A DNA stretch of 64,000 bases from a virus, in IMG/VR virus record IMGVR_UViG_3300045988_180769, positions 32,001-96,000 of that record; one strand, written 5' to 3'. This document shows, piece after piece, positions 1-64,000 of this stretch. The position numbers and the translations under genes are program-made. The notes beneath the pieces are model-generated. The model was not told the DNA's origin. It saw only the letters and a program-made list of their open reading frames with translations, and made no database searches. Every line of letters begins with the position of its first letter. Position 1 is the stretch's first letter.

Positions 1-239
1 TCAGGACGAGGTTCTTCAGCACCTTTCTTCACAGTCTTGGCATGTTCATTCACCAATTCCTCTTCCTTTGCCACATCTTCGTCAGATGCGATCATTTCAG
101 GATCAATGTAAGTTTCAATACCTGCCTCTTTCTGTTCGATCAACTTTGCAAGTTCTTCTTTTGAATACTTTGCATAATTCTGAATACCAAGTTCGTTTGC
201 CTTTTTACGAAGTTCCAATAATGATAATTTCTTTTCCAT
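1..239 (-). CDS. 5' part of a CDS that runs off the window edge; HeH/SAP-like (Rho_N-like) motif protein
   Basis: ATG at 239-237, open to position 1 (79 codons, no stop). It is absent from the ORF track because it is truncated. The translation MEKKLSLLELRKKANELGIQNYAKYSKEELAKLIEQKE fits the helix-extended-helix pattern of Rho N-terminal/SAP-like modules. A promoter-like element lies at 272-303. Confidence 0.5.
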   Translation of the reverse strand, partial: MEKKLSLLELRKKANELGIQNYAKYSKEELAKLIEQKEAGIETYIDPEMIASDEDVAKEEELVNEHAKTVKKGAEEPRP

Positions 240-271
240 AACTAAATTAATTTTAAATGTTTTGTTTTTCT

Positions 272-303
272 TTTGACTATGTAAAGATCGACCTTTATTT
301 TCA
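272..303 (-). promoter_or_regulatory. Bacteroidota-type promoter candidate (GTTG-N20-GATCTTTA)
   Basis: Minus strand reads GTTGCAACATTGAAAATAAAGGTCGATCTTTAC. This is near-identical in layout to the 33-nt element at 5342-5374 and 50127-50159. It lies in the 239-324 intergenic gap, about 33 nt upstream of the ATG at 239. Confidence 0.45.
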
Positions 304-324
304 ATGTTGCAACATGTTGTCTAT

Positions 325-906
325 TTATTTCGAAGAAAAGATGACCTCTTTTATTTTCTCAATTCTTTCTTCCACTGTACCAGTAATAACTATATGTGGA
401 ATTTTATAGTTGTTCAAAAATTGGACAATCTTTCTATCTATATCTTGTTGAAAGACTTCATCAGAAGATCTTACTCCATCATCCACAACTGGAAATTCAA
501 TAGGAAGATAAACCACAAGTTCCAACTCCTTTGCTCTCTGAAGAACTCTTTTTCTTTCTTCAAATTCTTCGAGAGAAAGATTTTGATATTCCTCCAAATC
601 TTCAGAACAATTATCAAATAAAACTGAAGTATAAGCAGCAACATCTACAATACATCTGTCACTTATAGAAGGCTGTTCAAATGTCTTATCTAACAATTTG
701 TCATACTCTTCAAAGATCTTATGTTGAGATTTTGCATTACCATTTTCATTAATGGTAACTTCTCCTTTCTTCAACATATCTCGAACCAATTCTGGATAAA
801 AAGCCCATCCTTTGAAGGATGGGTCTTTCTTTAATGCTTCGAGTAATGTTGTCTTACCAGTTCCTTGTGTTCCACAAAGATTGATTCTTTTGTTCAACGT
901 TTTCAT
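325..906 (-). CDS. P-loop ATPase/kinase, NadR-like (AAA_28-like) family
   Basis: Walker A CGTQGTGKTTLLEAL at the N-terminus. The C-terminal pattern VVYLPIEFPVVDDGVRSSDEVFQQDIDRKI...ITGTVEERIEKI resembles the NadR ribosylnicotinamide-kinase-type domain. ATGA overlap with the upstream MazG gene. Confidence 0.6.
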   Translation of the reverse strand: MKTLNKRINLCGTQGTGKTTLLEALKKDPSFKGWAFYPELVRDMLKKGEVTINENGNAKSQHKIFEEYDKLLDKTFEQPSISDRCIVDVAAYTSVLFDNCSEDLEEYQNLSLEEFEERKRVLQRAKELELVVYLPIEFPVVDDGVRSSDEVFQQDIDRKIVQFLNNYKIPHIVITGTVEERIEKIKEVIFSSK

Positions 907-1442
907 CGATTATCACCTGCTCCATGAATTACTCCTCTCTTTTTTCGAGAGGCCAATTTCTCATTGTTTTGAACAGCAACTTCTTCAATAGTCATACCCA
1001 TACTATGACAAAGACCATTCAAATACTTCCAAATGTTTTTCCAAGACTCGAGTACAATTGGTTTTCTATGTTCAGGAAAGATTGATTCTTCTCCTTCTTT
1101 CCATTCATCTCTCAACCACTTCTTTACTTGTTCAGCAATCTTTCCTACTTCGACAGGAAGTTGAAATGGATCTGGTTTCAACATTTCACTCCAATTCCAA
1201 TCTTTTTCAAGTGGAAGATCAAGTTCAACTCGAATACTTGCTAAATACCATAATTGATCGCCAATTTCTTTTGACACTTCTTCGATCTGTTTCTTTTGAG
1301 ATTGATCGTCTATCTCAATGTTGATCTTTTCATATGTTTCACCAAGTTCTCCGCTTAAACCTAATACAACATAAGGAATGGCGACTTTTTGATCATAGGC
1401 CTTTGTTGTGATGGCCTTTTCTTCATACTCTCTGTAATTCAT
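903..1442 (-). CDS. mazG: MazG-like nucleoside triphosphate pyrophosphohydrolase
   Basis: Motifs LSGELGETYEKI and EIGDQLWYLA, plus the C-terminal NNEKLASRKKRGVIHGAGDNR typical of all-alpha NTP-PPases. The track start at 1472 is a TTG that overlaps the upstream gene. The ATG at 1442 lies 7 nt after the upstream stop and is preferred. Confidence 0.8.
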   Translation of the reverse strand: MNYREYEEKAITTKAYDQKVAIPYVVLGLSGELGETYEKINIEIDDQSQKKQIEEVSKEIGDQLWYLASIRVELDLPLEKDWNWSEMLKPDPFQLPVEVGKIAEQVKKWLRDEWKEGEESIFPEHRKPIVLESWKNIWKYLNGLCHSMGMTIEEVAVQNNEKLASRKKRGVIHGAGDNR

Positions 1443-1449
1443 TTCTTTA

Positions 1450-2211
1450 TTATTTAGAACAATTGTTTGCAATTAATTTACAAAAATTAATGAAATCATC
1501 CTGTGTTAAAGTTGATTTCATAATATTTACGCTTTTATGAACCCATTGAACGTTTCCTTCGATATAACCCTTCGACGAATCAATTCTATCTAAAGATATT
1601 GTTGATTCTAAACGACCTCTTTTAGATCCTAAACTGTAATTCGATATACATAAATCAATGCCAGATAGAGCACATTTCATATTTTGCTGTTTAAGTAAGT
1701 TATCAAGATATTCGTTTGAAACATTCCATTCTAAATTTCTTGCCACAGCTCCTTCTTGAGCTCTTCTAATAACTGAAAGATTCAAATTTCCAATCTTTTT
1801 ACTTCCCTTATTTATTCTACAATTTTGACAACAAGAACTTCTTCCTCCTGTTAAAAATGTAATTCTGACATAATTTTCTTCTCCACAATCACACTTTACT
1901 CTATAAGATCTTTCTTTACTTTTGGTTAAAACCTTGAAATCCTCTTTATCAACTATAGTCCAATGTCCAAATTTCATTCCAGTTTCTACTACAGTCCAAT
2001 GTTTTGGTTTTTGCTTTTTTGCTGCAATAGTTGCTCCATATCTACATTTTAAGCATTGTTTTGAAGTTCCTGTTTTTAGATCGTAAAATCTTTTTGTTAT
2101 AACTTCTCCACATTCACATTGAACTTTAACTTGTCCTCCTGGAATTATTTCTATTATGGTCCATTTACCATACTTGTCTCCAATTTTAGGATATATTGTT
2201 TCTAACTTCAT
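1450..2211 (-). CDS. HNH-type homing endonuclease-like protein with two N-terminal Cys4 zinc-ribbon repeats
   Basis: Duplicated module G(K/H)WTI(I/V)...C(E/D)CG...(C)C..C. The C-terminus reads SLDRIDSSKGYIEGNVQWVHKSVNIMKS, as in phage HNH endonucleases. It is wedged between MazG and FolE with ATGA overlap. Confidence 0.6.
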   Translation of the reverse strand: MKLETIYPKIGDKYGKWTIIEIIPGGQVKVQCECGEVITKRFYDLKTGTSKQCLKCRYGATIAAKKQKPKHWTVVETGMKFGHWTIVDKEDFKVLTKSKERSYRVKCDCGEENYVRITFLTGGRSSCCQNCRINKGSKKIGNLNLSVIRRAQEGAVARNLEWNVSNEYLDNLLKQQNMKCALSGIDLCISNYSLGSKRGRLESTISLDRIDSSKGYIEGNVQWVHKSVNIMKSTLTQDDFINFCKLIANNCSK

Positions 2212-2840
2212 TTTTTTACATTTGAAATCATATCAAAAAATTCTTTTCTTGATCCAATTTCATTAGTTTTAAAATATCCACTACAATATGAAGTTTGCAT
2301 TGTTGAATCTTGTTCAATTCCTCTCAATTTAACGCACATATGCTCAGCTTTAATAAAAACAATTACTCCTTGATTATCTGGTAAAATTTCACAAAGATAA
2401 TCATGTATTTGTTTTGTTAAAAACTCTTGAGTTTGAGGACGTTTTGATAAAAAATCTACAATACGATTTAGTTTGGATAAACCTATAATATCACCATCTT
2501 TTTTTGGAATATAAGCTAAATGACAAATTCCAACTATACTTGCAAAATGATGAGCACATAAGCTGTGAACAGGTATATCTCCTTGAAATACAATACCATC
2601 ATATTGAGAATCATTTGGAAATACTGTGATCTTTGGAGGATTATCGTATGCTCCTGATGTAATTTCTTTTACATACATTTTTGCTACTCGAAAAGGAGTC
2701 TTCTTCATCGACTCATCATTTTCCCAATCGTATCCCAATGCTGTTAAAAACTCACCATACGCTTTTTCAGCGTCTTTTAACATCTTCTCTCTTTCTTCTT
2801 CTGACAGAATCATATTCTGTCCTGATTTAATTTTCTTCAT
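2208..2840 (-). CDS. folE: GTP cyclohydrolase I (FolE type)
   Basis: FRVAKMY, SLCAHHF (canonical CEHH with E replaced by A), GLSKLNRIVDFLSKRPQTQEFLTKQI and AEHMCVKLRG align with the E. coli FolE signature blocks. Confidence 0.9.
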   Translation of the reverse strand: MKKIKSGQNMILSEEEREKMLKDAEKAYGEFLTALGYDWENDESMKKTPFRVAKMYVKEITSGAYDNPPKITVFPNDSQYDGIVFQGDIPVHSLCAHHFASIVGICHLAYIPKKDGDIIGLSKLNRIVDFLSKRPQTQEFLTKQIHDYLCEILPDNQGVIVFIKAEHMCVKLRGIEQDSTMQTSYCSGYFKTNEIGSRKEFFDMISNVKK

Positions 2841-2843
2841 AAT

Positions 2844-3695
2844 TTATCTGTATCTTTCTGTTCCCCAAATAACAATTTGCAATCTATCTGAATAGATAAA
2901 ACCATTCTTTGCACAATATTCTGCCACCATTTTCCTATTTTGATCTAATTCTTCGTTGGTCGATCCTGATGGCATTAATATAATATTTAGTGGTTGAATA
3001 AATTCATCATCTTCCCATACAATATTAGAATTTCTATATAGAGGGACTTTCATTCGATTTCTTTTATAAACATCATAATCGATAAGATCTTTAATTTGTT
3101 GATGAATTTCTTCAAAATCATTTTTGCTACCAACAACATATTTCAATCTAAAGTCCTGAGAATATGTCAATAAGTCCCATAATGCATCTATATTCCAACG
3201 ATTTTTAGAATGATTTTTCATGACTTCTGTCATCTTCATTCCAAGTTTAGCGCATTTCTCTTCTGTAGGTTCTGATGACTTTAATTTAGGAGAAATATTA
3301 ATTAAATCAATATTTCCTATTATTTTTGGACAAGGTGCTATTGTTCCATTTGTTTCAACGATTACATTTTTATCATAGGTTTTAGCAATTTCAATAATGT
3401 CTCTAACGATTTCAGGATAAAGAAATACTTCGCCACCTGTAATAGATATATCTTTTGTCAATGGATATTTTTCAATTTCATCTATTATAGACTGGTATGT
3501 ATACTTTCCTTTTTCAGGATTAAAACTTGAATACGCTGTATCACAAATACTATTATCAAAACAGCATCTAAGATTACAACCACTTAATCGAACAAACAAA
3601 GTTGGATTCCCAGTTGTGATTCCTTCACCTTCTATCGAAGTAAATACCTCAATAATTGGTCTATATTTAGAAAGATCTATATTACTTATTTTCAT
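2844..3695 (-). CDS. queE: 7-carboxy-7-deazaguanine synthase (radical SAM, QueE)
   Basis: N-terminal FTSIEGEGITTGNPTLFVRLSGCNLRCCFDNSICDTAYS, followed by ITGGEVFLYP and VIVETNG blocks typical of QueE. Sits between FolE and QueD. Confidence 0.85.
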   Translation of the reverse strand: MKISNIDLSKYRPIIEVFTSIEGEGITTGNPTLFVRLSGCNLRCCFDNSICDTAYSSFNPEKGKYTYQSIIDEIEKYPLTKDISITGGEVFLYPEIVRDIIEIAKTYDKNVIVETNGTIAPCPKIIGNIDLINISPKLKSSEPTEEKCAKLGMKMTEVMKNHSKNRWNIDALWDLLTYSQDFRLKYVVGSKNDFEEIHQQIKDLIDYDVYKRNRMKVPLYRNSNIVWEDDEFIQPLNIILMPSGSTNEELDQNRKMVAEYCAKNGFIYSDRLQIVIWGTERYR

Positions 3696-4327
3696 ACTTG
3701 TTGATCTACTTTAGGATTTATAAACAAATCTTCATTTGGATTTTTATATGACGATTTTCCTTTCAAATACCAATTCCAGAGATCAGTTCCCCAATCTTTA
3801 GTTACTCCTGTCGAAAATTGAATAGTACCTTCTTTAGTCTCTCCATTTGTCATCACACCAAAAATATTTGGCATATCTAACAAATCTGAAACAAAACTTG
3901 TTGCACTTCCAGTTCTTGTTTCGTAATATTGTACAGAAAGAGCTGTCAATTCAGCTTCACCATTATTCGTTTGAGTGCACATAAGAATACCTTGAATTGC
4001 AGATAAAAGAAATAATGAGAGCATTTCAGCAGAAGGATTAAATGGAAGACTTATCCATCTATCACTATGCTTCATGATGAACTTAATATATTCTTCATCA
4101 TCCTGATTCCAAAACACAGTGCAGTGATCAAAAGAATCAATAAATTGCTTAATTGACCCTTTCATTAATCCAAAATCATAAATCATACCTGCATTATCTA
4201 ATTTAGAAGCAGTGAGACTTACAAGAACTTTGTAAGAATGACCATGAATAGATCTCTTACATCTTTCTGTTGAACAATTGCGCACAATGTGTGCCATTTC
4301 ACCTTCGAATTCTTTAGTAATTATCAT
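3692..4327 (-). CDS. queD: 6-carboxy-5,6,7,8-tetrahydropterin synthase (QueD/PTPS family)
   Basis: FEGEMAHIV...C...IHGHSYKV matches the PTPS/QueD Cys-His-His signature. ATGA overlap with queE. Confidence 0.8.
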   Translation of the reverse strand: MIITKEFEGEMAHIVRNCSTERCKRSIHGHSYKVLVSLTASKLDNAGMIYDFGLMKGSIKQFIDSFDHCTVFWNQDDEEYIKFIMKHSDRWISLPFNPSAEMLSLFLLSAIQGILMCTQTNNGEAELTALSVQYYETRTGSATSFVSDLLDMPNIFGVMTNGETKEGTIQFSTGVTKDWGTDLWNWYLKGKSSYKNPNEDLFINPKVDQQV

Positions 4328-4352
4328 ATCTTTTGTTTTAAATTTGATGTTC

Positions 4353-4384
4353 TAAAGATACTATAATTACTTTAAATCGTCAAT
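4353..4384 (-). promoter_or_regulatory. promoter candidate (ATTG-N20-TATCTTTA) upstream of queD
   Basis: Minus strand reads CAATTGACGATTTAAAGTAATTATAGTATCTTTAG. The -7-like box lies about 26 nt upstream of the queD ATG at 4327. Confidence 0.4.
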
Positions 4385-4849
4385 TGAAATGGTAGTTAAC
4401 ATTTTAAGTTTTACGTCAATATAAGGAACTATAAATGGAAGGCCTTTCTTTCTCACCATAATTACATTTTCATCAGGATTATTTGTTTTCACTCTATAAT
4501 CTACATCCTTCCATGTAACCATTCGTCCTTCACTAAAAAGATAGAATTTATCCCAATAAGAAACTGCTTCTTTCTTTGCAGAATATTGTAGTTTTGGAAG
4601 CCCATATTCCTGAAGAAATTTACTTCTCCAAAATATCTCGAAATTTTCATCTGAATCAAAAATTGTTTCCTTTCGATATCGTTTTGCTACATTTTGAATT
4701 TTCTCTTTCTTTTTTGCAGCAATATCGCTATTCATCTTTCTGAACTCAGGAACTTCATAGATTATTGATCTTAATTTATAACTCAAATATTCGAGTTGCA
4801 ATGTTTTTATAAATTCTTCTATCGAGAGACTTCTTGATTTTTCTTCCAT
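4367..4849 (-). CDS. hypothetical protein
   Basis: Long ORF in the gene-dense minus-strand array. The track start at 4855 is GTG. The ATG at 4849 (MEEKSRS...) sits just downstream of the promoter candidate at 4866-4896. No recognisable motifs. Confidence 0.55.
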   Translation of the reverse strand: MEEKSRSLSIEEFIKTLQLEYLSYKLRSIIYEVPEFRKMNSDIAAKKKEKIQNVAKRYRKETIFDSDENFEIFWRSKFLQEYGLPKLQYSAKKEAVSYWDKFYLFSEGRMVTWKDVDYRVKTNNPDENVIMVRKKGLPFIVPYIDVKLKMLTTISIDDLK

Positions 4850-4865
4850 GATCACTTTTTGTTTG

Positions 4866-4896
4866 TAAAGCTATACAAATTAACTTTATGAACAAA
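4866..4896 (-). promoter_or_regulatory. promoter candidate (TTTG-N19-TAGCTTTA)
   Basis: Minus strand reads TTTGTTCATAAAGTTAATTTGTATAGCTTTAC. The -33 TTTG is shared with the T-tract of the terminator at 4894-4923. Confidence 0.45.
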
Positions 4897-4923
4897 AAGA
4901 AAGGGTTACTTAATTGTAACCCT
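4894..4923 (-). terminator. Rho-independent terminator candidate after the 123-aa gene
   Basis: Perfect 8-bp stem AGGGTTAC/GTAACCCT (4902-4909 and 4916-4923) with a 6-nt loop. On the minus strand it is followed by TTCTTTTTG. It starts 5 nt after the stop codon at 4929. Confidence 0.55.
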
Positions 4924-4928
4924 AAAAC

Positions 4929-5300
4929 TCACCAATTAATTTTTACTAATCGTGCTCCCCATCCTTTTCCAGTTGCACCATTTAATCCACTTGTTCTATG
5001 TACTATTTTAAGATTCTTATTAATTCCTACTACGTGTTCATGGATAACTTGACCATAAGCACCATATCTATAAGACGCTTTTACAAACTCTCCATTTTCT
5101 TTTCTTAGAGAAGCTGAACACCATTTTTCAAGTTCTTGTGGATTGTAAAAACAAAGATGTCCTTCAATTTCAATTGATTCGTATTCATTTTCAACAGTAT
5201 AAGATTCTGTAACACTCTTCATCTTCTTTGTAGATTTTCCATTTCTCATCACTGGAACTTCTATAGTTCTAAACTTTGTATCTATAAAAATCTTCTTCAT
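4929..5300 (-). CDS. hypothetical protein
   Basis: ATG-initiated 123-aa ORF bracketed by a promoter candidate (5342-5374) and a terminator candidate (4894-4923). No recognisable motifs. Confidence 0.55.
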   Translation of the reverse strand: MKKIFIDTKFRTIEVPVMRNGKSTKKMKSVTESYTVENEYESIEIEGHLCFYNPQELEKWCSASLRKENGEFVKASYRYGAYGQVIHEHVVGINKNLKIVHRTSGLNGATGKGWGARLVKINW

Positions 5301-5341
5301 AATTTTTCTCGTTTTTAATTGTTGTCCTTTTCTTTTGATAC

Positions 5342-5374
5342 CTAAAGATACACCTTTTGGACCAATGTAGCAAC
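5342..5374 (-). promoter_or_regulatory. promoter candidate, copy A of a perfect 33-nt repeat (GTTG-N20-TATCTTTA)
   Basis: Minus strand reads GTTGCTACATTGGTCCAAAAGGTGTATCTTTAG, identical to 50127-50159. The -7-like box is about 43 nt upstream of the ATG at 5300. Confidence 0.55.
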
Positions 5375-5375
5375 A

Positions 5376-6383
5376 CTAAACAAGATTATTTGTATAAAAA
5401 TTTATAGGTTCGACCATATTATCGAGAGCTTCAAGTAATTCTTCCTGAGTAGCATCTCCTGGATCTTTTTTCTTGTCTTTTAAACATGCTATTCTTACAG
5501 TGAAATATTTCTGTAGAGTCATTGAAACACTTTTAATCGTTTCAGGTTTATCAGGATCGTACATAAGAACTACTGATTGAACACTTTTCTTCTTTCTCAG
5601 TAACCTAATTTGATCTGTTCCTATATTATTACCAAAAGTGAAAATACATTTGATTTCTTCTGTCTCATAGAGATGAAGCTTTTCATCTACTGAAATATAA
5701 TCAAACATTCCTTCTACAACAATCACTGTGTCAGTCTTGTCAGTAATTTTATCATAACCTCCTATCACCTTTGCAAAACCATCTCTTGAATTTTCATATC
5801 GAAGTATGAGTTTTGACTTTCCTTCTTTGAATTCTTGTAGATTTTTATCATGCCATTCTTTCGACTTATTTGAACGAGCCAACCACGCAACAGTCTTATC
5901 GTTCATCGTAAATTGAAAAATGAACTTATCGTGTAGCTTTTTCTCTAAAAAGAATTTTGTGATTGCAGGTTTAAATTCTTCATAGTATCTTTTATTAAAT
6001 CCTCGATCGTCAAGATATGAATCGTTTTTAAGATATTCTAATTTTCTTGGCAATTCACACTCGTCAAGTTCTAAATTCGTTTCCTCATCTTCTTTTTCAT
6101 CTACAAGAGGAGTTAGCTTTGAAACTTTTACACTATTTTCATAGTTTATTTTAGCTAAATCCATCCTTTCGATCTTAAATAGGTATCCCTTTAAGTTAGT
6201 TTTATGACCACATTTAAAACAATGAAAAACACCATCGTTTCCATGATCATTAAAATGAATAGCCCATTTTTTACCTTTGCCACAAAATGGACAAGAAGTA
6301 TCTTTATCTTGCATCCATCCAGAAGCACCAAAAGGAGTCAGATTAAGTTCTTGTATAATTTCTAATTTATCAACTCTAAACAT
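5376..6383 (-). CDS. DNA primase (zinc finger plus TOPRIM)
   Basis: Zinc-binding CPFCGKGKKW...FHCFKCGH. TOPRIM-like VIVVEGMFDYISV and VVLMYDPD. Immediately downstream of the helicase gene. Confidence 0.75.
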   Translation of the reverse strand: MFRVDKLEIIQELNLTPFGASGWMQDKDTSCPFCGKGKKWAIHFNDHGNDGVFHCFKCGHKTNLKGYLFKIERMDLAKINYENSVKVSKLTPLVDEKEDEETNLELDECELPRKLEYLKNDSYLDDRGFNKRYYEEFKPAITKFFLEKKLHDKFIFQFTMNDKTVAWLARSNKSKEWHDKNLQEFKEGKSKLILRYENSRDGFAKVIGGYDKITDKTDTVIVVEGMFDYISVDEKLHLYETEEIKCIFTFGNNIGTDQIRLLRKKKSVQSVVLMYDPDKPETIKSVSMTLQKYFTVRIACLKDKKKDPGDATQEELLEALDNMVEPINFYTNNLV

Positions 6384-6385
6384 AA

Positions 6386-7816
6386 TTAAATTCTTTCAGC
6401 CTTTTTTAACTTCGTTTCTTTTTTTTGTTTATCATCTTTCTTTTTGACTGGATGATAATTGGTAAAAAGTTCTCTTGTTCTTCCTTTATTGCAAAATCTT
6501 CCTCGATCATAATCTGTTGCAATAGGAATGATTTCTTGAGATCCTTTATAATCTCGAATCTTGTCAACATATACTCGTAAAACAGATTGCTTCAATTCTT
6601 CTCTTGTTTGATTTCCAGTTAACACAAAAGAAAATGGCTTCACTAATGTCTTGTCTCCTTCAGTATAACTTCTATCAATCACTTTATCAGAATTATCCCA
6701 TATCTCTATAGGAACGTTACTTGCCTGTGTTGCAGTAACTCCAACCATTTTAAACTCCACACAAATGTTTTTGAATAATTGAGCACTTGTTTGAAGTTTA
6801 TCTTTTTTATATGCAGGATTCGTATCAATAATTTTATTTATTCCTGTTGCTACAAGATCTAACGAGTCCATCACCAACACTTTTGGAAAGAAACCATGTA
6901 CTTTGCCATAATCAAGAACAAGGTTTCTAACATCAACCATCGTTGCTTCTCCAAACTTCTCAAAACCATATACATCAATGTCTTGACCATATTCAATCAT
7001 AGACCTATATGATTGTGTAACCTTCTTTTGATCTTCTGCTTTTAAAAATCCCTGTCGAATATCGTTAAACGATTGATTCGTCCAAAACTGATCATACTTA
7101 TCCAAACATGCCTGTACACCACCTTCTAACTGAATATGTAACACTGGATTGCCATCTAACGCTGCAGCCATAGCCTGATATCTTAATGCTGTCGACTTTC
7201 CTATTCCAGACCTCATTATCCATAGAACAGTATCTTCACAGAGAGCACCTCCATATGCGAGATCGTCTAATTGATCTATTCCAAAAGTAATCTTTATAGG
7301 TGTTTGACTTGTTTCAATATTCTCTCGTCTTTTTTTCATTCGAGTATTGAAATTTCCAAACACTTTATGAAAATTTCCTCCATCGTGTCTTAATGAAAGA
7401 GATAGTATTCTTTGACTTTCTTCAGCGTTAACTCTTATAGCTTCATCTTTTTTACCATCTTCGTATAAATCATGAACTTTCTTTGACAATAATTGAAACT
7501 CAATATCTTTTATGTATGACTCAAGTTGATCTATTATTATTTCTCTATCAACTTTTGCAGCTTTATGTATTTCATCAATCGACTCTTGTACAAAGTCATT
7601 GTCAATATATTTCTGTGAAACAACTCCTAATGATGGAACTGTTTCTTTCTTTGTGAAAATTTCAATTGCTTCTCGAAGAAGATATTTATATCCAGACCAT
7701 TCTTTTGGTATTAATTGATATGTTAAATTGCTCACAGCTATCTGTGTCAATACTGGATCGAGATAAATCAATTTAAAGAGTTCAGCCATAAAATTGGCTG
7801 ATAATTTCTGTGCCAT
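6386..7816 (-). CDS. DnaB-like replicative DNA helicase
   Basis: RecA-fold C-terminal half with Walker A MRSGIGKSTALRYQA, Walker B-like VLVMDSLDLV and TATQASN. Helicase-primase gene pairing. Confidence 0.75.
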   Translation of the reverse strand: MAQKLSANFMAELFKLIYLDPVLTQIAVSNLTYQLIPKEWSGYKYLLREAIEIFTKKETVPSLGVVSQKYIDNDFVQESIDEIHKAAKVDREIIIDQLESYIKDIEFQLLSKKVHDLYEDGKKDEAIRVNAEESQRILSLSLRHDGGNFHKVFGNFNTRMKKRRENIETSQTPIKITFGIDQLDDLAYGGALCEDTVLWIMRSGIGKSTALRYQAMAAALDGNPVLHIQLEGGVQACLDKYDQFWTNQSFNDIRQGFLKAEDQKKVTQSYRSMIEYGQDIDVYGFEKFGEATMVDVRNLVLDYGKVHGFFPKVLVMDSLDLVATGINKIIDTNPAYKKDKLQTSAQLFKNICVEFKMVGVTATQASNVPIEIWDNSDKVIDRSYTEGDKTLVKPFSFVLTGNQTREELKQSVLRVYVDKIRDYKGSQEIIPIATDYDRGRFCNKGRTRELFTNYHPVKKKDDKQKKETKLKKAERI

Positions 7817-7817
7817 A

Positions 7818-10523
7818 TTATATTAGAGTTATTCCAACTTTGACTTCTTTTTCATCTTCTCTCAAACTATTGATTGCTAAAAATGCACTCATGGTGATAT
7901 CGTCATGTCCTGAACTTGCTTCGAGTTTACCATTATCACTTTTAAATGTAATAGAAGCAAACTCTCCAAACATTATTTCCACTGCTTGTTTTGTTTCTCC
8001 AGGAGCATATGGACATTTGATCTGTCCTCTTTCAAACATTGCTGAAAGACTTGGCAATCCAGTATAAAGATCCTTTTTATTTCCTTCAGTTGTTGTAAAT
8101 GGCTCTATATTTTTTAATCCTCTTTCTTGTGCCAATCCTGATAATATGGACTGAAATCCATTCGCTTCACATATAATTTTGTTTGGTCTAAAAAGACGAT
8201 CAAGTTGAACAATCTTATCTACCTGCTCATTATGAGACATTCCTTTTTGCCTATAATAATAAAGTAAATAGAAGTTCTTCATTGCATCAATGCCCCAAAC
8301 TGAATAAACAGTATAGTCAGCACCAATATTACCAGACACAGCAAAGTCAACACCAATATGAACTCTTGTCAACTTGATTGGAAATTCATCTATTGAACTC
8401 GCAAACCTTATATTCTCCATTCCAACAATACTTCTCATAAGGTATTCATATGGAAAGATCGTTGAAGAGTCACTAATTGGAACAACTAAATATTCTCGAT
8501 TGAATACAATTGTTCCAAGTTCTTCTTTCTTTTCGAGTATCTGTGAAAAAGTAAATCTATCTGGTGCCAATGGACGTCCATTTGGAAAGACGATTGGATA
8601 TTCAAAGCAATAAAATCGTTTATCTGCTTTTAATAATTGATACAATTCATTAGGAGCTGAAGAGAATGGAGTTCCACAAATAAGAAAATATCCATAAGGT
8701 TCTACGATAGGCTCTATTGTACCTTTTAAAAGCTCTTTCATCTTTTCTCTCTGTTCATCTGAATAAAGAGATGATTCATCAGGCATGTCATCGCATAATG
8801 CAGCTCCAACATGAAGACCTCGAATAAATCCATCCTTACCACGAACATGAAGAATTGAACCAGTTTCTGTTGTGATACCAGTCTCACCAATAGACGCTTT
8901 ATTGTTTGGATTTAACTTTTCCTTAATAAGATCATTTGTTTCAATTTCTTCTCTCACTTTGGCAACTTGTACTTTCGCCAGTGTCATCGTAGAAGTGATG
9001 TAACAAGTTTCCTTTCTATTGGCATTATCTATTGTATCAGGTCTCCAAACAGTTGGTCTACAATAACTCCACAATCTCCATAATATAAAAGCATAAGACC
9101 ACTCAAAACTATTGTGAACTACTGTTCCATCTTTATGAAGATATAAATGATCACCATCAAGATAAAAACCATAGAATTTTGTTCTCTCACCTTTGGTAAC
9201 TTCAATCTTTCCTCTTCTATAGTCTTGTCTATAATGAATCTGATGAGCTCGTTTTCTCTCGACTCTTGTTGGAATTGTATGTAAATCCAATGAAATTCTT
9301 AATTCGTCTCTACTAAATCCTTTTATAGTTCGTGAGCTTAAAGAAGTTCTAAATCCTAAAGACCAGGCTAAATCTTGAACTTGTTTAATAAAACTTCCTG
9401 ATTTTAAAGTTAATTCAAAAATAGTTCCTGTTGAACTTAAATGTCCATCTGTATCAAGTATTCCTGCTAATAATTGAAGTCTCTGCTCTCGAGAACCTCT
9501 CATATAAATATCAGGAATATGTTTATTATTCAATACATTAAGCTCTCTAAGAACATTCAAAACTGGATTAATCTCTCCATGTTTTTGTTCAACATTGGTT
9601 AAAGAATATTCGTATTTGTTTTTTAATTTGAATAATTTCATTCCAAGTGATTCTGCATACTCTTTCCAAGCATCTATAATTTCTATATCTGCAGAAGTCA
9701 ACTTTGTACAATTACTATGTCTATCTCCTAACCAAGTTCCAAAAATATATGGATCAATAGGAAGTGATTGATCAGAAAGCTCCCAACCATTAATTCTGTA
9801 ACCATATAATCTTTTTTGTTTTGATCTTGGAAGATCATAAAAATCCTTTGCTGAAATTTCAACTATTTCTTGTCCATTCTTTCTATAATTTCCATGTCCA
9901 TATTCCATATATCCAAACTTATCTTTTTGTAGATGAAGTATGTGTCTGGAATTAACAACATAATCTAATCCATGTTTTTGCTTAATATGATAAGAATCAT
10001 CTTCACATACGTGAGTTTGTAGAACTACTCGAGGTGTCGAATCGACACCCATCACTTTATCTCCTACTTTAATATCTTCGATCTTTTTTAAAGACCCATC
10101 AAACATTACAACTTCAGTTCCAGCGATCTCTGTTTTTCCACTTGCTCTACTACACAAGTAACAGCTCCATGGAAAAAGTTGTGTTAAATTTCCCCATTCA
10201 ATATTTCTCCATCCCATTCTGAACTTTGGGAGCATTGTTGTTTTGAAATAATTGAACGATAAAATTTTAAGCGTAGAATCCATTGAAGATTTTACATTCT
10301 CAACATACTCAAGATTCTCTGAATCAAGTGATTTACCCAGATATAACGCTCTTTCTGCCTGTGTTGTCATTTCTTTTAGCATCGCATCAACATCATTATC
10401 ATATCCTTCCATGAGTTGATATAATGCTTTTCCAGGAAGAGCTTCAATTACTTTATCTATTGTATCACATAAATAATTGAGTTGTATGTTTGAAAGTAAG
10501 TCTTTTCCATCAGGTGTTAGCAT
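7818..10523 (-). CDS. terL: terminase large subunit interrupted by an intein in the P-loop
   Basis: Walker A CSRASGKT is followed by a 340-aa Hint/LAGLIDADG insert. After the insert come terminase blocks: LHVGAALCDDMPDES (Walker B region), ICGTPFSS (coupling motif), and the nuclease blocks IGVDFAVSG, ICEANGFQ and GHDDITMSAFLA. Confidence 0.85.
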   Translation of the reverse strand: MLTPDGKDLLSNIQLNYLCDTIDKVIEALPGKALYQLMEGYDNDVDAMLKEMTTQAERALYLGKSLDSENLEYVENVKSSMDSTLKILSFNYFKTTMLPKFRMGWRNIEWGNLTQLFPWSCYLCSRASGKTEIAGTEVVMFDGSLKKIEDIKVGDKVMGVDSTPRVVLQTHVCEDDSYHIKQKHGLDYVVNSRHILHLQKDKFGYMEYGHGNYRKNGQEIVEISAKDFYDLPRSKQKRLYGYRINGWELSDQSLPIDPYIFGTWLGDRHSNCTKLTSADIEIIDAWKEYAESLGMKLFKLKNKYEYSLTNVEQKHGEINPVLNVLRELNVLNNKHIPDIYMRGSREQRLQLLAGILDTDGHLSSTGTIFELTLKSGSFIKQVQDLAWSLGFRTSLSSRTIKGFSRDELRISLDLHTIPTRVERKRAHQIHYRQDYRRGKIEVTKGERTKFYGFYLDGDHLYLHKDGTVVHNSFEWSYAFILWRLWSYCRPTVWRPDTIDNANRKETCYITSTMTLAKVQVAKVREEIETNDLIKEKLNPNNKASIGETGITTETGSILHVRGKDGFIRGLHVGAALCDDMPDESSLYSDEQREKMKELLKGTIEPIVEPYGYFLICGTPFSSAPNELYQLLKADKRFYCFEYPIVFPNGRPLAPDRFTFSQILEKKEELGTIVFNREYLVVPISDSSTIFPYEYLMRSIVGMENIRFASSIDEFPIKLTRVHIGVDFAVSGNIGADYTVYSVWGIDAMKNFYLLYYYRQKGMSHNEQVDKIVQLDRLFRPNKIICEANGFQSILSGLAQERGLKNIEPFTTTEGNKKDLYTGLPSLSAMFERGQIKCPYAPGETKQAVEIMFGEFASITFKSDNGKLEASSGHDDITMSAFLAINSLREDEKEVKVGITLI
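9111..10133 (-). mobile_element. intein with LAGLIDADG homing-endonuclease domain inside terL
   Basis: Block A-like (T)EIAGTEVVMFDGSLKKIEDIKVGDKV. Block B VVNSRHILHL. LAGLIDADG motifs YIFGTWLGDRHS and LLAGILDTDGHLS. Blocks F/G KFYGFYLDGDHLYLHKDGTVVHN followed by +1 Ser. The N-terminal boundary is ambiguous (Thr131 or Glu132). Confidence 0.8.
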
Positions 10524-11188
10524 AATTGAAAACTTTCTCTGTATCGAACAGTTTTTTCATTCATTAATTCACTTTGTCCTTCTCCTCTCAATTTCTTGAT
10601 GTATGATATTAGAAGTTCAGCATTCGCATCAACATCATTCTGTGCTCTATGAGCATCAACGAGATCGACACCTGCCAATTGACAACAAGTTCCCAACTTG
10701 TAATCCATTTGCTCTAACGCTGAAAGATGAGCTATATGCATTGTATCAAGATAAAACTTCACATACCTATCAATATCATCTCCCATAAATTTAAAGAAGT
10801 TTTTGAGGAAAGCATTATCAAAACTAACAATATTGTGACCAGCTAAAGTGCACATTTGTCTTGGATTTTTGTACTTTGTAAACCAATCTCTACATGTTTT
10901 AAAAATCTCTTTCAATGGAACTGAATTCTCATCTTGTGTTTCTTTTGTTATTCCATGTACTTCTAATGCCTGTTGAGAATAAATTAGACCTTCTTTATAT
11001 CCATAAGGAAAAATCATATCAACTCGATCGATAATCTCTAATTTTCTCAGATCAATACAAGACATTGCTATTTCAACACATGGTGAATTTTCGAATGCAA
11101 TAATATCTTTAGTACAAAGATTTCCTGTTTCAAAATCGTAAACGATTACATAATTACAACTACTCTTCATATACTTTATTATTTTCAT
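10517..11188 (-). CDS. DEDDh 3'-5' exonuclease (DnaQ/epsilon-like)
   Basis: ExoI VIVYDFETGN, ExoII LAGHNIVSFDNAFL and ExoIII HRAQNDVDANAELL. An alternative ATG at 11170 is possible. Confidence 0.8.
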   Translation of the reverse strand: MKIIKYMKSSCNYVIVYDFETGNLCTKDIIAFENSPCVEIAMSCIDLRKLEIIDRVDMIFPYGYKEGLIYSQQALEVHGITKETQDENSVPLKEIFKTCRDWFTKYKNPRQMCTLAGHNIVSFDNAFLKNFFKFMGDDIDRYVKFYLDTMHIAHLSALEQMDYKLGTCCQLAGVDLVDAHRAQNDVDANAELLISYIKKLRGEGQSELMNEKTVRYRESFQLC

Positions 11189-11399
11189 TAGACAATACCT
11201 GATACATCTTTATAGTACAGTGTTTTTTTGGCACAACTCTAATTTCATTTCCTCCTAAATATTCTGGAATGTGACCTCTTATCAAATATGCCTGTACATC
11301 ATTTCGATTAAATGGTTTGCCATTTTCTTTGGTGAAATTTTCATTCATCCAATTCATCAAACCTTGTGCATTTACATCTGTTATTAAATACTTCTCCAT
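11160..11399 (-). CDS. hypothetical protein (79 aa)
   Basis: ATG-initiated ORF in the operon-like array. No motif recognised. Confidence 0.45.
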   Translation of the reverse strand: MEKYLITDVNAQGLMNWMNENFTKENGKPFNRNDVQAYLIRGHIPEYLGGNEIRVVPKKHCTIKMYQVLSNENNKVYEE

Positions 11400-11400
11400 T

Positions 11401-11793
11401 TTATCTCGCTATTAAAAGTCTTTCATAATCGATATCTCGATCCTCTTCATTTTCATATATCACATAACAATTCTTTATAGGATTGTCTTTAAATGAAGCT
11501 GTTTCATCCTCGAGTTTATTTATAATAATCACTGGCCTTCCATCTTTATCGTAATCCTTTTCTGTTGATATGATTAAAAACTTGAGAAGACTATAATTAT
11601 TTCCAAAGATAAAATTCTTCCTTTTTATCTCATTTTCAAAACCCTGCCATCGAAGAGCTTCTTCATATACTTTATCAAGATTAGAAGAATCAGGAAACTC
11701 CATATAATCTTCCAATCTTGATGCTAATCTTTTTGCTCCTATGCTTTTAAACACTTCTGTACAAAGTTCAATTATTTCTTGATCTTTACTCAT
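11401..11793 (-). CDS. hypothetical protein (130 aa)
   Basis: ATG-initiated ORF abutting its neighbours. No motif recognised. Confidence 0.5.
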   Translation of the reverse strand: MSKDQEIIELCTEVFKSIGAKRLASRLEDYMEFPDSSNLDKVYEEALRWQGFENEIKRKNFIFGNNYSLLKFLIISTEKDYDKDGRPVIIINKLEDETASFKDNPIKNCYVIYENEEDRDIDYERLLIAR

Positions 11794-12217
11794 TTTTCTC
11801 TTTTTCTAAAAGTTCTTCTAAATGATCTCTTGAAATTTGATATTTCAATCTCGATCTATCTCCAAAATCATAGATATAATGGCATTCTCTACAAGCCAAT
11901 ACAATATTATCTTCATCACATCTTAACTTTGGATGAGCACCTCTTGAAAGAATGTGACTAAAATAAATCGGCTTCATTGTTGATCCTAAATAAGTTCCAC
12001 AATGGAAACAATAATGAGTTCTTTTCTCCCATATCCTTTCCATTACAACTTGAAGATCATTTTCATCATTCTCTAATGTGGCTCGATTAAACTTCTCTTT
12101 CTTTTTATTAGAAGCACAATCTTTACAAAGCCATTTATTTCGATCGTAAATCTTATGATTTGTTTTGCAACAAACACAAGGCCTTACTTCTTCTTTTTCT
12201 TTTCTGAAATAGGACAT
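11786..12217 (-). CDS. Cys-rich HNH/NinG-like nuclease
   Basis: CVCCKTN...CKDCAS and YCFHCG zinc-like pairs. Then FSHILSRGAHPKLRCDEDNIVLACRECHYIYD, which fits the H-N-H core (H...N...C..CH). Confidence 0.5.
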   Translation of the reverse strand: MSYFRKEKEEVRPCVCCKTNHKIYDRNKWLCKDCASNKKKEKFNRATLENDENDLQVVMERIWEKRTHYCFHCGTYLGSTMKPIYFSHILSRGAHPKLRCDEDNIVLACRECHYIYDFGDRSRLKYQISRDHLEELLEKEKNE

Positions 12218-12220
12218 ATC

Positions 12221-12718
12221 TTAATATGTTAATGCACTTTTACATGCATGTTTATATTGACAATCTTTACACTCAATTTCATCATAGAGTAATCCATCGT
12301 ATTCTCCACATAATATAAAACCTCTTGGAGTGTTCCAAAACTTCTTTCTTTGATACTCTATATATTCCTTTGAATAACTATATTTATTACTCTTCAAAGG
12401 ATTAACAAGTCTTCTTTCTCTTTGAAATCTCGATACAATAAAACTCCTTGTACTTGTTCTTTCATTCCATCGTTTTATAGAGTTTAAACTTATACTCTTC
12501 AATAATGTGAAAGATACTCTTCGAGAATAACGATTTTCAGATAAAACAGCCTGAAACAATAAAAACTCCCATATTCCATCAATTGAATTAATCTTTGTTT
12601 CCTCAAAGAAACGATTAATTGCTTTGAGATTTTTTGGAGTTCTTTTCACTTCATATGAAGGAGAACAATTTAATCTTTGTACTAAATACTCAAATATTTC
12701 ACAAAATTCCTCTAACAT
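12221..12718 (-). CDS. hypothetical protein (165 aa)
   Basis: ATG-initiated ORF with a C-terminal Cys cluster CKDCQYKHACKS. No family recognised. Confidence 0.5.
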   Translation of the reverse strand: MLEEFCEIFEYLVQRLNCSPSYEVKRTPKNLKAINRFFEETKINSIDGIWEFLLFQAVLSENRYSRRVSFTLLKSISLNSIKRWNERTSTRSFIVSRFQRERRLVNPLKSNKYSYSKEYIEYQRKKFWNTPRGFILCGEYDGLLYDEIECKDCQYKHACKSALTY

Positions 12719-12746
12719 AATAAAATAGTATCTATTGATTGTAAAA

Positions 12747-12770
12747 GAAAGGATGAGTAATCATCCTTTC
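12747..12770 (-). terminator. hairpin / terminator candidate at the structural-to-early module boundary
   Basis: Perfect 10-bp stem GAAAGGATGA/TCATCCTTTC with a 4-nt loop. On the minus strand it is followed by TTTTAC. It lies in the 12719-12798 gap. Confidence 0.45.
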
Positions 12771-12798
12771 CAAGTCTAAAGATACAAAACATTCAAAA

Positions 12799-13356
12799 TC
12801 AATCCCACGAAATTTTAAGATTAAGTTTCTCTTCCTGATCATGAACAATAGGTTTGTATCTTGATTCTGTTGTCAAGTCTCTTTCTGCAACAGTATTGTA
12901 TTCCAAAAGAGCTTTCTCTTTATCAACAGATCTTGATATCCATAAACCAATCATTTGATTTGGCTCCATATTTCCAATTGTTACTTTTTGATCAATTGTC
13001 GCTTCATACAATTCAGTCTCAAAAGGTTTACTGTAAGAATCATCTACACTTTCCATATACTGTTCATCTCCACTTTGTGTCAGTAATGTTGCTCCTATCA
13101 TAAAAGTACAGACATTTGTTTCTGGCGATTCAAACCACAACTCAACATTTTCAGCTACTTTCTCAGAATTATTCTGTAAAATTATTGCTCTGTATTGTGT
13201 CTTTGCATCTTTAATTTCTGACAAACTCAATTCATCAAACAAGTTTCCATTAACATCATTGGGAACACGAGTTGAAGATGGAAATCCACCCAAAGAATTG
13301 ATATAATTCGTTTGAGGTTGTAAATATCCTGAACTTACTGTATAATATAATTTCAT
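12799..13356 (-). CDS. hypothetical protein (possible tail-fibre accessory, by position only)
   Basis: ATG-initiated 185-aa ORF directly downstream of the fibre genes. No motif recognised. Confidence 0.5.
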   Translation of the reverse strand: MKLYYTVSSGYLQPQTNYINSLGGFPSSTRVPNDVNGNLFDELSLSEIKDAKTQYRAIILQNNSEKVAENVELWFESPETNVCTFMIGATLLTQSGDEQYMESVDDSYSKPFETELYEATIDQKVTIGNMEPNQMIGLWISRSVDKEKALLEYNTVAERDLTTESRYKPIVHDQEEKLNLKISWD

Positions 13357-13359
13357 CTC

Positions 13360-14193
13360 TTAATTTGATTTTGGAAAATTAGCCAAAGACCAATATTCTG
13401 ATTTAACTGTATTGTCAATAGAAACGACTCCTCCATTGTTTCTCACTCTCGCAATATAGAATTCGTTTTCTGATTTTACAGGAGGTTGTTCTAATGTCAC
13501 CTCTTGTACCAAACTGAAATTGTAGTAACTATATGTATAAAGTCCTTTCAATTGCTCATCTGTGAAAACTTTTCCCAATGGAATTGTACCTAAAATAATA
13601 ACTTGAAGATTAGTTTCTGCAACAAAATCTGACGCTGATGTTAACACAAGATTTTGATTATCGATTACATTAACAATCTCATAAATACCATTATTCAAAG
13701 GTAGTGAACCATCTTCTTTGATAAATCTTATTGCAACTGGAGTTTTTCCTGATTGTCCTCTTACTTTTCCACTAAAATCAACTGTTCCAGTTACAACACC
13801 TTTTTGATTTACACTCACTAAACCATTTTCATAATTCTTCGTTGTATAACCTACTTTCAACCAATAATAGGTGCTATCAGCAGGAATTGAGAAGTTGTCA
13901 TAAATATTTGTTAAGTTCACTACTTGTCCCAAAGCATTTACTGTCATTCCTGGAAGAATTTGAACTGTTCCTCCTGTTGTTCCTTGTTGCACTTCAAATG
14001 GATTTAAATCTACAAAACCATCTTTTGTTACAAAGTCAGGATTAAACACTTTAGGATTGTTTGTTACAATACCATAAGTATAACTCGTTGCAACAAGAAT
14101 CTGTCCAAGTGGATGATTCTGTAAGAAGCTCTGTAAATTCATTACTTCTTCCTTCTCTAAGAAGGTGTTTCTATTTACATTAATCTGTGTCAT
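13360..14193 (-). CDS. hypothetical protein (possible distal fibre component, by position only)
   Basis: ATG-initiated 277-aa ORF, beta-rich by composition, immediately after the 1812-aa fibre gene. Confidence 0.5.
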   Translation of the reverse strand: MTQINVNRNTFLEKEEVMNLQSFLQNHPLGQILVATSYTYGIVTNNPKVFNPDFVTKDGFVDLNPFEVQQGTTGGTVQILPGMTVNALGQVVNLTNIYDNFSIPADSTYYWLKVGYTTKNYENGLVSVNQKGVVTGTVDFSGKVRGQSGKTPVAIRFIKEDGSLPLNNGIYEIVNVIDNQNLVLTSASDFVAETNLQVIILGTIPLGKVFTDEQLKGLYTYSYYNFSLVQEVTLEQPPVKSENEFYIARVRNNGGVVSIDNTVKSEYWSLANFPKSN

Positions 14194-14208
14194 ATATCTT
14201 TTTCTTAA

Positions 14209-17200
14209 TTAAAACCAATTTGGATACTGATCATGAAGATCTTGATATTCTGTTAAACTTGTACAATTATAATAGCAATTAGTATGAGCGATTTGACTCA
14301 TTGATGGGAAACCATCAAAAGTTAATTGGAATGCTGGATCAAACATAAATGGCATTGGTAGATCCAGATAAACTCCATATTTGTTATACAATTCACAATA
14401 TGGAGCGTTTATCAATTTCGAACAATTATAGAACAAATTGTTATAAGCCAAACAAGTTTTAAATAAGCCACTTGTTATTGTAGCATTCGAAATTGAATAT
14501 CCAAATGGATACTTATCCATATTAGTCAAGTTTATACATCCTGAAAACATTTCAACTACAGATTGAATACTATTGCTACTTGCTGGTATAATCGTTGAAC
14601 CAATTGTTCTTAGGTTTGTACAATTCTTAAAACATCCCACATAAGAAGCACATTTATCGCTAACAAAGTAATTACTTGGAATTGTCACAACGCCACTTCC
14701 TTCAAAAGTGCTTTGACATAATATAGCATCGTTGAGCTTTATATTATCAATATTCAAAAGAACTTTATTATCCATAAATGTTTGAACCCAAGAAATACTT
14801 AATGTTGCATGTACATTAAATGCATTCGAGCTTACTTGTGATAAGTTCGTACTCGCGAATGCCTGTGTAAATACAGCTGTATTTACATTTCCAATAAATG
14901 AATTAGACTGTAATGATGTTATTCCTGTACCTGCACAAAAATATGTCGCATCGCAATCACTTCCACTCATAAATGAAATTTGACATGGTGCACTTAGAGA
15001 TGTACATCTTCTAAACATTCCAATACAATTGATAATGTTTATGGCGTTTATATCAAATTGTATGCTCGTTAGAATAGAGCAATCTTGAAACATACTACCA
15101 ACAGTACATCCTTGTCCTGATGGTGAAATTTGTCCAGTTACATTTGTAATTTTTGTACCAGCAAAAGTCCTATAATAATTATCTACTCCATATCCACCAA
15201 GATAATTTGTAAGATTTATAGCTCCACTAATATTACTTCCTTCATAAGTAGAGATATAACTTGTTCCAAACGATAATTGATTCGAAGGAACACTCTTTAA
15301 TGAAGAGCAATTGAAAAAGAAGTAATCTGTACTACCAGATATCAATCCTGTTGTCCATGATGCAACTTCTGTCAATTTCGAACAATTTGCAAACGCTCTT
15401 TCTGTGAATGAAGTGGAAACCTTTGTTGTAAACCATTTAACCACTCTTCTTAATTGTGTTTGGAACGAAACTAATGGATATGGTTGGCCCCAGATCATTT
15501 GAACAGTTTGATCATTAAAATCAAAAGTGATCGTATAAGTTCCCATTGTTCCATATGTATGAGAAATTGTTCCAATTGTTTGAGATCCATCTCCCCAATT
15601 TACTCTTAAATTGCCCAATCCTGTTACAGAAGTATTCTGAATTGGTAATGATACTGGTTCGCCATTCGTAGAAGTTTGAATTTCTATTACAGCTCCATCT
15701 TCCATTGTAATATAAACAGTCTTTGAAGTTTCTGTTGGTCCTACTGTATATTGACCATTTACAGTGAAATAATATGGTGAAGTTGCACTATATCCATATA
15801 TATCACCAGCAGGTACATACCATTGAACTGTTCCTGATGTTCCAGTCACACCACTACTTATTCTATCAGTTACAGTCACACCACTAATTGGCTGACCAGC
15901 TGTGTTTCGAACATTGTATGTCACCATACATTTATTTCTTGGCATTACAACATTCACTGTAGTATCCATCTCTAAAACAGTTCCTGAACCACTTTGACTT
16001 TGATATGCATCTTTTGTCGCCTGCCATGAAAATGCTGTACCTGCTGGATAAGAACTAAAAATACAATAACCTGAACTACTTATGTAGTTTAATGTTCCAT
16101 TACATCTTATCGCTACATCAGAAAGATAATTACCTGAATCATCTCTTACCCAAAAAATAATCGAATAATATTTAGCCCCTAATTCAATAGGAAATATTGG
16201 TGTCGCCTTATTAACAGTAAAGAATGTAGTATTACTTGGATAAACTGGTAATTTACTCGCAGTACAAATCAATGAATTATCTGACATAGGAACATTATAA
16301 AATAATGCATTTCCATCAGCACCTGAAACTGAACTCGTATTATTAAAGTTTACACTCGCACCTTGAATTGCTCTTTGTGTTCCTCCATAATTCTCATAAC
16401 AAAAAATCGTAACTGTTGTAGTCTTTCTTATGAAAGTCAAATTTACAGTCATGTTATTATACACTGTAAAGTCAGATTCCAGATCTGTGAAATATGTTCC
16501 ATACTTTGCAATGTAATGATAAGTACCTGCTGCAAGTTGAACTACAACTCTACCATTGGCATCTGTTGCCACAGTAGTTTCTCCATCAATTGTTATCGAA
16601 GCACCCTCTAATGTGTTTTGTCCTTCTTTGGCAATAAAAGTCACATTATAAAGAACTGCATCTTTTTCTGTCAATCTTATAGTGTAGTTGTTTTGACCTT
16701 GTACAATGTTTAAATTTCCTGAATTAGGTTTGTAATCTGTATGTGATGCTGTCCAAGGCCAAGTACCAAGAATTAAACTCCAATTCCCTGCAATACCATT
16801 AATATTAGAATATTTTGTTTCTCCATTGATTGTAACTGCAGCATTATTTATCGCAGTGCTTGTTGCATTATCTACAACAGTAACTGTAAGAGTTCCTCTT
16901 GTTTTGGCGAGATCAACAACAATTGCGATTGACTGATTTGTCAAAACTGCTGTTCCTGTTTGAATATCGTATCCTGTTCTTGTTACTGACCAAGGATAAG
17001 CACCTGGAATCTTAGTAAATGTAACATTACCTCTACCATCTGTATTCAAAGTTTCCTCATTACTTCCTGAACCAACTACTACTGGTTGATTAACTACTGG
17101 CTGTCCATCAATTCGAACTGTAAATACGATATTATAGGTTATCAACTTCAATACAACATTCACTGTTTTATTGAAACTATTTACAATTACAACTCCTTGT

Positions 17201-19647
17201 TGCAGATAATAACCATCTTTATTTACTGTCCAGTTATACGATCCTGAAATTCTTACAAATTGAGCTTTTCCTTGTTCATCTGTATTAATTGATTCTGTAC
17301 CAATAGTAATAAGAGCGTCTGCAAGTGGTTGATCGTTTATATCAACAACTGTAAAATCGATTGTGTATCCTATTTGAATAAGATTAATCTCTTTTATAAC
17401 TGGTTGGCCATTGATTGTTATTTGACCTTGTTGTGTATAAAATTCTGTTTTTGTAACTTGCCAATTATATGTTCCATCAATCTCTGAAAATACAACTGTT
17501 CCATTGGCATCTGTTTGCAAAGTCATTCCATTGAATGTAACATTTGCTTTCGCAACTGGAAGGCCATTACTTCGAACAATAAATGTTGCATCATACTTAG
17601 GAACAGGATTAAACTGCACATCTATGATTGCATTATTATAAATCGTAAAATCAGCTTCTTTTGTAACAAAGCCTTCTTTAACGACTTTATAGTGATATGT
17701 ACCTGCTGCTAATACAAAACCTGTTCCCAATCCTTGAGCATTCGTTACTCCTGTTTGAGGATCAATATCTGTACCAGTAACTAATATTGATGCACCTGAA
17801 ACTGGATCGACACCATTTCGAACTCTAAATGTAACATTGTAATATGGAATTTTTTCGAGCTCGATTTCAATATTGGTACTATCGATAATCTCAGCATTTC
17901 TTCTTATCGTATAATAATCTTCATACTCGACAACATATGGATAAATTCCTGGAAACACATCAAATGTTGCAATACCACTTGAACTTGTATACTGAATCTT
18001 ACCTCCAAAAGTGATCTTTACATTCTGCATCAATTCTTTTGTTACAGAGTCTCTCACATAGAATGTGACCACTCTTTCATAGGCCAAACCTGGAAGTTGA
18101 ATATACTCAACAGAATCTTTTGTTACAATCAAAACTCCTTCAACTTCATTAAAGTTCTCTGCTGTCGCTTTATAATACCATTGCCCTCTTGGAAGTATAA
18201 TAGATGCTTCACCATTTACATCTGTTTTTAACATTTGTCCATTTATCTCAATAGAAGTGTTTGGTATATATTTATTTCTACTTGAAAACACTTTAAAAAG
18301 TACTCTATAAGTCTCTTCTCCAGTATATGGTCTAATCAATTCACTACCAAAAACATTCTTATATCCAATAAGATAGGTTTTTAAGAAGTTTTCTACAGAG
18401 AATTTCGCCTGATAAGAGTTATTCTTATAATATGCTGCAATGATATCTCTTTCTCCAAGATAACCCTGAGAAAATGGCAAATACAATGGTTTTACTTTGA
18501 AGTCATATACATAAGCATAAGGTGAATTCGATTCTGGTGTTCTATCCTGAATAAATATTGGTGCTATGTATTTCATATTAGGAAGAATTGACAATGCTCT
18601 TCCAGTTGCGAAATTTAAACTTGGTGCATTGAGGAATTTCTCATTTGTTGATAAAAGAAGTCCTTTTATGTAATAATACATTCCTTCGTTTGGCAAATTC
18701 AAATATTCAGCAGTATGAAACCATATCGAATTTCCTGTGATCTGTCCATTTTCGAGAACTCCCATTTCAAGTGGAGCTCCATCTGTTGTTTCATAACCTG
18801 CAACACCAAACTTTAAATTTTCATTAGTTGTTCCTGAAACTTTTACTTGTAATGAAATCTCATAGCTTAAATTAGGATCAATGAGAATAAGTTTACTTAA
18901 ATCCTCTCTTCCATCAATACCAACCATTTGATTTCCAAAGAAAGTCATTGCATTAAAGATCTCACCATCGTCACCATTTTCATCTTGTGTCAAACTAATG
19001 TTTCCTGATGGAAATAATGGATAGTTGTCTAATGACTCTACTCCTTTTGTATATTCGAATGCTTTTGTTACATTCATTACAGTATTCGTTCGATCATAAG
19101 TTGGAGAACTATGACCCATCGCCCATCCTGTACTTTCAGGTTTCAATAAAGCAAAGATAAATTCATCTAATGAATTGTATCTAATTAAGCGAAGGAGTTC
19201 TCCTAAGATTTCTCCTTCTTTGCTTATAATATCTAATCGTCCTCTTTTTGAATATTCCAGTAAATAATTATAGAAGAGATATTCCATTTGATCCTGACTA
19301 TCTACAAGATTAGTCACAAGACCTCTGTTTTGAATAAAGAGTTCGAATAATATCTTGTTTGAATCAATTTCCTTATACTTTCGAGCATAGAGAACTGTTA
19401 ATGCAAACATATGTGTTATCGTTCCCCAAAAAGCTCTAAAGTCAGGATTATCTTTCTTTTTGATGAAAGTTGGTAAAATTCCGATTCCTTCCAATTTAGC
19501 TAATACATTTTCAGCCCAACCCATAACAGCTTTATCATTTTCTTCGAAAAAGCGACTAAAGACCAGGTTATCATATATTGAAGAACTTGAAGTTATAAAT
19601 AAGTCTCCACATGGATGTTCTTCTCTTGGATCAATTCTTTCTCTCAT
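14209..19647 (-). CDS. giant tail fibre / receptor-binding protein (1812 aa): about 11 prealbumin-like repeats, a PKD-like module, and C-terminal BspA-type leucine-rich repeats
   Basis: Repeats of about 80 aa, e.g. YNVTFRVRNG..VSGASILVTG...TNAQG...LAAGTYHYKVVKEGF (coordinates about 15690-18310). PKD-like LRVNWGDGSQTIGTISHTYGTMGTYTITF (about 15530-15620). LRR_5/BspA-like units FANCSKLTEV, FFNCSSLKSV, FQDCSILTSI, FRRCTSLSAP, FKNCTNLRTI, FSGCINLTNM, FYNCSKLINA and YYNCTSLTEY (about 14250-15420). Confidence 0.75.
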   Translation of the reverse strand: MRERIDPREEHPCGDLFITSSSSIYDNLVFSRFFEENDKAVMGWAENVLAKLEGIGILPTFIKKKDNPDFRAFWGTITHMFALTVLYARKYKEIDSNKILFELFIQNRGLVTNLVDSQDQMEYLFYNYLLEYSKRGRLDIISKEGEILGELLRLIRYNSLDEFIFALLKPESTGWAMGHSSPTYDRTNTVMNVTKAFEYTKGVESLDNYPLFPSGNISLTQDENGDDGEIFNAMTFFGNQMVGIDGREDLSKLILIDPNLSYEISLQVKVSGTTNENLKFGVAGYETTDGAPLEMGVLENGQITGNSIWFHTAEYLNLPNEGMYYYIKGLLLSTNEKFLNAPSLNFATGRALSILPNMKYIAPIFIQDRTPESNSPYAYVYDFKVKPLYLPFSQGYLGERDIIAAYYKNNSYQAKFSVENFLKTYLIGYKNVFGSELIRPYTGEETYRVLFKVFSSRNKYIPNTSIEINGQMLKTDVNGEASIILPRGQWYYKATAENFNEVEGVLIVTKDSVEYIQLPGLAYERVVTFYVRDSVTKELMQNVKITFGGKIQYTSSSGIATFDVFPGIYPYVVEYEDYYTIRRNAEIIDSTNIEIELEKIPYYNVTFRVRNGVDPVSGASILVTGTDIDPQTGVTNAQGLGTGFVLAAGTYHYKVVKEGFVTKEADFTIYNNAIIDVQFNPVPKYDATFIVRSNGLPVAKANVTFNGMTLQTDANGTVVFSEIDGTYNWQVTKTEFYTQQGQITINGQPVIKEINLIQIGYTIDFTVVDINDQPLADALITIGTESINTDEQGKAQFVRISGSYNWTVNKDGYYLQQGVVIVNSFNKTVNVVLKLITYNIVFTVRIDGQPVVNQPVVVGSGSNEETLNTDGRGNVTFTKIPGAYPWSVTRTGYDIQTGTAVLTNQSIAIVVDLAKTRGTLTVTVVDNATSTAINNAAVTINGETKYSNINGIAGNWSLILGTWPWTASHTDYKPNSGNLNIVQGQNNYTIRLTEKDAVLYNVTFIAKEGQNTLEGASITIDGETTVATDANGRVVVQLAAGTYHYIAKYGTYFTDLESDFTVYNNMTVNLTFIRKTTTVTIFCYENYGGTQRAIQGASVNFNNTSSVSGADGNALFYNVPMSDNSLICTASKLPVYPSNTTFFTVNKATPIFPIELGAKYYSIIFWVRDDSGNYLSDVAIRCNGTLNYISSSGYCIFSSYPAGTAFSWQATKDAYQSQSGSGTVLEMDTTVNVVMPRNKCMVTYNVRNTAGQPISGVTVTDRISSGVTGTSGTVQWYVPAGDIYGYSATSPYYFTVNGQYTVGPTETSKTVYITMEDGAVIEIQTSTNGEPVSLPIQNTSVTGLGNLRVNWGDGSQTIGTISHTYGTMGTYTITFDFNDQTVQMIWGQPYPLVSFQTQLRRVVKWFTTKVSTSFTERAFANCSKLTEVASWTTGLISGSTDYFFFNCSSLKSVPSNQLSFGTSYISTYEGSNISGAINLTNYLGGYGVDNYYRTFAGTKITNVTGQISPSGQGCTVGSMFQDCSILTSIQFDINAINIINCIGMFRRCTSLSAPCQISFMSGSDCDATYFCAGTGITSLQSNSFIGNVNTAVFTQAFASTNLSQVSSNAFNVHATLSISWVQTFMDNKVLLNIDNIKLNDAILCQSTFEGSGVVTIPSNYFVSDKCASYVGCFKNCTNLRTIGSTIIPASSNSIQSVVEMFSGCINLTNMDKYPFGYSISNATITSGLFKTCLAYNNLFYNCSKLINAPYCELYNKYGVYLDLPMPFMFDPAFQLTFDGFPSMSQIAHTNCYYNCTSLTEYQDLHDQYPNWF

Positions 19648-19701
19648 CTTATTGTTATTTACTGCATAAAAATACTAATTAATCTTTTAATTACAAACTC
19701 C

Positions 19702-22700
19702 TTACCAGATTAATTTATAACCATAAAAAGTTGTTGGTAACTTTCCTGATATGGCTGGATTTGAATATGATGGGTATGCAAAAGAAATATAAGAATCTCC
19801 ATTCCAAGATAAAACTTCATAAACAGATGGTCTATATACTTCTGATAATCCCCCTGCAACAGATTGATTATATGTACCCTCCATATTAATCTTATCTCCT
19901 GAGCCACCTAAAGATTTCCAAACTCCTTCTACATCGCTATATTGCCAACATGAAAATGATTTTGGATTATTTCCTTCTGCATATGATGTATTTTGAAATA
20001 ATGCTCCAAAACAACCTGCTGTTCCACTTATAAATAAAATCATTTTTGTACCTGACTTTGAAAAAATAATTTCTTGAACATAATAAGAAGCCATTTGACT
20101 TCTTAAAAAAGCTGTATGTTCTGTGTTCATATAAGTTTGTGAATCAACAATAAACCCATTCGCATTAATAATAACATTTCCATTATAATAATAAGAATAA
20201 AGTCCTTTTGCATATCCAAATAAAGTTGGAGACCCTTTTGGAACAAAAAACATCCATGTACAATTAGAATTGATCCAACAATTAGCACCAAGATTTGCTT
20301 GAATTACAGAAACTTGATTATCATAGTATGAATAGTTTGTTGAATTGTTAACTTGTAATGTTCTATCGTATTTTATACAAGAGAGTTTCCATGCTGTTAG
20401 TGCTGAAGCCTGGTCCAAACCCAATGCTAAAGTCACAAAGTATGTATTATCTTCGTAAGCCTTCATAAACTTATAATAAGAAGTTGTTGTATTCACACTA
20501 CCACTCATGTTTATAAGCGTATTGGAGGGTACATAATTATGTAATGTTGCTACGAAAGATTTTGGTTCAAAAGAGGGTGATATGATTATTTCACCTGACT
20601 CCACTGTATTATGACCAAGTACTACACCACCAATGCAAGAATAACTATTTAAACAGCCAAAATTACTAAAATAGTTATTTGGATTAGATGAAGTTCCGAA
20701 TGTTGTATTTATTATTAATCGCGATAAACACTGTTGATGATTGATATTATACATAAGTGTAAATGTTGCAATCGCAATTTTTGGCAAAGATTCCTGAGGT
20801 GATGCTGTGAACATATACAGAATACATTTTTCAAAAGTTCCCCAAGCACCAGATGTTTGGCTTGAAATCTCATGAAAAATCACTTTTGATTTCATTATAT
20901 TCTGATCATACATAGATAAACTTAACTGTTCTGAATATTGTCCAATATTTGAAGTATTCACAGCTGCCATATCAAATTGTCCAAGATTAAAGAAACCTCG
21001 ACTTGAATAAAAGTTAGCGCAACCAACTGATGGGATTTTATTCGAAGGTAAATTATTATAATCAAGAGGAACTACATAGGCTGAACTGTTACTTGGTTGA
21101 GAATAATAAGGATTATAACTTGGACCAATTCCTGTATATCTTCCATAACTATATTGATTACCTGCTGCATAATCATACACTTTTTGCACCCAACCATTAT
21201 TGCCAATATACATAGCTCTTACTTGTACACTTTGATCAATATTAAAGTTCCATACAGCAGGATATGTTGTGGTAACTGGATAATCACCTGAACTTGCACC
21301 TGTGCCCCATCCAGTTACCAATCCTCCTAACTGTAAGTAATAAGCTCCTGGTCTAATAACAATCGATACTGTACCTGCAGAATTCGTTGTTCCTGAATAA
21401 TTTATTGTGCTTTTGTTCGTAGATAATTTTACTGCACAATTAGCTGCAACCAAAGATGTATTATCCTCTCTCACTACATTAAATGTAATCGTAGCTTCAC
21501 TTGGTACGAGCTTAATTGTAAAGTTCGTAGTATTGGCATTAGTTGTCTCTAATGAATCATATTTGGAAGCACTTACTTGGTATCTGTTCGTAAGTCCTGA
21601 TACATAAACTGTTGCCTGTCCTGATGCATTTGTTGTAACAGTTTGTGGTGCGTAACCACCTGAAAAGGCACCTGAAATTGCATTACTACCATTAAGACCA
21701 TACATCTTTATTGTCGCTCCACTTACTGCAGCATTTGTTAAACTGTTTTGAACAGTCACTACAATCGTCTTTATCGCAACAGATGTAAATGCATTTGATT
21801 CTGCAGTTGGAACATTACTGAAATTATATGTAGGGGTGATAACATAAGGAGTTTCAGTTGTAGTTGCTCCTGTTACGAAGTAATTTGCAACTTTTGCCAC
21901 TACTGTTGTCGCAATACCTGCAATCCAAGTATAAGTTCCTAAATAAGAAACAGCTTCACTATTGGAAAGAGTTACTGTAGTTGCAGTACCTGCTGTTGTA
22001 TAAACAGGTTTCATATAAGTATTTATTGCCCACCAACCTAACGCAGAACCATACTTAATTCTAAAAAACGATCCAATAGATCTTGTCAATCTTGAAGCAT
22101 TGTGTGTTGATGCTGCAGTTGGCATATTAATGTTTGCACTACCAGCGACCCAATAACTTGTTCCTCCTCCCCATCTTACTATGTATGTACCAGTAATCAT
22201 TGGTCCAAAACTTACTTGACCTGATGAATTAGTACTTCCACTGAATGTAATAGTAGAAAGAGTTGTATTTGTTAATGTAACTGGACAGCCATTTGTATTT
22301 CCTTTTATGACTCCTTGATATACATCTTTAATCGTAATCGTAATCGAAGAAGTTGCTTCACTCAATATAATATTTACTGGAGAAGCAGTACCTGCAGCTA
22401 ATTGTGCAGATCCTGAAACATAATTTGTTTTTGAATAGGAATAAGTTCTTGTTACAGCACATCCACTTCGTAACAAAGATACATTTCCTGAAGAGTCTGT
22501 TGTTCCAGTTTGACCCAACATTGTTAATGTAACACCACTTAAATTTCCACCATAGTTTTTACTCTTTACATTAAAAGTTATTCTTGTGGAAGCAGTTAAA
22601 TTCATTGTCCAACCTTCACCTTCAGTAGTCCATGTATGAGTCTGTGTGGCATTGCTATAATAACTTGCATAGTTCTTAGGAGTATAAGTGTAAACAAGGC

Positions 22701-25700
22701 CTGCATAGACTGTATTTGATTTTTGACCATTTCCATCTAACGTTAGATCTGCATTTCCTCCAGTACTTGTTCTCGACATCACAGTAGAAGCCAATCTATA
22801 ACTATTCGATCCGATAACTTCATTCACTGTTAATGTTACAGTTACTGTTGTTCTCAGCATTGTAATCGTATATGGACTTGTCTGAGCTGCTGTCACAGTT
22901 CCTGAATAAGGATTGAAATATGTAGCTGTTCCTGTTAATGGTTTATCTAATCCACTTCGATAAAAGAAAACATATCCTTCTGATGTCGTTGTTTCTTTTT
23001 GACCAAAATAAACTAAATTCGCCCCAGGCAACACTGTACTCGCTGGTACATTTGAAACAACATTTACTCTTATTGAATTATTACATTTCAAACTTATCAA
23101 TGCCACCTGACCTGACGAAGTAAAGGTAATCGCATTATCTGGATTACTATAATAATTTCGATAATCAACTACACCAAAAGTAATTGGAGTTCCAAGATAA
23201 CAAGCGAAAGTTACATTTCCTGCTGTATCTAATGTCAATGGACTTGTAGAAGCTGCAGGTGTGAAAGTCATCTTCTTTGATGGATAAACAGATACTGGGT
23301 TGTACGAACCATTACTTGGCGTTGCCTTTCTTGTTAATGTCACTGCTGAACCACCACTATTATTATAGATAGTGATATTATTATTCCCATTTTGGAAAGA
23401 ATAGTCAGAATGACGAGATACCATCTTATCATATGTACATGCTCTCTGGATAATGGTTCCTGCTGTAGAACTTGTAAAATTATTTCCTGTTATATCATAA
23501 ACAGTTGCCAATCCTAATTGCCACGCCACAGGTCTTGTTGTTCCTTGTAAAACAAAGAAGAATGTTGATGAAAATGTTCCAGTAGAGTATGTTCTTATAT
23601 AATACATGTATAAACCCCAATCTCCTGTACCTGCAGTTCCAGTTAACCATCGTGATACTGCACTATCTCCAATTGCATTCGTATGAAAAGAAATACTATA
23701 TCCAGTAGGAACTTTTGCATAAAAATATGCTACATATTCTTTATTTGCAGCAGTTGGGAATGAATATGTAAATCCTCCTAAACCAGGACTTGTACTTCCA
23801 CTTGCTGCAGTCGCAATTTCCAAACAATAACCACTATGAACTAATGTAGCTTCTTGTACACTTAAAGTGACATTCGCAGATAAACGAGAAAGAACAACAT
23901 TCACTGTTCCAGTAGTTCCTGAACCAATCTGCCCAGATGTTCCTGTATGATATGTAGCTGAAACTTGATATTCTCTTCCTGGAACGCCTCTATAGAAACT
24001 TACATTACCACTCGAATCAGTCACACCAGCCTGTCCAAAGAAAGTTACATTCGCACCACTCAAATTAGTCCCTGATGGAATATTTGATTTAATATTGAAT
24101 GTAATTCGAGCTGTAATATTCAATGTCATTTTGAAAGTTTGATTCGCAGCAGTGAAAGTATAAGTTTGTGTTGGATTGCTATACCACGAAGGCGCTTCTT
24201 GTACTGTAAATGTTGTTGGCGTTCCAAGATATGCTGTAAATGATACAGTACTGTTTGCATTCAATGTAACACTGCTTCCACTTGTAAGTGGTGAAACAGT
24301 TATAGGTCGATTTGGGTAACTATAATCTGTTGTTGCCCCTGGATATCTTTCAACCACCTGTAAAGTTACAGTAGCAGTCTTTCTTGTCAATACAATATTG
24401 AATGGAGATGCAGAAGTTGATAATATTGTTCCGCTATAACCATTTATATAAGAACTGTCGCCTACAGTTATTGACTTATCCAATCCACTTCTATAGAAAG
24501 ATGCGTTTCCTGAAGCATCTGTGGTTTTCGTTTGATTGAAATATGTCACGCTCATATTTGCAGCGACATTTCCAGTTGGAACATTTACTTTAGTATTTAC
24601 CACAATCTGTTTTGCACAAGTCAATGACATCGTCTGTGATTGACCTTCACTTGTATATGTGAATGATTGAGATGGATTACTATAAAAATCAGTATTTTCT
24701 GTTACACTAAATGTTATCGCTGTTCCAAGAATACCACTGAATGAAACATTTCCTGAAGAATCTGTTGTAATATTTCCAGTAGATGAACCTGCTGTCCATT
24801 TAATCGTTTTACCAGCGTAAGCAAATGTTCCTGTGACTCCTGGAATTGTTTCTACTACTTTCAATACAATAGGAGTTGTTGCTCTTATCATTGTAATATT
24901 GAAAGGGGAAGATTGTGCTGCAGTCAGGGTCGTTGATAATGTATCAAAATATGTCGCAGAAGAAGAAAGGCTTTGATTCAAACCACTTCTTAAGAAAGTC
25001 GCATTTCCAGATGCATCTGTTGTCTTTGTCTGATGGAAATACGATACAGATGCTCCTTGAATATTTGTACTCGCAGGAATATTTGATTTAACATTTACCA
25101 CTACATTTGCAGAACAAGTTAAATTCATCACCCATGACTGTCCTGATGCTGTGAATGTATGAGCTTGACTGGCATTACTGTAATAGTTCGAATAATTCGT
25201 TGGAACAAATGTATAAGAAATTCCAAGATAATAAGTACCACTGACTAATTGTCCATTAGCGTTTAGATCATGAGAAGATCCTGTTATCCCTGGTCTTGAA
25301 ATTGTAATTTTGCTATTCGCCAATGGATAGTTTGTTCCTGAAATCGTTTCATTTACTGTTAAAAGCGCAGTAACAGCAATTCTTGTCAATGTCACTGTAA
25401 GTGGTGATGTTTGAGCTGCTGTAATTGTTCCAGAATAAGGATTGAAGTAAGAACCATTACTTACACTTAATCCTTGTGTTAATCCACTTCGATATAATGA
25501 AACTGTACCATCGCTCGCTGCTGTTCCTGTTTGATTGAAATATGTAACTGTTGCTCCACCTAAATTAGGATCGGTTACATATATGTCTGTTATGGCTTTA
25601 ATCGTTATTTTTGCTGAACAAGTTAAATTCATTGCAAACGATTGACCTGCTGCAGTATATGTATGAGATTGAGTTGGATTGGAATAAAACTCAGGGTGCA

Positions 25701-28700
25701 ATACAACTGCGAAACTTATTGGAATGCCTAAGTATGCATCAAAAGATGCTGTACCTGTCGCGCTTAATGTTAATGTCCCATTTCCTGCTGCAGATGTATA
25801 ATTGATCGTCATTCCATTATAAGCAAACGATCCAGTCACTCCTGGAATAACCTCTGCAACACTAATTGTTACTGTTTGCTTAATTCTATATAGCAATACA
25901 TTTACTGGAGAAGTAGTTGTAGGAGTTATAGTTCCTTGTTTAGTATCGTATCCACTATCATCTACACTATAATCTTTTGTTAAAGCAGAACGATATAAAA
26001 CAGCGTTTCCTGATGCATTCGTTGTTACTTGTTGTGAATTCCAAGTTACTGTTGCTCCTTGTAAATTAGTACCAGCATATTGATCTTTTACATTAAATGT
26101 GATTTGAGCTGATACGTTCAAATTCATTGGCCAAATATATCCATCCTCTGTCCAAGTATAAGTTTGTGTTGGATTTGAATAAAAGTTTGGATAAGCATCT
26201 GTTGTAAATGTATATGGTAGCGTTTTGATCAATGTCATATTTGCATATCCATTCTCATCTAAGGTAATTGTAATTTCACCTGCCTTAGATGTCATTGTAA
26301 GAGTTTGGTCTGCTAAATAAGCACTTCCATTTGAACCAAAAATCTCTGACACCTGAATACCAGCATTAATCAATTCATACTTAACCTCAACATCAATAAC
26401 TGTTCCAGTAGAAGTTTGAGGATGAAAGAATGTTCCAGTTGTGATTTCACCAGCCAAAACTGCGTAACTGTAATTTCCAGTAAATACATCTGGAATAATT
26501 GTTAAACCATTTACATCAGTTGTTCCTTCATAAACAAGTGTTGACTTATCTTCATTGGTAATTCTTACTATGATTCCTTCTGGTGCTATAATACCTCCTG
26601 TAGAAACATTGAATGTAACTGGAAAGACTTGTGCTTTCAATGTAATATCCATTCTTGTTTCACTTCCAGTAGGAGTAAATGTCAATGTCGTTGTATCATA
26701 ATATTGAGCGCTTACTGTATAATTCATCGATATTGGTGAAAGATACATATAAACTATTCCATCACTATCTGTAGTTTGAGTTTGATCAACACTCATTCCT
26801 TTGAAGACAACAGTTGCTCCTGTTAATTCTCCATATTGATCACTTGTAACATAAACAGGTATTCTTTTTGAACAAGTATATGTTAAAATAGGAGTTTTGG
26901 CATCTGTGTTATTAAGTTTTACTACTGCTCCATTACCTTCATAAAAAACAACTGGTTGTACCTCAAATCTCTCAGGCAAACCAGCATAAATTGTTTTTGT
27001 GAATTGACCACTCGCGTTGGTCGTAACATTGGGTCCTGATGAAGTACCATTTTCATTGTAATAACATGCTAATACAAGACCAGCTTTGACAGGATTCGCT
27101 GTGGACGATATTAATGGCAGAATTTCTTTTACTGTCGCTGTGATAGAGAACGATCTTCTCGTAGCAATAATGCTCGTTGTTTTTTCTGTAGGTAGATAGA
27201 TATCTTTTGTTGCGACCTCATAATTTCCATTTGCATCTCCAACAGTGATTTTATAATTTCCAGGTGGAATATTAAATGTTCCATTTCCAAGAGTATTCAA
27301 TACACCATTGGCATTCGTTGTCCCTGTAAATGTATATTGTTGACTTGGTGTCCCACCCCAAGTACTTGATACTGTTACAGGACAAGATTCTGCAACATGA
27401 TTATATGGAACAGTATTACTTACTGTTAGATTAAATGTGATCTGTTCATATGTTAATACGAGATCAATATAATCATTCGTCAATGGAGGAGTAAATGTTC
27501 CAGTCAATACATTATGATCGGGGAATGTACAAGTGTAACCCATTGTTAATGGAGTAATATATACTTTCGCTGAACCATCTGATCCTGATGTAACAGTTTG
27601 ATCTAAACTCATTCCTGTTACAACTATCTCTGCACCTTCCAATGGTCTTAATGTATTTGCCTGTTTTACTCGAAGTTCTAATTGTTTAGAAGCTGTGATT
27701 TGCATATCAACAGGAAAATTTCCTTCGAAATTCCATGACATTATAAATAATCCATTGTTTGTATAGAAACCAGCTTCTGTGATTGTAAATTCATAAGAAA
27801 CTCCTGGAGTTATATCTGGAAAAATTGCTCCATTTTCATTAGTAGTATATTGCTTTGTTGTTCCATCGACAGTATTCTTTGCAGTTACCTTTAATCCTGA
27901 TTTAACTGGCATAAAACGAGAAGACTTTTGTTGAGTCAACTTTATATTTCCAGTTGATTGACTAACTTCTGTTGTAACTGTTAAATCAATATAACATTCT
28001 CTTGGTGTCGCGTCCCTTTTTAGTTCAACATTTTCAGCTACATTTATCTGAGTTCCTTCTAAAGTAGCAAATGGACTGGGTATGGGGATAATGTTTATAT
28101 CTAATCGAGCACCACCTAACAATAACCAATCGTATTCGACATTCAAACCTCCATCTTCTGGTCTTCTAAAAGTTTGAACCAAATCTCTCATGTCAAAAGA
28201 AATAGCACTGTTTGGAACAAGAATACTTTCAGGCATTCTTAAAACATAATAAAAACCATCATTTCCTAAGGCTTCTACTGATTTTACTCCTGATACTTTA
28301 ACTGTATCTTCATCTCCACTTACTCCTGGAATAAACTCTGTTAAATCAACTTCTGTATTAATGTCTTTTCTTTTCATTGTAAATGGCACCTCAATATCTT
28401 TGAGCTTTTCTAATGTAACATCTTGTGTCACTGAAATATACCATTTGTGAGTTGCAGTCCAAGTATAATCATCAGCCTCTGCTGATAAGGTTACTTGACC
28501 TAAAGCATTCGTTACTCCTGAAGTAACTTTCTCCATTGTACCTTTATTTACAAGATCAATGTTCACTCCTTCAATTACTTCTCCAGTTAATTGATCTGTG
28601 GCAATGAAAGTTACTTCTGTATCTCGAATTTGAATATAAATTGTTTCAACTACATCCTGATCTTTAATAGTAACTGTTCCAGTATATCTCTTATAATTAG

Positions 28701-31002
28701 GATTCGTCACTACATATGTATATGTTCCATTTCCCAACATCACTGATGTAACTCCATTGACATTAGTGATCGCTGTCTCTCCATTGATTGATAATTGTGC
28801 TCCTTGAATGAAATTTCCATTCTCAATATCTCTAACTGTCAATCTAAAAGTATAATATGCCTTTCCTAACTTTACAATCTGTGATATTGACTCTCCATCT
28901 ACAACCAGTCTATTGGAATAAGTCATGTATCCTGTTTTGAAAATAGAATAATCATAAATACCATCAGGTAAACTAATAATTGCAACACCATTTTCATCTG
29001 CAATATATGTTGCATTATTTATCGAAACAGTAGCTCCAGGAATAACTGTTTCAGTCTCTTCATCTAATATCGTGAATTTGATTTCATAAGGAACTGCAGC
29101 CATTTCAATCACAACGCAGTTTGGTTCTTCACCAACTACTGTAATGTTTTGAGTTTTCCTTTGATATCCCTCTTTTAATACAGTTACTTCGTAATTACCA
29201 ACCTCAAGTCCTATTTCAGCCTGTCCTTCTTCGTTGGTTACTTCGTTTTGATTGACTACAGAAATATTCGCTTGTGGAACATAAACACTTCTTGTTCTAT
29301 CTATCACTGCAAAACTTACTGTAAGTGTTTCTAAAAACATTCTTTCGAATATTTCTAATGGTTGATTTTCAACTGTCAGAACACTTTCAATTGTTTTAAA
29401 TCCAGCCTTAGTTATTGTATAACTATATGTTCCAGGTTCGAGCTCAACTTTTGCTATTCCATCAGGATCTGTTGTTATTGTATAAATACCAACATTTATC
29501 GAAGCACCTTCCATTGGCGCGTTTCCTTCGTAAACAGTAAATACGACTTCATAAGGAGTCGCTGTAAAATCATTTACTGTTACAAAAACAGGACCATTTA
29601 ATACAACAAATTCACCAGTCTTTTGAGTCCAATTTGCTTTTGTTAAGCTAAAACTATATTCACCATTTTCGAGAAGAATATTCGCTGTTCCATTAGCATC
29701 TGTGATAATTACTTTATTACCTATTGTAATGTAAGCACCAGGAACTGGAATATTTTTTAAATTTGTTACAGTAAAAGATACAAGATATTTTTGAGATACA
29801 ATAGTTGTTTGTGTTCCTTTATAAATGTCATTATCACTCGCAGGATAAAAGATGTTCGAAAGATCAGAACCAGAATCATATAAAATATTCCCTTCCAGAT
29901 CTCTCATTCTAAATCCTTTGATTCTTGGTAACATATTCAAAGGTACTTCTTCATCATAATAGGGAAAGAAATATTCATCAGGAACATACTTAACACCATC
30001 TGATGATTTCACTACTTGTAAAAGATCGTCCCACTGAACAGTTTTTCCTGGCTCCCAAAATCTAAAATCCAAATATTTGGTCATTGCAATTTGAATATTC
30101 TTTCTTACATCTGCAATGTCTGTATCAGGATAAAGTTCAACTCTAAAGTCTACACCTTCTTCTCCACCAACATACATCCATTTTGCATTCTCAAGAACAA
30201 CACCAATTGTTTCTCCTGACAAATTTAATTCTGTTAAACCAAAATAAGGAGTTGCTTGTTCGAGGAGTGTTTCAAGTTCGTCATCAGTAAAAAACGATCC
30301 ATTCTGTGTAACAAGATAGATATGTGTTTTACCATCCTCACCAAGTCCAACATTCATCACTCTCAAAATTCTACTATCTAAATCCTGGAATATTTGTGTC
30401 CAAGATTCCATTGTTTCTTCTGAAAGCTTATTGTTGTAATTTATAATTCTGTTTCTAAATGTCTCATCATCCTCATAATCACGACCTCCAATAGCTGCAT
30501 ATTCATTTGTACACTCAATATGTGTCAATGGTCTTGGAGATACTTGAGTTATACTGTTTGCTTCTACATTAGTTGCTGAACCAGTAATAACACTCTTTAC
30601 ACTTACATATCCATATCCTGAATTATCAACTGTATAAGCCTGATCAACAATAAATCGTATACCATTCTTTGAAATGAAATATGTTCCAACTGCATAAATT
30701 GTTCCAGGTTGTGCAAAAACTCGTACATAAGTAGATGATCCTAAAGCCTGTTTTCTTGGACTTACACCAAACAATGCTGCAGACTTATCCAGATAATCTC
30801 CAGTCGCTGATTTTGGAAATATCTGCGCTTCTACGATACTAATGTCTTTAAGTGCTTTTTGTGCAACCTTTGCTGTACCAAAAGCAACTCCATTCAAGAT
30901 CGATCCATCAGCAATGTTGGACACCTTATCTGTCTTATTTAAAAACATTTCGATCCACAAGTTTTTTAAATTTGCGATCGTACTACTTGTTTTTGTAATC
31001 AT
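19702..31002 (-). CDS. giant baseplate protein (3766 aa): Baseplate-J-like N-terminal domain fused to dozens of beta-sandwich repeats and a distinct C-terminal domain
   Basis: The N-terminal ~400 aa fit the gpJ/gp6 pattern: DYLDKSAALFGVSPRKQALGSSTYVRVFAQPGTIY...GSATNVEANSITQV...AIGGRDYEDDETFRNRI. From about 29790 downward come serial ~85-aa CarboxypepD_reg-like modules (...GA.I.I......TD.NG.A...L..G.Y.Y...K.G...). Seven ~166-aa super-repeats follow. Uninterrupted ORF with an ATG start. Confidence 0.8.
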   Translation of the reverse strand: MITKTSSTIANLKNLWIEMFLNKTDKVSNIADGSILNGVAFGTAKVAQKALKDISIVEAQIFPKSATGDYLDKSAALFGVSPRKQALGSSTYVRVFAQPGTIYAVGTYFISKNGIRFIVDQAYTVDNSGYGYVSVKSVITGSATNVEANSITQVSPRPLTHIECTNEYAAIGGRDYEDDETFRNRIINYNNKLSEETMESWTQIFQDLDSRILRVMNVGLGEDGKTHIYLVTQNGSFFTDDELETLLEQATPYFGLTELNLSGETIGVVLENAKWMYVGGEEGVDFRVELYPDTDIADVRKNIQIAMTKYLDFRFWEPGKTVQWDDLLQVVKSSDGVKYVPDEYFFPYYDEEVPLNMLPRIKGFRMRDLEGNILYDSGSDLSNIFYPASDNDIYKGTQTTIVSQKYLVSFTVTNLKNIPVPGAYITIGNKVIITDANGTANILLENGEYSFSLTKANWTQKTGEFVVLNGPVFVTVNDFTATPYEVVFTVYEGNAPMEGASINVGIYTITTDPDGIAKVELEPGTYSYTITKAGFKTIESVLTVENQPLEIFERMFLETLTVSFAVIDRTRSVYVPQANISVVNQNEVTNEEGQAEIGLEVGNYEVTVLKEGYQRKTQNITVVGEEPNCVVIEMAAVPYEIKFTILDEETETVIPGATVSINNATYIADENGVAIISLPDGIYDYSIFKTGYMTYSNRLVVDGESISQIVKLGKAYYTFRLTVRDIENGNFIQGAQLSINGETAITNVNGVTSVMLGNGTYTYVVTNPNYKRYTGTVTIKDQDVVETIYIQIRDTEVTFIATDQLTGEVIEGVNIDLVNKGTMEKVTSGVTNALGQVTLSAEADDYTWTATHKWYISVTQDVTLEKLKDIEVPFTMKRKDINTEVDLTEFIPGVSGDEDTVKVSGVKSVEALGNDGFYYVLRMPESILVPNSAISFDMRDLVQTFRRPEDGGLNVEYDWLLLGGARLDINIIPIPSPFATLEGTQINVAENVELKRDATPRECYIDLTVTTEVSQSTGNIKLTQQKSSRFMPVKSGLKVTAKNTVDGTTKQYTTNENGAIFPDITPGVSYEFTITEAGFYTNNGLFIMSWNFEGNFPVDMQITASKQLELRVKQANTLRPLEGAEIVVTGMSLDQTVTSGSDGSAKVYITPLTMGYTCTFPDHNVLTGTFTPPLTNDYIDLVLTYEQITFNLTVSNTVPYNHVAESCPVTVSSTWGGTPSQQYTFTGTTNANGVLNTLGNGTFNIPPGNYKITVGDANGNYEVATKDIYLPTEKTTSIIATRRSFSITATVKEILPLISSTANPVKAGLVLACYYNENGTSSGPNVTTNASGQFTKTIYAGLPERFEVQPVVFYEGNGAVVKLNNTDAKTPILTYTCSKRIPVYVTSDQYGELTGATVVFKGMSVDQTQTTDSDGIVYMYLSPISMNYTVSAQYYDTTTLTFTPTGSETRMDITLKAQVFPVTFNVSTGGIIAPEGIIVRITNEDKSTLVYEGTTDVNGLTIIPDVFTGNYSYAVLAGEITTGTFFHPQTSTGTVIDVEVKYELINAGIQVSEIFGSNGSAYLADQTLTMTSKAGEITITLDENGYANMTLIKTLPYTFTTDAYPNFYSNPTQTYTWTEDGYIWPMNLNVSAQITFNVKDQYAGTNLQGATVTWNSQQVTTNASGNAVLYRSALTKDYSVDDSGYDTKQGTITPTTTSPVNVLLYRIKQTVTISVAEVIPGVTGSFAYNGMTINYTSAAGNGTLTLSATGTASFDAYLGIPISFAVVLHPEFYSNPTQSHTYTAAGQSFAMNLTCSAKITIKAITDIYVTDPNLGGATVTYFNQTGTAASDGTVSLYRSGLTQGLSVSNGSYFNPYSGTITAAQTSPLTVTLTRIAVTALLTVNETISGTNYPLANSKITISRPGITGSSHDLNANGQLVSGTYYLGISYTFVPTNYSNYYSNASQAHTFTASGQSWVMNLTCSANVVVNVKSNIPASTNIQGASVSYFHQTKTTDASGNATFLRSGLNQSLSSSATYFDTLSTTLTAAQSSPFNITMIRATTPIVLKVVETIPGVTGTFAYAGKTIKWTAGSSTGNITTDSSGNVSFSGILGTAITFSVTENTDFYSNPSQSFTYTSEGQSQTMSLTCAKQIVVNTKVNVPTGNVAANMSVTYFNQTKTTDASGNASFYRSGLDKSITVGDSSYINGYSGTILSTSASPFNIVLTRKTATVTLQVVERYPGATTDYSYPNRPITVSPLTSGSSVTLNANSTVSFTAYLGTPTTFTVQEAPSWYSNPTQTYTFTAANQTFKMTLNITARITFNIKSNIPSGTNLSGANVTFFGQAGVTDSSGNVSFYRGVPGREYQVSATYHTGTSGQIGSGTTGTVNVVLSRLSANVTLSVQEATLVHSGYCLEIATAASGSTSPGLGGFTYSFPTAANKEYVAYFYAKVPTGYSISFHTNAIGDSAVSRWLTGTAGTGDWGLYMYYIRTYSTGTFSSTFFFVLQGTTRPVAWQLGLATVYDITGNNFTSSTAGTIIQRACTYDKMVSRHSDYSFQNGNNNITIYNNSGGSAVTLTRKATPSNGSYNPVSVYPSKKMTFTPAASTSPLTLDTAGNVTFACYLGTPITFGVVDYRNYYSNPDNAITFTSSGQVALISLKCNNSIRVNVVSNVPASTVLPGANLVYFGQKETTTSEGYVFFYRSGLDKPLTGTATYFNPYSGTVTAAQTSPYTITMLRTTVTVTLTVNEVIGSNSYRLASTVMSRTSTGGNADLTLDGNGQKSNTVYAGLVYTYTPKNYASYYSNATQTHTWTTEGEGWTMNLTASTRITFNVKSKNYGGNLSGVTLTMLGQTGTTDSSGNVSLLRSGCAVTRTYSYSKTNYVSGSAQLAAGTASPVNIILSEATSSITITIKDVYQGVIKGNTNGCPVTLTNTTLSTITFSGSTNSSGQVSFGPMITGTYIVRWGGGTSYWVAGSANINMPTAASTHNASRLTRSIGSFFRIKYGSALGWWAINTYMKPVYTTAGTATTVTLSNSEAVSYLGTYTWIAGIATTVVAKVANYFVTGATTTETPYVITPTYNFSNVPTAESNAFTSVAIKTIVVTVQNSLTNAAVSGATIKMYGLNGSNAISGAFSGGYAPQTVTTNASGQATVYVSGLTNRYQVSASKYDSLETTNANTTNFTIKLVPSEATITFNVVREDNTSLVAANCAVKLSTNKSTINYSGTTNSAGTVSIVIRPGAYYLQLGGLVTGWGTGASSGDYPVTTTYPAVWNFNIDQSVQVRAMYIGNNGWVQKVYDYAAGNQYSYGRYTGIGPSYNPYYSQPSNSSAYVVPLDYNNLPSNKIPSVGCANFYSSRGFFNLGQFDMAAVNTSNIGQYSEQLSLSMYDQNIMKSKVIFHEISSQTSGAWGTFEKCILYMFTASPQESLPKIAIATFTLMYNINHQQCLSRLIINTTFGTSSNPNNYFSNFGCLNSYSCIGGVVLGHNTVESGEIIISPSFEPKSFVATLHNYVPSNTLINMSGSVNTTTSYYKFMKAYEDNTYFVTLALGLDQASALTAWKLSCIKYDRTLQVNNSTNYSYYDNQVSVIQANLGANCWINSNCTWMFFVPKGSPTLFGYAKGLYSYYYNGNVIINANGFIVDSQTYMNTEHTAFLRSQMASYYVQEIIFSKSGTKMILFISGTAGCFGALFQNTSYAEGNNPKSFSCWQYSDVEGVWKSLGGSGDKINMEGTYNQSVAGGLSEVYRPSVYEVLSWNGDSYISFAYPSYSNPAISGKLPTTFYGYKLIW
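22400..26500 (-). repeat. seven tandem ~500-nt (~166-aa) coding super-repeats within the 3766-aa gene
   Basis: The landmark motif (F/Y/W)YSN(P/A)(T/S/D)Q..T(F/W/Y)T..G recurs at about 26180, 25685, 25180, 24685, 24185, 23150 and 22655. Each unit also carries ...TTDASGNA.F.RSGL.... Spacing is about 500 nt, except for a ~530-nt insertion at 23330-23860. Confidence 0.75.
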
Positions 31003-31007
31003 AGCAA

Positions 31008-31910
31008 TTATATTGGAACATTAATTAAAAAATCTTCTTTTGTTACTGTAACAGCTTTCACTTTCATGAAAACACTATCGTCTTTTTTCACCAAATCAAT
31101 TAATTCAGCACTCGCCCATCTATTGTCTCTCTGGAACATATTCATCAATGCTTTAAAAATAATAGGGTATTGAATTGCATTGGTTGTTGTGCCTATAAAT
31201 TCATTGGGGAGTCCATAATCTTTAAATTCTGGAATGCAACCTTTTAGAGCTTCAAGTACAATTGTTAAGGCCTGATCCATCGATTCGTGATACTTAATTG
31301 CTCTCAAATCATTATTCTCAAAACTAAAGTTCATATCTATATCTTTCCCAAGAATATTTTGATCCACAAGAGTATCAACTACATTATCAACATAATTCAC
31401 ACCCATGTTTTTCAAATTAACAAAGAAAGTATTACTACCTTCACCTGCCACATAATCCTCCTCAATTATATATTGAGGAATAGTTATATCCATCCAATCA
31501 TCTTCAGGTTCATTTGATTCCATTTGTTCAGAAACTGATTCAAATGTTTCTCCTGTCCTGAGTTGTTTGGCCATCTGTAATGTATTTGTTCTTCCAACTG
31601 TAGCACTTCTTAACCATCTGTCAGAGTTCTTTATCGTTAGAAGTTTTGTTTCAATCTCAGAAAAGTCTTCCAATAGCTCCCACATAGAAAGATCGTCCAA
31701 CTTATTTTCATGAAGTTGAAATAGTGGCTCGATTATTCTTACTTGTGAAATGAGTTTATCTAATTCATGGAATGACTTTGCATCTATTTCTCCTCCCTGA
31801 TAATAATCAACAATGTAAGGATAGTAGTTGTTGCAAAAGTCTACATATGATTGGAAAAACTCTTTTATGTTATAACCAGTCACTGATTTGAATTTTTCAA
31901 ACATATCCAT
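31008..31910 (-). CDS. hypothetical baseplate-module protein (300 aa)
   Basis: ATG-initiated ORF immediately upstream of the J-like gene. The assignment is positional only. Confidence 0.5.
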   Translation of the reverse strand: MDMFEKFKSVTGYNIKEFFQSYVDFCNNYYPYIVDYYQGGEIDAKSFHELDKLISQVRIIEPLFQLHENKLDDLSMWELLEDFSEIETKLLTIKNSDRWLRSATVGRTNTLQMAKQLRTGETFESVSEQMESNEPEDDWMDITIPQYIIEEDYVAGEGSNTFFVNLKNMGVNYVDNVVDTLVDQNILGKDIDMNFSFENNDLRAIKYHESMDQALTIVLEALKGCIPEFKDYGLPNEFIGTTTNAIQYPIIFKALMNMFQRDNRWASAELIDLVKKDDSVFMKVKAVTVTKEDFLINVPI

Positions 31911-31912
31911 AG

Positions 31913-32689
31913 TTATAATATATTAGCGATTGATGCAGCTAAATCATTCACACCTTTTTGAACAACACCTGCTGCACAGATTTTTGTTAATGCTGTTTTT
32001 GCTTTCGCTGAACCAGCCACAGCATCGAGTGGAGCGATTGCTATCATTGTTAAATTGTAGTCCCAAATCATGTTCTTATTCAAGTTTTGAGAAAACGATA
32101 TTCCTGATGGAGGAACGACAACCAAGTAACTTTCTCCAAGAGCGAGATTATAAAAATACAATCTTAATGGCAATCCAGTTTTATCTACACCACTACTTTT
32201 TGATATAATACCTTGTAACATTTTGATACATCCAAATCCAGTTTTGATACCAGCATCAAAGGCTGGTGTTTGAAGACCAAAAGTACTTTTTCCAGAAATG
32301 GATGTCAATGAATATTTTCCTGCTGATAAACTATAACCAGCTCCTGTCACACTACTCATTCCTCCACCAATAGACAACAATATTTTAAATGTCCTACCAA
32401 AATCACCTCTTATATTGATTTCTTGTGGAGTAAAAGTTGGAGTACTCATTACTGTGATACCACCAGCTGTGTTTCTAATTGTTTCTCTTTTAGGATCTGT
32501 TTTTGTAATGTTGTTTGGATTTATTGGAAATGTGAAAAAGTCTATTGTATTGCCTTGTGAATCAGCTAATTCCAGAGTACAAAGATACACCTCAAAATCA
32601 TTTGGATATTGAGATGCTAAAATTGCTCTACCTGCTGTTTCAATAATACCTGCTGCAGTTTTGATCGCAGCACTCGCTATATTTGCCAT
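31913..32689 (-). CDS. baseplate-module protein, possibly a tube-fold/tube-initiator-like protein
   Basis: FFTFPINPNNITKTDPKRETIRNTAGGITVMSTPTFTPQEINIRGDFG resembles the N-terminal strand pattern of contractile-system tube-family proteins. Lies between the spike-like and J-like genes. Confidence 0.35.
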   Translation of the reverse strand: MANIASAAIKTAAGIIETAGRAILASQYPNDFEVYLCTLELADSQGNTIDFFTFPINPNNITKTDPKRETIRNTAGGITVMSTPTFTPQEINIRGDFGRTFKILLSIGGGMSSVTGAGYSLSAGKYSLTSISGKSTFGLQTPAFDAGIKTGFGCIKMLQGIISKSSGVDKTGLPLRLYFYNLALGESYLVVVPPSGISFSQNLNKNMIWDYNLTMIAIAPLDAVAGSAKAKTALTKICAAGVVQKGVNDLAASIANIL

Positions 32690-32730
32690 AGAATTTTTCT
32701 CTTTATGCGATAAAGATACGAATTAATTTA

Positions 32731-33777
32731 TTAATCAGAAAAGATTACTTTACTTTTTATTGCATCAAAATTTAATGGTGAAATAGAAGCTACTGCTGTT
32801 TGACCTGCTGTAAATCCAAGTCTACCACCATCCATCGAACCAGCACCAGCCAAAGCTGAAGTCCATGCCTGTTTTAAAGTTGTTACTTGAGTTTGAACAT
32901 TATTCAATAACTGTATCAATGTATTTGCCAATGTCAATGGTTCTGCAGCTCCATTAATTTCAACTTTCGCTCCTGTCAACAATTTTATTAAATTTTGTGC
33001 CAACTGAATTTGTTCTTTTGCTTCATCAAAAGAAATAACAATATTGTTCTCATTCATAACAATACTCTCTTTCTCATTATTAAAATTCATGGCAATTTTT
33101 TGATCATCAATAACAAATTGAGCTTGTTTATCCTGTACATTTCGAATGATCTCAAATTTGTCTTGATTCATTATCACTTTCTTGATTTCCTTTCCAGGAT
33201 CTTTTGCTTCTTTTGTAACATCGATAATTTGAGCTTCTATTGTGTCGAATCCAAGTACTTTCACTTTTTTAGAAGCTATCACTTCAATTTCACCTGATGA
33301 TTGAATCTTAATCTTGTGTTCTTCATTACCACCAGCCAATATTGTAAACTTAACTGGCTCTTTTGTTTCGATAATATTTATATTAAACTCCTTATGTTTT
33401 GGGTCCATACAAAACATTGTCGTTGTTGATTCATGACTTTTTCTAAATCTTATAATCTCTTCTGACCAATTAGGAGTTTCATCATTTCCTTGTACTGTTC
33501 CAACGATTATTGGTTGATTTCTAAATGCACCAGAAGCTATTACTACTTGAGTTCCTTTTTCACCAGCTTTCTCAGGAAAAGAGATGTTTTGAATCGCTTC
33601 ATTAGTAATGTATACATCTGTTTTAAACAAACCTCCTTCTACTAATACACATACTCTATTGGTTCGATAACAAGTTTCGATAAAACCATCTCTATCCACC
33701 TCTTTTGGAATCATGATATATCCAACAGTTATTGGACTTAAATCATTTCTTTGTGTCTTTGGCTTTCCTCCTGTCAT
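32731..33777 (-). CDS. baseplate central spike/hub-like protein
   Basis: The N-terminal beta-rich region (VCVLVEGG...VVIASGAFRNQPIIVGTVQG) resembles gpV/gp5 OB-fold spikes. It is followed by short repetitive beta-strand segments. Located between the hub and baseplate genes. Confidence 0.4.
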   Translation of the reverse strand: MTGGKPKTQRNDLSPITVGYIMIPKEVDRDGFIETCYRTNRVCVLVEGGLFKTDVYITNEAIQNISFPEKAGEKGTQVVIASGAFRNQPIIVGTVQGNDETPNWSEEIIRFRKSHESTTTMFCMDPKHKEFNINIIETKEPVKFTILAGGNEEHKIKIQSSGEIEVIASKKVKVLGFDTIEAQIIDVTKEAKDPGKEIKKVIMNQDKFEIIRNVQDKQAQFVIDDQKIAMNFNNEKESIVMNENNIVISFDEAKEQIQLAQNLIKLLTGAKVEINGAAEPLTLANTLIQLLNNVQTQVTTLKQAWTSALAGAGSMDGGRLGFTAGQTAVASISPLNFDAIKSKVIFSD

Positions 33778-35930
33778 ACTAATCCTCCATACATTTTTCT
33801 ATTCAAAAAGAACTTAAATTGATCTTGATCAACCAATGGACTTGTTGCTGTTGTTAAATTTCCACTTTCAGCTTGTTTTGCACTTTTCTTCAGTTCATCC
33901 AAATTCACTATCTTAAAATAAGATGGGCTCCCTTGCCAAGGAACTGTATTCGAATTATCAAGTCTCTTAATACTTTTAGATGCTGTTCTTTCAAGTATAG
34001 GGACATACATTCCTCTTTCAACTTGCAAAATAGTTCTTCGATCTAATGAGCCTTCTGAAAATGAAACTGAATTCGATACACTCAATACATAGAAGAATTC
34101 ATTTGTTGATTCGTTCAAAACAAATGTTCCAACTTTAATTCTTCTATCTCCATTGATCTCGATTGTTCCTGTTCTTGTAAATGGTAGATATGCATTGCTT
34201 TCGACAAGATAGATTAGATCATTCAATAATGCTGACTGCATTGTTGAAAACTGCACTTTACTTTCTGTTCCATTAATTGTCTTCATTTGACAATACATAT
34301 CATTTATCTCTAATTTTCGATTGCCCCAAAGTTCAGCATATTCATTCAAATATACAATAGGAACGAACGCTAAATTTGTCGATTCATTGTCACCAATCAA
34401 ATTATTATTTTGTACATGAACTTGAAACCATGAATACACTCTCGAATCGTAACTCAAATTATACGATATAACATTATCAGGTGTTATCGTTATATATTGA
34501 CTATTCTTAAATGCACCCATTATTGCAGCCTCAGTAAAAGGTGGTTGTCGAACAATAAGATCAATTGTATTTATGTATGTATCAAAGAAAAATTCTACAA
34601 ATGGATATTGACATGCTCTATTCACATAATCCATTAGTGTTCCATTTGGATTTCCAATACTCGAATCGACAACTATTCTTTGTTGAACTTCAGGAGATAT
34701 GAAAGTCTTTACAATCTGCCATATTCCATTCACTTTCATAGATTCTTGTCCTTCTACTTCATAGCTTTGTATTCTCTTATCTCCCCATGATTGAAAAAGA
34801 TCGTTCTTACATACACCAATGTTCGACATTACATTGATAACGAACCAAAGAATTTCATTTATAGACTTGTATTTGTAACTCCACAAAAAATCGTAATTTC
34901 CAGTAATGATATTTCTCTTGTACCAAGAATCTTGTGGCCTTCCAAGATAAACCCAATTTTGCTTTGAATTATTTATATCTATCAATGGTATAAAGTAACT
35001 TCCATCTTCGACAAACAATTTAGAAATATCTCGTCCAAATATTGATGTTGTCTTTGAATTTTCCTCTGAAGAATAAGTTTCACTTGAACCATCTACAAAA
35101 CCAATCATATCCCATACATTATAATTTGTTCCTGTATTGGCCAAGTTATTTGGCGAGACAATTATATCATCTGATAATATAGAGTCTCTTTCCCTTTCAA
35201 GTTTTAATCTCTCAAACCTGATAAAAACAATATCGTTTATTTGAACAACTTTCTCAAGAAATGTTTTGTAATCATATCCTTCCTTTGTAGTGACATTTAC
35301 AATATCCCAATAACTTCCACTGTAATTACCACTTGTTTTTGCATCTTTAAATGGAGCTACATTTATTGTAAAACTTCCATTTTGAAAAGACTTATCGATA
35401 TTACAATCCATTACATATTGACTAACATCAATAATTGAGTCTATTGCTTTACAGTATATCCAAACTCGAACATTTAATGGCTGAACTTTTGTCCTTACTG
35501 CAGCATCTTCATCGTCAGCAACAATATTGTCAGGAACATATTTTGGATCTTTAATCAGTTTTTCCATATTCTCACTCCAATAGGAGAGAAAATCTTGTTG
35601 CTTTAAGAATAAAAAACTTTTCGCCACTTCTTCTAATATCAGTGGAGAGTCTTTTATAGGAAAAGCTAATTTTGTTGCAGGTTTAATATATGGAAGATTT
35701 TTACTCGAATATTCATTCTTATATTGTTCTTTCTCAAGATCGTCATATGTTGCCCATATCGTATCTATGTTTGAAAGCTCCTTCTCTCCTGAAACGATCT
35801 CCATAAACTGCTCTACTGTCAATTTAACACTTTCCTTGTTTTTAGGATCAACTTTAAATTGCCAGTATTCTATGAAAGCCTTTGGAGTAGTCTGTTCCTT
35901 GGTCTCTAATATGTAATTACTTATTTTCAT
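33774..35930 (-). CDS. tail hub / distal tail protein (718 aa), positional call
   Basis: Large ORF overlapping the stop of the tape measure gene, the canonical position for hub proteins. No motif recognised. Confidence 0.4.
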   Translation of the reverse strand: MKISNYILETKEQTTPKAFIEYWQFKVDPKNKESVKLTVEQFMEIVSGEKELSNIDTIWATYDDLEKEQYKNEYSSKNLPYIKPATKLAFPIKDSPLILEEVAKSFLFLKQQDFLSYWSENMEKLIKDPKYVPDNIVADDEDAAVRTKVQPLNVRVWIYCKAIDSIIDVSQYVMDCNIDKSFQNGSFTINVAPFKDAKTSGNYSGSYWDIVNVTTKEGYDYKTFLEKVVQINDIVFIRFERLKLERERDSILSDDIIVSPNNLANTGTNYNVWDMIGFVDGSSETYSSEENSKTTSIFGRDISKLFVEDGSYFIPLIDINNSKQNWVYLGRPQDSWYKRNIITGNYDFLWSYKYKSINEILWFVINVMSNIGVCKNDLFQSWGDKRIQSYEVEGQESMKVNGIWQIVKTFISPEVQQRIVVDSSIGNPNGTLMDYVNRACQYPFVEFFFDTYINTIDLIVRQPPFTEAAIMGAFKNSQYITITPDNVISYNLSYDSRVYSWFQVHVQNNNLIGDNESTNLAFVPIVYLNEYAELWGNRKLEINDMYCQMKTINGTESKVQFSTMQSALLNDLIYLVESNAYLPFTRTGTIEINGDRRIKVGTFVLNESTNEFFYVLSVSNSVSFSEGSLDRRTILQVERGMYVPILERTASKSIKRLDNSNTVPWQGSPSYFKIVNLDELKKSAKQAESGNLTTATSPLVDQDQFKFFLNRKMYGGLV

Positions 35931-38731
35931 TCTCTTTCTTCAGGTATTACAATTTTTCTTTTAAAAACTTTATTAAACCCTCTTATTATAGCCTTTTCTA
36001 CAGCTTTGTCAATATCCTGCATCATTTCAGGTTTATTGGCATCTTTATCTATTGGATCTGCTTTATAAATAGGACCATTTTCGTCAAAATATGTTCCCTT
36101 TCCTCTTTGATCGCCACCACCTCTTGTATTATTTGCTGTTTTACTCGTATTATCTCTAATCGCTTCTAATAAAGTTCTTAATTCTTTTGCTCCTAATCCA
36201 ATCTGCCTGTTTGTATCACTGGCCTGAAGTCGAGCTCCAGTCCCAACTGTTTGTTGAGCTTCAGTAGGTTCGTATGCTCTGTTTGGAGTTTCTCTTAATT
36301 TTTTAAGATCTTCTGCGATTCGATCAAAAATTCGATTTATAACATCTCCTGATTCTTCTCCAAAATCAAATTGTCTTCTAATATCCTGCCAACTCAAATT
36401 AGGAAACACTGACTTTAAAAGATTTATGAATTGCTCGTTGTTTTGAGAAAGATCTTTTAATTCTAATAAAAAATTCCTCATAAATTCTGGATCAGCATCT
36501 CCACTTCTAACCTGTTCAAGTTTTTCCATTGCTTCAGAATATGTCTGTACACCTGGATTAACTTTTGTTAGCGTTCTTAACAATAATGCCTGTGTTGCTT
36601 CATCTTGTGAAATTCCACTTCCTGAATAAGCCTCTTGAAATCGTTCTAACCTTCTACCACTAAAACTTGTTTCTGCTCTTACAGCATTCATAACAGCAGC
36701 AACTTTACCAGCGTCAAAATCACCTGCTTTTTCAAGAATACTATCTGCTCTTTTATTGAATGTCTCCATTGACTCTTCCATTGTAGAAGCAATTTCTCTG
36801 AAAGACATGTTCAACTCTCTCATGGTCTTTTCAAAAGATCTAATTATTCCTGAGGAGCCATAATTGGTATTTCTTTCACCAAATCGTAATGAACCTTGTA
36901 ATTTATCTGTGGCTGATGACGATATGCCAAACAATCTTTCTGCTGCGAGAGTCGATTTTCTTTCTTCCCATCCATATTGATCATATTCATTTGAACCCAA
37001 AGCTCGTCCACCTGCTGCTCTCGTTAATTCAGCATTACGCTGTAAAAAAGAACTTACATCCATACCAAGTGAATTCGCTGCATAACCACCTTCTCTAAAA
37101 GCAGTTTGCATTGATTGACCTGCTGTGCCTCCAAAAGTTTGTGTATATAAAGTATTTCTATTTTCTGCATCAAAATACTTTTGTATTGTTGCAACCATTT
37201 TATCTGCAGCTATATTTGCAGGTAATTCAATACTTCTCGCTATTGTACTTCCAATAATAGGAATCCATCGATACATATCAGCTTCATTCGCAGCTTCCAC
37301 TCTTTTTCTGTTTGCTGCAGTTTCAACTGTACCTTGATATTCTGCTCTTAAATCTGCTTCTTGATTTCTAAAATATCTATCTGTTAATGTGCTACCAATA
37401 TTTTTCAATGCTGATAATGCAGTACCAGCGATTCCAAGAGTTCCAAGTAATCTACCTATAGACATTCCTGAAAATGAGTTTCGACCTGAACCTCCTGAAC
37501 CACCTCCTGGAGTAGGAGTCGAACCTGAACCTCCTGAACCACCTCCTCTTCTCACTTCAACAATTTCTGTTTCAAGTTTATCAACATTATCTTCAATCAT
37601 AGAGATTGATTGAGATATAGTATCAAGATATCTATTTATTGACGTTCTACTTGAATTATTTGAATTTGCTTTTTCAAAATCTTTAAGAGCATCAATTATA
37701 TCCTTTCTCGATCCATTAACAGAACTATTTATTGCTGAAAGTGCTCTAAGAATGTTTGCATCGTCAAATGTTGACAATGGTTGTTGAAGTTGTGTTTCGC
37801 TTTGTCGAGATGTATCTGTTGATCGAGTTGCACTCTTATCGTCACTACTTTCTTCTTCGCGAACTACAACTTCTCTTTCAGGTTGCCTAACCTCAACAGG
37901 ATCTTTTTCTGTTAGAGTTGTTGTGTTTTCTCTAATGGTTTCAACATTACGCTCAATGTTTGTAATATTTTCTCTAAGATTCTCGCAACAAGAAGTGTTG
38001 TTAACTGTTTTTTCGCTGTTATTTTCAGTTATATTTGAATTATCAATTGTTTTGTTAGAATTATCTACATTCGTAACTGAATTATCAATATTCTCTACAT
38101 GACGATTGATTTCACGAAGTGTCTCTCTTTCTTCTTCTCTCGCTGACGATTTTCTTTTTGGCTTTTCAGGTTGTTCAACATTCCATGATACAGAATCACC
38201 TTCTTCACTTATAACTGGCTCTCTTGTTACAGGAGGCTTTGGCCTCTTTACTGGTTCAGCTTTTGGACCTGAAACATCCCAAGTGATAGAGTTCTCAGTT
38301 TGATTAATAATTGGTTCTTCTCTTCTTTGGGAAGGTTTTTGTTGTTCAATAGAAGATTCTCTGAGACTTTGTCTTTCTTCACTTGGTTGTTCAACAATTG
38401 GTTCTTCAACAATTGACTCTTCTCTTCTGGGTTTTGCTTCTTCAGGAATTTGAACTTCTTTTGGTGTTGTAACTGGAGTAATAGGTCTTTGTGGAACTTG
38501 GTTTTCAAGAGATAGTGCTTGTTTCTTTAAGTCTACAAGAAGTCTTTCCAACTCAACTCTACTTTCCATTAAAGAAAGTTGTTCTTTAAGTTGTTCTATA
38601 TTTCTTTCATTTTCTTGTGTACTTACAGAAGATGCTGTATTGATTTCTCTATATAAAGAAATAGCCTCTTCTCTTAACTGCCTTAGTGGAGAAGTATCTA
38701 CACCAACCCTTATTCTTTTATCTTCAGCCAT
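35927..38731 (-). CDS. tail tape measure protein
   Basis: 934 aa, directly after the two chaperone-position ORFs. N-terminal coiled coil, a P/E/K-rich segment, Asn/Ser-rich short repeats, Gly-rich GGGSGGSGSTPTPGGGSGGSG followed by the hydrophobic segment IGRLLGTLGIAGTALSAL, then a long helical C-terminal part. Confidence 0.75.
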   Translation of the reverse strand: MAEDKRIRVGVDTSPLRQLREEAISLYREINTASSVSTQENERNIEQLKEQLSLMESRVELERLLVDLKKQALSLENQVPQRPITPVTTPKEVQIPEEAKPRREESIVEEPIVEQPSEERQSLRESSIEQQKPSQRREEPIINQTENSITWDVSGPKAEPVKRPKPPVTREPVISEEGDSVSWNVEQPEKPKRKSSAREEERETLREINRHVENIDNSVTNVDNSNKTIDNSNITENNSEKTVNNTSCCENLRENITNIERNVETIRENTTTLTEKDPVEVRQPEREVVVREEESSDDKSATRSTDTSRQSETQLQQPLSTFDDANILRALSAINSSVNGSRKDIIDALKDFEKANSNNSSRTSINRYLDTISQSISMIEDNVDKLETEIVEVRRGGGSGGSGSTPTPGGGSGGSGRNSFSGMSIGRLLGTLGIAGTALSALKNIGSTLTDRYFRNQEADLRAEYQGTVETAANRKRVEAANEADMYRWIPIIGSTIARSIELPANIAADKMVATIQKYFDAENRNTLYTQTFGGTAGQSMQTAFREGGYAANSLGMDVSSFLQRNAELTRAAGGRALGSNEYDQYGWEERKSTLAAERLFGISSSATDKLQGSLRFGERNTNYGSSGIIRSFEKTMRELNMSFREIASTMEESMETFNKRADSILEKAGDFDAGKVAAVMNAVRAETSFSGRRLERFQEAYSGSGISQDEATQALLLRTLTKVNPGVQTYSEAMEKLEQVRSGDADPEFMRNFLLELKDLSQNNEQFINLLKSVFPNLSWQDIRRQFDFGEESGDVINRIFDRIAEDLKKLRETPNRAYEPTEAQQTVGTGARLQASDTNRQIGLGAKELRTLLEAIRDNTSKTANNTRGGGDQRGKGTYFDENGPIYKADPIDKDANKPEMMQDIDKAVEKAIIRGFNKVFKRKIVIPEERE

Positions 38732-39059
38732 TGTTCTCTTGTTCTGTATCTTCTTCGAATTTTTCTAACTCTGCAGCCTCTGCTCTGAACCTTTCAATAT
38801 CATCTTGATTGATTTCTTCAGAATAATCTCTTTTCAGCCATTCTCCTATATTAGGTGTATATGGATCATCATTATCTTGTTCTTTTATTGCCTTCGCAAA
38901 AAACACATCTTCTTGATACTCCATCATCTGTGCTGTAAAAGAACATTCCCTATGTTCAGATGATAAAAAAGAAACGTTATGCTTTTTTCGCCACCATCTG
39001 TCTATAGGGAACTTCTCATTCCATTGAATCATAAAAGTTTGTAATTCATCAATGGTCAT
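38724..39059 (-). CDS. tail assembly chaperone-position protein 2 (111 aa)
   Basis: Acidic small ORF between the tube and tape measure genes. Overlaps the tape measure start by 8 nt. In the same reading frame as the preceding 111-aa ORF. Confidence 0.5.
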   Translation of the reverse strand: MTIDELQTFMIQWNEKFPIDRWWRKKHNVSFLSSEHRECSFTAQMMEYQEDVFFAKAIKEQDNDDPYTPNIGEWLKRDYSEEINQDDIERFRAEAAELEKFEEDTEQENNG

Positions 39060-39071
39060 TTTTGTCTCAAA

Positions 39072-39407
39072 TTAAGTTATTCTCAATATCTCGTGGATTT
39101 CTTTTAAGAAAGGATAAATCTCCTCATCATAAATTTTTCTGACCTCAACATAATCTTTCAATCCAAGATCTTTGAATCTCGTAACTTTCAAGTCACTGAC
39201 CAAATCAGGCAACAATACTGATATTGTGGCTTCGATATCAATCATATCCAATGCATCTTGTGCTGCCTTTGTTTTATTACCTAACAAAGCATTATAGAAA
39301 CCTTTTCCCAATGCTTGTTTTGTTGCTTCAATATTATAATATTGACCAACTGTAGGGAAGGAAAGTTTGTATTCCTTCCCCTTAACTCTTATGATCTTTT
39401 CGTCCAT
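39072..39407 (-). CDS. tail assembly chaperone-position protein 1 (111 aa)
   Basis: Small ORF immediately after the tube gene, the canonical gpG-like position. Confidence 0.5.
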   Translation of the reverse strand: MDEKIIRVKGKEYKLSFPTVGQYYNIEATKQALGKGFYNALLGNKTKAAQDALDMIDIEATISVLLPDLVSDLKVTRFKDLGLKDYVEVRKIYDEEIYPFLKEIHEILRIT

Positions 39408-39424
39408 ATTGTTATATTACAAAA

Positions 39425-39907
39425 TTATAATTCCAATGTTGAAATTGGGTTCAAGTAGATACCACTGATGTTATATCCTGCGACACCACCTTCAGCTAAA
39501 CTAAACTGTTGATTGTTTACAAAACATGGATTCAGTAGTGCCATTGTTTGTCCAGTAGGATCAACTGATGTAACCATCTTTGTGTTGGAATCTTGTGACT
39601 GGATCGTTTTCGAATAAATCGCCAACGCAAATCCAAGTTCACCTAACACTAAGGTGTCAACAATCGCTTTTACAGACCCAAGTCTATGCATCATACCTTC
39701 CAAAACTGGCTGTTTGAAGTCTAAAAAGAACTGGTCTACTGTAAAAGTACATTGGTATCCAACTGGAGGAACTTCCTGAAGTAATAAACTTCCTAAACCC
39801 TGTACATTCGCACGCGAAATTTGCTCTGCGAATTGCAGATTTCTTACATAACCTGCAACTTTGTTGTCTATCTTAATATACGCCTTTGGCGCTGTAAAAG
39901 TTGGCAT
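39425..39907 (-). CDS. tail tube protein
   Basis: 160-aa beta-rich ORF directly downstream of the sheath gene. Confidence 0.65.
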   Translation of the reverse strand: MPTFTAPKAYIKIDNKVAGYVRNLQFAEQISRANVQGLGSLLLQEVPPVGYQCTFTVDQFFLDFKQPVLEGMMHRLGSVKAIVDTLVLGELGFALAIYSKTIQSQDSNTKMVTSVDPTGQTMALLNPCFVNNQQFSLAEGGVAGYNISGIYLNPISTLEL

Positions 39908-39923
39908 AGTCTTAATTTTTTAA

Positions 39924-41570
39924 TTATCCTCGAATTAAGTAACCAGTAAAGAACAACTTCGTAATTTCATTGTTCACTACTATTTTATAAGTTGTAAAGT
40001 AAGCATCGTCTTTGCGAACTGTAACAACATCCTTGAATGACAGTAACAAATTATCTTGTTCATCTGTTGCTGTTCTTCCCTGCAAATATGCAACAGTCCA
40101 ATCTTTAACAGCCCCTGCTGTAAGAGTATTGGCATTAACACCATTTTCTTGACCTAAAAGATCAATAGATGCATTAACGATCAATTCTTTATTGATCTGT
40201 GCTACAACTCTCATGAACTGAATTGAATAAGATTGTCCTTTTGCATTGAACAAGTTTGCATTGTCCTGTAAAGTATTGACACCTTGAAGAACATTGAAAC
40301 GACCAGTGTAATCGTTCAATACTGTAACAAGAACACCATATTTCAATGCTTTCTTCTTTTCAGACTCTGACAAGATATGTTTTACACGATCTACACCAAT
40401 CGTCTTAAATGTAACAGGAACATAAGGTGGCTTTCCAGATACACGACCAACAATTGCACAAAGATTATAAATCGCAGGCCACCAGCGAATCTTTTGTGCG
40501 TCAAATGCTGAAACAACTCCTACTCCACTATGAACAACTTGTACATAAGGATTATTCATTGCGACAGCAATATCGATCGACTGTTGATATTGTGCAGCTT
40601 CATCATAACCTGCCAAATACAAGAAATGATCAAACTTAGCCTCTTTCATGTGAGTCAAGTAAGAACGAGTTGTTGGAGAATTTGCATTCGCACCAACCTG
40701 ATCCAAAATGATTGCACTATAATCCATACCAGTAATTTGTTCCAATACAGCCTGAAAATCTGTTGAACTGAATGATTCAGTAGCTCCAGTAGCAAGGATA
40801 TATGGTTTGCCATCAAGTGCTGCAGTAATATCGGCCTGTGTAATTGTACCATCACCTTCAACCTTTGAAGAAGGATCAAGAACAAATGCCAAACCAAAAT
40901 TTGAATCATTAGTTGCCCAATCGATCAATTCCTGAACATTATTGAACTCAGGTGATTCAAGTACCAATTCTGGATCAGCATTTTCCTGAGTAAGATCGCC
41001 ATAAGGCAGTCCATCAGTATATGTTCCAGTATAAGTACCTCTCCAGAATTGTGCAATCCATTTTGTATTGTCTTCAACTCCAGGAATAAATGTCAATCCA
41101 TAACCAAGTGTTAAAATTGGATTGCTTTCACCAAACAATGTTCCATTTGCAACTAAACCTTCATCGAGAGTTTTTACAGCAAACGTTCCACCTGCTGTTG
41201 TTGTTAATGTAATTGTTGCACCAGTTGTCGTTGCTGCACGAACAAACTCAATCTCTGAAATACCAATAGCATCTGGATTGGTAGGATCTGGATCAAACAA
41301 CGCTTCCGCTGCCTTCCACCACATTCCTCCTTTCATGAAACCTCTGAAATCAGAAAGATTGTCAAAAATATAAATGGAGTTTTGTCCTTGTGTATTTTCT
41401 CCATTTATACCAGCACCACCACCAAAACCTGCTGAGTATGTACCAGTATCAATTACAAGTACTTTTCCATAATCAAGATTACGAGCAGGACTTGACTCTC
41501 CACTTACAATGGTGCTATAAACACCAGGAAGAGAAATTTGTCTATTATTAAAATAAAACGTTGAACTCAT
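39924..41570 (-). CDS. contractile tail sheath protein
   Basis: N-terminus MSSTFYFNNRQISLPGVYSTIV carries the sheath-type PGVY motif. About 548 aa, followed by the tube gene. The track start at 41606 is a TTG lying inside the predicted promoter, so the ATG at 41570 is preferred. Confidence 0.8.
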   Translation of the reverse strand: MSSTFYFNNRQISLPGVYSTIVSGESSPARNLDYGKVLVIDTGTYSAGFGGGAGINGENTQGQNSIYIFDNLSDFRGFMKGGMWWKAAEALFDPDPTNPDAIGISEIEFVRAATTTGATITLTTTAGGTFAVKTLDEGLVANGTLFGESNPILTLGYGLTFIPGVEDNTKWIAQFWRGTYTGTYTDGLPYGDLTQENADPELVLESPEFNNVQELIDWATNDSNFGLAFVLDPSSKVEGDGTITQADITAALDGKPYILATGATESFSSTDFQAVLEQITGMDYSAIILDQVGANANSPTTRSYLTHMKEAKFDHFLYLAGYDEAAQYQQSIDIAVAMNNPYVQVVHSGVGVVSAFDAQKIRWWPAIYNLCAIVGRVSGKPPYVPVTFKTIGVDRVKHILSESEKKKALKYGVLVTVLNDYTGRFNVLQGVNTLQDNANLFNAKGQSYSIQFMRVVAQINKELIVNASIDLLGQENGVNANTLTAGAVKDWTVAYLQGRTATDEQDNLLLSFKDVVTVRKDDAYFTTYKIVVNNEITKLFFTGYLIRG

Positions 41571-41611
41571 AAAACATGAATTAAAATTTATACGAAATTT
41601 ATTCAAACACC

Positions 41612-41642
41612 TAAATATCTACACTATTTCTGAATCTACAAA
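41612..41642 (-). promoter_or_regulatory. promoter candidate (TTTG-N19-GATATTTA) upstream of the sheath gene
   Basis: Minus strand reads TTTGTAGATTCAGAAATAGTGTAGATATTTAGG, in the 41571-41659 gap. Confidence 0.45.
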
Positions 41643-41659
41643 ATAATTTGCCTTAAAAC

Positions 41660-42352
41660 TTAAACTATTTCAGACTCAACACCAGGTAGATCATAATCTC
41701 TTGTATAATTTTCACCAATAATCGCTGCTTTTCCTGCGTCTTCAAACAAAACTTTGTTCAAAAATTCAGTATTGATTAATGATGAAACGATCTGCTCAGA
41801 AGATAACTCCATTCGAATCGACCTTATAAAAATTGGAAGTGGAATAAGATCAGTTTGTGCCATAACCTCTGTCATGTTTATCTCTACTGTACTATAATAG
41901 TTTGCTAACCAATTGTACGACCCAAGAAGAAGTGCATATAAAACTTCAGACAACAATATGCTTTCCAAAATGTTATCTGAAAGACACATTATCTCTATCA
42001 CTTCTTCTCTACTATCTCTTATTTCCCATGCTCCATCTGGAAATATGCTTCCAGTCATTTTTCCAATAGAATTAGCAGGTCCTTTTGATTTTCCTGGCTC
42101 TCTAATTACATAACATGGTAAAGATGTTTTGTCCTTTGGAAATTCAAGACTAACAGTGATTTTCCTTGGATTAGATTGACTTCTTGTAAAAAGACTTTTG
42201 GCTTGTATATAGAAGTCAAAGTTACCATCTTTTGTTCCATTAAGCAATTTATAGAGAAAAGTGTCTTCCTCTGCTTTTCCACTTTTATATTCTAATGGAA
42301 TATATTCAAGTACTCGTAGAACGAGGTCTTTTATTCGAATTATTTCAATCAT
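41660..42352 (-). CDS. hypothetical neck/tail-completion region protein (230 aa)
   Basis: ATG-initiated ORF between the head and tail modules. No motif recognised. Confidence 0.5.
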   Translation of the reverse strand: MIEIIRIKDLVLRVLEYIPLEYKSGKAEEDTFLYKLLNGTKDGNFDFYIQAKSLFTRSQSNPRKITVSLEFPKDKTSLPCYVIREPGKSKGPANSIGKMTGSIFPDGAWEIRDSREEVIEIMCLSDNILESILLSEVLYALLLGSYNWLANYYSTVEINMTEVMAQTDLIPLPIFIRSIRMELSSEQIVSSLINTEFLNKVLFEDAGKAAIIGENYTRDYDLPGVESEIV

Positions 42353-42353
42353 C

Positions 42354-43142
42354 TTATCTATTTTCTAATATTGATTTTAATGTCTCGTCAATCGCCATAT
42401 CTGCAACTGTTTCAATGTTTGCAGATTCGAGAGCTCTATCCATAAGATGTTTTGCTACGATACCACCATTGAACCAACTGTTTGGATCAGATTTATCACT
42501 CACTCTTCTGAATGTCATATATTCTCCTCTGTTTTCTTTTTCAGAACTTGAGGCTTTTACTCTTACCAATCCTTCATATTTTGCAGCTTTGTGAACATAT
42601 TCAGGAACTTTTAATCCAGGCAAATTTATTTCTGCTCTCGACCCTGGAAGTTGATATTGAGATGGAAGTTGTGATCTTTTTAATGGTTGTGGTGAAGTTT
42701 TTGCTAAATTATAGACTTCTTTTGGCATTATAGAGGAAAATATTCCAGATTCTGCAATCGCTTGTGGTGTTGCATGTCGAAAGGGAATTGTTAAATACCA
42801 ACCAAGTCCATCTTTCTTGATCTTGGTCTTATTTGATTTTTGAAATCCAATTTTCTCGTCAAATGGTGCAGCACCTTCTTCAACCATAAGAGCTAATTTA
42901 CTGGCTCTCGCTGAAAGACCAAAGATTACTTCAAGTCCTGATGGTCTCTCTATATAAATTGCTCTTCTATATTCTTCTCTCGATTGTTTTAATTCTGTAT
43001 CAATAAGTTTGTTCCATCTCGAACTATATTCTTGAACAATCCTATCTATAATGGCAGTTCCAAGTAAATCAGCTTCCCCTTGTCCAAGATTAAATTCTTC
43101 AACAACTTCACTTAAATCTATTCTTATGGGGAGTCCTGTCAT
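42354..43142 (-). CDS. hypothetical neck-region protein (262 aa)
   Basis: ATG-initiated ORF abutting its neighbours. No motif recognised. Confidence 0.5.
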   Translation of the reverse strand: MTGLPIRIDLSEVVEEFNLGQGEADLLGTAIIDRIVQEYSSRWNKLIDTELKQSREEYRRAIYIERPSGLEVIFGLSARASKLALMVEEGAAPFDEKIGFQKSNKTKIKKDGLGWYLTIPFRHATPQAIAESGIFSSIMPKEVYNLAKTSPQPLKRSQLPSQYQLPGSRAEINLPGLKVPEYVHKAAKYEGLVRVKASSSEKENRGEYMTFRRVSDKSDPNSWFNGGIVAKHLMDRALESANIETVADMAIDETLKSILENR

Positions 43143-43915
43143 ATATTATCATTAATAATTACACCACTACCATCAAAATTTGGTTTCTCTATCGCAATCA
43201 AATGACTTCTTCTCGCTATCGCTTGTAAAGGAAGTTTTATTTCGAACATTTGCCCTGTTTTTCTGTTAGTATTCCAAGATGATCTTATCTCATGAGGAAG
43301 ATCTAATACATGATATTCAGGACAATGTTTATAATAAACGCTTACAAAATTGTTAGAAGGTAATTCATCTAAATCCAAAATCAAACAATAAGGATTGTTT
43401 TCACTCACATGAGCTGCATTCGTTTTTTGAAGTTTTTCATTAGATGAAACAAAAGTATACATTCCTAATAAACTTTCAACTTGATATGTTGTAAAAACAA
43501 AATAAACATCACCATCACTTCGAATTTCCAAGTTTTCACTGAAATAAGAAATCTCTGACATAAATTTTATTCTGTCAAAATAGGAGAGATTGACTTTATC
43601 AACTTCCATTACAGTAATAGCAATTGTTCCAAGGAGTTCTTCAGACCAAGTCTTATATTGATTGTTTTGATTAACTCCTGTAATGAGTCCTTTTGTCTTT
43701 ACTGGATTTACATAGAAATATCCTGTTCCAAAGCAATTTTGACAATCAATCAGCGGAACTTCTTTTCCATGACATGGACATCTCATCGCTCTTTCTAAAA
43801 TCACATCATAACCTTTCGCCCAAATCGCCTGATCGAAATCAGGCTTAATGAATTCAGGTCTAAAGTTACTGAGACCAGGTGATTTTTGATTTAATATGTT
43901 TTTTGACTCTGCCAT
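43139..43915 (-). CDS. hypothetical neck-region protein with a Cys4 (DnaJ-like CxxCxGxG) motif
   Basis: RCPCHGKEVPLIDCQNCFGTGYFYV near the N-terminus. ATGA overlap with the downstream gene. Confidence 0.5.
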   Translation of the reverse strand: MAESKNILNQKSPGLSNFRPEFIKPDFDQAIWAKGYDVILERAMRCPCHGKEVPLIDCQNCFGTGYFYVNPVKTKGLITGVNQNNQYKTWSEELLGTIAITVMEVDKVNLSYFDRIKFMSEISYFSENLEIRSDGDVYFVFTTYQVESLLGMYTFVSSNEKLQKTNAAHVSENNPYCLILDLDELPSNNFVSVYYKHCPEYHVLDLPHEIRSSWNTNRKTGQMFEIKLPLQAIARRSHLIAIEKPNFDGSGVIINDNI

Positions 43916-43917
43916 AA

Positions 43918-44586
43918 TTATATTAAGTGTTTTTGTACTTTTGGTGAAGAAAGCGCTTTTTGAATTCTTTCCTGAATAGAATTAATATCTTTTTTATAAA
44001 TCCAAACATATCCATTACAAGAATTGAACTCTCCTTTGCAACATTTACCTATACTCATGTTATCAAATCCTAATTCTCTTTTAATTTGATTTCTACTATT
44101 CCAACTTTTAACAAAATTTCCCTTTAAATCATATTGCAACACTTCCTCTCTATTCTTATGACCTAAAGAAAGATTTAATTTTTCTTCTTCTGTATGAAGA
44201 ATCCCTTTGTTCCAGACTCCTTTTATTTTTGCTCTTAATTTGATTTTTTCAGAAATTGAATTTCGAACTTCTAATGTAGGATTACTTTGACCATCTCCTC
44301 CAAAAGTGTTGTTTGTTAAATTAAATCCAAAACTCTTATACAAAGCTATATAATGTATTTCCCAAAAATTAGAATCTGATTCTTCTACTATATCTATAAT
44401 ATTCATCAAAGGTCTAATATTTTGTTTTAAAAGAGATCTGATCCAAGCTAATTTTTTAGATGTAGTTTTGCATTCAGAATCATAAATATGTCTTTTTAAT
44501 CTTTGTTTAAGATTAATAGTCTTCCCAATGTAACGAATGTTGTTTTTAGGATACTCTAAACTATATATGAAAACTTTTCTTTCCAT
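43918..44586 (-). CDS. GIY-YIG homing endonuclease
   Basis: N-terminal VFIYSLEYPKNNIRYIGKTINLKQRLKRHIYDS (GIY...YIG...R...H). C-terminal putative DNA-binding part ends in CCKGEFNSCNGYVWIYK. Free-standing gene inserted among structural genes. Confidence 0.8.
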   Translation of the reverse strand: MERKVFIYSLEYPKNNIRYIGKTINLKQRLKRHIYDSECKTTSKKLAWIRSLLKQNIRPLMNIIDIVEESDSNFWEIHYIALYKSFGFNLTNNTFGGDGQSNPTLEVRNSISEKIKLRAKIKGVWNKGILHTEEEKLNLSLGHKNREEVLQYDLKGNFVKSWNSRNQIKRELGFDNMSIGKCCKGEFNSCNGYVWIYKKDINSIQERIQKALSSPKVQKHLI

Positions 44587-45389
44587 TATATGACTCTAAA
44601 TTTAACTTCGTCATAAACTAATTTAAGCCTACCAACAGTTTCTTTAATCTCTTTCTGATAATTTATTAAACGTGCTCCGTAACCAGCATTTTCAGCGGAT
44701 GATGTTGTTGAAATGCTTTGACTCAAACCATCAATACTTAAAGATTGTGATGCAATACCTGCTGTTCCTAATATCAAGTCACCAGCGATATTCAATGGGC
44801 CAAAAGAAGCAGTCATTCCAACAACATTCAGCAAATCCATTGGCATTTGATCAATATCCCATCCTGTGATATATTGTATTCTCCAATAATCAGGTATATA
44901 ATCAAATCTTTGCATTCCCACTTGAGAAGTAATGCCAGTCAAAATGACCTGTGCATTTCCTTGTGTAGTAGAAGCTCCAGTTGGAACAACACTTATTCTT
45001 CTCTTACCTTGTCCCATCACAAGATCGTATTCACAAAACAACCATCCTTGAGGATAGATAATCTGTTCCATTTTATTAAGCATACCAATCATTGATAATG
45101 GGTCACGAACAGGATAATTTGTTTGCAAAATAGGGAATTGTTGCCAATAATCTTGTCTGTAGTAAGTTAACGATTGATCAACTAACTGCTTACAGAATTT
45201 AAGATTAAACCAATTTTCAACTTGTCGTTGTGCCATTTCGATATATTTTCTCATAGCAACATTTGAAAAAACTGATCCTTCTCCTCCTTGGATTTTAATT
45301 CCATACAGATACAGAGCCCACATTTCTGCAACAGAAAATACAAGTCCTGTATTCTTTTTATATTTTATTGTAAGTGTTAGTTGAGCCAT
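44586..45389 (-). CDS. hypothetical head-completion/adaptor region protein (267 aa)
   Basis: ATG-initiated ORF. TAATG overlap with the GIY-YIG gene. No motif recognised. Confidence 0.5.
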   Translation of the reverse strand: MAQLTLTIKYKKNTGLVFSVAEMWALYLYGIKIQGGEGSVFSNVAMRKYIEMAQRQVENWFNLKFCKQLVDQSLTYYRQDYWQQFPILQTNYPVRDPLSMIGMLNKMEQIIYPQGWLFCEYDLVMGQGKRRISVVPTGASTTQGNAQVILTGITSQVGMQRFDYIPDYWRIQYITGWDIDQMPMDLLNVVGMTASFGPLNIAGDLILGTAGIASQSLSIDGLSQSISTTSSAENAGYGARLINYQKEIKETVGRLKLVYDEVKFRVI

Positions 45390-45399
45390 AACTTTTGAA

Positions 45400-45969
45400 T
45401 TAACCTACCTTAGACAGAATCATATTGATAATTTCTTCTTTCTTTTTATCTTTAAGATCTGCCTCTTCGAAATTGCCATAGTCTTCTTCCATAGCGAGTG
45501 CTTTCAATTCAGCAACTTTCATTCCTTCCAAATCTTTGCGAATTTCAGAAATTTCTTCGCTTTCATCAGCTTTTTCTTCAACCTTAGTTTCAGTTTTTTC
45601 TGAAGGTTTATTGAGTGTCAATTTAAAGACTTCTATTTCATGTTTCAAATCTTCAACAACTTTCTTCCATGAAACAATTTCACCATCCTTGCGATTGATT
45701 TCACTCTTTTGAGCTTCAATGATGTTTTTCAGTCTTTTGATTTCATCTTCAAATTCTTTATTGCCATCCTTCACATCTTTGCGAAGTTGTTCTTCAAACT
45801 TGGTGCGATATTCAGGTTCTTCTCCTTCTTTGAAAATGTTTGGGAATTTACGATCAACAATTTCTTGATATAATTCCTCTGAAACTTCTGCTTCACCATT
45901 TACAAACTTAACAACACCTTTACCAAACTTCAAAGATTGGTTTGAATAAACTCTACTTTTGACTTTCAT
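45400..45969 (-). CDS. coiled-coil protein with a C-terminal HeH/SAP-like motif
   Basis: Central heptad-like charged region. The C-terminus MKVAELKALAMEEDYGNFEEADLKDKKKEEIINMI resembles a Rho_N/SAP-like module. Immediately downstream of the capsid terminator. Confidence 0.5.
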   Translation of the reverse strand: MKVKSRVYSNQSLKFGKGVVKFVNGEAEVSEELYQEIVDRKFPNIFKEGEEPEYRTKFEEQLRKDVKDGNKEFEDEIKRLKNIIEAQKSEINRKDGEIVSWKKVVEDLKHEIEVFKLTLNKPSEKTETKVEEKADESEEISEIRKDLEGMKVAELKALAMEEDYGNFEEADLKDKKKEEIINMILSKVG

Positions 45970-45982
45970 AATTTACGAATTT

Positions 45983-46024
45983 AAAAAGAAAAGAGGAAGG
46001 AGTGTTTTTGTTCTCCCTCCTCTT
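45983..46024 (-). terminator. Rho-independent terminator after the major capsid gene
   Basis: 12-bp stem AAGAGGAAGGAG (45991-46002) pairs with CTCCCTCCTCTT (46013-46024), with one G-U/mismatch and a 10-nt loop. The minus strand continues TTTCTTTTT. Confidence 0.65.
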
Positions 46025-46047
46025 TATCTACGATTAATATTTATTTT

Positions 46048-47559
46048 TTAGATACCTTCGTCACCAATGTTAACGATACGAACGATCTTAGCAGGTTGAT
46101 ACAGAACTGGAGTTCCATAATTCAAAATTGCAAATCTACGAGAAGGAGCTGTGATAGCAAAATCCATCTTCATAGTATCTGCGAATTGCAGATATTCATT
46201 GATCTGGTTATCGTTGTAATAAACAAGAGCTGATTTCGTACCAGCGATAATACGATTACGATCGCGAACACAATTGGCTGCAGCTCCATCATAACCATTA
46301 GCCAACTGAGCAACTGGAACTTCAAAAATTGGATAGTAATCAGTTGTGTCATTCAATGCAGCATCTTTCTTGGTACGATAGATAACAAAACATGTTGCTG
46401 CATACGCTCCACCTGTACCTGCTGTAAATCCAAATTCAACTGATTCTGTACCAGTTACAGCCTGTGCTACAGTAGTGATATTCAAAGGAGCTGATTCACC
46501 ATAACGATTTTTTGCAGTTACCAAATAACCATAAGTACCAGCATGTTGACCAAAGTTTGTCTTTGTATCACCAGCATTTACTTTAATCGCTGTACCAGCT
46601 ACAGGAACAACAGGAGCTTTTGGAGAAGTTGATGTTCTGTTTACTTTGATAGGTTTGCGCTCGTCAAAGAATCGGTCGTTCTTGATATTAATCTTACCAA
46701 ACTGAGTGGTAACATCATTTACAGATTGACCCATCGTTGCACCAGTTACAGATGCCTGAAGACCTACGATAACTCGTTTGCTTTCATGGAACAACTGCAC
46801 ATAGTTATTAAATACAATAGGATTAGAGATGATACGATCAATATAACCATTATAAACATTAACAACTACATTAGAAGCATCTTGAATCAACTTGTCATTC
46901 AAAACCTGATTCTGTGCATTAATTACAGCAGGTGAATTGAAATATGCATCAAGTAACTGTTCAGAAGTCTTACCTTCAGCAGTACCACCATCCATTTCAT
47001 TTACACCCAACATATGCTGTCTAAAGATACCATCGAACTGTTCAGGAACACAAGTAGAATCAGCATCTACCAAACGAGTATCAATCAAAGTCTGTAACAA
47101 GATAGTCTTGTTTTCAACTTCTTTTGTATACATATTCATACCACCAGCCAATCGAGCCAACATCGCAGGATGAGTAACTTGACCAGTCACACCCATGAAC
47201 TTGGTGATGATTGACTTACGTCTGTATTGAGAATCTGTCTCTTCAGGTGTCTCACCTTCAGTATTGAAAATACCAATGTTTTCACCATATTTGTACAACT
47301 GATTGTACTGATGAACTGTATTGTCAATCTTGTGTTTGGGCATTTCTTGAAAATAAACCAACTGATTGAGTCTATTACCAAGAATCTTCAAAACAGAGTC
47401 CAAAGATTCAACTTTCAGACCACCACCATTGTTGATCTGGTTGTTGTATTGCATACCAGTCTCAAGACCAGCTTCCATTGCTTTCAAGATGTCTGATGCT
47501 GCAATTCCATCCATCAAATCGACACCTGTACCACTGTTAGTATAATTGTATAAATCCAT
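46048..47559 (-). CDS. major capsid protein
   Basis: 503-aa ORF in the canonical order protease-scaffold-capsid. A promoter candidate lies upstream of the scaffold gene and a strong terminator downstream of this gene. Confidence 0.7.
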   Translation of the reverse strand: MDLYNYTNSGTGVDLMDGIAASDILKAMEAGLETGMQYNNQINNGGGLKVESLDSVLKILGNRLNQLVYFQEMPKHKIDNTVHQYNQLYKYGENIGIFNTEGETPEETDSQYRRKSIITKFMGVTGQVTHPAMLARLAGGMNMYTKEVENKTILLQTLIDTRLVDADSTCVPEQFDGIFRQHMLGVNEMDGGTAEGKTSEQLLDAYFNSPAVINAQNQVLNDKLIQDASNVVVNVYNGYIDRIISNPIVFNNYVQLFHESKRVIVGLQASVTGATMGQSVNDVTTQFGKINIKNDRFFDERKPIKVNRTSTSPKAPVVPVAGTAIKVNAGDTKTNFGQHAGTYGYLVTAKNRYGESAPLNITTVAQAVTGTESVEFGFTAGTGGAYAATCFVIYRTKKDAALNDTTDYYPIFEVPVAQLANGYDGAAANCVRDRNRIIAGTKSALVYYNDNQINEYLQFADTMKMDFAITAPSRRFAILNYGTPVLYQPAKIVRIVNIGDEGI

Positions 47560-47591
47560 ACTTTTTATTTGTTTCTATTTATGTAACAAAA

Positions 47592-48287
47592 TTATTTAAC
47601 AAATTTTACATTGTTCTTTTCATACATATAACGAGCTAAATCTTCGCCCATTACATCTGCTTCAGGATTTGTCAAAAAAGCGAGTGCATCATCCTGTAGA
47701 GATTTTCTGATAATATCGTCTGCACCATCCAAAGCCTTTTCAATCAACTTTGATGCCATCGGACGTTGAGTAACAATGTTTACTTCATACTTATCGTTTT
47801 CGTCTTTTTCAAAATTCATTGCCTTTTCGATTGCACGAAAATTGTTTAAGCCTTCAGATTTGAAAGAAGGAGTAGAACTTCCGATCTTATCCAACTTTTG
47901 ATCCATTCTTTCAACAGATTTCTGTAAACTTTCGATAATAGGAGCAAAAACAGATAAAGACTTCTGAATTGTCGCATTTACAGATTTCATCATTTCTTCC
48001 TGATCTTCATCGTCATCAGACTTTTCGATTCCTTCTGCATCACGATCTTCCGCAGTGTCTTTTTCATCTCTTTTTACTTTCTTCTCTTTCTTTACAGCTT
48101 CTCTTTCGAGTTTATCAATGTCTTCTTCTTGTTTTGTTTCAGACTCATGATCACCTCGCGCAGCACGATCCTCCGATTTCTCAAGATTGATATCACCAGA
48201 GTCAATTCCTTTCATAATATAATCGTCACTGAATCCGATACTTTTAAGGAACTTTACAGTTTCATTGTTTTCATAATTTACTTTCAT
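47592..48287 (-). CDS. scaffolding protein
   Basis: 231-aa, highly acidic and helical (EDRAARGDHESETKQEEDIDKLEREAVKKEKK...). Lies between the protease and capsid genes. Confidence 0.6.
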   Translation of the reverse strand: MKVNYENNETVKFLKSIGFSDDYIMKGIDSGDINLEKSEDRAARGDHESETKQEEDIDKLEREAVKKEKKVKRDEKDTAEDRDAEGIEKSDDDEDQEEMMKSVNATIQKSLSVFAPIIESLQKSVERMDQKLDKIGSSTPSFKSEGLNNFRAIEKAMNFEKDENDKYEVNIVTQRPMASKLIEKALDGADDIIRKSLQDDALAFLTNPEADVMGEDLARYMYEKNNVKFVK

Positions 48288-48309
48288 ATCTCTATAAATT
48301 TATTTTTGG

Positions 48310-48340
48310 TAAAAATATCTTTTAATTTTTACTTCTCAAA
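48310..48340 (-). promoter_or_regulatory. promoter candidate (TTTG-N19-TATTTTTA) upstream of scaffold and capsid
   Basis: Minus strand reads TTTGAGAAGTAAAAATTAAAAGATATTTTTAC. The -7-like box is about 23 nt upstream of the ATG at 48287. Confidence 0.5.
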
Positions 48341-48341
48341 A

Positions 48342-49124
48342 TTATTTCTTCGAATTCTGAACAAAATCGTTCAAAACATTTAAAGATATGCGACCCTCTA
48401 TGCATTTCTTATATAATGTCTTAAAGATTTCATCATTTATATTGTTAGTAGGTCTTACTCGAATGGAGAAGTCTTTGTCTATCGTAATGATATGACCATT
48501 CTTTTCCATTTCAAGTAAAACTTTTGTTGTCTTGAAATCTTTATCTGTTTCAAAATCATAATCAATATAATCCTTAGATTGTTTTCCTTTGACAATATCT
48601 GCAAACGCGTTTGCATTGACTGGCGTCATTGTCATAGCAACATTAGTAATGAGAGCTTTTGTGATTCTTTTAGGATTTTTCCTATCTCGTTCGAGAGCTT
48701 TTCCTTCAATACTGAAACCTGGTTTTCTGTCTGTACCTGATTCTTTCATTTCGAGAGCTTTATCGTAGAACGCTCTCGCTTCAGGAGATTTCTTCCAAAG
48801 TTGACATTTTACATAGAACTTATTATTATCAACTTTTGCAGACAATGGCGCACCAATCCAAAAACGAGATTTATTAATTGGTGATCGTGATGGTAAGTGA
48901 TCAAGATTGATCAAACCATGTTTGAGAAAACGATCAATGATGAAACCATTTGGCTCCATTGATTCACCTTCATCGTCTTCTTCATTATCAGAGGCCAATC
49001 CTTCGAAGATCATCTTCTCATATCTCCGATCATCCCCAATAGGAAAGTTCAGAGGATTAAAAGAATGTGACTTCTCAAAATCAGCCTCAGCAAAAAAATT
49101 AAATTTATCTCCTACGTGGAACAT
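48342..49124 (-). CDS. prohead serine protease (HK97/S78-like)
   Basis: IFEGLASDNEEDDEGESMEPNGF...INLDH, KPGFSIEGKALER and ITKALITNVAMTMTPVNANAF follow the S78 block order (His, Ser, C-terminal PxN). Confidence 0.7.
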   Translation of the reverse strand: MFHVGDKFNFFAEADFEKSHSFNPLNFPIGDDRRYEKMIFEGLASDNEEDDEGESMEPNGFIIDRFLKHGLINLDHLPSRSPINKSRFWIGAPLSAKVDNNKFYVKCQLWKKSPEARAFYDKALEMKESGTDRKPGFSIEGKALERDRKNPKRITKALITNVAMTMTPVNANAFADIVKGKQSKDYIDYDFETDKDFKTTKVLLEMEKNGHIITIDKDFSIRVRPTNNINDEIFKTLYKKCIEGRISLNVLNDFVQNSKK

Positions 49125-49134
49125 TTGTCTCTTT

Positions 49135-49983
49135 TCATAATCTCAACGAATTTATGAAAATGTCTATGTACTTATCAATCAACTCATGACACCTAACTCT
49201 ATTCCAGTCTTCTTCTCTTACTTTCTTCTTCATTCCCATAAGAGCACCAAATAAAGCTGCATTGGTATCAGTATCTTCTCCATAATTAATAACTTCACAT
49301 AAGTCTTCAAACAGAGAAGTTGACTTGTTTTCCTGAGCTAAATAATTATCAATCACGAGATTATATGTGTTGATCACATCACCCTTATTATCATAATCGT
49401 TTATCTCTACATTTTCAAGAGGCAAATCTCGCAACAATTTTTGAAATATGCAACAAAGTTTAGAAGCAAAATTGAAACATTTTATATTATTATGTGTATA
49501 CCCACAAAATAAATCCATTCTTTCTCTTATGACTTCTGGTGATTCCTCAAGAAAATAAATAGCCAAAGGTAATGAGTAAAACAATGCTCCATTTCCCATT
49601 CTGTCTGTTCTTGGGCAACCTCTCATTCTTATTGATTCAGAAGTTTGGTTTCCTATATCAAATAACTCTACACCTGCATTAAATTTTCCTTTATAATACC
49701 ATAAATTGAGGTTATTTTCATATCTCTTATGAATATCCATCAATCTTTTAGATGGGTATGAAAAGGCATCTATTAAACATAATAAAACAGATGTATCGTC
49801 TGACCACGTTCCTTCTATCTGTCTATGAACTCCTCCTGATGAAAAAGAAGAGCACTTAAAAGTGCCCTCTTTTTTAAATTCGAATGGAACTCCGAGTGCA
49901 TCGCCTAAAATGTAAGCTCGAATACTATTTCTTATTTTTTCTGTCTTCGTCATTCTCGAATTCTTTAAGATTCTTAACTGCAT
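49135..49983 (-). CDS. ADP-ribosylglycohydrolase (ARH/DraG family)
   Basis: IRAYILGDALGVPFEFK, GTWSDDTSVLLCLIDA and YGEDTDTNAALFGALMG are the family's metal-binding blocks. The start could instead be the ATG at 49953. Confidence 0.85.
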   Translation of the reverse strand: MQLRILKNSRMTKTEKIRNSIRAYILGDALGVPFEFKKEGTFKCSSFSSGGVHRQIEGTWSDDTSVLLCLIDAFSYPSKRLMDIHKRYENNLNLWYYKGKFNAGVELFDIGNQTSESIRMRGCPRTDRMGNGALFYSLPLAIYFLEESPEVIRERMDLFCGYTHNNIKCFNFASKLCCIFQKLLRDLPLENVEINDYDNKGDVINTYNLVIDNYLAQENKSTSLFEDLCEVINYGEDTDTNAALFGALMGMKKKVREEDWNRVRCHELIDKYIDIFINSLRL

Positions 49984-50089
49984 TGTTAACCATCTCTTCT
50001 GTTCCTTTTTTCTTCTCCTCTTCTGTAGGATTATGGACGATCGTTACTATACCAGGATCGCTCCATCTTGAATTTGTTTGATTTTCCAT
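49925..50089 (-). CDS. possible small protein (54 aa), below the track cutoff
   Basis: ATG at 50089 lies about 40 nt downstream of the -7-like box of the 33-nt promoter repeat, the same spacing as the confirmed-length gene behind copy A. Translation MENQTNSRWSDPGIVTIVHNPTEEEKKKGTEEMVNNAVKNLKEFENDEDRKNKK. Overlaps the ARH start. Confidence 0.35.
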   Translation of the reverse strand: MENQTNSRWSDPGIVTIVHNPTEEEKKKGTEEMVNNAVKNLKEFENDEDRKNKK

Positions 50090-50126
50090 CTTGAATTTGT
50101 TTTTAGTTATTGATCTTTTTCTTTAT

Positions 50127-50159
50127 CTAAAGATACACCTTTTGGACCAATGTAGCAAC
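50127..50159 (-). promoter_or_regulatory. promoter candidate, copy B of the perfect 33-nt repeat
   Basis: Identical to 5342-5374. The downstream leader (50090-50126) is also about 70 percent identical to 5301-5341. Confidence 0.55.
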
Positions 50160-50175
50160 GATTACTTGAAAAAGA

Positions 50176-52356
50176 TTACACTAATTCGACAACAATAGAA
50201 TTCGTTCCTTTCGCTACAACTTTATACTTACTGTTTCTTTGTACAACATATTCTAATTCTGCAATTTGATTATTAACATTAGATACTTTATCTCCTTTTT
50301 TGGCTAATAAAGTTATTTGAAGATCATTTCCAAATTGTTTTAAGTGCCTCAACGAAAACGAACTAAAACTCTTGTCTTCTATAATAGAACCAACTTCTGC
50401 ACTCAACCATTCATTTAAAATATTCAAATTAGATGGTTTTATTTCGACTCTTCTATTTAAAATTAAATTTTCTTCACAAGGATTTTTATTTATAAGTGAT
50501 TCAATCTTTTCCACTCTATCTGCAATAGAATCATTTTTAACTTGTCCATAATTATAATTTCTTATTGCACTATATTCTTGCCCCATATAAATTTTTATCG
50601 CTTTCAATTCTTGTTTTGTTGCGTTCAACTTTTCACCTTGTTTATCGTAATACTTTTGTGCTTCATACAAAAGTTCCTTAGAATCTAAATCAAAAGGTGC
50701 AACAAAATGTTTATATTCAACACCATTAAAATTGTGATATAAAACACCATTCGCAATTGGAAGATAACCTGATTCAACAAGCAACTTGTTTACTTCGACT
50801 CTTCCTTTTTCATGCATATGTCCATATTTTTCAAGAATCTTGTTAAAATTACGTTCTTCTATTGCTTCCTTAATTATTTCTATTGTAGACTCAAAATCTT
50901 TTTTCTCATTACCTTCCTTGAGTTTAAAATCTTCTACAGATTTAAACGCATCTTCTAATCGTTTAGATTGATCTTCATCGAGAGTGTTTGTTAATTTGTT
51001 TCTCTTTTCTGTATATTTATTAATTTCCTTTTTATTTTTAAAATGTAATCCATTAGAAGGGTTGTTATTTTCACCATCTTTTCCAGATTTTGATTCTTCA
51101 GTTCCTATCATAGCTATTGGTACATCATAAAGATTGGGACTATTTACTGATATATTGTTCTTGAGATTGGTAACTTTATATACTGTACTTCCATTATCAT
51201 TAGTCACTTTCTCTATGTGATACTTTTTACCATTACGCTCAACTTCAGCGATTCCTGAATTAAGAGCATCTTTAATTTTAGACCATTGGACAATACCTGA
51301 TCCAGGATTCGTCCAATTAACCTTTGTTATCGTTTTTGGCTTTTCTTCTGGTTTATCCTCTTCCTTTTTAGCATCTGGAATTTGATCTAACATCTCATTT
51401 CCTTTTTCTTTTGCTTCATCTAAACTATTTTGATAATTTGTCATAAGAACTTTCTTTCCATCACTATCAAATGCTTCAATTTTGTAGTGGGTTTTACCAA
51501 AAGAATTCTCTTCAGGTTCAATCGTTACGAAAGCACCTTTCTTTCCATTAAGTGTAACTGGCTTATTACTTACTTTTTCTTCCTTTTTAGGTTCTTCTTG
51601 TTTCTTTTCCTCTGGTTTTGGCTCTTTATCTTGTGTCTTCTCAAATTCTTCTTTAACCCTTTTCTTAAAATCAGCTAACGATTCATAAGGTTTCGATTCC
51701 ATATAAAAAGAACCTTTCTTTGTTTTATATTTATCGTCACCTTTCATGTTTAGAACAATTGTTTGTCCATTAGACTTAACATAGGTTTGAGTGATCTTTT
51801 TGAAACCATTCATCTCGTTAAGTTTGTTATCAATGTTCTCAGCAATCTCATTCTTTAACTTTTCAAGTTTAGAATCAAGTGTCTTTTCATCAAGTGGTTT
51901 TTGTTCTTCTTTCTTTTTCTTTGATTCAGCAATCTTATCTTTAATCTTGTTAAGCACCTCTTCATCCAGATCTAATTCACCTTTTTCTTGGGCATCAAGA
52001 ATTCTTTGAAGTGCTGAAGAAATACCAACTTCTTTATTCTCCTTATCACCTTTATTTTCTTCTGTTTTACCTTGTCTATTTTCAAGTTCTTTCTTTGCAG
52101 CTTCTCTTACTTCTTTTGGCGCATCCTTATCTTTTAATGCTGCATTTAACTGTTCATCACTCGCTTTAGAAGCATGTTCAGAATGATCAACCTTTTTATC
52201 TTTTGATGAGATTTCCTCTTCTTCAGAAGAATTCTTTCCTTTACCTTTTGGTTTCCATCCTGTTGCTGTTTTTATATAAACTTTACCTCCCCAAGTTTTC
52301 TCTGTTCCAACTGGAGATGCTTTCTTTGCCTTTTCAATCAAATCAATTAAATCCAT
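50176..52356 (-). CDS. Alt-like ADP-ribosyltransferase (726 aa; C-terminal R-S-E ART domain)
   Basis: The C-terminal ~150 aa read YMGQEYSAIRNYNYG, LILNRRVE (Arg), KSFSSFSL (STS-like) and QIAELEYVVQRNSKY (ExE). This matches the C3/VIP2/T4 Alt-type toxin fold signature. The N-terminal part is K/E-rich with low-complexity linkers. Confidence 0.8.
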   Translation of the reverse strand: MDLIDLIEKAKKASPVGTEKTWGGKVYIKTATGWKPKGKGKNSSEEEEISSKDKKVDHSEHASKASDEQLNAALKDKDAPKEVREAAKKELENRQGKTEENKGDKENKEVGISSALQRILDAQEKGELDLDEEVLNKIKDKIAESKKKKEEQKPLDEKTLDSKLEKLKNEIAENIDNKLNEMNGFKKITQTYVKSNGQTIVLNMKGDDKYKTKKGSFYMESKPYESLADFKKRVKEEFEKTQDKEPKPEEKKQEEPKKEEKVSNKPVTLNGKKGAFVTIEPEENSFGKTHYKIEAFDSDGKKVLMTNYQNSLDEAKEKGNEMLDQIPDAKKEEDKPEEKPKTITKVNWTNPGSGIVQWSKIKDALNSGIAEVERNGKKYHIEKVTNDNGSTVYKVTNLKNNISVNSPNLYDVPIAMIGTEESKSGKDGENNNPSNGLHFKNKKEINKYTEKRNKLTNTLDEDQSKRLEDAFKSVEDFKLKEGNEKKDFESTIEIIKEAIEERNFNKILEKYGHMHEKGRVEVNKLLVESGYLPIANGVLYHNFNGVEYKHFVAPFDLDSKELLYEAQKYYDKQGEKLNATKQELKAIKIYMGQEYSAIRNYNYGQVKNDSIADRVEKIESLINKNPCEENLILNRRVEIKPSNLNILNEWLSAEVGSIIEDKSFSSFSLRHLKQFGNDLQITLLAKKGDKVSNVNNQIAELEYVVQRNSKYKVVAKGTNSIVVELV

Positions 52357-52375
52357 AAGACTGCTTTTAAAAGTG

Positions 52376-52400
52376 TTGGCGAACCATAAAGATTCGCCAA
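52376..52400 (-). terminator. hairpin (weak terminator candidate) between the Nudix and ART genes
   Basis: Perfect 8-bp stem TTGGCGAA/TTCGCCAA with a 9-nt loop. The minus strand continues CACTTTTAAAAG, a short and displaced T-tract. Confidence 0.3.
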
Positions 52401-52407
52401 TGTTATA

Positions 52408-54159
52408 TTAATGCATTTGTAAACGATACTTGGTTTGCATCAAATCTCCAAGAAAATCTTCAATCCAAGACATTTCACCAAGATAATCAATATTATCTTT
52501 TATAACCTCATGAAAATCTTGTGTTCGCTTAATAATCAAATCTACAAGTTCTATAGGATCATTCACATTAATTTCTTCACCTACAATTTCACCTTCTTTA
52601 AATCGACCAAACTTGCTTTGACCTGCTTCCATCACTCGATCTTCGTAATCAGAAAGTGTATCTTCGAGATCATCGAGATATTCATGTTTAGAATTATCTA
52701 ACTCACCCCAATGAACATTCTTTGTACGAGTTTTTGCTCCTTCAATAAAATTAGCAAAATCAGCAAATAAACCAGACATCATGTCTTCAGCTTTTTCGAT
52801 TGTCTCAACAGAATCAATATCAAGTTTACCAGACTTTTTCATTTCATTAATCAATGATTTAAACATATCAGCCTGATCAAGATCGTTGAAGTTAATTGTC
52901 AATGAAAAACCATTTGTAGACTTTTTAATACCATCGTCATCTGGTTCTTTTTCTTTATCATCAAGATGTTCTTTACAGATTGTATTTGCATCGTCACAAT
53001 CCATTGTCTTTTCAACATCATCGTGATCGCCCCAACTTTCAGGAAGTTCATCTGTAAGTCCAAGTTCTTTCGCTCTTTTCTTAATCCATGCCTTTACTTC
53101 ACTATCAGGCATTGAAGAAGCTCCTACAAGTCGTATAGCATCTTTTAGATCTTGACTGTTGCGAATTGGATATTTTCCATTTGACATCGCTTCGCCTTTC
53201 TTGGCGAGATCTTTTCTTTCTTTATGAGAAAAATATGTCTTATTGTTAGCTTTTTCAATCTCCTCAGGATGTTTGTCACAATATGCTTTGAACACATTCT
53301 GTGAAATTACACCATCATTGAAAGCTTTTTGTATTTTCATCAAAGGACTGGGTTGAATTTCAAGTCCAAGAATTCTTTTAAGATTATCCTTCATATCAAA
53401 AATGAAATCATAATCGTCCAATTCTGTTCCAGGATAAATCCATTCAGCTCCAATTTCCTCTTCGCTATCAACTAAAACTGTTGTAGGAGAATCGTCATCT
53501 ACATGACCCATAAAATAATGAATGATGCAATCTTTTGATTCAGCGACAGCAACTTCCATTAATGTATCTTCTGGTACTTCAATTCCTGTCTCTTCAAAAA
53601 GTTCTCTACATGCTGCTTCACGATAATCTTCACCAGCATCTACATGACCTCCAGGAATGCACCATTCTTGTGTATTTCCTCCCATAACACCAGCTCTCTG
53701 TAAGATCAATAATTTATCTCCTCTAAAAAGCAATACGTCTGCATAACGAATCTTTCCAGTCTTTGCTTTAATGATATCGTTATATACAGATTTTGAAATC
53801 CTTTTGTTTTTGTAGGATTGTTTTGCATCATGAAGAATTTTCAAGTCAACAATTGCATCGAAAATCTCTTCATCGTTTTCAAGTCTATTCATCGACTTTT
53901 CAATCTGTGATTTTTCTTTTTGCAACTTTGCTACTTTCTTTGCATGTTCTGTCAAAAAGGAGTTATGTCGATCTCGAACTTCTTTTCTCTCTTCAGTTCC
54001 TAAAAGCGATATACTCTTTAAGATTTCACTTTGTTCAAGAAATTCCTGAGACATTTCTTCAACTTTATTGTCAATGTCTACAGACTTCTTCAATAATACT
54101 TTGTATTCACCAATCTTCTCTTGTGCTGATTGGAGATTTAATATTTTTCTGATATTCAT
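52408..54159 (-). CDS. multidomain protein: coiled coil, Nudix hydrolase domain, C-terminal Dps/ferritin-like domain
   Basis: Nudix box GGHVDAGEDYREAACRELFEETGIEV (about 53585-53660). The C-terminus KNVHWGELDNSKHEYLDDLEDTLSDYEDRVMEAGQ...EMSWIEDFLGDLMQTKYRLQM follows the Dps helix pattern (HW...H...D..(A)E...W(m)L). Confidence 0.75.
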   Translation of the reverse strand: MNIRKILNLQSAQEKIGEYKVLLKKSVDIDNKVEEMSQEFLEQSEILKSISLLGTEERKEVRDRHNSFLTEHAKKVAKLQKEKSQIEKSMNRLENDEEIFDAIVDLKILHDAKQSYKNKRISKSVYNDIIKAKTGKIRYADVLLFRGDKLLILQRAGVMGGNTQEWCIPGGHVDAGEDYREAACRELFEETGIEVPEDTLMEVAVAESKDCIIHYFMGHVDDDSPTTVLVDSEEEIGAEWIYPGTELDDYDFIFDMKDNLKRILGLEIQPSPLMKIQKAFNDGVISQNVFKAYCDKHPEEIEKANNKTYFSHKERKDLAKKGEAMSNGKYPIRNSQDLKDAIRLVGASSMPDSEVKAWIKKRAKELGLTDELPESWGDHDDVEKTMDCDDANTICKEHLDDKEKEPDDDGIKKSTNGFSLTINFNDLDQADMFKSLINEMKKSGKLDIDSVETIEKAEDMMSGLFADFANFIEGAKTRTKNVHWGELDNSKHEYLDDLEDTLSDYEDRVMEAGQSKFGRFKEGEIVGEEINVNDPIELVDLIIKRTQDFHEVIKDNIDYLGEMSWIEDFLGDLMQTKYRLQMH

Positions 54160-54201
54160 AATGAAGATAATTTAATTCTGTCCTAAATATACAACTAATT
54201 T

Positions 54202-54618
54202 TTATATCTGATCACTTTTTATGCAAATATTATTCACATAAAGCGTTTTACCCTTTTTTAATTGAATGCTATAAAAGAAACGATTAACAGTTTCCATCTT
54301 CTCAATTCTATCAACAATTGCCACATCTCCATTCCTGTGTAACATTGAGTCTCCAATTGTAAGATCTTTAACTATCGTTCCATCAAGTAATTCTTGATCT
54401 CCTGAAATACGATCTATCACTCCTTCTTCATTGAAAGTGTGATAATACACATTATAAACTGCATCTCGTGGTTTCGCCAATCGTTGATTTATCAACTTGA
54501 CTTTAGAAAATGACTTTCTGTCAGTTAGGATCAAATCATTTGGTTTGATATCTTTTAAGAACTTATCACCTTCGATTGTCCTTATTTCTACAAAGTTCGA
54601 ATTAAATCCACCTTTCAT
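54202..54618 (-). CDS. free-standing degenerate Hint (mini-intein-like) domain protein, 138 aa
   Basis: Block A-like FVEIRTIEGDKFLKDIKPNDLILT. Block B-like RISGDQELL (TxxH replaced by SGDQ). TIVKDLTIGDSML. Block F/G-like FFYSIQLKKGKTLYVNNICIKS (no HN). No Cys1. Confidence 0.55.
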   Translation of the reverse strand: MKGGFNSNFVEIRTIEGDKFLKDIKPNDLILTDRKSFSKVKLINQRLAKPRDAVYNVYYHTFNEEGVIDRISGDQELLDGTIVKDLTIGDSMLHRNGDVAIVDRIEKMETVNRFFYSIQLKKGKTLYVNNICIKSDQI

Positions 54619-54620
54619 GT

Positions 54621-55178
54621 TTATTCATGTATTATTGTTCCTATTCCATATTCATCAATCCTCAGACCATATTCTATAGGAGCTATGATATTATAAAGTT
54701 CTCCTTTGTACTCTTCTTCTTTGATTTCGAGCTTCTCTACTTTCTTATAACAATAATGACTTTTTTCTCTATGCGACATGTGTTCAGCCATATCTTCAAT
54801 ACTACCATCTATCGCATCTTGATTTAATTCATAGCTCCATCCTTCTATCGTTGTTAAGATTTCGTCATCTTCAAATTCATCTATAGACTTTTCGTTAATG
54901 ACAGGATACTTTGCTCCTGGAAGATATTTACATGCGAATAACTTTTGATCTTTACAATATGTAATGGTGGCATTTGTTTTTGACAACACTCCATTGTATT
55001 GCCCTGATACAATCTTTACAGGATAAAAACAAAAGCTCATTGAAGGAAGATGATACATTTGAATATAGTCTCCTTCTTTAACATCTTTTATTTTAATTTG
55101 TTCCCATCTAACAGGTTCGAGTTCATCATCTCCCTTTACGAGAACATATACTATCGTATCTCCTATATATCCTATCAT
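54621..55178 (-). CDS. free-standing degenerate Hint-like domain protein, 185 aa
   Basis: N-terminal IVYVLVKGDDELEPVRWEQIKIKDVKEGDYI. Block B-like YCKDQKLF, sharing DQ.L with the 138-aa paralog. C-terminal ELYNIIAPIEYGLRIDEYGIGTIIHE ends the protein where inteins have HN. ATGA overlap with the MuF gene. Confidence 0.5.
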   Translation of the reverse strand: MIGYIGDTIVYVLVKGDDELEPVRWEQIKIKDVKEGDYIQMYHLPSMSFCFYPVKIVSGQYNGVLSKTNATITYCKDQKLFACKYLPGAKYPVINEKSIDEFEDDEILTTIEGWSYELNQDAIDGSIEDMAEHMSHREKSHYCYKKVEKLEIKEEEYKGELYNIIAPIEYGLRIDEYGIGTIIHE

Positions 55179-57148
55179 ACCTCAAAAGTTTTATCTCCAA
55201 CATATATTTTAACTTTACTTCTTCTCTCGATCTTTCTTTCATAGTTTTTAGGAGGAACAAACATTTTCTCTTCATCGCTCCAAACATATCCTTTTGGAGT
55301 ATATCGAAGTTGACAGCGACAATTACCTGAAATGCAAATTTTACCATTTCTCCTAATTATCAATGTATGATTCTTCTCAAGTTCAACATCGTAGATGTAT
55401 CCATTATAATCAATTTCTTTTGGTTGTAATGCTTCACTTATGGCTGTTGTATTAAAACATTCATCAATATAAATTTGATCAAATTTGGATGTATATGTTT
55501 TTTGATATTTTTTGTCATACACAACAACTTTACCTGTATTTCGATAAGAAGGTCTTTTACCTATTTTCAAAATAAGTTCACCGATATCGTCAGCCAATCT
55601 TGGACTTGAAGTTGAAAATACTCTATTATCTTTACATTTATATCCATCCCAATCTCTTCCTTTGCGAATTGAACCATCTCCTAATCTAAATGCTTCTAAA
55701 AAGATTTCAATACATTCTTTATTAAGTTCTTTGATGTTCTGTGGTATAAACTTATCGTGTGAATGACCAAATTGTTTCATATAATCCCAAAGCTCATCTT
55801 GATCACCTCTATAAAGTCTAATTTCTATATAATTGGAGCATTTATTTGCATTTGGAAATAATTGAACACAACAATCAAACATTTTTTGCAAATATTTCTC
55901 CTTACTTTGAGCGATATGAATTCTTCTGCTACCATATTCCACTGTTGATCCTTCAGATAAAAAATATCCCATAAATTCACAAAACAGTTTTGAATCATAT
56001 TCTCTCTTATCAAAAACAAATGATTTTACTGATTCACCTTTCCAATTTGGAATACTTCTCAAAAACCTCGTACTTTTAAAGATATCTTTTTCTGTTCCTA
56101 AAAACCATTTGAAATTACTTTTAGCTATCACATGATTATGGTTTGGAGTTGTCATTAAAGAAAATGATTTATGTTCTCTTAATAACATTTTTCCTTCATA
56201 TTTTTCTTCGATCCAACCTATAGCTTTACACCATTCACCATTTCCATCTTCAAGATTAATGGAGAGGAAATTTTCATCTTTATTTAAATCTTTAAAGAAT
56301 TTAAAACCTTCATTGGTTAGTACTTCTGTTTTATCGTCATAACAAAATGGATGTACAGGTCCGAGCGTTGGTTTCCAATTAGCAACTTTTACACCAATAT
56401 TGTCTCCATTTGCTATTAAATCAATCAATTTGAAAAGCCTTGGTTTTGTTCCAATTCCTCCAGTTGTATATAATCGAATACAATGTTTACACGCTCCAGG
56501 AAAGACCTCTTTGTACACTATTGCTTCAGAACCATGTTCTTCCATAATAGTTTGTGCCATTCCAATTTGATAAATATCCTGAAGTTCTGTCTCAACTATT
56601 CTTCCCCAATCTCTATTCCAATCGTTTAATGAATGACCAATATTACTCACAATATTTTGAACACTCTTTTTCTTTAAAGTTCCTTCAAGAATTTCTTTTT
56701 TAATCGTAGAGTGTTCTAATTGTCGCTGTGTCTCCATTAGAAGGTTTATTTCTTCTTGTGAAACAGCGTTAGTAATAATATCCTTCATTCTTTGTCCCAT
56801 ACTCTTTATATAAGAGTAAGTTCGAGTTGCTGCAGCATTATAAACTGCTTTCTCATGTGTAGATAATGTTTTAAACTGTTTTTTATCTATGAACAAAGAA
56901 AAGTCATGATAATCTAAAGATCTTAATTGAGATGGTGATAAAACTGAAGATAATCTTCCAAAAAGAAAAGATTGATAATATGGAGGTATCTTGTGAAGTT
57001 CGTTCTTCCAATTGTATCTATTCTTTATCAATAAATCTTTATCCTCAGGAGTAAGAAGACCAACTCCAAGGACATCAGCGACAATCTTTGCTAATCGAAA
57101 GTCAACTATTGAAAACAACTGTTGTATATCTTCAGGACTAAATATCAT
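55175..57148 (-). CDS. MuF/SPP1 gp7-like minor head (morphogenesis) protein interrupted by an intein
   Basis: The extein parts give PGACKHCIRLY...GPVHPF|CRCQLRY, i.e. the C..C...HP.CRC motif of MuF-family proteins. Located right after the portal gene. Confidence 0.75.
   Translation of the reverse strand: MIFSPEDIQQLFSIVDFRLAKIVADVLGVGLLTPEDKDLLIKNRYNWKNELHKIPPYYQSFLFGRLSSVLSPSQLRSLDYHDFSLFIDKKQFKTLSTHEKAVYNAAATRTYSYIKSMGQRMKDIITNAVSQEEINLLMETQRQLEHSTIKKEILEGTLKKKSVQNIVSNIGHSLNDWNRDWGRIVETELQDIYQIGMAQTIMEEHGSEAIVYKEVFPGACKHCIRLYTTGGIGTKPRLFKLIDLIANGDNIGVKVANWKPTLGPVHPFCYDDKTEVLTNEGFKFFKDLNKDENFLSINLEDGNGEWCKAIGWIEEKYEGKMLLREHKSFSLMTTPNHNHVIAKSNFKWFLGTEKDIFKSTRFLRSIPNWKGESVKSFVFDKREYDSKLFCEFMGYFLSEGSTVEYGSRRIHIAQSKEKYLQKMFDCCVQLFPNANKCSNYIEIRLYRGDQDELWDYMKQFGHSHDKFIPQNIKELNKECIEIFLEAFRLGDGSIRKGRDWDGYKCKDNRVFSTSSPRLADDIGELILKIGKRPSYRNTGKVVVYDKKYQKTYTSKFDQIYIDECFNTTAISEALQPKEIDYNGYIYDVELEKNHTLIIRRNGKICISGNCRCQLRYTPKGYVWSDEEKMFVPPKNYERKIERRSKVKIYVGDKTFEV
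55322..56344 (-). mobile_element. intein (341 aa) with LAGLIDADG endonuclease domain inside the MuF-like gene
   Basis: Begins CYDDKTEVLTNEGFKFFKDL (Cys1, block A). Block B MTTPNHNHVIA. LAGLIDADG motifs FMGYFLSEGS and FLEAFRLGDGSI. Ends YDVELEKNHTLIIRRNGKICISGN followed by +1 Cys. Confidence 0.85.
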
Positions 57149-57345
57149 TCTGTTATCTCAATTATTTTATTAACCAAATCCTTCATCATGTTATTTGTTT
57201 GAGTAGCAAACATAACTTGTGCCAATCCTTCATATCCACATTGCACTTTTGGATATCGAATAGGATCTTTTGTATGATAAACAATGTTCGAAGTCTTCGA
57301 CATTTGTTTTACATCTATTCCTTTTATGGTTTTAAATGGTGGCAT
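57145..57345 (-). CDS. hypothetical small protein (66 aa)
   Basis: ATG-initiated ORF between the portal and MuF genes. ATGA overlap with the MuF start. Confidence 0.45.
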   Translation of the reverse strand: MPPFKTIKGIDVKQMSKTSNIVYHTKDPIRYPKVQCGYEGLAQVMFATQTNNMMKDLVNKIIEITE

Positions 57346-57348
57346 TTG

Positions 57349-59082
57349 TTATTTCCATAAGTTCTTTTGATAATACTCAATCGCTGGTTGAAGAATAGGA
57401 TTATCCATTGATTTATACTTATCAAATGGATTTTCTTCTTCCATTCCAAAATCACCCTCACCTTCTTCTCCTGGAACGCCCTCTTCTTGACTTTGTCCTG
57501 GAACAGAAGCTCCAAACATTTGTTGCTGTTGTTCAGTTTGTTTTGCAGTTTGGTAAACTTGATTGATAATAATATCTTTTTCTGGATCAAATGGCCTTCC
57601 TGAATATTTTTGAAAAATATCCTGCATTGCCACCATACCTTTATCAAGTTTATCCATATCTAATTTTACTTGTGCTTCTTCATCTTCAACCTCTATTCCA
57701 GTAAAAGCGAATTCCCAGTCTTCATCAAGTTCACTAACAATGTATTTTGTAATAATGTTCTCAAGGAAAATCAATATTGGTTTTAGACCTTTCTCTCTAC
57801 TATGTTGCAATCGAGCTTTTTGACCATCCTGTCCAAATATTTGTGCCTGATCTTTAAACTGAAAACCAAGTTCTGTGGGGTCCATTCGATAAACAGCGCA
57901 TCCTATAATAATCAAGAATTTGAGCCATTCGTTGAACTCCATGTCTCGATTGTTCTTTTGAAGATCAATCCATTCCAGATCAATACCATTTATAACAGGT
58001 ACTCTATGAGAGTTTTGAACTCCTCTCATTGTTTGAGTCCATGCCTGTCTAAATTCGTTTAATGTAGAATTAGAGATGTTCTGGTTCTTTACATTCACAA
58101 AGCCCTTTGGTTGAGAACCTTGTGAAAAGAAGTTACCATTATATTGCATACCCCACAATATCCAAGTAATGATCTCAACAAGTGTTTCAAGTTCACTCGT
58201 TCCATAACCATTCTTTCGAATATTAGAAGTTTTGTTTCTTATTCCAAATCCAAGTTCCCATGGATAATACAAGATTGATTCTTGTGTCACTGGATTTTTT
58301 AAGATCATATCTTCCCATACCATACAATATCTTGGTAGGTAACCTTTGAATCGATACTCTTCATAATTATCCCTTTGTCTTGGATCGACTGTATCTAAGA
58401 ACCTAATCAAAGATGCATCTACAGCTCTAAACTTCTCTAACTCCCAATTTCTATTTCGAAGAAGTTCGAATGCTAATTGATCAAGTGTCAAGCTATCAAA
58501 AGTAATCTTTCTAATGAAATCTTGAAATCCATCGATATTGTCCCATTTCTCATTCCAACCACCATTCTCAAGAAATTCGACAATCTTTTCGACCTTTCTC
58601 TTATCTTCGTCAGAAAGATCGTTTGCATTCTTTTCTTGAAAAAGACCTTTTTTCTTTCTTATAGTGTATCCTTCTTTTTGTTCATCTTCTGAGAAATGCA
58701 AAAAGTTTTGAACCTGCTCTATTCGAGTATTAACAATAGCACGAATGATATAAATATCACCCATCTTACGAAGAGACTCAAAAGAAAGAACACTCTTTTG
58801 ACTCTTAAATCCTTTACCATTTCCAGTAAAGTCATTTGGATCAAAAAAGATTGATTGTATATGCTTTGGTGCCTTATTTACTTCACCAAGATAAACATTC
58901 GCTTTGAATATCTCTGTAGGATCATTTGAATTCAATGATGCCTGTAATTTACTTTGAAATGCCATTGGTGCTGCTTTTTGCAGTCTATCGATTTCTTCTA
59001 AAGAAAGATCGGCCAAACTTGTAATAAAATCTGGCCTATCTATTCTTTGAGCATTGTTTCTTTTTCTTCTTTTACTTCCCAT
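57349..59082 (-). CDS. portal protein
   Basis: About 577 aa. The central region GYGTSELETLVEIITWILWGMQYNGNFFSQGSQPKGFVNV...EFRQAWTQTMRGVQNSHRVPVINGIDLEWIDLQ...MEFNEWLKFLIIIGCAVYRMDPTELGF follows the portal-family pattern. An acidic C-terminus follows. The track start at 59121 is TTG, so the ATG at 59082 (MGSKRRKRNN) is preferred. Confidence 0.8.
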   Translation of the reverse strand: MGSKRRKRNNAQRIDRPDFITSLADLSLEEIDRLQKAAPMAFQSKLQASLNSNDPTEIFKANVYLGEVNKAPKHIQSIFFDPNDFTGNGKGFKSQKSVLSFESLRKMGDIYIIRAIVNTRIEQVQNFLHFSEDEQKEGYTIRKKKGLFQEKNANDLSDEDKRKVEKIVEFLENGGWNEKWDNIDGFQDFIRKITFDSLTLDQLAFELLRNRNWELEKFRAVDASLIRFLDTVDPRQRDNYEEYRFKGYLPRYCMVWEDMILKNPVTQESILYYPWELGFGIRNKTSNIRKNGYGTSELETLVEIITWILWGMQYNGNFFSQGSQPKGFVNVKNQNISNSTLNEFRQAWTQTMRGVQNSHRVPVINGIDLEWIDLQKNNRDMEFNEWLKFLIIIGCAVYRMDPTELGFQFKDQAQIFGQDGQKARLQHSREKGLKPILIFLENIITKYIVSELDEDWEFAFTGIEVEDEEAQVKLDMDKLDKGMVAMQDIFQKYSGRPFDPEKDIIINQVYQTAKQTEQQQQMFGASVPGQSQEEGVPGEEGEGDFGMEEENPFDKYKSMDNPILQPAIEYYQKNLWK

Positions 59083-59093
59083 CGCTCTTTTCT

Positions 59094-59660
59094 TTATGCA
59101 GTCGTACCAGCTTGTGTACAATTGACAACCATTTCTTTGTTTGAAACATCCTGAACATATGTCACTGAACCAATCTTTTCAGTTGGATCTGCATTCGCTG
59201 CCATAGTGATGGAATCATTGTTCACTGTTACATTAACAAGATTGGTTGTTGTATAATCAACATTTTCAGGGTCGCCTTCTGGTTCGCCATTAATCGTCTT
59301 CTGTCGAGTAGAAACGATCGTTACTTGTTTGGTCTCTCCTGTATTAACAAAACTTAATGTTGTTGGTGTCACTGTAAAGGTGTATTCAAACTCCTCTTCA
59401 ATATCTACCAATATTTGAGCTTTATCGTTTAATCCCTCAGGATAGGAAAGTAATTTAAAAGGACCAATAAGAGCCCATTCTTTAAATCGACCAATATTAT
59501 AAGTCATTCCTGGTTCTATGACTATTCCAAGTGATTTGAAATAATCCACATCTCCAACTGTGTTTTCTGTAACAAACACATTCAACTGACTGTCAATACC
59601 ATCAGTAATCACAGTCAGTTGTTTGGAGTTATCTATATTAGTGAATAAAAGTCTTAACAT
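59094..59660 (-). CDS. hypothetical protein with a C-terminal Ig-like segment; paralog of 59670-60227
   Basis: Shares LTVITDG/TLVTDG, VFVTEN/IFITES and YPEGLND/TPEGLNN with the neighbour. The C-terminus TFTVTPTTLSFVNTGETKQVTIVS is Ig-like. Confidence 0.5.
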   Translation of the reverse strand: MLRLLFTNIDNSKQLTVITDGIDSQLNVFVTENTVGDVDYFKSLGIVIEPGMTYNIGRFKEWALIGPFKLLSYPEGLNDKAQILVDIEEEFEYTFTVTPTTLSFVNTGETKQVTIVSTRQKTINGEPEGDPENVDYTTTNLVNVTVNNDSITMAANADPTEKIGSVTYVQDVSNKEMVVNCTQAGTTA

Positions 59661-59669
59661 GTTAACTTG

Positions 59670-60227
59670 CTACTGTGCTTTCACATTAATAACCTTAACA
59701 TTATCAATCACATTAGCTTCAATAGATGCCTTTTGTGTCAATCCAAGATCAGCTAAAGTGAAGTCAATATTTTTCCACATCTTTCCAGTTACACTCTTCT
59801 TATCAGCAGAGACTTCGCCATAGCGAGAGACTGAATCTGCGAGTGTTACTGATGCAGTAACAAATTGAATCGTCATTACTTTCTTTTGAGGAATTGTAGT
59901 GTTCAAAGCAATTGAAAATACATCTCCATTCCAAGATGCTTTCGCACTTTCAAGATTATTCAAACCCTCAGGAGTAATAATTAATTCAAGTCCTTTTTCA
60001 TTCGCGAATGCAACGAGTTCTTCGTGAGTTGTCAATTGACCTGCTTTCCAATTAAAACCCATTGCCAATAATGCAGCTCCAAGATCTTCTTCATCCTTTG
60101 CCATCACTTGTCCAGGAGAAACTACTCCTCTGGGAGATTCTGTGATAAAAATTCTCTTTTGATCGTTGCTACCATCTGTTACTAATGTAACATCAATATC
60201 TTGTCCTAAAAATCTATATAGTCTCAT
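59670..60227 (-). CDS. hypothetical protein; paralog of 59094-59660
   Basis: See the shared motifs listed for 59094-59660. ATG-initiated. Confidence 0.5.
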   Translation of the reverse strand: MRLYRFLGQDIDVTLVTDGSNDQKRIFITESPRGVVSPGQVMAKDEEDLGAALLAMGFNWKAGQLTTHEELVAFANEKGLELIITPEGLNNLESAKASWNGDVFSIALNTTIPQKKVMTIQFVTASVTLADSVSRYGEVSADKKSVTGKMWKNIDFTLADLGLTQKASIEANVIDNVKVINVKAQ

Positions 60228-60239
60228 ATTCTTTATTTA

Positions 60240-60752
60240 TTAAAGTGCAAAATGAAGTGATTGTAAAACTGAACCATCAGTATCGAGAACATAAACTTGA
60301 TATGCACCATTCACGTTTCCTTCTGGTACACTCATATCGTTTTTGATCTCAAAACTGAAATAGTTGTTTGTTGCTTTTAATGTAACGATTGTTCCATCTT
60401 CTGAAACTGTACCCATACTCTCAGGAATGTTCTTAAACACACAAAAAGCGTTGTCTTTACGAATACAAACCTGAACACCTGCTGCAATAGGTTTTTTCAC
60501 ATTAATCCACAACCAAGGCAGAATATCTTGAATTGTCGAATCCCAAGGATATTGTGTTCTATAACTTTCAGGAATGATTGCATTGTATTGTGCTTCATTG
60601 TTAATTATTCCTGAATTGGGATCTAAAGAAATTGGCATTGTTGCTGATTCAGCGATAGCACTTTCCAAAGCCAAAAAGTTGTTTTGTAAACCAGATGCAA
60701 CTTGTGCTCTTGTTTGTCCATCTGTTATTTGATAAAAATCAATTTTACTCAT
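60240..60752 (-). CDS. hypothetical protein
   Basis: The ATG at 60752 forms an ATGA overlap with the stop of the upstream Trp-rich ORF and is preferred over the track start at 60779. Confidence 0.5.
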   Translation of the reverse strand: MSKIDFYQITDGQTRAQVASGLQNNFLALESAIAESATMPISLDPNSGIINNEAQYNAIIPESYRTQYPWDSTIQDILPWLWINVKKPIAAGVQVCIRKDNAFCVFKNIPESMGTVSEDGTIVTLKATNNYFSFEIKNDMSVPEGNVNGAYQVYVLDTDGSVLQSLHFAL

Positions 60753-61090
60753 AGTTTCCAAATTAAATCTTTTGTCCAAACGAAATCATTGTGCCATATA
60801 TTGTCAGTTGAAAATAGAAATCTATTCATTCTCCATATTCCTTCTTTTAGCCAAACTCCTACACTACTCCATACTCCAGTCTTCATCAACCAAACTGGAG
60901 GTATCGAGAATTTTCCTCCTGAAATCCAATAGTTTCTATTATTCCACCTATTATACTCAAGTACCCATCTCTTTATAATGTTTGGTGGCATCTTCATTGA
61001 ACCACCTGTACTTCCACCTGTTCTAAATGAACCAGGGTCTTGTTCTGTTCCTATTCGAGAATAAACTCCTGGCAATACTTCATTTGACAT
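60749..61090 (-). CDS. Trp-rich small protein following the holin
   Basis: The track start at 61132 is TTG. ATGs exist at 61129, 61123 and 61090, and the start is uncertain. Contains periodic Trp: VWLMKTGVWSSVGVWLKEGIWRMNRF...NIWHNDFVWTKDLIWKL. Coupled by ATGA to the next gene. Confidence 0.4.
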   Translation of the reverse strand: MSNEVLPGVYSRIGTEQDPGSFRTGGSTGGSMKMPPNIIKRWVLEYNRWNNRNYWISGGKFSIPPVWLMKTGVWSSVGVWLKEGIWRMNRFLFSTDNIWHNDFVWTKDLIWKL

Positions 61091-61565
61091 AATCAAAACC
61101 CTCCTTCTTTTTTGGTGAGCCATTTTCATCAAAATCTGCTAAATACTTCCTAATCCTTGCTGGTACAAGTGTTGGGCTTATTTTAGCTGAATTCTCAATA
61201 ATAGAGATACTTTCTCTTATAATAAGAGCATTACACACAACTGATCTAAACCATGTGTATATCTCTACATTTCCTCCTTCAACTGTAAAATTACCTATTA
61301 CATGTGAAACTATCAACATTCCACTGTAAATAAGTATCTTAATAAATATCATTCCAAAGCCTTTACTCGAAAAATCCTTTTGCTTTAAATGATATACCCA
61401 ACTTATAACAGTGTCTATAATGATGAGAATCATTAAGTACTTTAAAAACTCCCAATCATTATAGACATATTTTTCAATAAAAGCTGTTACAGAAGCACAT
61501 GAAAGAGGAACACTGAGTAAAAGTGGCATGTAAAAACTGCAGATATAGTTCCTGAACTTATTCAT
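61080..61565 (-). CDS. holin (phage_holin_4-like)
   Basis: Predicted membrane helices LLLSVPLSCASV, YLMILIIIDTVISWV and IFIKILIYSGMLIVSHVI. The family-like C-terminal motif is IRESISIIENSAKISPTLVPARIRKYL. Confidence 0.65.
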   Translation of the reverse strand: MNKFRNYICSFYMPLLLSVPLSCASVTAFIEKYVYNDWEFLKYLMILIIIDTVISWVYHLKQKDFSSKGFGMIFIKILIYSGMLIVSHVIGNFTVEGGNVEIYTWFRSVVCNALIIRESISIIENSAKISPTLVPARIRKYLADFDENGSPKKKEGFDYVK

Positions 61566-61573
61566 GTTTATTC

Positions 61574-62590
61574 TTATTTAAGACTTTCGTATTTATTATT
61601 AATAGGAAGATAAACCTCAGCCCAACCACCAATTTTTATTCTATCAACATATCCTTGTTCTATATTTTTTAATCTGATCCAATAATCGTCTTTACCTACA
61701 ACTTCAAACTTTGAACCATTTTTTGAATCATTTCTTTGAACAATCATTCCAACTTTAACATCTTCATGAGAAAGTTTTTGTGGTCTGTCAGGATTCTCTT
61801 TTGATTGAGTTTTTATATCCTTCAAATCTGCTTTAGTATTATAAACCTTCTTGTTGTTGTATTTTTCTAATGTTTTCACAACTTGCTCTGGAGACACTTG
61901 AACATCGCCACGAGTCATTGTATTTTTACTAAACCACTTACCTTCTTTTTTAGTAAATGAAATAGCAATGTTTCCAGTTTGAGCATACTTAACATTGATT
62001 ACACTTCCATCACCAGAATTATCTAATTCTGATTTTGATACAAAAGATTGTTTCTCATCTTTGGATGATTTGGATTCTTCTACTTCTTTCTTCCCAGAAC
62101 TCGTTCCTTTCTTTTTAAGTCTCCAACCTCTCTCAGTCTTGACATATAATTTACCACCATATGTCTTTTCTGTTCCAAGTGGAAGAGCTTTCGCTTTTTC
62201 GATTGCATCTTTATCTGCACAATTAATCCCTGCAATGCCCTTAAAAATGTTAAGATCAGTCTCTTTAAATTTGCGACAAGCATTATCGTCAATGGATTTA
62301 AATATTCCATCAGGAATATCAACACCTTCAGTTTGAGCTTCTCTCCAATACATGATACACTTTGTAAGATCTTCTCTTACCACAGTTACAGGATGAAGTG
62401 ATGCATAATCTGCAGCAGCGCACGATATTTCATATTCATCAATTTCTTGTTTCTTAGACTTTTCCAATACATCTCTTGAAAAAGCATCTACTTGAGACTT
62501 TGAAAAACTCTCGAGATTATGTTTCTCAATGAAATCTTGATATTCAAGATAAGTAAATTCTTTTTGATTTAAATTAATCATATGACTCAT
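61574..62590 (-). CDS. hypothetical protein carrying the GTEKT-GGK-Y-KT-GW module
   Basis: Residues 128-170 DAIEKAKALPLGTEKTYGGKLYVKTERGWRLKKKGTSSGKKE are homologous to the N-terminus of the 726-aa ART protein. Confidence 0.55.
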   Translation of the reverse strand: MSHMINLNQKEFTYLEYQDFIEKHNLESFSKSQVDAFSRDVLEKSKKQEIDEYEISCAAADYASLHPVTVVREDLTKCIMYWREAQTEGVDIPDGIFKSIDDNACRKFKETDLNIFKGIAGINCADKDAIEKAKALPLGTEKTYGGKLYVKTERGWRLKKKGTSSGKKEVEESKSSKDEKQSFVSKSELDNSGDGSVINVKYAQTGNIAISFTKKEGKWFSKNTMTRGDVQVSPEQVVKTLEKYNNKKVYNTKADLKDIKTQSKENPDRPQKLSHEDVKVGMIVQRNDSKNGSKFEVVGKDDYWIRLKNIEQGYVDRIKIGGWAEVYLPINNKYESLK

Positions 62591-62623
62591 TTATTTTAAA
62601 TTATTGAATTCGAATTCATCGCA

Positions 62624-62655
62624 TAAAAATAGGAATAATATCAATCATTTCCAAA
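62624..62655 (-). promoter_or_regulatory. promoter candidate (TTTG-N20-TATTTTTA)
   Basis: Minus strand reads TTTGGAAATGATTGATATTATTCCTATTTTTATG, about 34 nt upstream of the ATG at 62590. Confidence 0.45.
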
Positions 62656-62669
62656 TTTTCTCGATAATT

Positions 62670-63665
62670 TTATCCTTTGAAGCCTAATTTCTTTAATCCA
62701 TCTATCATTCTATCTTCTTCGTCATATATTGATAAAACCTCTTCTACCTGCTTTAATATGTTTAAATCTCGATTTCTAAATATCCAACTTCGTATTCTCG
62801 CAACTTGAATTTCATTTAAAATAAACTCTTCTAAACTATATAATATACCTAATGTATCATTTATCTTTTCACTTATAGGATCAATAACTTTTTCAACTAC
62901 TTGTTGTTTAATTTCTTGTACTTTTTTCTTTGCACTGTTTACTTTTCTTTCAATCTCTATTCCAAAATCATTAAGTAACTTTTTGAATATTGCTCTCATT
63001 TCAATTCTCTGTGGAATTACGATAGTGTTCGTTCTTGAATAGACATGGACTCTTTTACATTGTTCTTCTAAACTTGGTTTATGATATGCATCTCTGCCAA
63101 AAATACTTCTAAATACATTCTTCAATCGATATCTTACTTCATTTATTGTCAATCCTGTTTTCTTTGCAATCGTTCTTGGACTCTGATATAATGTTTGCTC
63201 TGTGAGCACTTGTTCTTTTCTAAAATACTTATGCTTTATACCATATTGTGATGCAATCAAGTAATTGTAGATTTCTTGACATTTGATATCCCAATGATAT
63301 TTGGTATCCTTGATCTTAAATGTGCTTTTTGCATAATTAGGATTTCTAATCTCACATATAGCACTACAATCAATATCGCGTATTATCTCGATATGATCTT
63401 TGATAAAAGCAACTTGACCATTGGTATAAAGTATTTTATAGTGATTTTCAACTTTCGCTGTAGACCAATTTAATCTCTTCGAGTAGAGAGTAAACATATG
63501 AAATCGACTTCTAAAAATCTCCATTTCATAATTCTTGAGTTTTCCTGATGACTTTAACATCTCGTAGTAGAGAAGTTTGTTATCGAAACTTGGTTCGAAA
63601 GAATCGAACTTTTTTTCTTGGTCTTGTTTTGCCTTTAAAAGGACTTCTTTGATTTCTTTTCTCAT
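62670..63665 (-). CDS. hypothetical protein with a possible sigma-r4/LuxR-like HTH
   Basis: The segment QSPRTIAKKTGLTINEVRYRLKNVF looks like a helix-turn-helix. Otherwise unrecognised. Confidence 0.5.
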   Translation of the reverse strand: MRKEIKEVLLKAKQDQEKKFDSFEPSFDNKLLYYEMLKSSGKLKNYEMEIFRSRFHMFTLYSKRLNWSTAKVENHYKILYTNGQVAFIKDHIEIIRDIDCSAICEIRNPNYAKSTFKIKDTKYHWDIKCQEIYNYLIASQYGIKHKYFRKEQVLTEQTLYQSPRTIAKKTGLTINEVRYRLKNVFRSIFGRDAYHKPSLEEQCKRVHVYSRTNTIVIPQRIEMRAIFKKLLNDFGIEIERKVNSAKKKVQEIKQQVVEKVIDPISEKINDTLGILYSLEEFILNEIQVARIRSWIFRNRDLNILKQVEEVLSIYDEEDRMIDGLKKLGFKG

Positions 63666-63691
63666 TTTTGTCAGCTTTTTAATATTGATTG

Positions 63692-63699
63692 TAAAGATA
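63692..63699 (-). promoter_or_regulatory. -7-like box TATCTTTA upstream of the 331-aa gene (no good -33)
   Basis: Minus strand reads TGAAAATAAAGATCTATCTTTACAATC, nearly identical to the 272-303 element over 24 nt. The -33 position falls in the terminator T-tract. Confidence 0.35.
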
Positions 63700-63715
63700 G
63701 ATCTTTATTTTCATA

Positions 63716-63759
63716 TAAAAAGGAAAAAGCATTGAAGAGCTGACATAAACTTCAATGCT
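63716..63759 (-). terminator. Rho-independent terminator candidate
   Basis: Perfect 10-bp stem AGCATTGAAG/CTTCAATGCT (63728-63737 and 63750-63759) with a 12-nt loop. The minus strand continues TTTTCCTTTTTAT. Confidence 0.6.
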
Positions 63760-64000
63760 TTGCAAAACTTCTTCTCTAAGACAGTTTCAATTTCCTTAAA
63801 TTAAAAAATGGTTTAAAACAATTTGTAATGATAGTTACAACTTTTATTCTCACGAACAAATTATAACTATATGAAATCGCTTTCATTTCATACTGTAAAA
63901 GTACTACATTCTATTCATCCTACCTACTCCTATATCAATAGAGATACCCAATTGATCCTATCTTTTCTCTAACTCCTTCATTTTCAACACTTTCTCCTTT

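Follow-up and report, generated by a model that had tools for sequence, protein, structure and literature searches.

Organization of the Locus

The window, a stretch of 64,000 nucleotides (positions 32,001 to 96,000 of IMG/VR record IMGVR_UViG_3300045988_180769), belongs to an uncultured myovirus from the gut, about 105 kb in size, whose host is probably one of the Bacteroidales. Its head module, on the minus strand throughout the features described here, encodes in order a portal protein, a small ORF, a MuF-like protein, two small ORFs, a Nudix protein, a protein ending in an ADP-ribosyltransferase (ART) domain, a 54-aa ORF (s54), an ADP-ribosylglycohydrolase (ARH), a prohead maturation protease, a scaffold protein and the MCP. 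This gene order is unchanged in the related loci L001-L015 and L019 wherever their sequence extends that far, and no terminator-like sites were found in the intergenic stretches between the portal and MCP genes.

The portal gene (57349..59121; PF04860 and phrog_12) and the MuF-like gene lie upstream of the enzymes, and the protease gene (48342..49124; phrog_1028, E 3.8e-38) lies downstream, as originally predicted. The MuF-like minor head protein (55175..57148) is interrupted by an intein carrying a LAGLIDADG domain (Intein_splicing, LAGLIDADG_3). Removal of the intein restores an HPFCRC motif, and the spliced product matches phrog_115 (minor head protein) at E 9e-4, a weak match that leaves the MuF assignment itself weak. 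The two small ORFs between the MuF-like and Nudix genes encode 185 and 138 aa.

The original prediction described the Nudix, ART and ARH genes as three consecutive genes forming one functional trio. Their coordinates agree exactly with the ORF list, every motif quoted for them occurs in the translations, and of the searches that it proposed, HMMs support all three folds and Foldseek that of the ART domain. The genes are not consecutive, however, since the conserved s54 (50089..49925), which the prediction overlooked, separates ART and ARH.

A Core Nudix/DUF5856 Gene

The 583-aa Nudix/DUF5856 protein (52408..54159) matches PF00293 (E 2.8e-17, above the Pfam threshold) and, in PHROG, Nudix families of which one consists of portal-Nudix fusions. 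It comprises an N-terminal coiled-coil-like region, a Nudix domain (aa 138-241; 53437..53748), a linker and a DUF5856-like C-terminus. The stretch first recognized as a Nudix box, at aa 170-195, is a perfect fit to GX5EX7REUXEEXGU (GHVDAGEDYREAACRELFEETGI; 53581-53649). The C-terminal helical region (52420..52692) matches PF19174 as an isolated segment (E 6.6e-5, below the Pfam cut-off) and, weakly, phrog_858; precomputed PF19174 matches in orthologues are unmarked in one case and weak in three.

We surveyed 71 relatives, counted as loci with a complete MuF-to-MCP region. All 71 encode the Nudix/DUF5856 protein, including 52 that lack ART and 53 that lack ARH; the gene is therefore a core member of the head module and not an accessory of the ADP-ribosylation writer and eraser. 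The proposed trio thus does not persist as a unit among relatives, where what is conserved together is an ART-s54-ARH cassette, found in 18 of the 71. The Nudix/DUF5856 protein is probably a virion-associated enzyme. Its suggested role in disposing of ADP-ribose or NAD-capped species is a guess, because its best NCBIfam matches (RppH, MutT, NadM-Nudix and NudE) all fall far below their cut-offs and support no substrate class.

These observations bear on a metabolic pipeline in which ART would use NAD+, ARH would free ADP-ribose and the Nudix enzyme would convert it to AMP and ribose-5-phosphate, rewiring or draining host NAD+. In principle the three reactions could follow one another, and Nudix-ART fusions occur in 10 of 106 ART cluster representatives. 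We nevertheless consider such a pipeline very improbable, given that the Nudix gene is kept in every ART-less or ARH-less relative, that its NCBIfam matches leave the substrate class unassigned, that Nudix-ART fusion lineages such as L018 have no ARH, and that the locus showed no genes for NAD+ salvage. The fusions recall Legionella SidE, in which an mART and a phosphodiesterase share one polypeptide, in that both would couple an arginine-directed ART to an enzyme able to cut the pyrophosphate of ADP-ribose; the folds and contexts differ, and the parallel is purely one of analogy. Nudix enzymes are able to shorten ADP-ribose on proteins to phosphoribose (PMC4680915), and only by the same kind of analogy might the phage enzyme act on protein-ADP-ribose.

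The 726-aa Protein and its ART Domain

The putative effector is a 726-aa polyvalent-type protein (50176..52356) composed of an N-terminal module that we call N1, Lys/Glu-rich linkers with small beta-rich repeats, and a C-terminal ART domain (aa 515-726; 50179..50814) of the R-S-ExE, C2/C3/VIP2/Alt-like type. At full length it has no match in Pfam or PHROG, but the isolated C-terminal 212 aa match ADPrib_exo_Tox (PF03496; E 2.9e-10, 40.3 bits versus a cut-off of 23.4). A 42-sequence profile of the domain retrieved VIP2 (the top match, E 6.5e-28), BECa, CDTa, C2-I, iota Ia and C3 among solved structures, with E values of up to about 1e-9, and the Arg, S-x-S and E-x-E motifs of these toxins line up with those of the phage protein. 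The AlphaFold model of the domain (pLDDT 93.4, pTM 0.90) matches C3, VIP2 and CDTa in Foldseek (E about 1e-11, TM 0.6-0.7), and the profile and Foldseek searches between them also recover Lmo0066 and Tre1. The Foldseek matches in BFVD include Alt, ART fusions to MuF, portal and minor capsid proteins, and near relatives previously annotated as C3-type ARTs.

The R-S-E signature had been read from the motifs LNRRV (aa 633-637), FSSFSL (664-669) and ELEYVVQR (700-707), and the alignment bears out each catalytic residue. Arg635 (50452..50454) is invariant in 42 diverse homologues and aligns with the arginine of the VIP2 YRW motif; Ser666 (50359..50361), the first serine of the STS-type S-x-S motif, is conserved in at least 90% and aligns with VIP2 YMSTSL; and E700-L-E702 (50251..50259), the ExE motif of the ARTT loop, aligns with VIP2 EKE, with E702 invariant and E700 conserved in at least 90%. 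The codons for Arg635 and Ser666 were verified at these coordinates. By Pfam, profile match and structural model, the C-terminus is a true R-S-ExE ART domain. The ExE motif is common among arginine-modifying ARTs (PMC8120803), and arginine is accordingly the predicted acceptor.

The N1 module (aa 1-60; 52177..52356; consensus KAkKgxPiGTektWgGKxYiKTaxGWkPkgKg) is 69% identical among relatives, exceeding the remainder of the protein. It is carried by 26 of the 106 ART cluster representatives, reaches up to about four copies in homologues, and is located after PBECR1 in L093 and after MuF_C in L026, making it a candidate trafficking or anchoring module common to different cargo proteins. Many of the 419 homologues of the 726-aa protein have an N-terminal PBECR1 domain, a hallmark of polyvalent proteins. 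The architectures of the ART orthologues include PBECR1-ART, Nudix-ART and duplicated ART, and MuF_C-N1 is also seen.

The Small ORF s54 and the ARH

The conserved s54 ORF (49925..50089), recognized by its gene call in relatives and an aligned SRW[SNT]D ... TEEE motif, lies directly 3' of the ART gene and overlaps the longest-ORF start of the ARH gene. Searches linked it to no protein of known function. The family HMM detects it in the window and in 17 ART-bearing loci, and also matches the ORF immediately upstream of ARH in Parabacteroides integrative elements (E 0.005 and 2e-4), which encode an s54-like gene and ARH without ART. With the same HMM, the small ORFs of L018 and L019 show no recognizable homology to s54. 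The small ORF s54 is tied to ART more consistently than ARH is. It is a candidate stoichiometric partner or inhibitor of ART.

The 282-aa ARH (49135..49983; PF03747, E 1.7e-24, above the Pfam threshold; phrog_6572) belongs to the ARH/DraG/Tri1 family, as had been proposed from GDALGVPFEF (aa 27-36), SDDT (61-64) and GEDTDTNA (235-242); its active-site motifs are invariant across relatives. A database protein that is 100% identical has 272 aa, and the true start is probably Met11, at position 49953. The top solved-structure matches are Tri1 (6dre_A) and Lmo0067 (8za7_A), both immunity ARHs, and Tri1, an ADP-ribosylarginine hydrolase, is also the best NCBIfam match, albeit at 59.7 bits versus an equivalog cut-off of 490. 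The N-terminal extension of Tri1 reportedly occludes the active site of its toxin. The phage enzyme has about 14 residues before the conserved core, compared with about 70 in Tri1, leaving no room for such an extension; we hypothesize that s54 may take its place as a separate protein.

Alternatively, the ARH could be an offensive or counter-defence enzyme, packaged or expressed, that erases the ADP-ribosylation imposed by host defence ARTs or degrades ADP-ribose-derived signals, independently of the phage ART. It is encoded among the head genes, its rarity among phages (38 of 50,697 records, none reaching 30% identity) suggests a specialized role, and the 2022 survey by Iyer et al. (PMC9503650) proposes that phage ADP-ribose-processing enzymes counter host NAD+/ADP-ribose immunity. 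In the surveyed phages, however, ARH never occurs without ART and is lost together with it, it is a compact single domain without N1 or linker regions, and its best named matches are immunity hydrolases acting on arginine-ADP-ribose. Known bacterial defence ARTs, DarT and CmdT among them, act on nucleic acids rather than arginine. We therefore regard a counter-defence role as quite unlikely; the genomic context and the likeness to Tri1 and Lmo0067 support the ARH as a putative cognate enzyme for reversal or self-protection.

A Polymorphic Cargo Slot

The slot between the Nudix and protease genes is polymorphic. Among the 71 relatives it is empty in 30, holds a 344-aa unknown protein in 21, PBECR1 alone in one, ART alone in one, and the full ART-s54-ARH cassette in 18. 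Each of the 18 ARH-bearing loci also has ART and s54, and ARH and s54 are both missing from all 52 ART-less loci. MT835500 keeps the Nudix gene and lacks ART, s54 and ARH. The cassette is confined essentially to one clade and two changes on the MCP tree suffice to explain its distribution, so that this co-occurrence is weak as independent evidence. Nor is ARH obligatory for ART, as L016, L017, L018 and L096 carry ART without ARH in the stretches covered. In L024, an unrelated siphovirus-like head module, a MuF-type ART fusion is followed by an 88-aa ORF and ARH, an independent recurrence of the same order.

The accessory nature of the cassette, its order of toxin, small ORF and eraser, typical of toxin-immunity loci, and the immunity proteins that are the closest solved relatives of the ARH could also indicate a toxin-antitoxin or superinfection-exclusion moron in a permissive slot, acting inside the cell and not as virion cargo. 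We find this unlikely: the 726-aa protein that ends in ART has an N1 module and linkers that recur in fusions with PBECR1, MuF_C and Nudix, of the kind characteristic of injected polyvalent proteins; the same ART family is joined to a MuF-type capsid protein in an unrelated phage; and the cassette sits in a late head operon without a terminator.

Comparison with Known Systems

T4 Alt is a head-packaged, injected R-S-E ART. The phage ART belongs to the same Alt/VIP2 clade, is likewise encoded by a myovirus together with late/virion genes, and shares, by prediction, arginine specificity. The two are not orthologues (a tblastn search with the domain gave no match among 50,697 phage records). The phage ART forms part of a polyvalent-type protein with N1, its neighbours include a small ORF and an ARH, neither of which T4 has, and its packaging and any processing by the protease are putative.

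The variable, modular domain make-up of the ART orthologues is that of polyvalent proteins (Iyer et al. 2017, PMC5512222), and the position of the cassette beside portal, MuF and protease genes resembles that of polyvalent and other head-packaged enzymes (PMC5512222, PMC9503650). The ART is of the R-S-E clade and not of the distinct ART family of PMC5512222, and N1 and s54 are absent from Pfam. Iyer et al. 2022 (PMC9503650) describe Nudix domains tied to head genes and call ARG (ARH) domains rare among phages; the portion available to us reports an ARG-ART pairing only as a toxin-antitoxin pair of Aeromonas phages, outside any head module.

MuF toxins, 89% of which precede a small ORF of putative immunity function (Jamet et al. 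2017, PMC5576092), offer a further parallel: the N-terminal part is conserved and the C-terminal toxin variable, a small ORF lies immediately 3', and the slot is polymorphic. The EFV toxin is a MuF-ART (PMC5576092), and L024 encodes a literal fusion of this type. The ART of the window differs in being unfused, three genes downstream of the MuF-like gene, and its cassette adds an enzymatic eraser to the small ORF. MuF toxins are reported only from temperate phages (PMC5576092), whereas the minority of window ORFs scanned revealed neither an integrase nor any other lysogeny gene.

An R-S-E ART next to an ARH is also found in Tre1-Tri1 (6dre, 6drh), Lmo0066-Lmo0067 (8za7) and DraT-DraG, the first two of which supply the best solved matches of the phage ARH and some of those of the ART. 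Delivery would be by the phage capsid, as we infer, rather than by a T6SS or T7SS.

A Proposed Virion-Delivered Effector with a Safeguard

Somewhat better than even, in our estimation, are the chances that ART is a virion-delivered, arginine-specific effector with s54 and ARH as its cognate safeguard. Its packaging is supported by context, namely the head-module location, the fusions to PBECR1 and Nudix domains and the MuF-ART of L024; no recognizable capsid-targeting sequence or protease site was found. The locus would then have two layers, the core Nudix/DUF5856 gene and an accessory cargo slot, which in the source clade would hold a polyvalent-type effector whose N1 module and long charged linkers carry the C-terminal R-S-ExE ART. 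The protein would be produced late alongside the head proteins, enter the prohead and leave the virion together with the DNA; once inside the next host, it would mono-ADP-ribosylate arginines of host proteins early in infection, much as T4 Alt does. Alt is not known to need an immunity protein. In the phage, s54 may bind or inhibit ART and ARH may strip Arg-ADP-ribose, and together they could make ART harmless to the producing cell or its effects there reversible, or restrict the duration of its action.

Head-packaged ARTs, Nudix proteins and polyvalent proteins are a published theme (PMC9503650, PMC5512222). The locus is apparently a new arrangement of this known strategy, in which host-modifying enzymes are packed into the virion.

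Gene Order and Genomic Context

All genes at 42-60 kb of the window are encoded on the minus strand. The portal gene (59121..57349; PF04860, phrog_12) is followed by a 66-aa ORF, a MuF-like gene of 657 aa (55175-57148) that is interrupted by an intein, two ORFs of 185 and 138 aa that lack family matches (54202-55178), a 583-aa Nudix protein (54159..52408), a 726-aa protein with a C-terminal ADP-ribosyltransferase (ART) domain (52356..50176), a 54-aa ORF that we refer to as s54 (50089..49925), and a 282-aa ADP-ribosylglycohydrolase (ARH; 49983..49135), downstream of which lie the prohead protease (phrog_1028), a scaffold-like protein, and the major capsid protein (MCP; phrog_752). The original prediction described three consecutive genes, Nudix, ART, and ARH, between the portal/MuF genes and the prohead protease. 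Their position, their coordinates, and every motif quoted for them are exact, and the Nudix gene does directly precede the ART gene, but s54 intervenes between the ART and ARH genes. The observation itself is confirmed, and the interpretation attached to it is partly supported.

The window has a G+C content of about 33%, and a megablast search of the locus against 50,697 phage records returned zero matches. Its MCP shares 71% identity with that of an unannotated phage contig from human faeces and about 34% with those of Bacteroides phages; 263 MCP relatives are found in IMG/VR, with genomes of about 105 kb, and many gut-metagenome contigs of 100-108 kb bear homologs of the window proteins. The portal-to-MCP order is conserved in 14 related loci (L001-L014), over the stretch covered by each, as well as in two distant loci, L015 and L019, whose ART domains share 45% and 35% identity with that of the window. 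A promoter scan returned 58 sites, compared to 58.8 expected, and the few terminator-like sites all fall inside ORFs.

Several other features of this phage were observed in the window. The 185-aa and 138-aa ORFs are conserved but diverge fast, with 34-57% identity where the MCP is at least 84% identical. The intein of the MuF-like gene (341 aa; 55322-56344, minus strand) contains a LAGLIDADG homing-endonuclease domain and is inserted exactly within the conserved HPFCRC motif, between HPF and CRC; in relatives this gene encodes 672 aa with the intein or 316 aa without it, and in some it is the portal gene that has an intein. The terminase large subunit (Terminase_6C; 7818-10523, minus strand) likewise has an intein inside it (Hom_end_hint and LAGLIDADG_3), such that at least two packaging/head genes of this phage are intein-bearing. 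A giant 3766-aa ORF (19702-31002, minus strand) has an N-terminal Baseplate_J domain and CarboxypepD_reg repeats, which are also found in a 1812-aa ORF (14209-19647, minus strand); together these two occupy about 17 kb of the roughly 105-kb genome. Amid the head/tail genes, a 222-aa ORF (43918-44586, minus strand) begins with a region (IYSLEYP..IRYIGKT..LKQRLKRH) that looks like a GIY-YIG homing endonuclease, and in locus L001 a PF01541 gene occupies the corresponding position.

The ART Protein

The full-length 726-aa protein matches nothing in Pfam or PHROG, and its phmmer search reaches just E ~2e-3, to C2-I; we suspect that charged linkers cause the Pfam miss. When the last 212 aa are isolated, they match PF03496 (ADPrib_exo_Tox), scoring 40.3 bits where the cut-off is 23.4 (E 2.9e-10). 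A tblastn search of the ART domain against the 50,697 phage records found nothing; 108 relatives emerged when 1.84 billion representative proteins were searched exhaustively. In an alignment of 42 diverse homologs, Arg635 and Glu702 are invariant and Ser666 and Glu700 are at least 90% conserved. The resulting profile matches VIP2 (E 6.5e-28), BECa, CDTa, C2-I, iota Ia, C3, Lmo0066, and Tre1, and the Arg, S-x-S, and E-x-E positions are in register with YRW, YMSTSL, and EKE of VIP2. An AlphaFold model of the domain built from the diverse 42-sequence alignment, used in place of one of 11 close sequences that gave a pLDDT of 44, has a pLDDT of 93.4. With this model, Foldseek retrieves C3, VIP2, CDTa, C2-I, and Lmo0066 at probability 1.00 and TM 0.6-0.7 (E ~1e-11 for C3, VIP2, and CDTa). 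Among BFVD models, Foldseek finds close relatives in virome entries already named "Mono-ADP-ribosyltransferase C3", together with members of the Alt family and ARTs whose fusion partner is a MuF, portal, or minor capsid protein. Profile, motif, and modeled fold all place the C-terminus of the 726-aa protein among the R-S-E ARTs (C2/C3/VIP2/Alt clade), in agreement with the original prediction. Since the ARTT motif of arginine-modifying ARTs typically has the E-x-E form (PMC8120803), the window enzyme is predicted to be specific for arginine, an acceptor that would agree with the Tri1-like ARH encoded alongside it.

In the window, the 726-aa protein has one recognized enzymatic domain, while its orthologs combine PBECR1 and ART, Nudix and ART, or two ART domains, and its head-module context is that of polyvalent proteins, which join two or more disparate effector domains in a single chain encoded with virion or packaging genes (Iyer et al. 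2017). Nudix-ART fusions account for 10 of 106 ART cluster representatives, and their N-terminal region is the same as that of the window Nudix protein. A conserved N-terminal module (aa 1-60), here termed N1, is present in 26 of the 106, at times repeated, and some representatives contain two ART domains. We found neither a MuF, Phage_Mu_F, nor Phage_min_cap2 domain in the 726-aa protein, and the N-termini examined show no arguable capsid-targeting or protease cleavage motif. The protein therefore differs from the MuF polymorphic toxins (Jamet et al. 2017), in which MuF is fused to the toxin, whereas the downstream small ORF that accompanies those toxins is present at the window locus too.

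The ARH and the Small ORF

The ARH assignment of the original prediction is borne out by PF03747 (87.4 bits, cut-off 26.2, E 1.7e-24) and phrog_6572 (E 3.7e-30). The motifs GD[AV]LG..E, WSDDT, THNN, and DTDTNAA do not vary among 15 phage orthologs and are largely kept in a set of 12 sequences with identities as low as 39%; from what is known of DraG and ARH3, we take them to include the acidic ligands of the binuclear metal center and the TH motif. The top two matches among solved structures are Tri1 (6dre_A, E 3e-12) and Lmo0067 (8za7_A, E 5e-12), each the immunity hydrolase in an ART-ARH effector pair. In NCBIfam, the model of the Tri1 ADP-ribosylarginine hydrolase (NF041672) likewise ranks first, at 59.7 bits against a cut-off of 490. 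The alignment to Tri1 starts at Tri1 residue 70 and query residue 15, leaving no room for an N-terminal extension of the type with which Tri1 occludes the active site of the toxin; the true start is probably Met11, because a 100%-identical database protein is 272 aa long. The window protein, predicted to work like an ARH, is not a Tri1 ortholog. ARHs are rare in phages (38 of 50,697 records, every one below 30% identity), which agrees with a 2022 survey that describes ARG (ARH) domains as rare in phages; in its available text, the sole pairing of such a domain with an ART is a toxin-antitoxin pair of Aeromonas phages (PMC9503650). Among about 300 homologs found at E 1e-5 or better, those with at least 40% identity are mostly on long contigs.

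Each ART-bearing locus examined has an ORF of 49-58 aa after its ART gene, and most copies contain SRW[SNT]D followed by a TEEE-rich helix. At E <1e-17, the s54 family HMM detects the window copy and its counterparts in 17 other loci; by this HMM, the small ORFs of L018 and L019 have no recognizable homology to s54. Comparison of s54 to solved structures yielded designed helical repeats only (E >0.5). Small putative immunity ORFs follow 89% of MuF toxins, and the placement of s54 after the ART gene mirrors this arrangement (PMC5576092). The ARH is always in the +1 frame relative to s54, with which it overlaps. We considered a programmed frameshift that would fuse the two and rejected it, because in L018, which has no ARH, the protease gene has this overlap and frame too; we consider ordinary translational coupling the likelier explanation. 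In Tri1 a single chain is bifunctional, whereas the window encodes a separate s54 and a short ARH that lacks a Tri1-like extension.

The Nudix Protein

The 583-aa protein contains a perfect Nudix box (GX5EX7REUXEEXGU) at aa 171-193 and matches PF00293 with 63.4 bits (cut-off 21.1, E 2.8e-17), in keeping with the original prediction, which had further proposed that the enzyme disposes of ADP-ribose or NAD-capped species. The latter function is not supported by the subfamily comparisons. Its best named relatives in NCBIfam, RppH (ranked first), MutT, NadM-Nudix, and NudE, all score far below family cut-offs, and there is no equivalog-level match to the ADP-ribose/NAD subfamilies (NudE, NadM-Nudix, NudC, ADPRase). 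The signature of ADPRases is a proline 15-16 residues after the Nudix box, and reading the sequence by eye we find no proline at that distance in the window protein. PADLOC returned a generic Nudix match only, and none for the ART or the ARH.

The C-terminus resembles DUF5856 (E 6.6e-5 on the isolated segment, below the Pfam cut-off); precomputed matches to PF19174 in Nudix orthologs are unmarked in one and weak in three, and we found no account of DUF5856 in the searchable literature. A PHROG family of portal-Nudix fusions is among the matches of the window protein. This family, the Nudix-ART fusions, and the 2022 survey (PMC9503650) suggest that the Nudix protein is probably virion-associated as well.

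Distribution of the Cassette

Anchoring on the MCP, we surveyed 71 IMG/VR relatives with a complete MuF-to-MCP region. The Nudix/DUF5856 gene is found in 71 of 71. The slot between this gene and the prohead protease gene is variable: it is empty in 30 loci, encodes an unrelated 344-aa protein in 21, a PBECR1-N1 protein in one, ART only in one, and ART, s54, and ARH in 18, of which 11 have PBECR1 fused to the ART protein. In MT835500, the Nudix gene is likewise kept, and ART, s54, and ARH are absent. The three genes claimed as a unit in the original prediction thus separate into a Nudix protein that is a distinct, universal head-module enzyme of this phage group, and an ART-s54-ARH cassette, present in 18 of 71 relatives, that is gained or lost as a block. 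Within the stretch covered by each locus, ART without ARH is found in L016, L017, L018, and L096. Two changes on the MCP tree suffice to account for the presence of ART. The perfect ART-s54-ARH co-occurrence in the sample is essentially one clade and weak as independent statistics; on this basis of about two events, we rejected the co-occurrence of ART and ARH (18/19 versus 0/52) as strong statistical evidence.

The 344-aa protein (L032 7313-8347 and 20 other loci) swaps with the empty state many times on the MCP tree, contributing most of the 20 slot changes counted, and so behaves like a mobile gene. An impression by eye that it shares N1 was rejected, as the N1 profile gives no support. L010 contains an insert of about 2.3 kb (about 9830-12170) that separates the small ORF from the ARH gene.

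An independent example of the same ART/small ORF/ARH logic is found in L024 (7140-9756), where the head module is siphovirus-like, is unrelated to that of the window, and lies on a contig of 120 kb. Here a 525-aa protein fuses Phage_min_cap2 (MuF-type) to ADPrib_exo_Tox, the MuF-toxin fusion that the window lacks, and its gene is followed by an 88-aa ORF and an ARH gene, with the scaffold and capsid genes coming just after.

We lean, with some reservation, toward a model in which the ART protein is a virion-delivered effector with s54 and ARH as its safeguard, and the Nudix protein a separate enzyme of the head module. Judging from its position and fusions, the 726-aa protein would be an effector of the polyvalent or polymorphic type, with N1 as a putative common trafficking or anchoring module. 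After ejection the ART would ADP-ribosylate host arginines; s54 may bind the ART and the ARH erase its mark, so that the two would act either as a cognate safeguard of the cell that produces the phage or as a timer. The domain fusions and the presence/absence pattern fit three other readings less well: that the cassette is an intracellular toxin-antitoxin moron, that the ARH is a counter-defense eraser, and that the enzymes form an NAD+-draining pipeline. Each is less consistent with these data than a virion-delivered, safeguarded ART.

ARH-Bearing Parabacteroides Elements

Among 5,940 six-frame ORFs, the s54 HMM identified a sole ORF besides the family members, directly upstream of an ARH homolog in L023 (E 0.005); the same s54-like ORF in L025 scores E 2e-4. 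The L023 ARH (P0265) is 48% identical to the phage ARH and is labeled Parabacteroides by NCBI. It lies in an element of about 6.4 kb (L023 3787-10255) flanked by perfect 67-bp direct repeats and host TonB-receptor genes, with the order integrase, HTH_17, Phage_CRI, T5orf172, 87-aa ORF, 119-aa s54-like ORF, and ARH. The same element, at 96% nucleotide identity, is found in the isolate Parabacteroides faecalis AGMB00274 (L025, NZ_JAKZMM010000016.1), where it contains no ART. It recurs on many gut contigs, its ARH being indexed in 96 blocks of the collection.

A variant element in an uncultured Parabacteroides MAG (L026 6902-10317, CALUZR010000035.1) encodes two tandem ARHs, the second of which has lost the metal-binding aspartates (WSGNT, GENTNTNAA) and may be a pseudo-enzyme or decoy. 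After the ARHs, a 338-aa protein contains a MuF_C domain (E 4e-20) and then an N1 motif.

These Parabacteroides elements point to the Bacteroidales as host range, and their s54-like gene and ARH may serve a host or satellite in countering this ART family. It is conceivable, if improbable, that s54 and ARH form a two-part anti-ART module of inhibitor and eraser, in effect a split Tri1, used on both sides of a conflict between phage and host over arginine ADP-ribosylation: the phage would tame its own virion-delivered ART, and the ART-less elements would neutralize the incoming effector, as an eraser-based defense or a satellite strategy. Less likely than such a split module is that, in the Nudix-ART fusions, the Nudix domain trims Arg-ADP-ribose to phosphoribose and so locks the mark against erasers, by analogy to SidE.

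Relation to Known Systems and Implications

ART-ARH immunity pairs, MuF-ART toxins, polyvalent proteins, head-packaged ARTs such as T4 Alt, and head-linked Nudix domains are all published (PMC5512222, PMC5576092, PMC9503650, PMC8120803), and the cassette and its slot combine these known kinds rather than constituting a new category. In the searchable literature we found no account of an ART/small ORF/ARH cassette in a polymorphic effector slot of a head operon, of its recurrence in an unrelated MuF-ART phage, of the N1 module, or of an ART-less small-ORF-like gene with ARH in Parabacteroides elements.

The survey corrects the picture of a trio, as the Nudix protein is universal in the head module of this group. 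The polymorphic slot before the prohead protease may be a place to find further injected effectors and immunity genes, and N1 could be used to look for them too. From the Parabacteroides elements with an ARH, it seems possible that a host or satellite protects itself by removing a modification that the phage has imposed, a form of defense predicted in the literature (PMC9503650). If the model holds, a common human-gut phage family delivers an arginine-specific ART from the capsid and would also encode its own antidote, and a writer, an inhibitor, and an eraser of protein ADP-ribosylation could be studied together in the Bacteroidales.

Follow-up and report, generated by a model that had tools for sequence, protein, structure and literature searches.

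Organization of the locus

The window which we have analysed is the whole stretch of 64,000 nt of this virus record. It comes from a clade of gut phages, uncultured and about 105 kb in size, with Bacteroides and Chryseobacterium myophages as relatives. In the head module we have found two small genes, ORF-A and ORF-B, placed one after the other downstream of a gene for a MuF-like minor head protein. The features of the locus are the following:

52408..54159, minus strand: NUDIX-domain fusion protein, 583 aa, downstream of ORF-B (Pfam NUDIX, E 2.8e-17)
54202..54618, minus strand: ORF-B, 138 aa (ORF call), a free-standing protein with a predicted Hint fold and the size of a mini-intein
54619..54620, minus strand: spacer of 2 nt from the TAA stop of ORF-A to the ATG of ORF-B, read in the sequence
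54621..55178, minus strand: ORF-A, 185 aa (ORF call and translation), free-standing and probably Hint-derived
55175..55178, minus strand: ATGA overlap of the MuF-like gene stop and the ORF-A start (translational coupling), read in the sequence
55175..57148, minus strand: gene (ORF) of the MuF-like minor head protein, 657 aa with its intein and about 316 aa without it
55322..56344, minus strand: resident LAGLIDADG intein, aa 269–609 of the MuF-like protein (Pfam; boundaries from intein-less orthologues)

At positions 55175–55178 the plus strand reads tcat, which is ATGA on the coding strand. The stop codon of ORF-A occupies 54621–54623 and the start codon of ORF-B 54616–54618. Both ORFs, the overlap and the 2-nt gap are found as they were first described, and the motifs quoted in the initial annotation (CKDQKLF, SGDQELL, HE-stop and KS) are all present in the translations.

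The portal gene is followed by a 66-aa ORF and then by the MuF-like gene. After it come ORF-A, ORF-B, the NUDIX fusion, an ADP-ribosyltransferase and an ADP-ribosylglycohydrolase, both in the window; then the head maturation protease, a 231-aa ORF (a possible scaffold) and the major capsid (head) protein. MuF-domain proteins are head components which are often linked to injected effectors (PMC5512222, PMC3482391). In our case the MuF label is based only on a weak match of an intein-less orthologue to phrog_115, minor head protein (E 0.013), on an HPFCRC motif and on the position after the portal; outside the intein there is no Pfam match. With phmmer, homologues of the MuF-like protein are detected in Bacteroides phage DAC19 (E 4e-28) and in Chryseobacterium phage MA9V-3 (E 6e-56).

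The resident intein is inserted in the HPFC/RC motif. Its first residues are CYDDKTEV, block B reads TPNH, and the final ISGN is followed by Cys; Pfam detects LAGLIDADG_3 (E 2.6e-5) and Intein_splicing (E 0.0014). The initial annotation stressed that the two ORFs are coupled to an intein-containing gene. This turns out to be incidental: of the 85 related loci, only 9 have an intein in their MuF-like gene. A recent origin of either ORF as a copy of this intein has been rejected, since neither is closely similar to it: pairwise BLASTP aligns no more than short patches in register (E 0.34 and 0.022). The intein is a part of the context, without a functional tie to ORF-A or ORF-B.

Conservation in related phages

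We have compared 85 related phage loci, which are the contigs retrieved through a homologue of ORF-B. ORF-B is present in 85/85, as the loci were retrieved through it, and ORF-A in 75/85. The order MuF-like gene, ORF-A, ORF-B, NUDIX is kept across these contigs, with ORF-A absent in 10. The NUDIX fusion has a homologue in 85/85 loci and comes directly after ORF-B wherever the gene order could be read. The spacing is also very constant: the MuF-like stop and the ORF-A start overlap by 4 nt in 65 of 75 loci and by 1 nt in the other 10, while ORF-A and ORF-B are separated by 1–4 nt in 70 of 75 loci and overlap by 17 nt in 5. Over the 85 loci, synteny and start/stop coupling are independent of the intein in the MuF-like gene. 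In the related loci L003 and L004 there is a Zeta toxin near the portal, and the portal gene of L004 also has an intein.

Full-length homologues of both ORFs are found down to 23–28% identity. Both ORFs begin at a start codon of their own, and their N-termini are conserved, MxGY... and M..GGFN[ST]xF. The median dN/dS values are 0.09 (ORF-A) and 0.10 (ORF-B), from 799–953 pairs. Both ORFs are functional genes under purifying selection. They had been described at first as separate proteins of the head module, and the synteny of 85 loci with homologues beside MuF-like genes, together with a dN/dS close to 0.1, bears this out.

A scan of 185,579 bacterial and archaeal genomes gave no relatives, and neither did a DNA-level search of the phage collection. 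Phages DAC19 and MA9V-3 have the MuF-like gene and lack both ORFs. Since these two phages lack both, and ORF-A is missing in 10/85 loci, head assembly in this group of phages can do without either ORF.

The Hint fold of ORF-B

By sequence profile and predicted structure ORF-B adopts the Hint (Hedgehog/intein) fold, in which beta-strands form a horseshoe with pseudo-two-fold symmetry. Its family profile matches the gp41-1 intein (6qaz) from end to end, residues 11–138, with E 5e-5. The AlphaFold model has pLDDT 87.2 and pTM 0.79. When this model is compared with the PDB by Foldseek, 46 of 46 matches at E <= 0.001 are inteins, BIL or Hedgehog Hint domains, with TM values in the range 0.53–0.81; BIL2 (6y75) has E 5.9e-8 and gp41-1 a TM of 0.76–0.81. 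The BFVD search gives 77 matches at E <= 0.001, and the best one is a homologue labelled 'Hint module'. A distant ORF-B homologue in locus L001 also matches Pfam Vint, with E 0.0019, below the curated cutoff. The proposal that ORF-B is mini-intein-like agrees with all these results. The polar positions which are invariant across its family are few: N6, T14, K19, D23, E65 and R70.

Is ORF-A also a Hint protein?

ORF-A is probably Hint-derived, as judged from profile comparisons. Its family has about 25 clusters, every one of them free-standing, with a length of 185–203 aa. Aligned to intein profiles by hhalign, the ORF-A profile gives local probabilities of 72.8–78.8% and global ones of 77.9–81.4%, with P values of 1.3e-6 to 3.2e-5 over 125–145 collinear columns. 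The ORF-B family, which serves as the proven Hint for comparison, gives 64–92% with the same profiles. The ORF-A score of 36.6 lies far above column shuffles (11.0 +/- 2.2, maximum 18.1) and block shuffles (14.0 +/- 2.9, maximum 24.6). Ten unrelated families from the same loci score 9.5–19.5 against the intein profile, where ORF-A has 30.7 and ORF-B 42.0. The best PDB profile match of ORF-A (177,635 sequences) is the KlbA intein 2jmz, a weak match with E 0.011 in which the CxDQ of ORF-A falls on TxxH (A3 alignment); with the A5 alignment the E value is 0.08. Between the N- and C-terminal lobes there is an insertion of about 45 residues.

The alternative is that ORF-A has some other beta-rich fold and resembles inteins by a coincidence of beta strands, so that only ORF-B would be intein-derived. 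We regard this as a rather unlikely but serious possibility. It would agree with the AlphaFold model obtained from a 3-sequence alignment, which is not confident (pLDDT 30.6) and for which Foldseek returned only the own sequence homologue of ORF-A. It would also agree with three PDB searches with single sequences of diverse members, none of which found an intein, with the lack of any Hint family for ORF-A in Pfam, NCBIfam and PHROGs (10 members scanned with Pfam and NCBIfam), with the fall of the hhalign probability against inteins to 39% when the alignment is sampled automatically, and with a probability of only 1–3.5% between ORF-A and ORF-B. On the other hand blocks A, B and F/G appear in the right order, the ends of the protein are the ends of an intein, the score stands clear of shuffles and of ten real families, and the top PDB profile match is an intein in the expected register. 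The collinear intein alignment (73–81%) makes the Hint origin first proposed for ORF-A probable, but the fold itself is not proven. Two other approaches are too weak to be used here: hhalign with single sequences, and a 5-sequence intein HMM against the window ORFs, in which the true intein itself scores only 4.5 bits.

Two other candidates for ORF-A have been rejected. A weak lead to the T4 Lon inhibitor PinA (Pfam PF10465, Inhibitor_I24, E 0.03–0.06 and 13.7 bits with a cutoff of 27; phrog_2167, E 0.017) ends with a probability of 1.5% in the hhalign comparison of the family with T4 PinA. A similarity to gp20, 'minor tail protein' of Arthrobacter phage Judy (tblastn E 0.05), gives 0.5% in hhalign and has no Pfam domain.

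Neither ORF was expected to be annotated by standard pipelines. This holds for Pfam, NCBIfam and PHROGs, which give nothing significant, and members of the families elsewhere are named 'hypothetical protein'. It does not hold for UniProt and BFVD, in which a 46%-identical homologue of ORF-B, A0A8S5P792, is already called 'Hint module'.

Loss of the splicing residues

Position 1 of the intein is F5 in ORF-B, invariant in 9 diverse homologues, and in the global alignment G3 in ORF-A, also invariant. Cys, Ser and Thr are absent from this position in both. Only 2–4 residues precede it and 0–3 residues follow the last intein position, likewise in the related loci. The TxxH position of block B is occupied by C75-K-D-Q78 in ORF-A (54945..54956) and by S72-G-D-Q75 in ORF-B (54394..54405). 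In the ORF-A family we find CKDQ, CEGQ, CEDA, CADS and IYGQ, in the ORF-B family SGDQ, SGEQ and VDGS. The DQxL motif that the initial annotation considered to be shared is therefore not conserved within either family: the largest subfamily of ORF-A has CEDAK, others have CADSK or IYGQN, and the most distant ORF-B homologue has VDGS. Between the two families as a whole hhalign detects no similarity (1–3.5%), and an origin of the pair by tandem duplication has been rejected on this ground.

The block-F Asp position is N163 in ORF-A. ORF-A ends in IIHE-stop, in which H184-E185 takes by eye the HN position, while in the global hhalign alignment it is shifted by one or two residues. Its family retains His184; in place of Asn there is Glu, Lys, Gly or Val, or else the protein stops at His. 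ORF-B ends in CIKSDQI-stop with K134-S135 instead of HN, a position which is KS, FG, TD or PD across its family. The most common ends are ...KTEH-stop in ORF-A homologues and ...NVCIFG-stop in those of ORF-B. The loss of the splice residues in both proteins, as first proposed, is confirmed: there is no Cys1, and the block-B His and the terminal Asn are replaced in both families.

The two ORFs fall outside the classes of Hint elements with which we have compared them. Compared with class 1 inteins they lack exteins, the nucleophile, TxxH and the terminal Asn and +1 residues. Class 3 inteins have no nucleophile in position 1 and use a WCT triad formed by a block-B Trp, a block-F Cys and a block-G Thr (PMC2807308); here block F is NRFFY in ORF-B and LYNI in ORF-A, with no Cys, and the block-B Trp is absent. 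They are not a split intein pair, as each ORF aligns with an intein over its full extent, blocks A to G, without exteins. Nor are they BIL or PT-HINT domains, as the nucleophile is absent and both are stand-alone; Pfam PT-HINT, Hint_2 and Vint give no match to ORF-A or ORF-B of the window. As exteins, position-1 nucleophile, terminal Asn and +1 nucleophile are all gone, neither splicing nor autoproteolysis is expected from these sequences. They are free-standing, conserved and selected and have lost the splice residues, so that 'domesticated Hint' is a fair description.

Comparison with known Hint proteins

Mini-inteins such as gp41-1 (6qaz, 6riz) are similar to ORF-B in Hint fold and in a size of about 125–140 aa, and to the ORFs in the order of blocks A, B, F and G; the ends of the ORFs coincide with intein ends. 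They differ because ORF-A and ORF-B are not inserted in a host protein, have Phe (ORF-B) or Gly (ORF-A) as residue 1 instead of Cys, Ser or Thr, have Gln, Ala or Ser for the block-B His and a replaced block-F Asp, and lack the terminal Asn and the +1 nucleophile.

BIL and Hedgehog Hint domains (6y75, 6tmm, 2lwy, 1at0) rank with the best structural matches of ORF-B (E 5.9e-8 to 2e-5) and, as would apply to the ORFs, have a role other than classical splicing. However their N-terminal nucleophile is retained and they carry out cleavage or ligation (PMC7765530), and they are domains of larger proteins, whereas ORF-A and ORF-B are stand-alone and have no nucleophile. The PT-HINT of polymorphic toxins is a Hint module found beside delivered effectors, and our ORFs lie between the MuF-like gene and those of the NUDIX and ADP-ribosyltransferase proteins. 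PT-HINT forms a part of the toxin polypeptide itself and acts by autoproteolysis, while ORF-A and ORF-B are separate genes without catalytic residues. In a 2012 survey the processing peptidases of MuF systems are papain-like peptidases, not HINT.

The 'Hint module' A0A8S5P792 belongs to Herelleviridae sp. cttEB8. It has a TM of 0.91 with ORF-B, and the same genome encodes a homologue of ORF-A (A0A8S5P5N1). Lactobacillus phage P1 g075 is another stand-alone Hint protein, with 143 aa, no Cys1, TGNQ in block B and VVHD-stop as its end. Its gene lies among early/DNA-metabolism genes, unlike ORF-A and ORF-B in the head module. Its hhalign probability is 95% with canonical inteins and <= 5.5% with ORF-A and ORF-B, which makes it an independent case. 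In the literature, which we have covered incompletely, we found no free-standing inactive Hint proteins in phage head modules.

Origin and possible role

The best explanation, which we hold as fairly probable, is that two genes coupled to the MuF-like gene encode inert Hint-fold proteins from a lineage-specific part of the head module, descended from mini-inteins or an intein-like ancestor. The whole Hint unit would have become a gene of its own, with its start and stop. The proteins are no longer inteins, as the nucleophile of position 1, the His of block B and the Asn at the end have all been lost, and they are expected to be inert. The rigid, beta-rich Hint scaffold may then have been reused as a non-enzymatic binding or structural module; against such a role, the few invariant polar residues of ORF-B mark no clear binding or active site. 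Coupling may ensure production in a fixed proportion with the MuF-like minor head protein. The proteins could act in the prohead, where they might for instance dock onto the portal or the MuF-like protein, or assist in the loading of the effectors encoded nearby. Gene position, coupling and the published link of MuF proteins with effectors (PMC5512222, PMC3482391) are what points to a virion or assembly role. The locus suggests that a selfish element has been reused as an ordinary phage protein. A more specific version is only tentative: one or two mini-inteins may have become permanent, non-splicing virion or assembly proteins, adaptors which load or hold the NUDIX and ADP-ribosyltransferase proteins in the capsid.

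Both proteins might also have the Hint fold and act outside the capsid, a possibility which we regard as rather unlikely. They would be early or injected effectors, or cytoplasmic factors which bind a host or phage target, possibly as an anti-defence decoy, and would be found in the variable 'effector' stretch simply as accessory genes. The interval from the MuF-like gene to the protease does contain variable accessory genes (NUDIX fusion, ADP-ribosyltransferase, ADP-ribosylglycohydrolase), and in L003 and L004 the Zeta toxin is found close to the portal. Both ORFs are specific to their lineage, relatives can dispense with them, and P1 g075 shows an inactive free-standing Hint protein in an early/DNA-metabolism region. 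Nevertheless every locus with ORF-A shows the close start/stop coupling to the MuF-like gene, which argues for co-expression with late structural genes; furthermore no similarity to known defence or anti-defence families was seen with libraries other than PADLOC.

It is very improbable that the proteins are still catalytic by a non-canonical route, with residues such as Cys75 and His184 of ORF-A trimming their own N-terminus, or cleaving or ligating the MuF-like protein or cargo in trans. Such an activity might be imagined from the near-invariant Cys at the block-B Thr position of ORF-A and the invariant His at or adjoining its C-terminus, with class 3 inteins (PMC2807308) and the HINT domains which act as releasing peptidases in polymorphic toxins (PMC3482391) as precedents. 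But there is nothing to splice in the absence of exteins, the class-3 WCT triad is absent, and ORF-B has no conserved set of Cys, Ser and His, its terminal and block-B residues being variable. Hint catalysis is not known to act in trans.

Finally, the idea that the ORFs are functionless remnants of inteins or intein fragments, decaying after imprecise loss, would fit the absence of catalytic residues and the mobility of inteins in the clade (in the MuF-like gene of 9/85 loci and in the portal of L004), but it is effectively refuted by the median dN/dS of 0.09–0.10 over 799–953 pairs, by intact frames with conserved lengths at 23–28% identity, by position and start/stop coupling conserved in 85 loci, and by the start codon and conserved N-terminus that each ORF has of its own.

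Inteins are usually viewed as selfish elements, either active or decaying, and the known non-intein Hint domains (Hedgehog, BIL, PT-HINT) still employ cleavage chemistry. A Hint unit free of this chemistry, under strong selection and in a fixed site of the head module, points to a non-enzymatic use of the scaffold. For the evolution of inteins it indicates a possible end point besides loss. Pfam, NCBIfam and PHROG scans miss such proteins, while structure-based profile searches and structure prediction catch them. For phage biologists ORF-A and ORF-B are two candidate head-associated proteins in an abundant group of uncultured gut phages. If they are indeed adaptors, they would clearly exemplify how a selfish element for protein splicing can become a structural part of the virus particle.

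Gene organization of the head module

The head-module genes of the window are all on the minus strand and are listed in the direction of transcription.

Genes of the head module, with the basis of each assignment
57349..59121, minus strand: portal, 590 aa (Phage_portal, E 3.7e-16)
57145..57345, minus strand: small ORF, 66 aa (no basis for a name)
55175..57148, minus strand: MuF-like gene, 657 aa (weak PHROG match, HPFCRC motif, position)
54621..55178, minus strand: ORF-A, 185 aa
54202..54618, minus strand: ORF-B, 138 aa
52408..54159, minus strand: NUDIX fusion, 583 aa (NUDIX, E 2.8e-17)
50176..52356, minus strand: 726-aa protein with C-terminal ADP-ribosyltransferase domain (PF03496, E 2.3e-10)
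49135..49983, minus strand: ADP-ribosylglycohydrolase, 282 aa (PF03747, E 1.7e-24)
48342..49124, minus strand: head maturation protease, 260 aa (phrog_1028, E 3.8e-38)
47592..48287, minus strand: possible scaffold ORF, 231 aa (without family match; inferred from synteny with L001, a related phage locus)
46048..47559, minus strand: major head protein, 503 aa (phrog_752, E 1.4e-51)

The stop codon of the MuF-like gene and the start codon of ORF-A share an ATGA at 55175-55178, and the spacer from the ORF-A stop to the ORF-B start is 2 nt. Both ORFs are co-transcribed and translationally coupled with the MuF-like head gene; they have no exteins and no splice chemistry. The name MuF is weakly suggested by a PHROG minor head protein match (E 0.013), the HPFCRC motif and the gene position.

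In the NUDIX fusion, the NUDIX domain is preceded by an N-terminal region and followed by a DUF5856-like C-terminus; the protein is a probable capsid-associated enzyme. Between it and the head protease there are two adjoining genes: the 726-aa protein, whose C-terminal ~190 aa form an ADP-ribosyltransferase exoenzyme domain, and the ADP-ribosylglycohydrolase. The two are a writer/eraser pair, and may be packaged as T4 Alt is. In related phages a Zeta-toxin-like kinase gene comes directly after the portal (L003:4445-5374, L004:4638-5567) and is likely another packaged effector of the head module. The L001 gut phage (MT835500.1), which has neither ORF-A nor a MuF intein, carries between portal and MuF-like gene a 403-aa ORF (L001:3784-4995) that, by eye, resembles a TnpB/IS200-IS605-type transposon protein. 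The structural region of the window also has two giant ORFs, 19702..31002 (minus strand, 3766 aa) and 14209..19647 (minus strand, 1812 aa).

The fold of ORF-B

The initial search gave nine ORF-B homologues; further ones came later from phage contigs. A ten-sequence profile matches the gp41-1 mini-intein (PDB 6qaz, E 5e-5), with residues 11-138 of ORF-B aligned to 10-125 of the intein. The AlphaFold model built from the same ten-sequence alignment is all-beta (pLDDT 87.2, pTM 0.79). In a Foldseek search of the PDB it has 46 matches at E <= 0.001, every one a Hint (Hedgehog/intein) domain: BIL2 (E 5.9e-8), gp41-1 (TM 0.76-0.81), NrdJ-1, the C. thermocellum BIL, DnaB, RecA and Prp8 inteins and Hedgehog 1at0. 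The best BFVD match is a 144-aa 'Herelleviridae sp. cttEB8' protein, 46% identical and already named 'Hint module'. By both profile and model ORF-B is a Hint-fold protein.

The fold of ORF-A

ORF-A had two close homologues only in the initial search, and its AlphaFold model has a pLDDT of 30.6. Seven further, more distant relatives came from an exhaustive HMMER search over 1.84 billion representatives, and a profile search then added more; all are free-standing, with 185-203 aa. We compared the curated family alignment by hhalign with an intein profile built from mini-intein sequences, with or without the intein of the window (trimmed to its splicing domain when included).

Comparison with the intein profile by hhalign
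Local probability: ORF-A family 72.8-78.8%; ORF-B family (proven Hint) 86-92%
Global probability: ORF-A family 77.9-81.4%; ORF-B family 64-87%
P value: ORF-A family 1.3e-6 to 3.2e-5; ORF-B family 4.5e-7 to 8.8e-6
Collinear columns: ORF-A family 125-145; ORF-B family 113-129

Three controls support the match of ORF-A to inteins. Its score is 36.6, against 11.0 +/- 2.2 for column shuffles (maximum 18.1) and 14.0 +/- 2.9 for shuffles of 8-column blocks (maximum 24.6). For ten unrelated real families taken from the same loci the scores are 9.5-19.5, over 27 aligned columns or fewer; ORF-A reaches 30.7 and ORF-B 42.0. Finally, when the ORF-A profile is run against 177,635 PDB sequences, the KlbA intein 2jmz comes first (E 0.011), with CxDQ placed on THDH. 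Where the endonuclease sits in inteins, ORF-A has an insertion of ~45 residues.

That ORF-A is not a Hint domain is rather unlikely; the low pLDDT of its model and the weak sequence matches leave this reading some weight. From its profile matches we consider ORF-A to be probably Hint-derived, with good though not full confidence.

Phage relatives

No relatives were found among 185,579 bacterial and archaeal species, taking one genome each. In the major capsid protein, identity is 33% with Bacteroides thetaiotaomicron phages DAC16-23 and SJC03 and with Chryseobacterium phage MA9V-3, and about 29% with SPO1-like Bacillus phages. These identities place this uncultured clade of ~105-kb gut phages near Bacteroidota-infecting myophages. 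In the cultured Bacteroidota phages the MuF-like gene is present and both ORFs are absent, so the Hint genes are an addition to the head region that is specific to this lineage. They lie in a hot spot of accessory genes and are dispensable in relatives, features which would suit effectors or decoys acting outside the capsid; we regard such a role as unlikely.

An independent case of a free-standing Hint is g075 of Lactobacillus phage P1, a protein of 143 aa (L088:21822-22253; KX223815 61821..62252). Cys1 is missing, block B reads TGNQ and the end is VVHD-stop. Its neighbours are early or DNA-metabolism genes, and its annotation is hypothetical only; Pfam Hint families match it with E 2.6e-5 to 1.5e-4, under their cutoffs.

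Loss of splice chemistry

All motifs quoted in the initial annotation, which proposed two catalytically dead Hint proteins, are found in the translations of the window. Its 'shared DQxL motif' did not hold: it is conserved within neither family. No relatedness is detectable between the two families, so DQxL is not evidence of common descent.

Residues at the splicing positions of inteins
Position 1 (Cys1): ORF-A G3; ORF-B F5, invariant
Block B TxxH: ORF-A C75-K-D-Q78; ORF-B S72-G-D-Q75, with SGEQ in most relatives and VDGS in the most distant
Block F Asp: ORF-A N163; ORF-B Asn or Ser
Terminal His-Asn: ORF-A H184-E185 by eye, one or two residues off in the hhalign global alignment; ORF-B K134-S135, with FG, TD or PD in relatives

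Both ORFs lack the following defining features of inteins: insertion in a host protein, a position-1 nucleophile, TxxH and a terminal Asn with a +1 nucleophile. His184 of ORF-A is invariant, and 63 of 75 relatives end exactly at it (...KTEH-stop). A residual, non-canonical catalysis is very unlikely, even with Cys75 and His184 conserved in ORF-A. The two proteins are members of the Hint superfamily, ORF-B confirmed and ORF-A probable, but are not inteins, BILs, PT-HINTs, class 3 inteins or split inteins. The fold itself is known, with phage-type mini-inteins as nearest relatives. We found no paper in which inactive, free-standing Hint proteins are described as conserved genes of a phage head module; one ORF-B homologue bears an automatic 'Hint module' label.

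Conservation and the resident intein

Scanning viral contigs, we found 123 loci encoding ORF-B relatives. Of these, 80 were used, together with five loci obtained separately; most of the phage genomes have about 105 kb.

Features of the 85 loci
MuF-like gene immediately upstream: 85 of 85
NUDIX fusion homologue present: 85 of 85, directly after ORF-B in all loci whose gene order was read
ORF-A between MuF-like gene and ORF-B: 75 of 85
MuF-like gene of sufficient length for an intein: 9 of 85

The MuF-like gene overlaps ORF-A by 4 nt in 65 loci and by 1 nt in 10; ORF-A and ORF-B are spaced by 1-4 nt in 70 and overlap by 17 nt in five. Pairwise dN/dS has a median of 0.09 over 953 pairs of ORF-A and of 0.10 over 799 pairs of ORF-B. 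Both are real genes under purifying selection, independent of the resident intein. That they are functionless intein remnants is scarcely credible, since dN/dS and conservation contradict it.

The resident intein, of LAGLIDADG type, occupies aa 269-609 of the MuF-like protein (55322..56344, minus strand). It is inserted at HPFC/RC, which intein-less orthologues read uninterrupted as HPFCRC. It ends in SGN followed by Cys, so that its penultimate residue is Gly. In pairwise comparison ORF-A and ORF-B are not near copies of this intein. Inteins are sporadic in the clade: L004:1629-4631 is a 1000-aa portal with a LAGLIDADG-containing intein.

Possible role

MuF-domain proteins are known head components, often linked to injected effectors (PMC5512222, PMC3482391), and HINT domains are releasing modules of polymorphic toxins (PMC3482391). 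Because of these links, and because the ORFs are flanked by the MuF-like gene on one side and a run of enzymes that are likely packaged on the other (NUDIX, ADP-ribosyltransferase and ADP-ribosylglycohydrolase), we tentatively suggest that ORF-A and ORF-B could serve prohead assembly or the loading of cargo as binding or structural modules without enzymatic activity. The reading as a whole, inert Hint proteins coupled to the MuF-like gene with a role in the head, seems to us fairly probable. The ancestor may have been a mini-intein, or a Hint releasing module linked to MuF, which lost its chemistry and was kept for binding.
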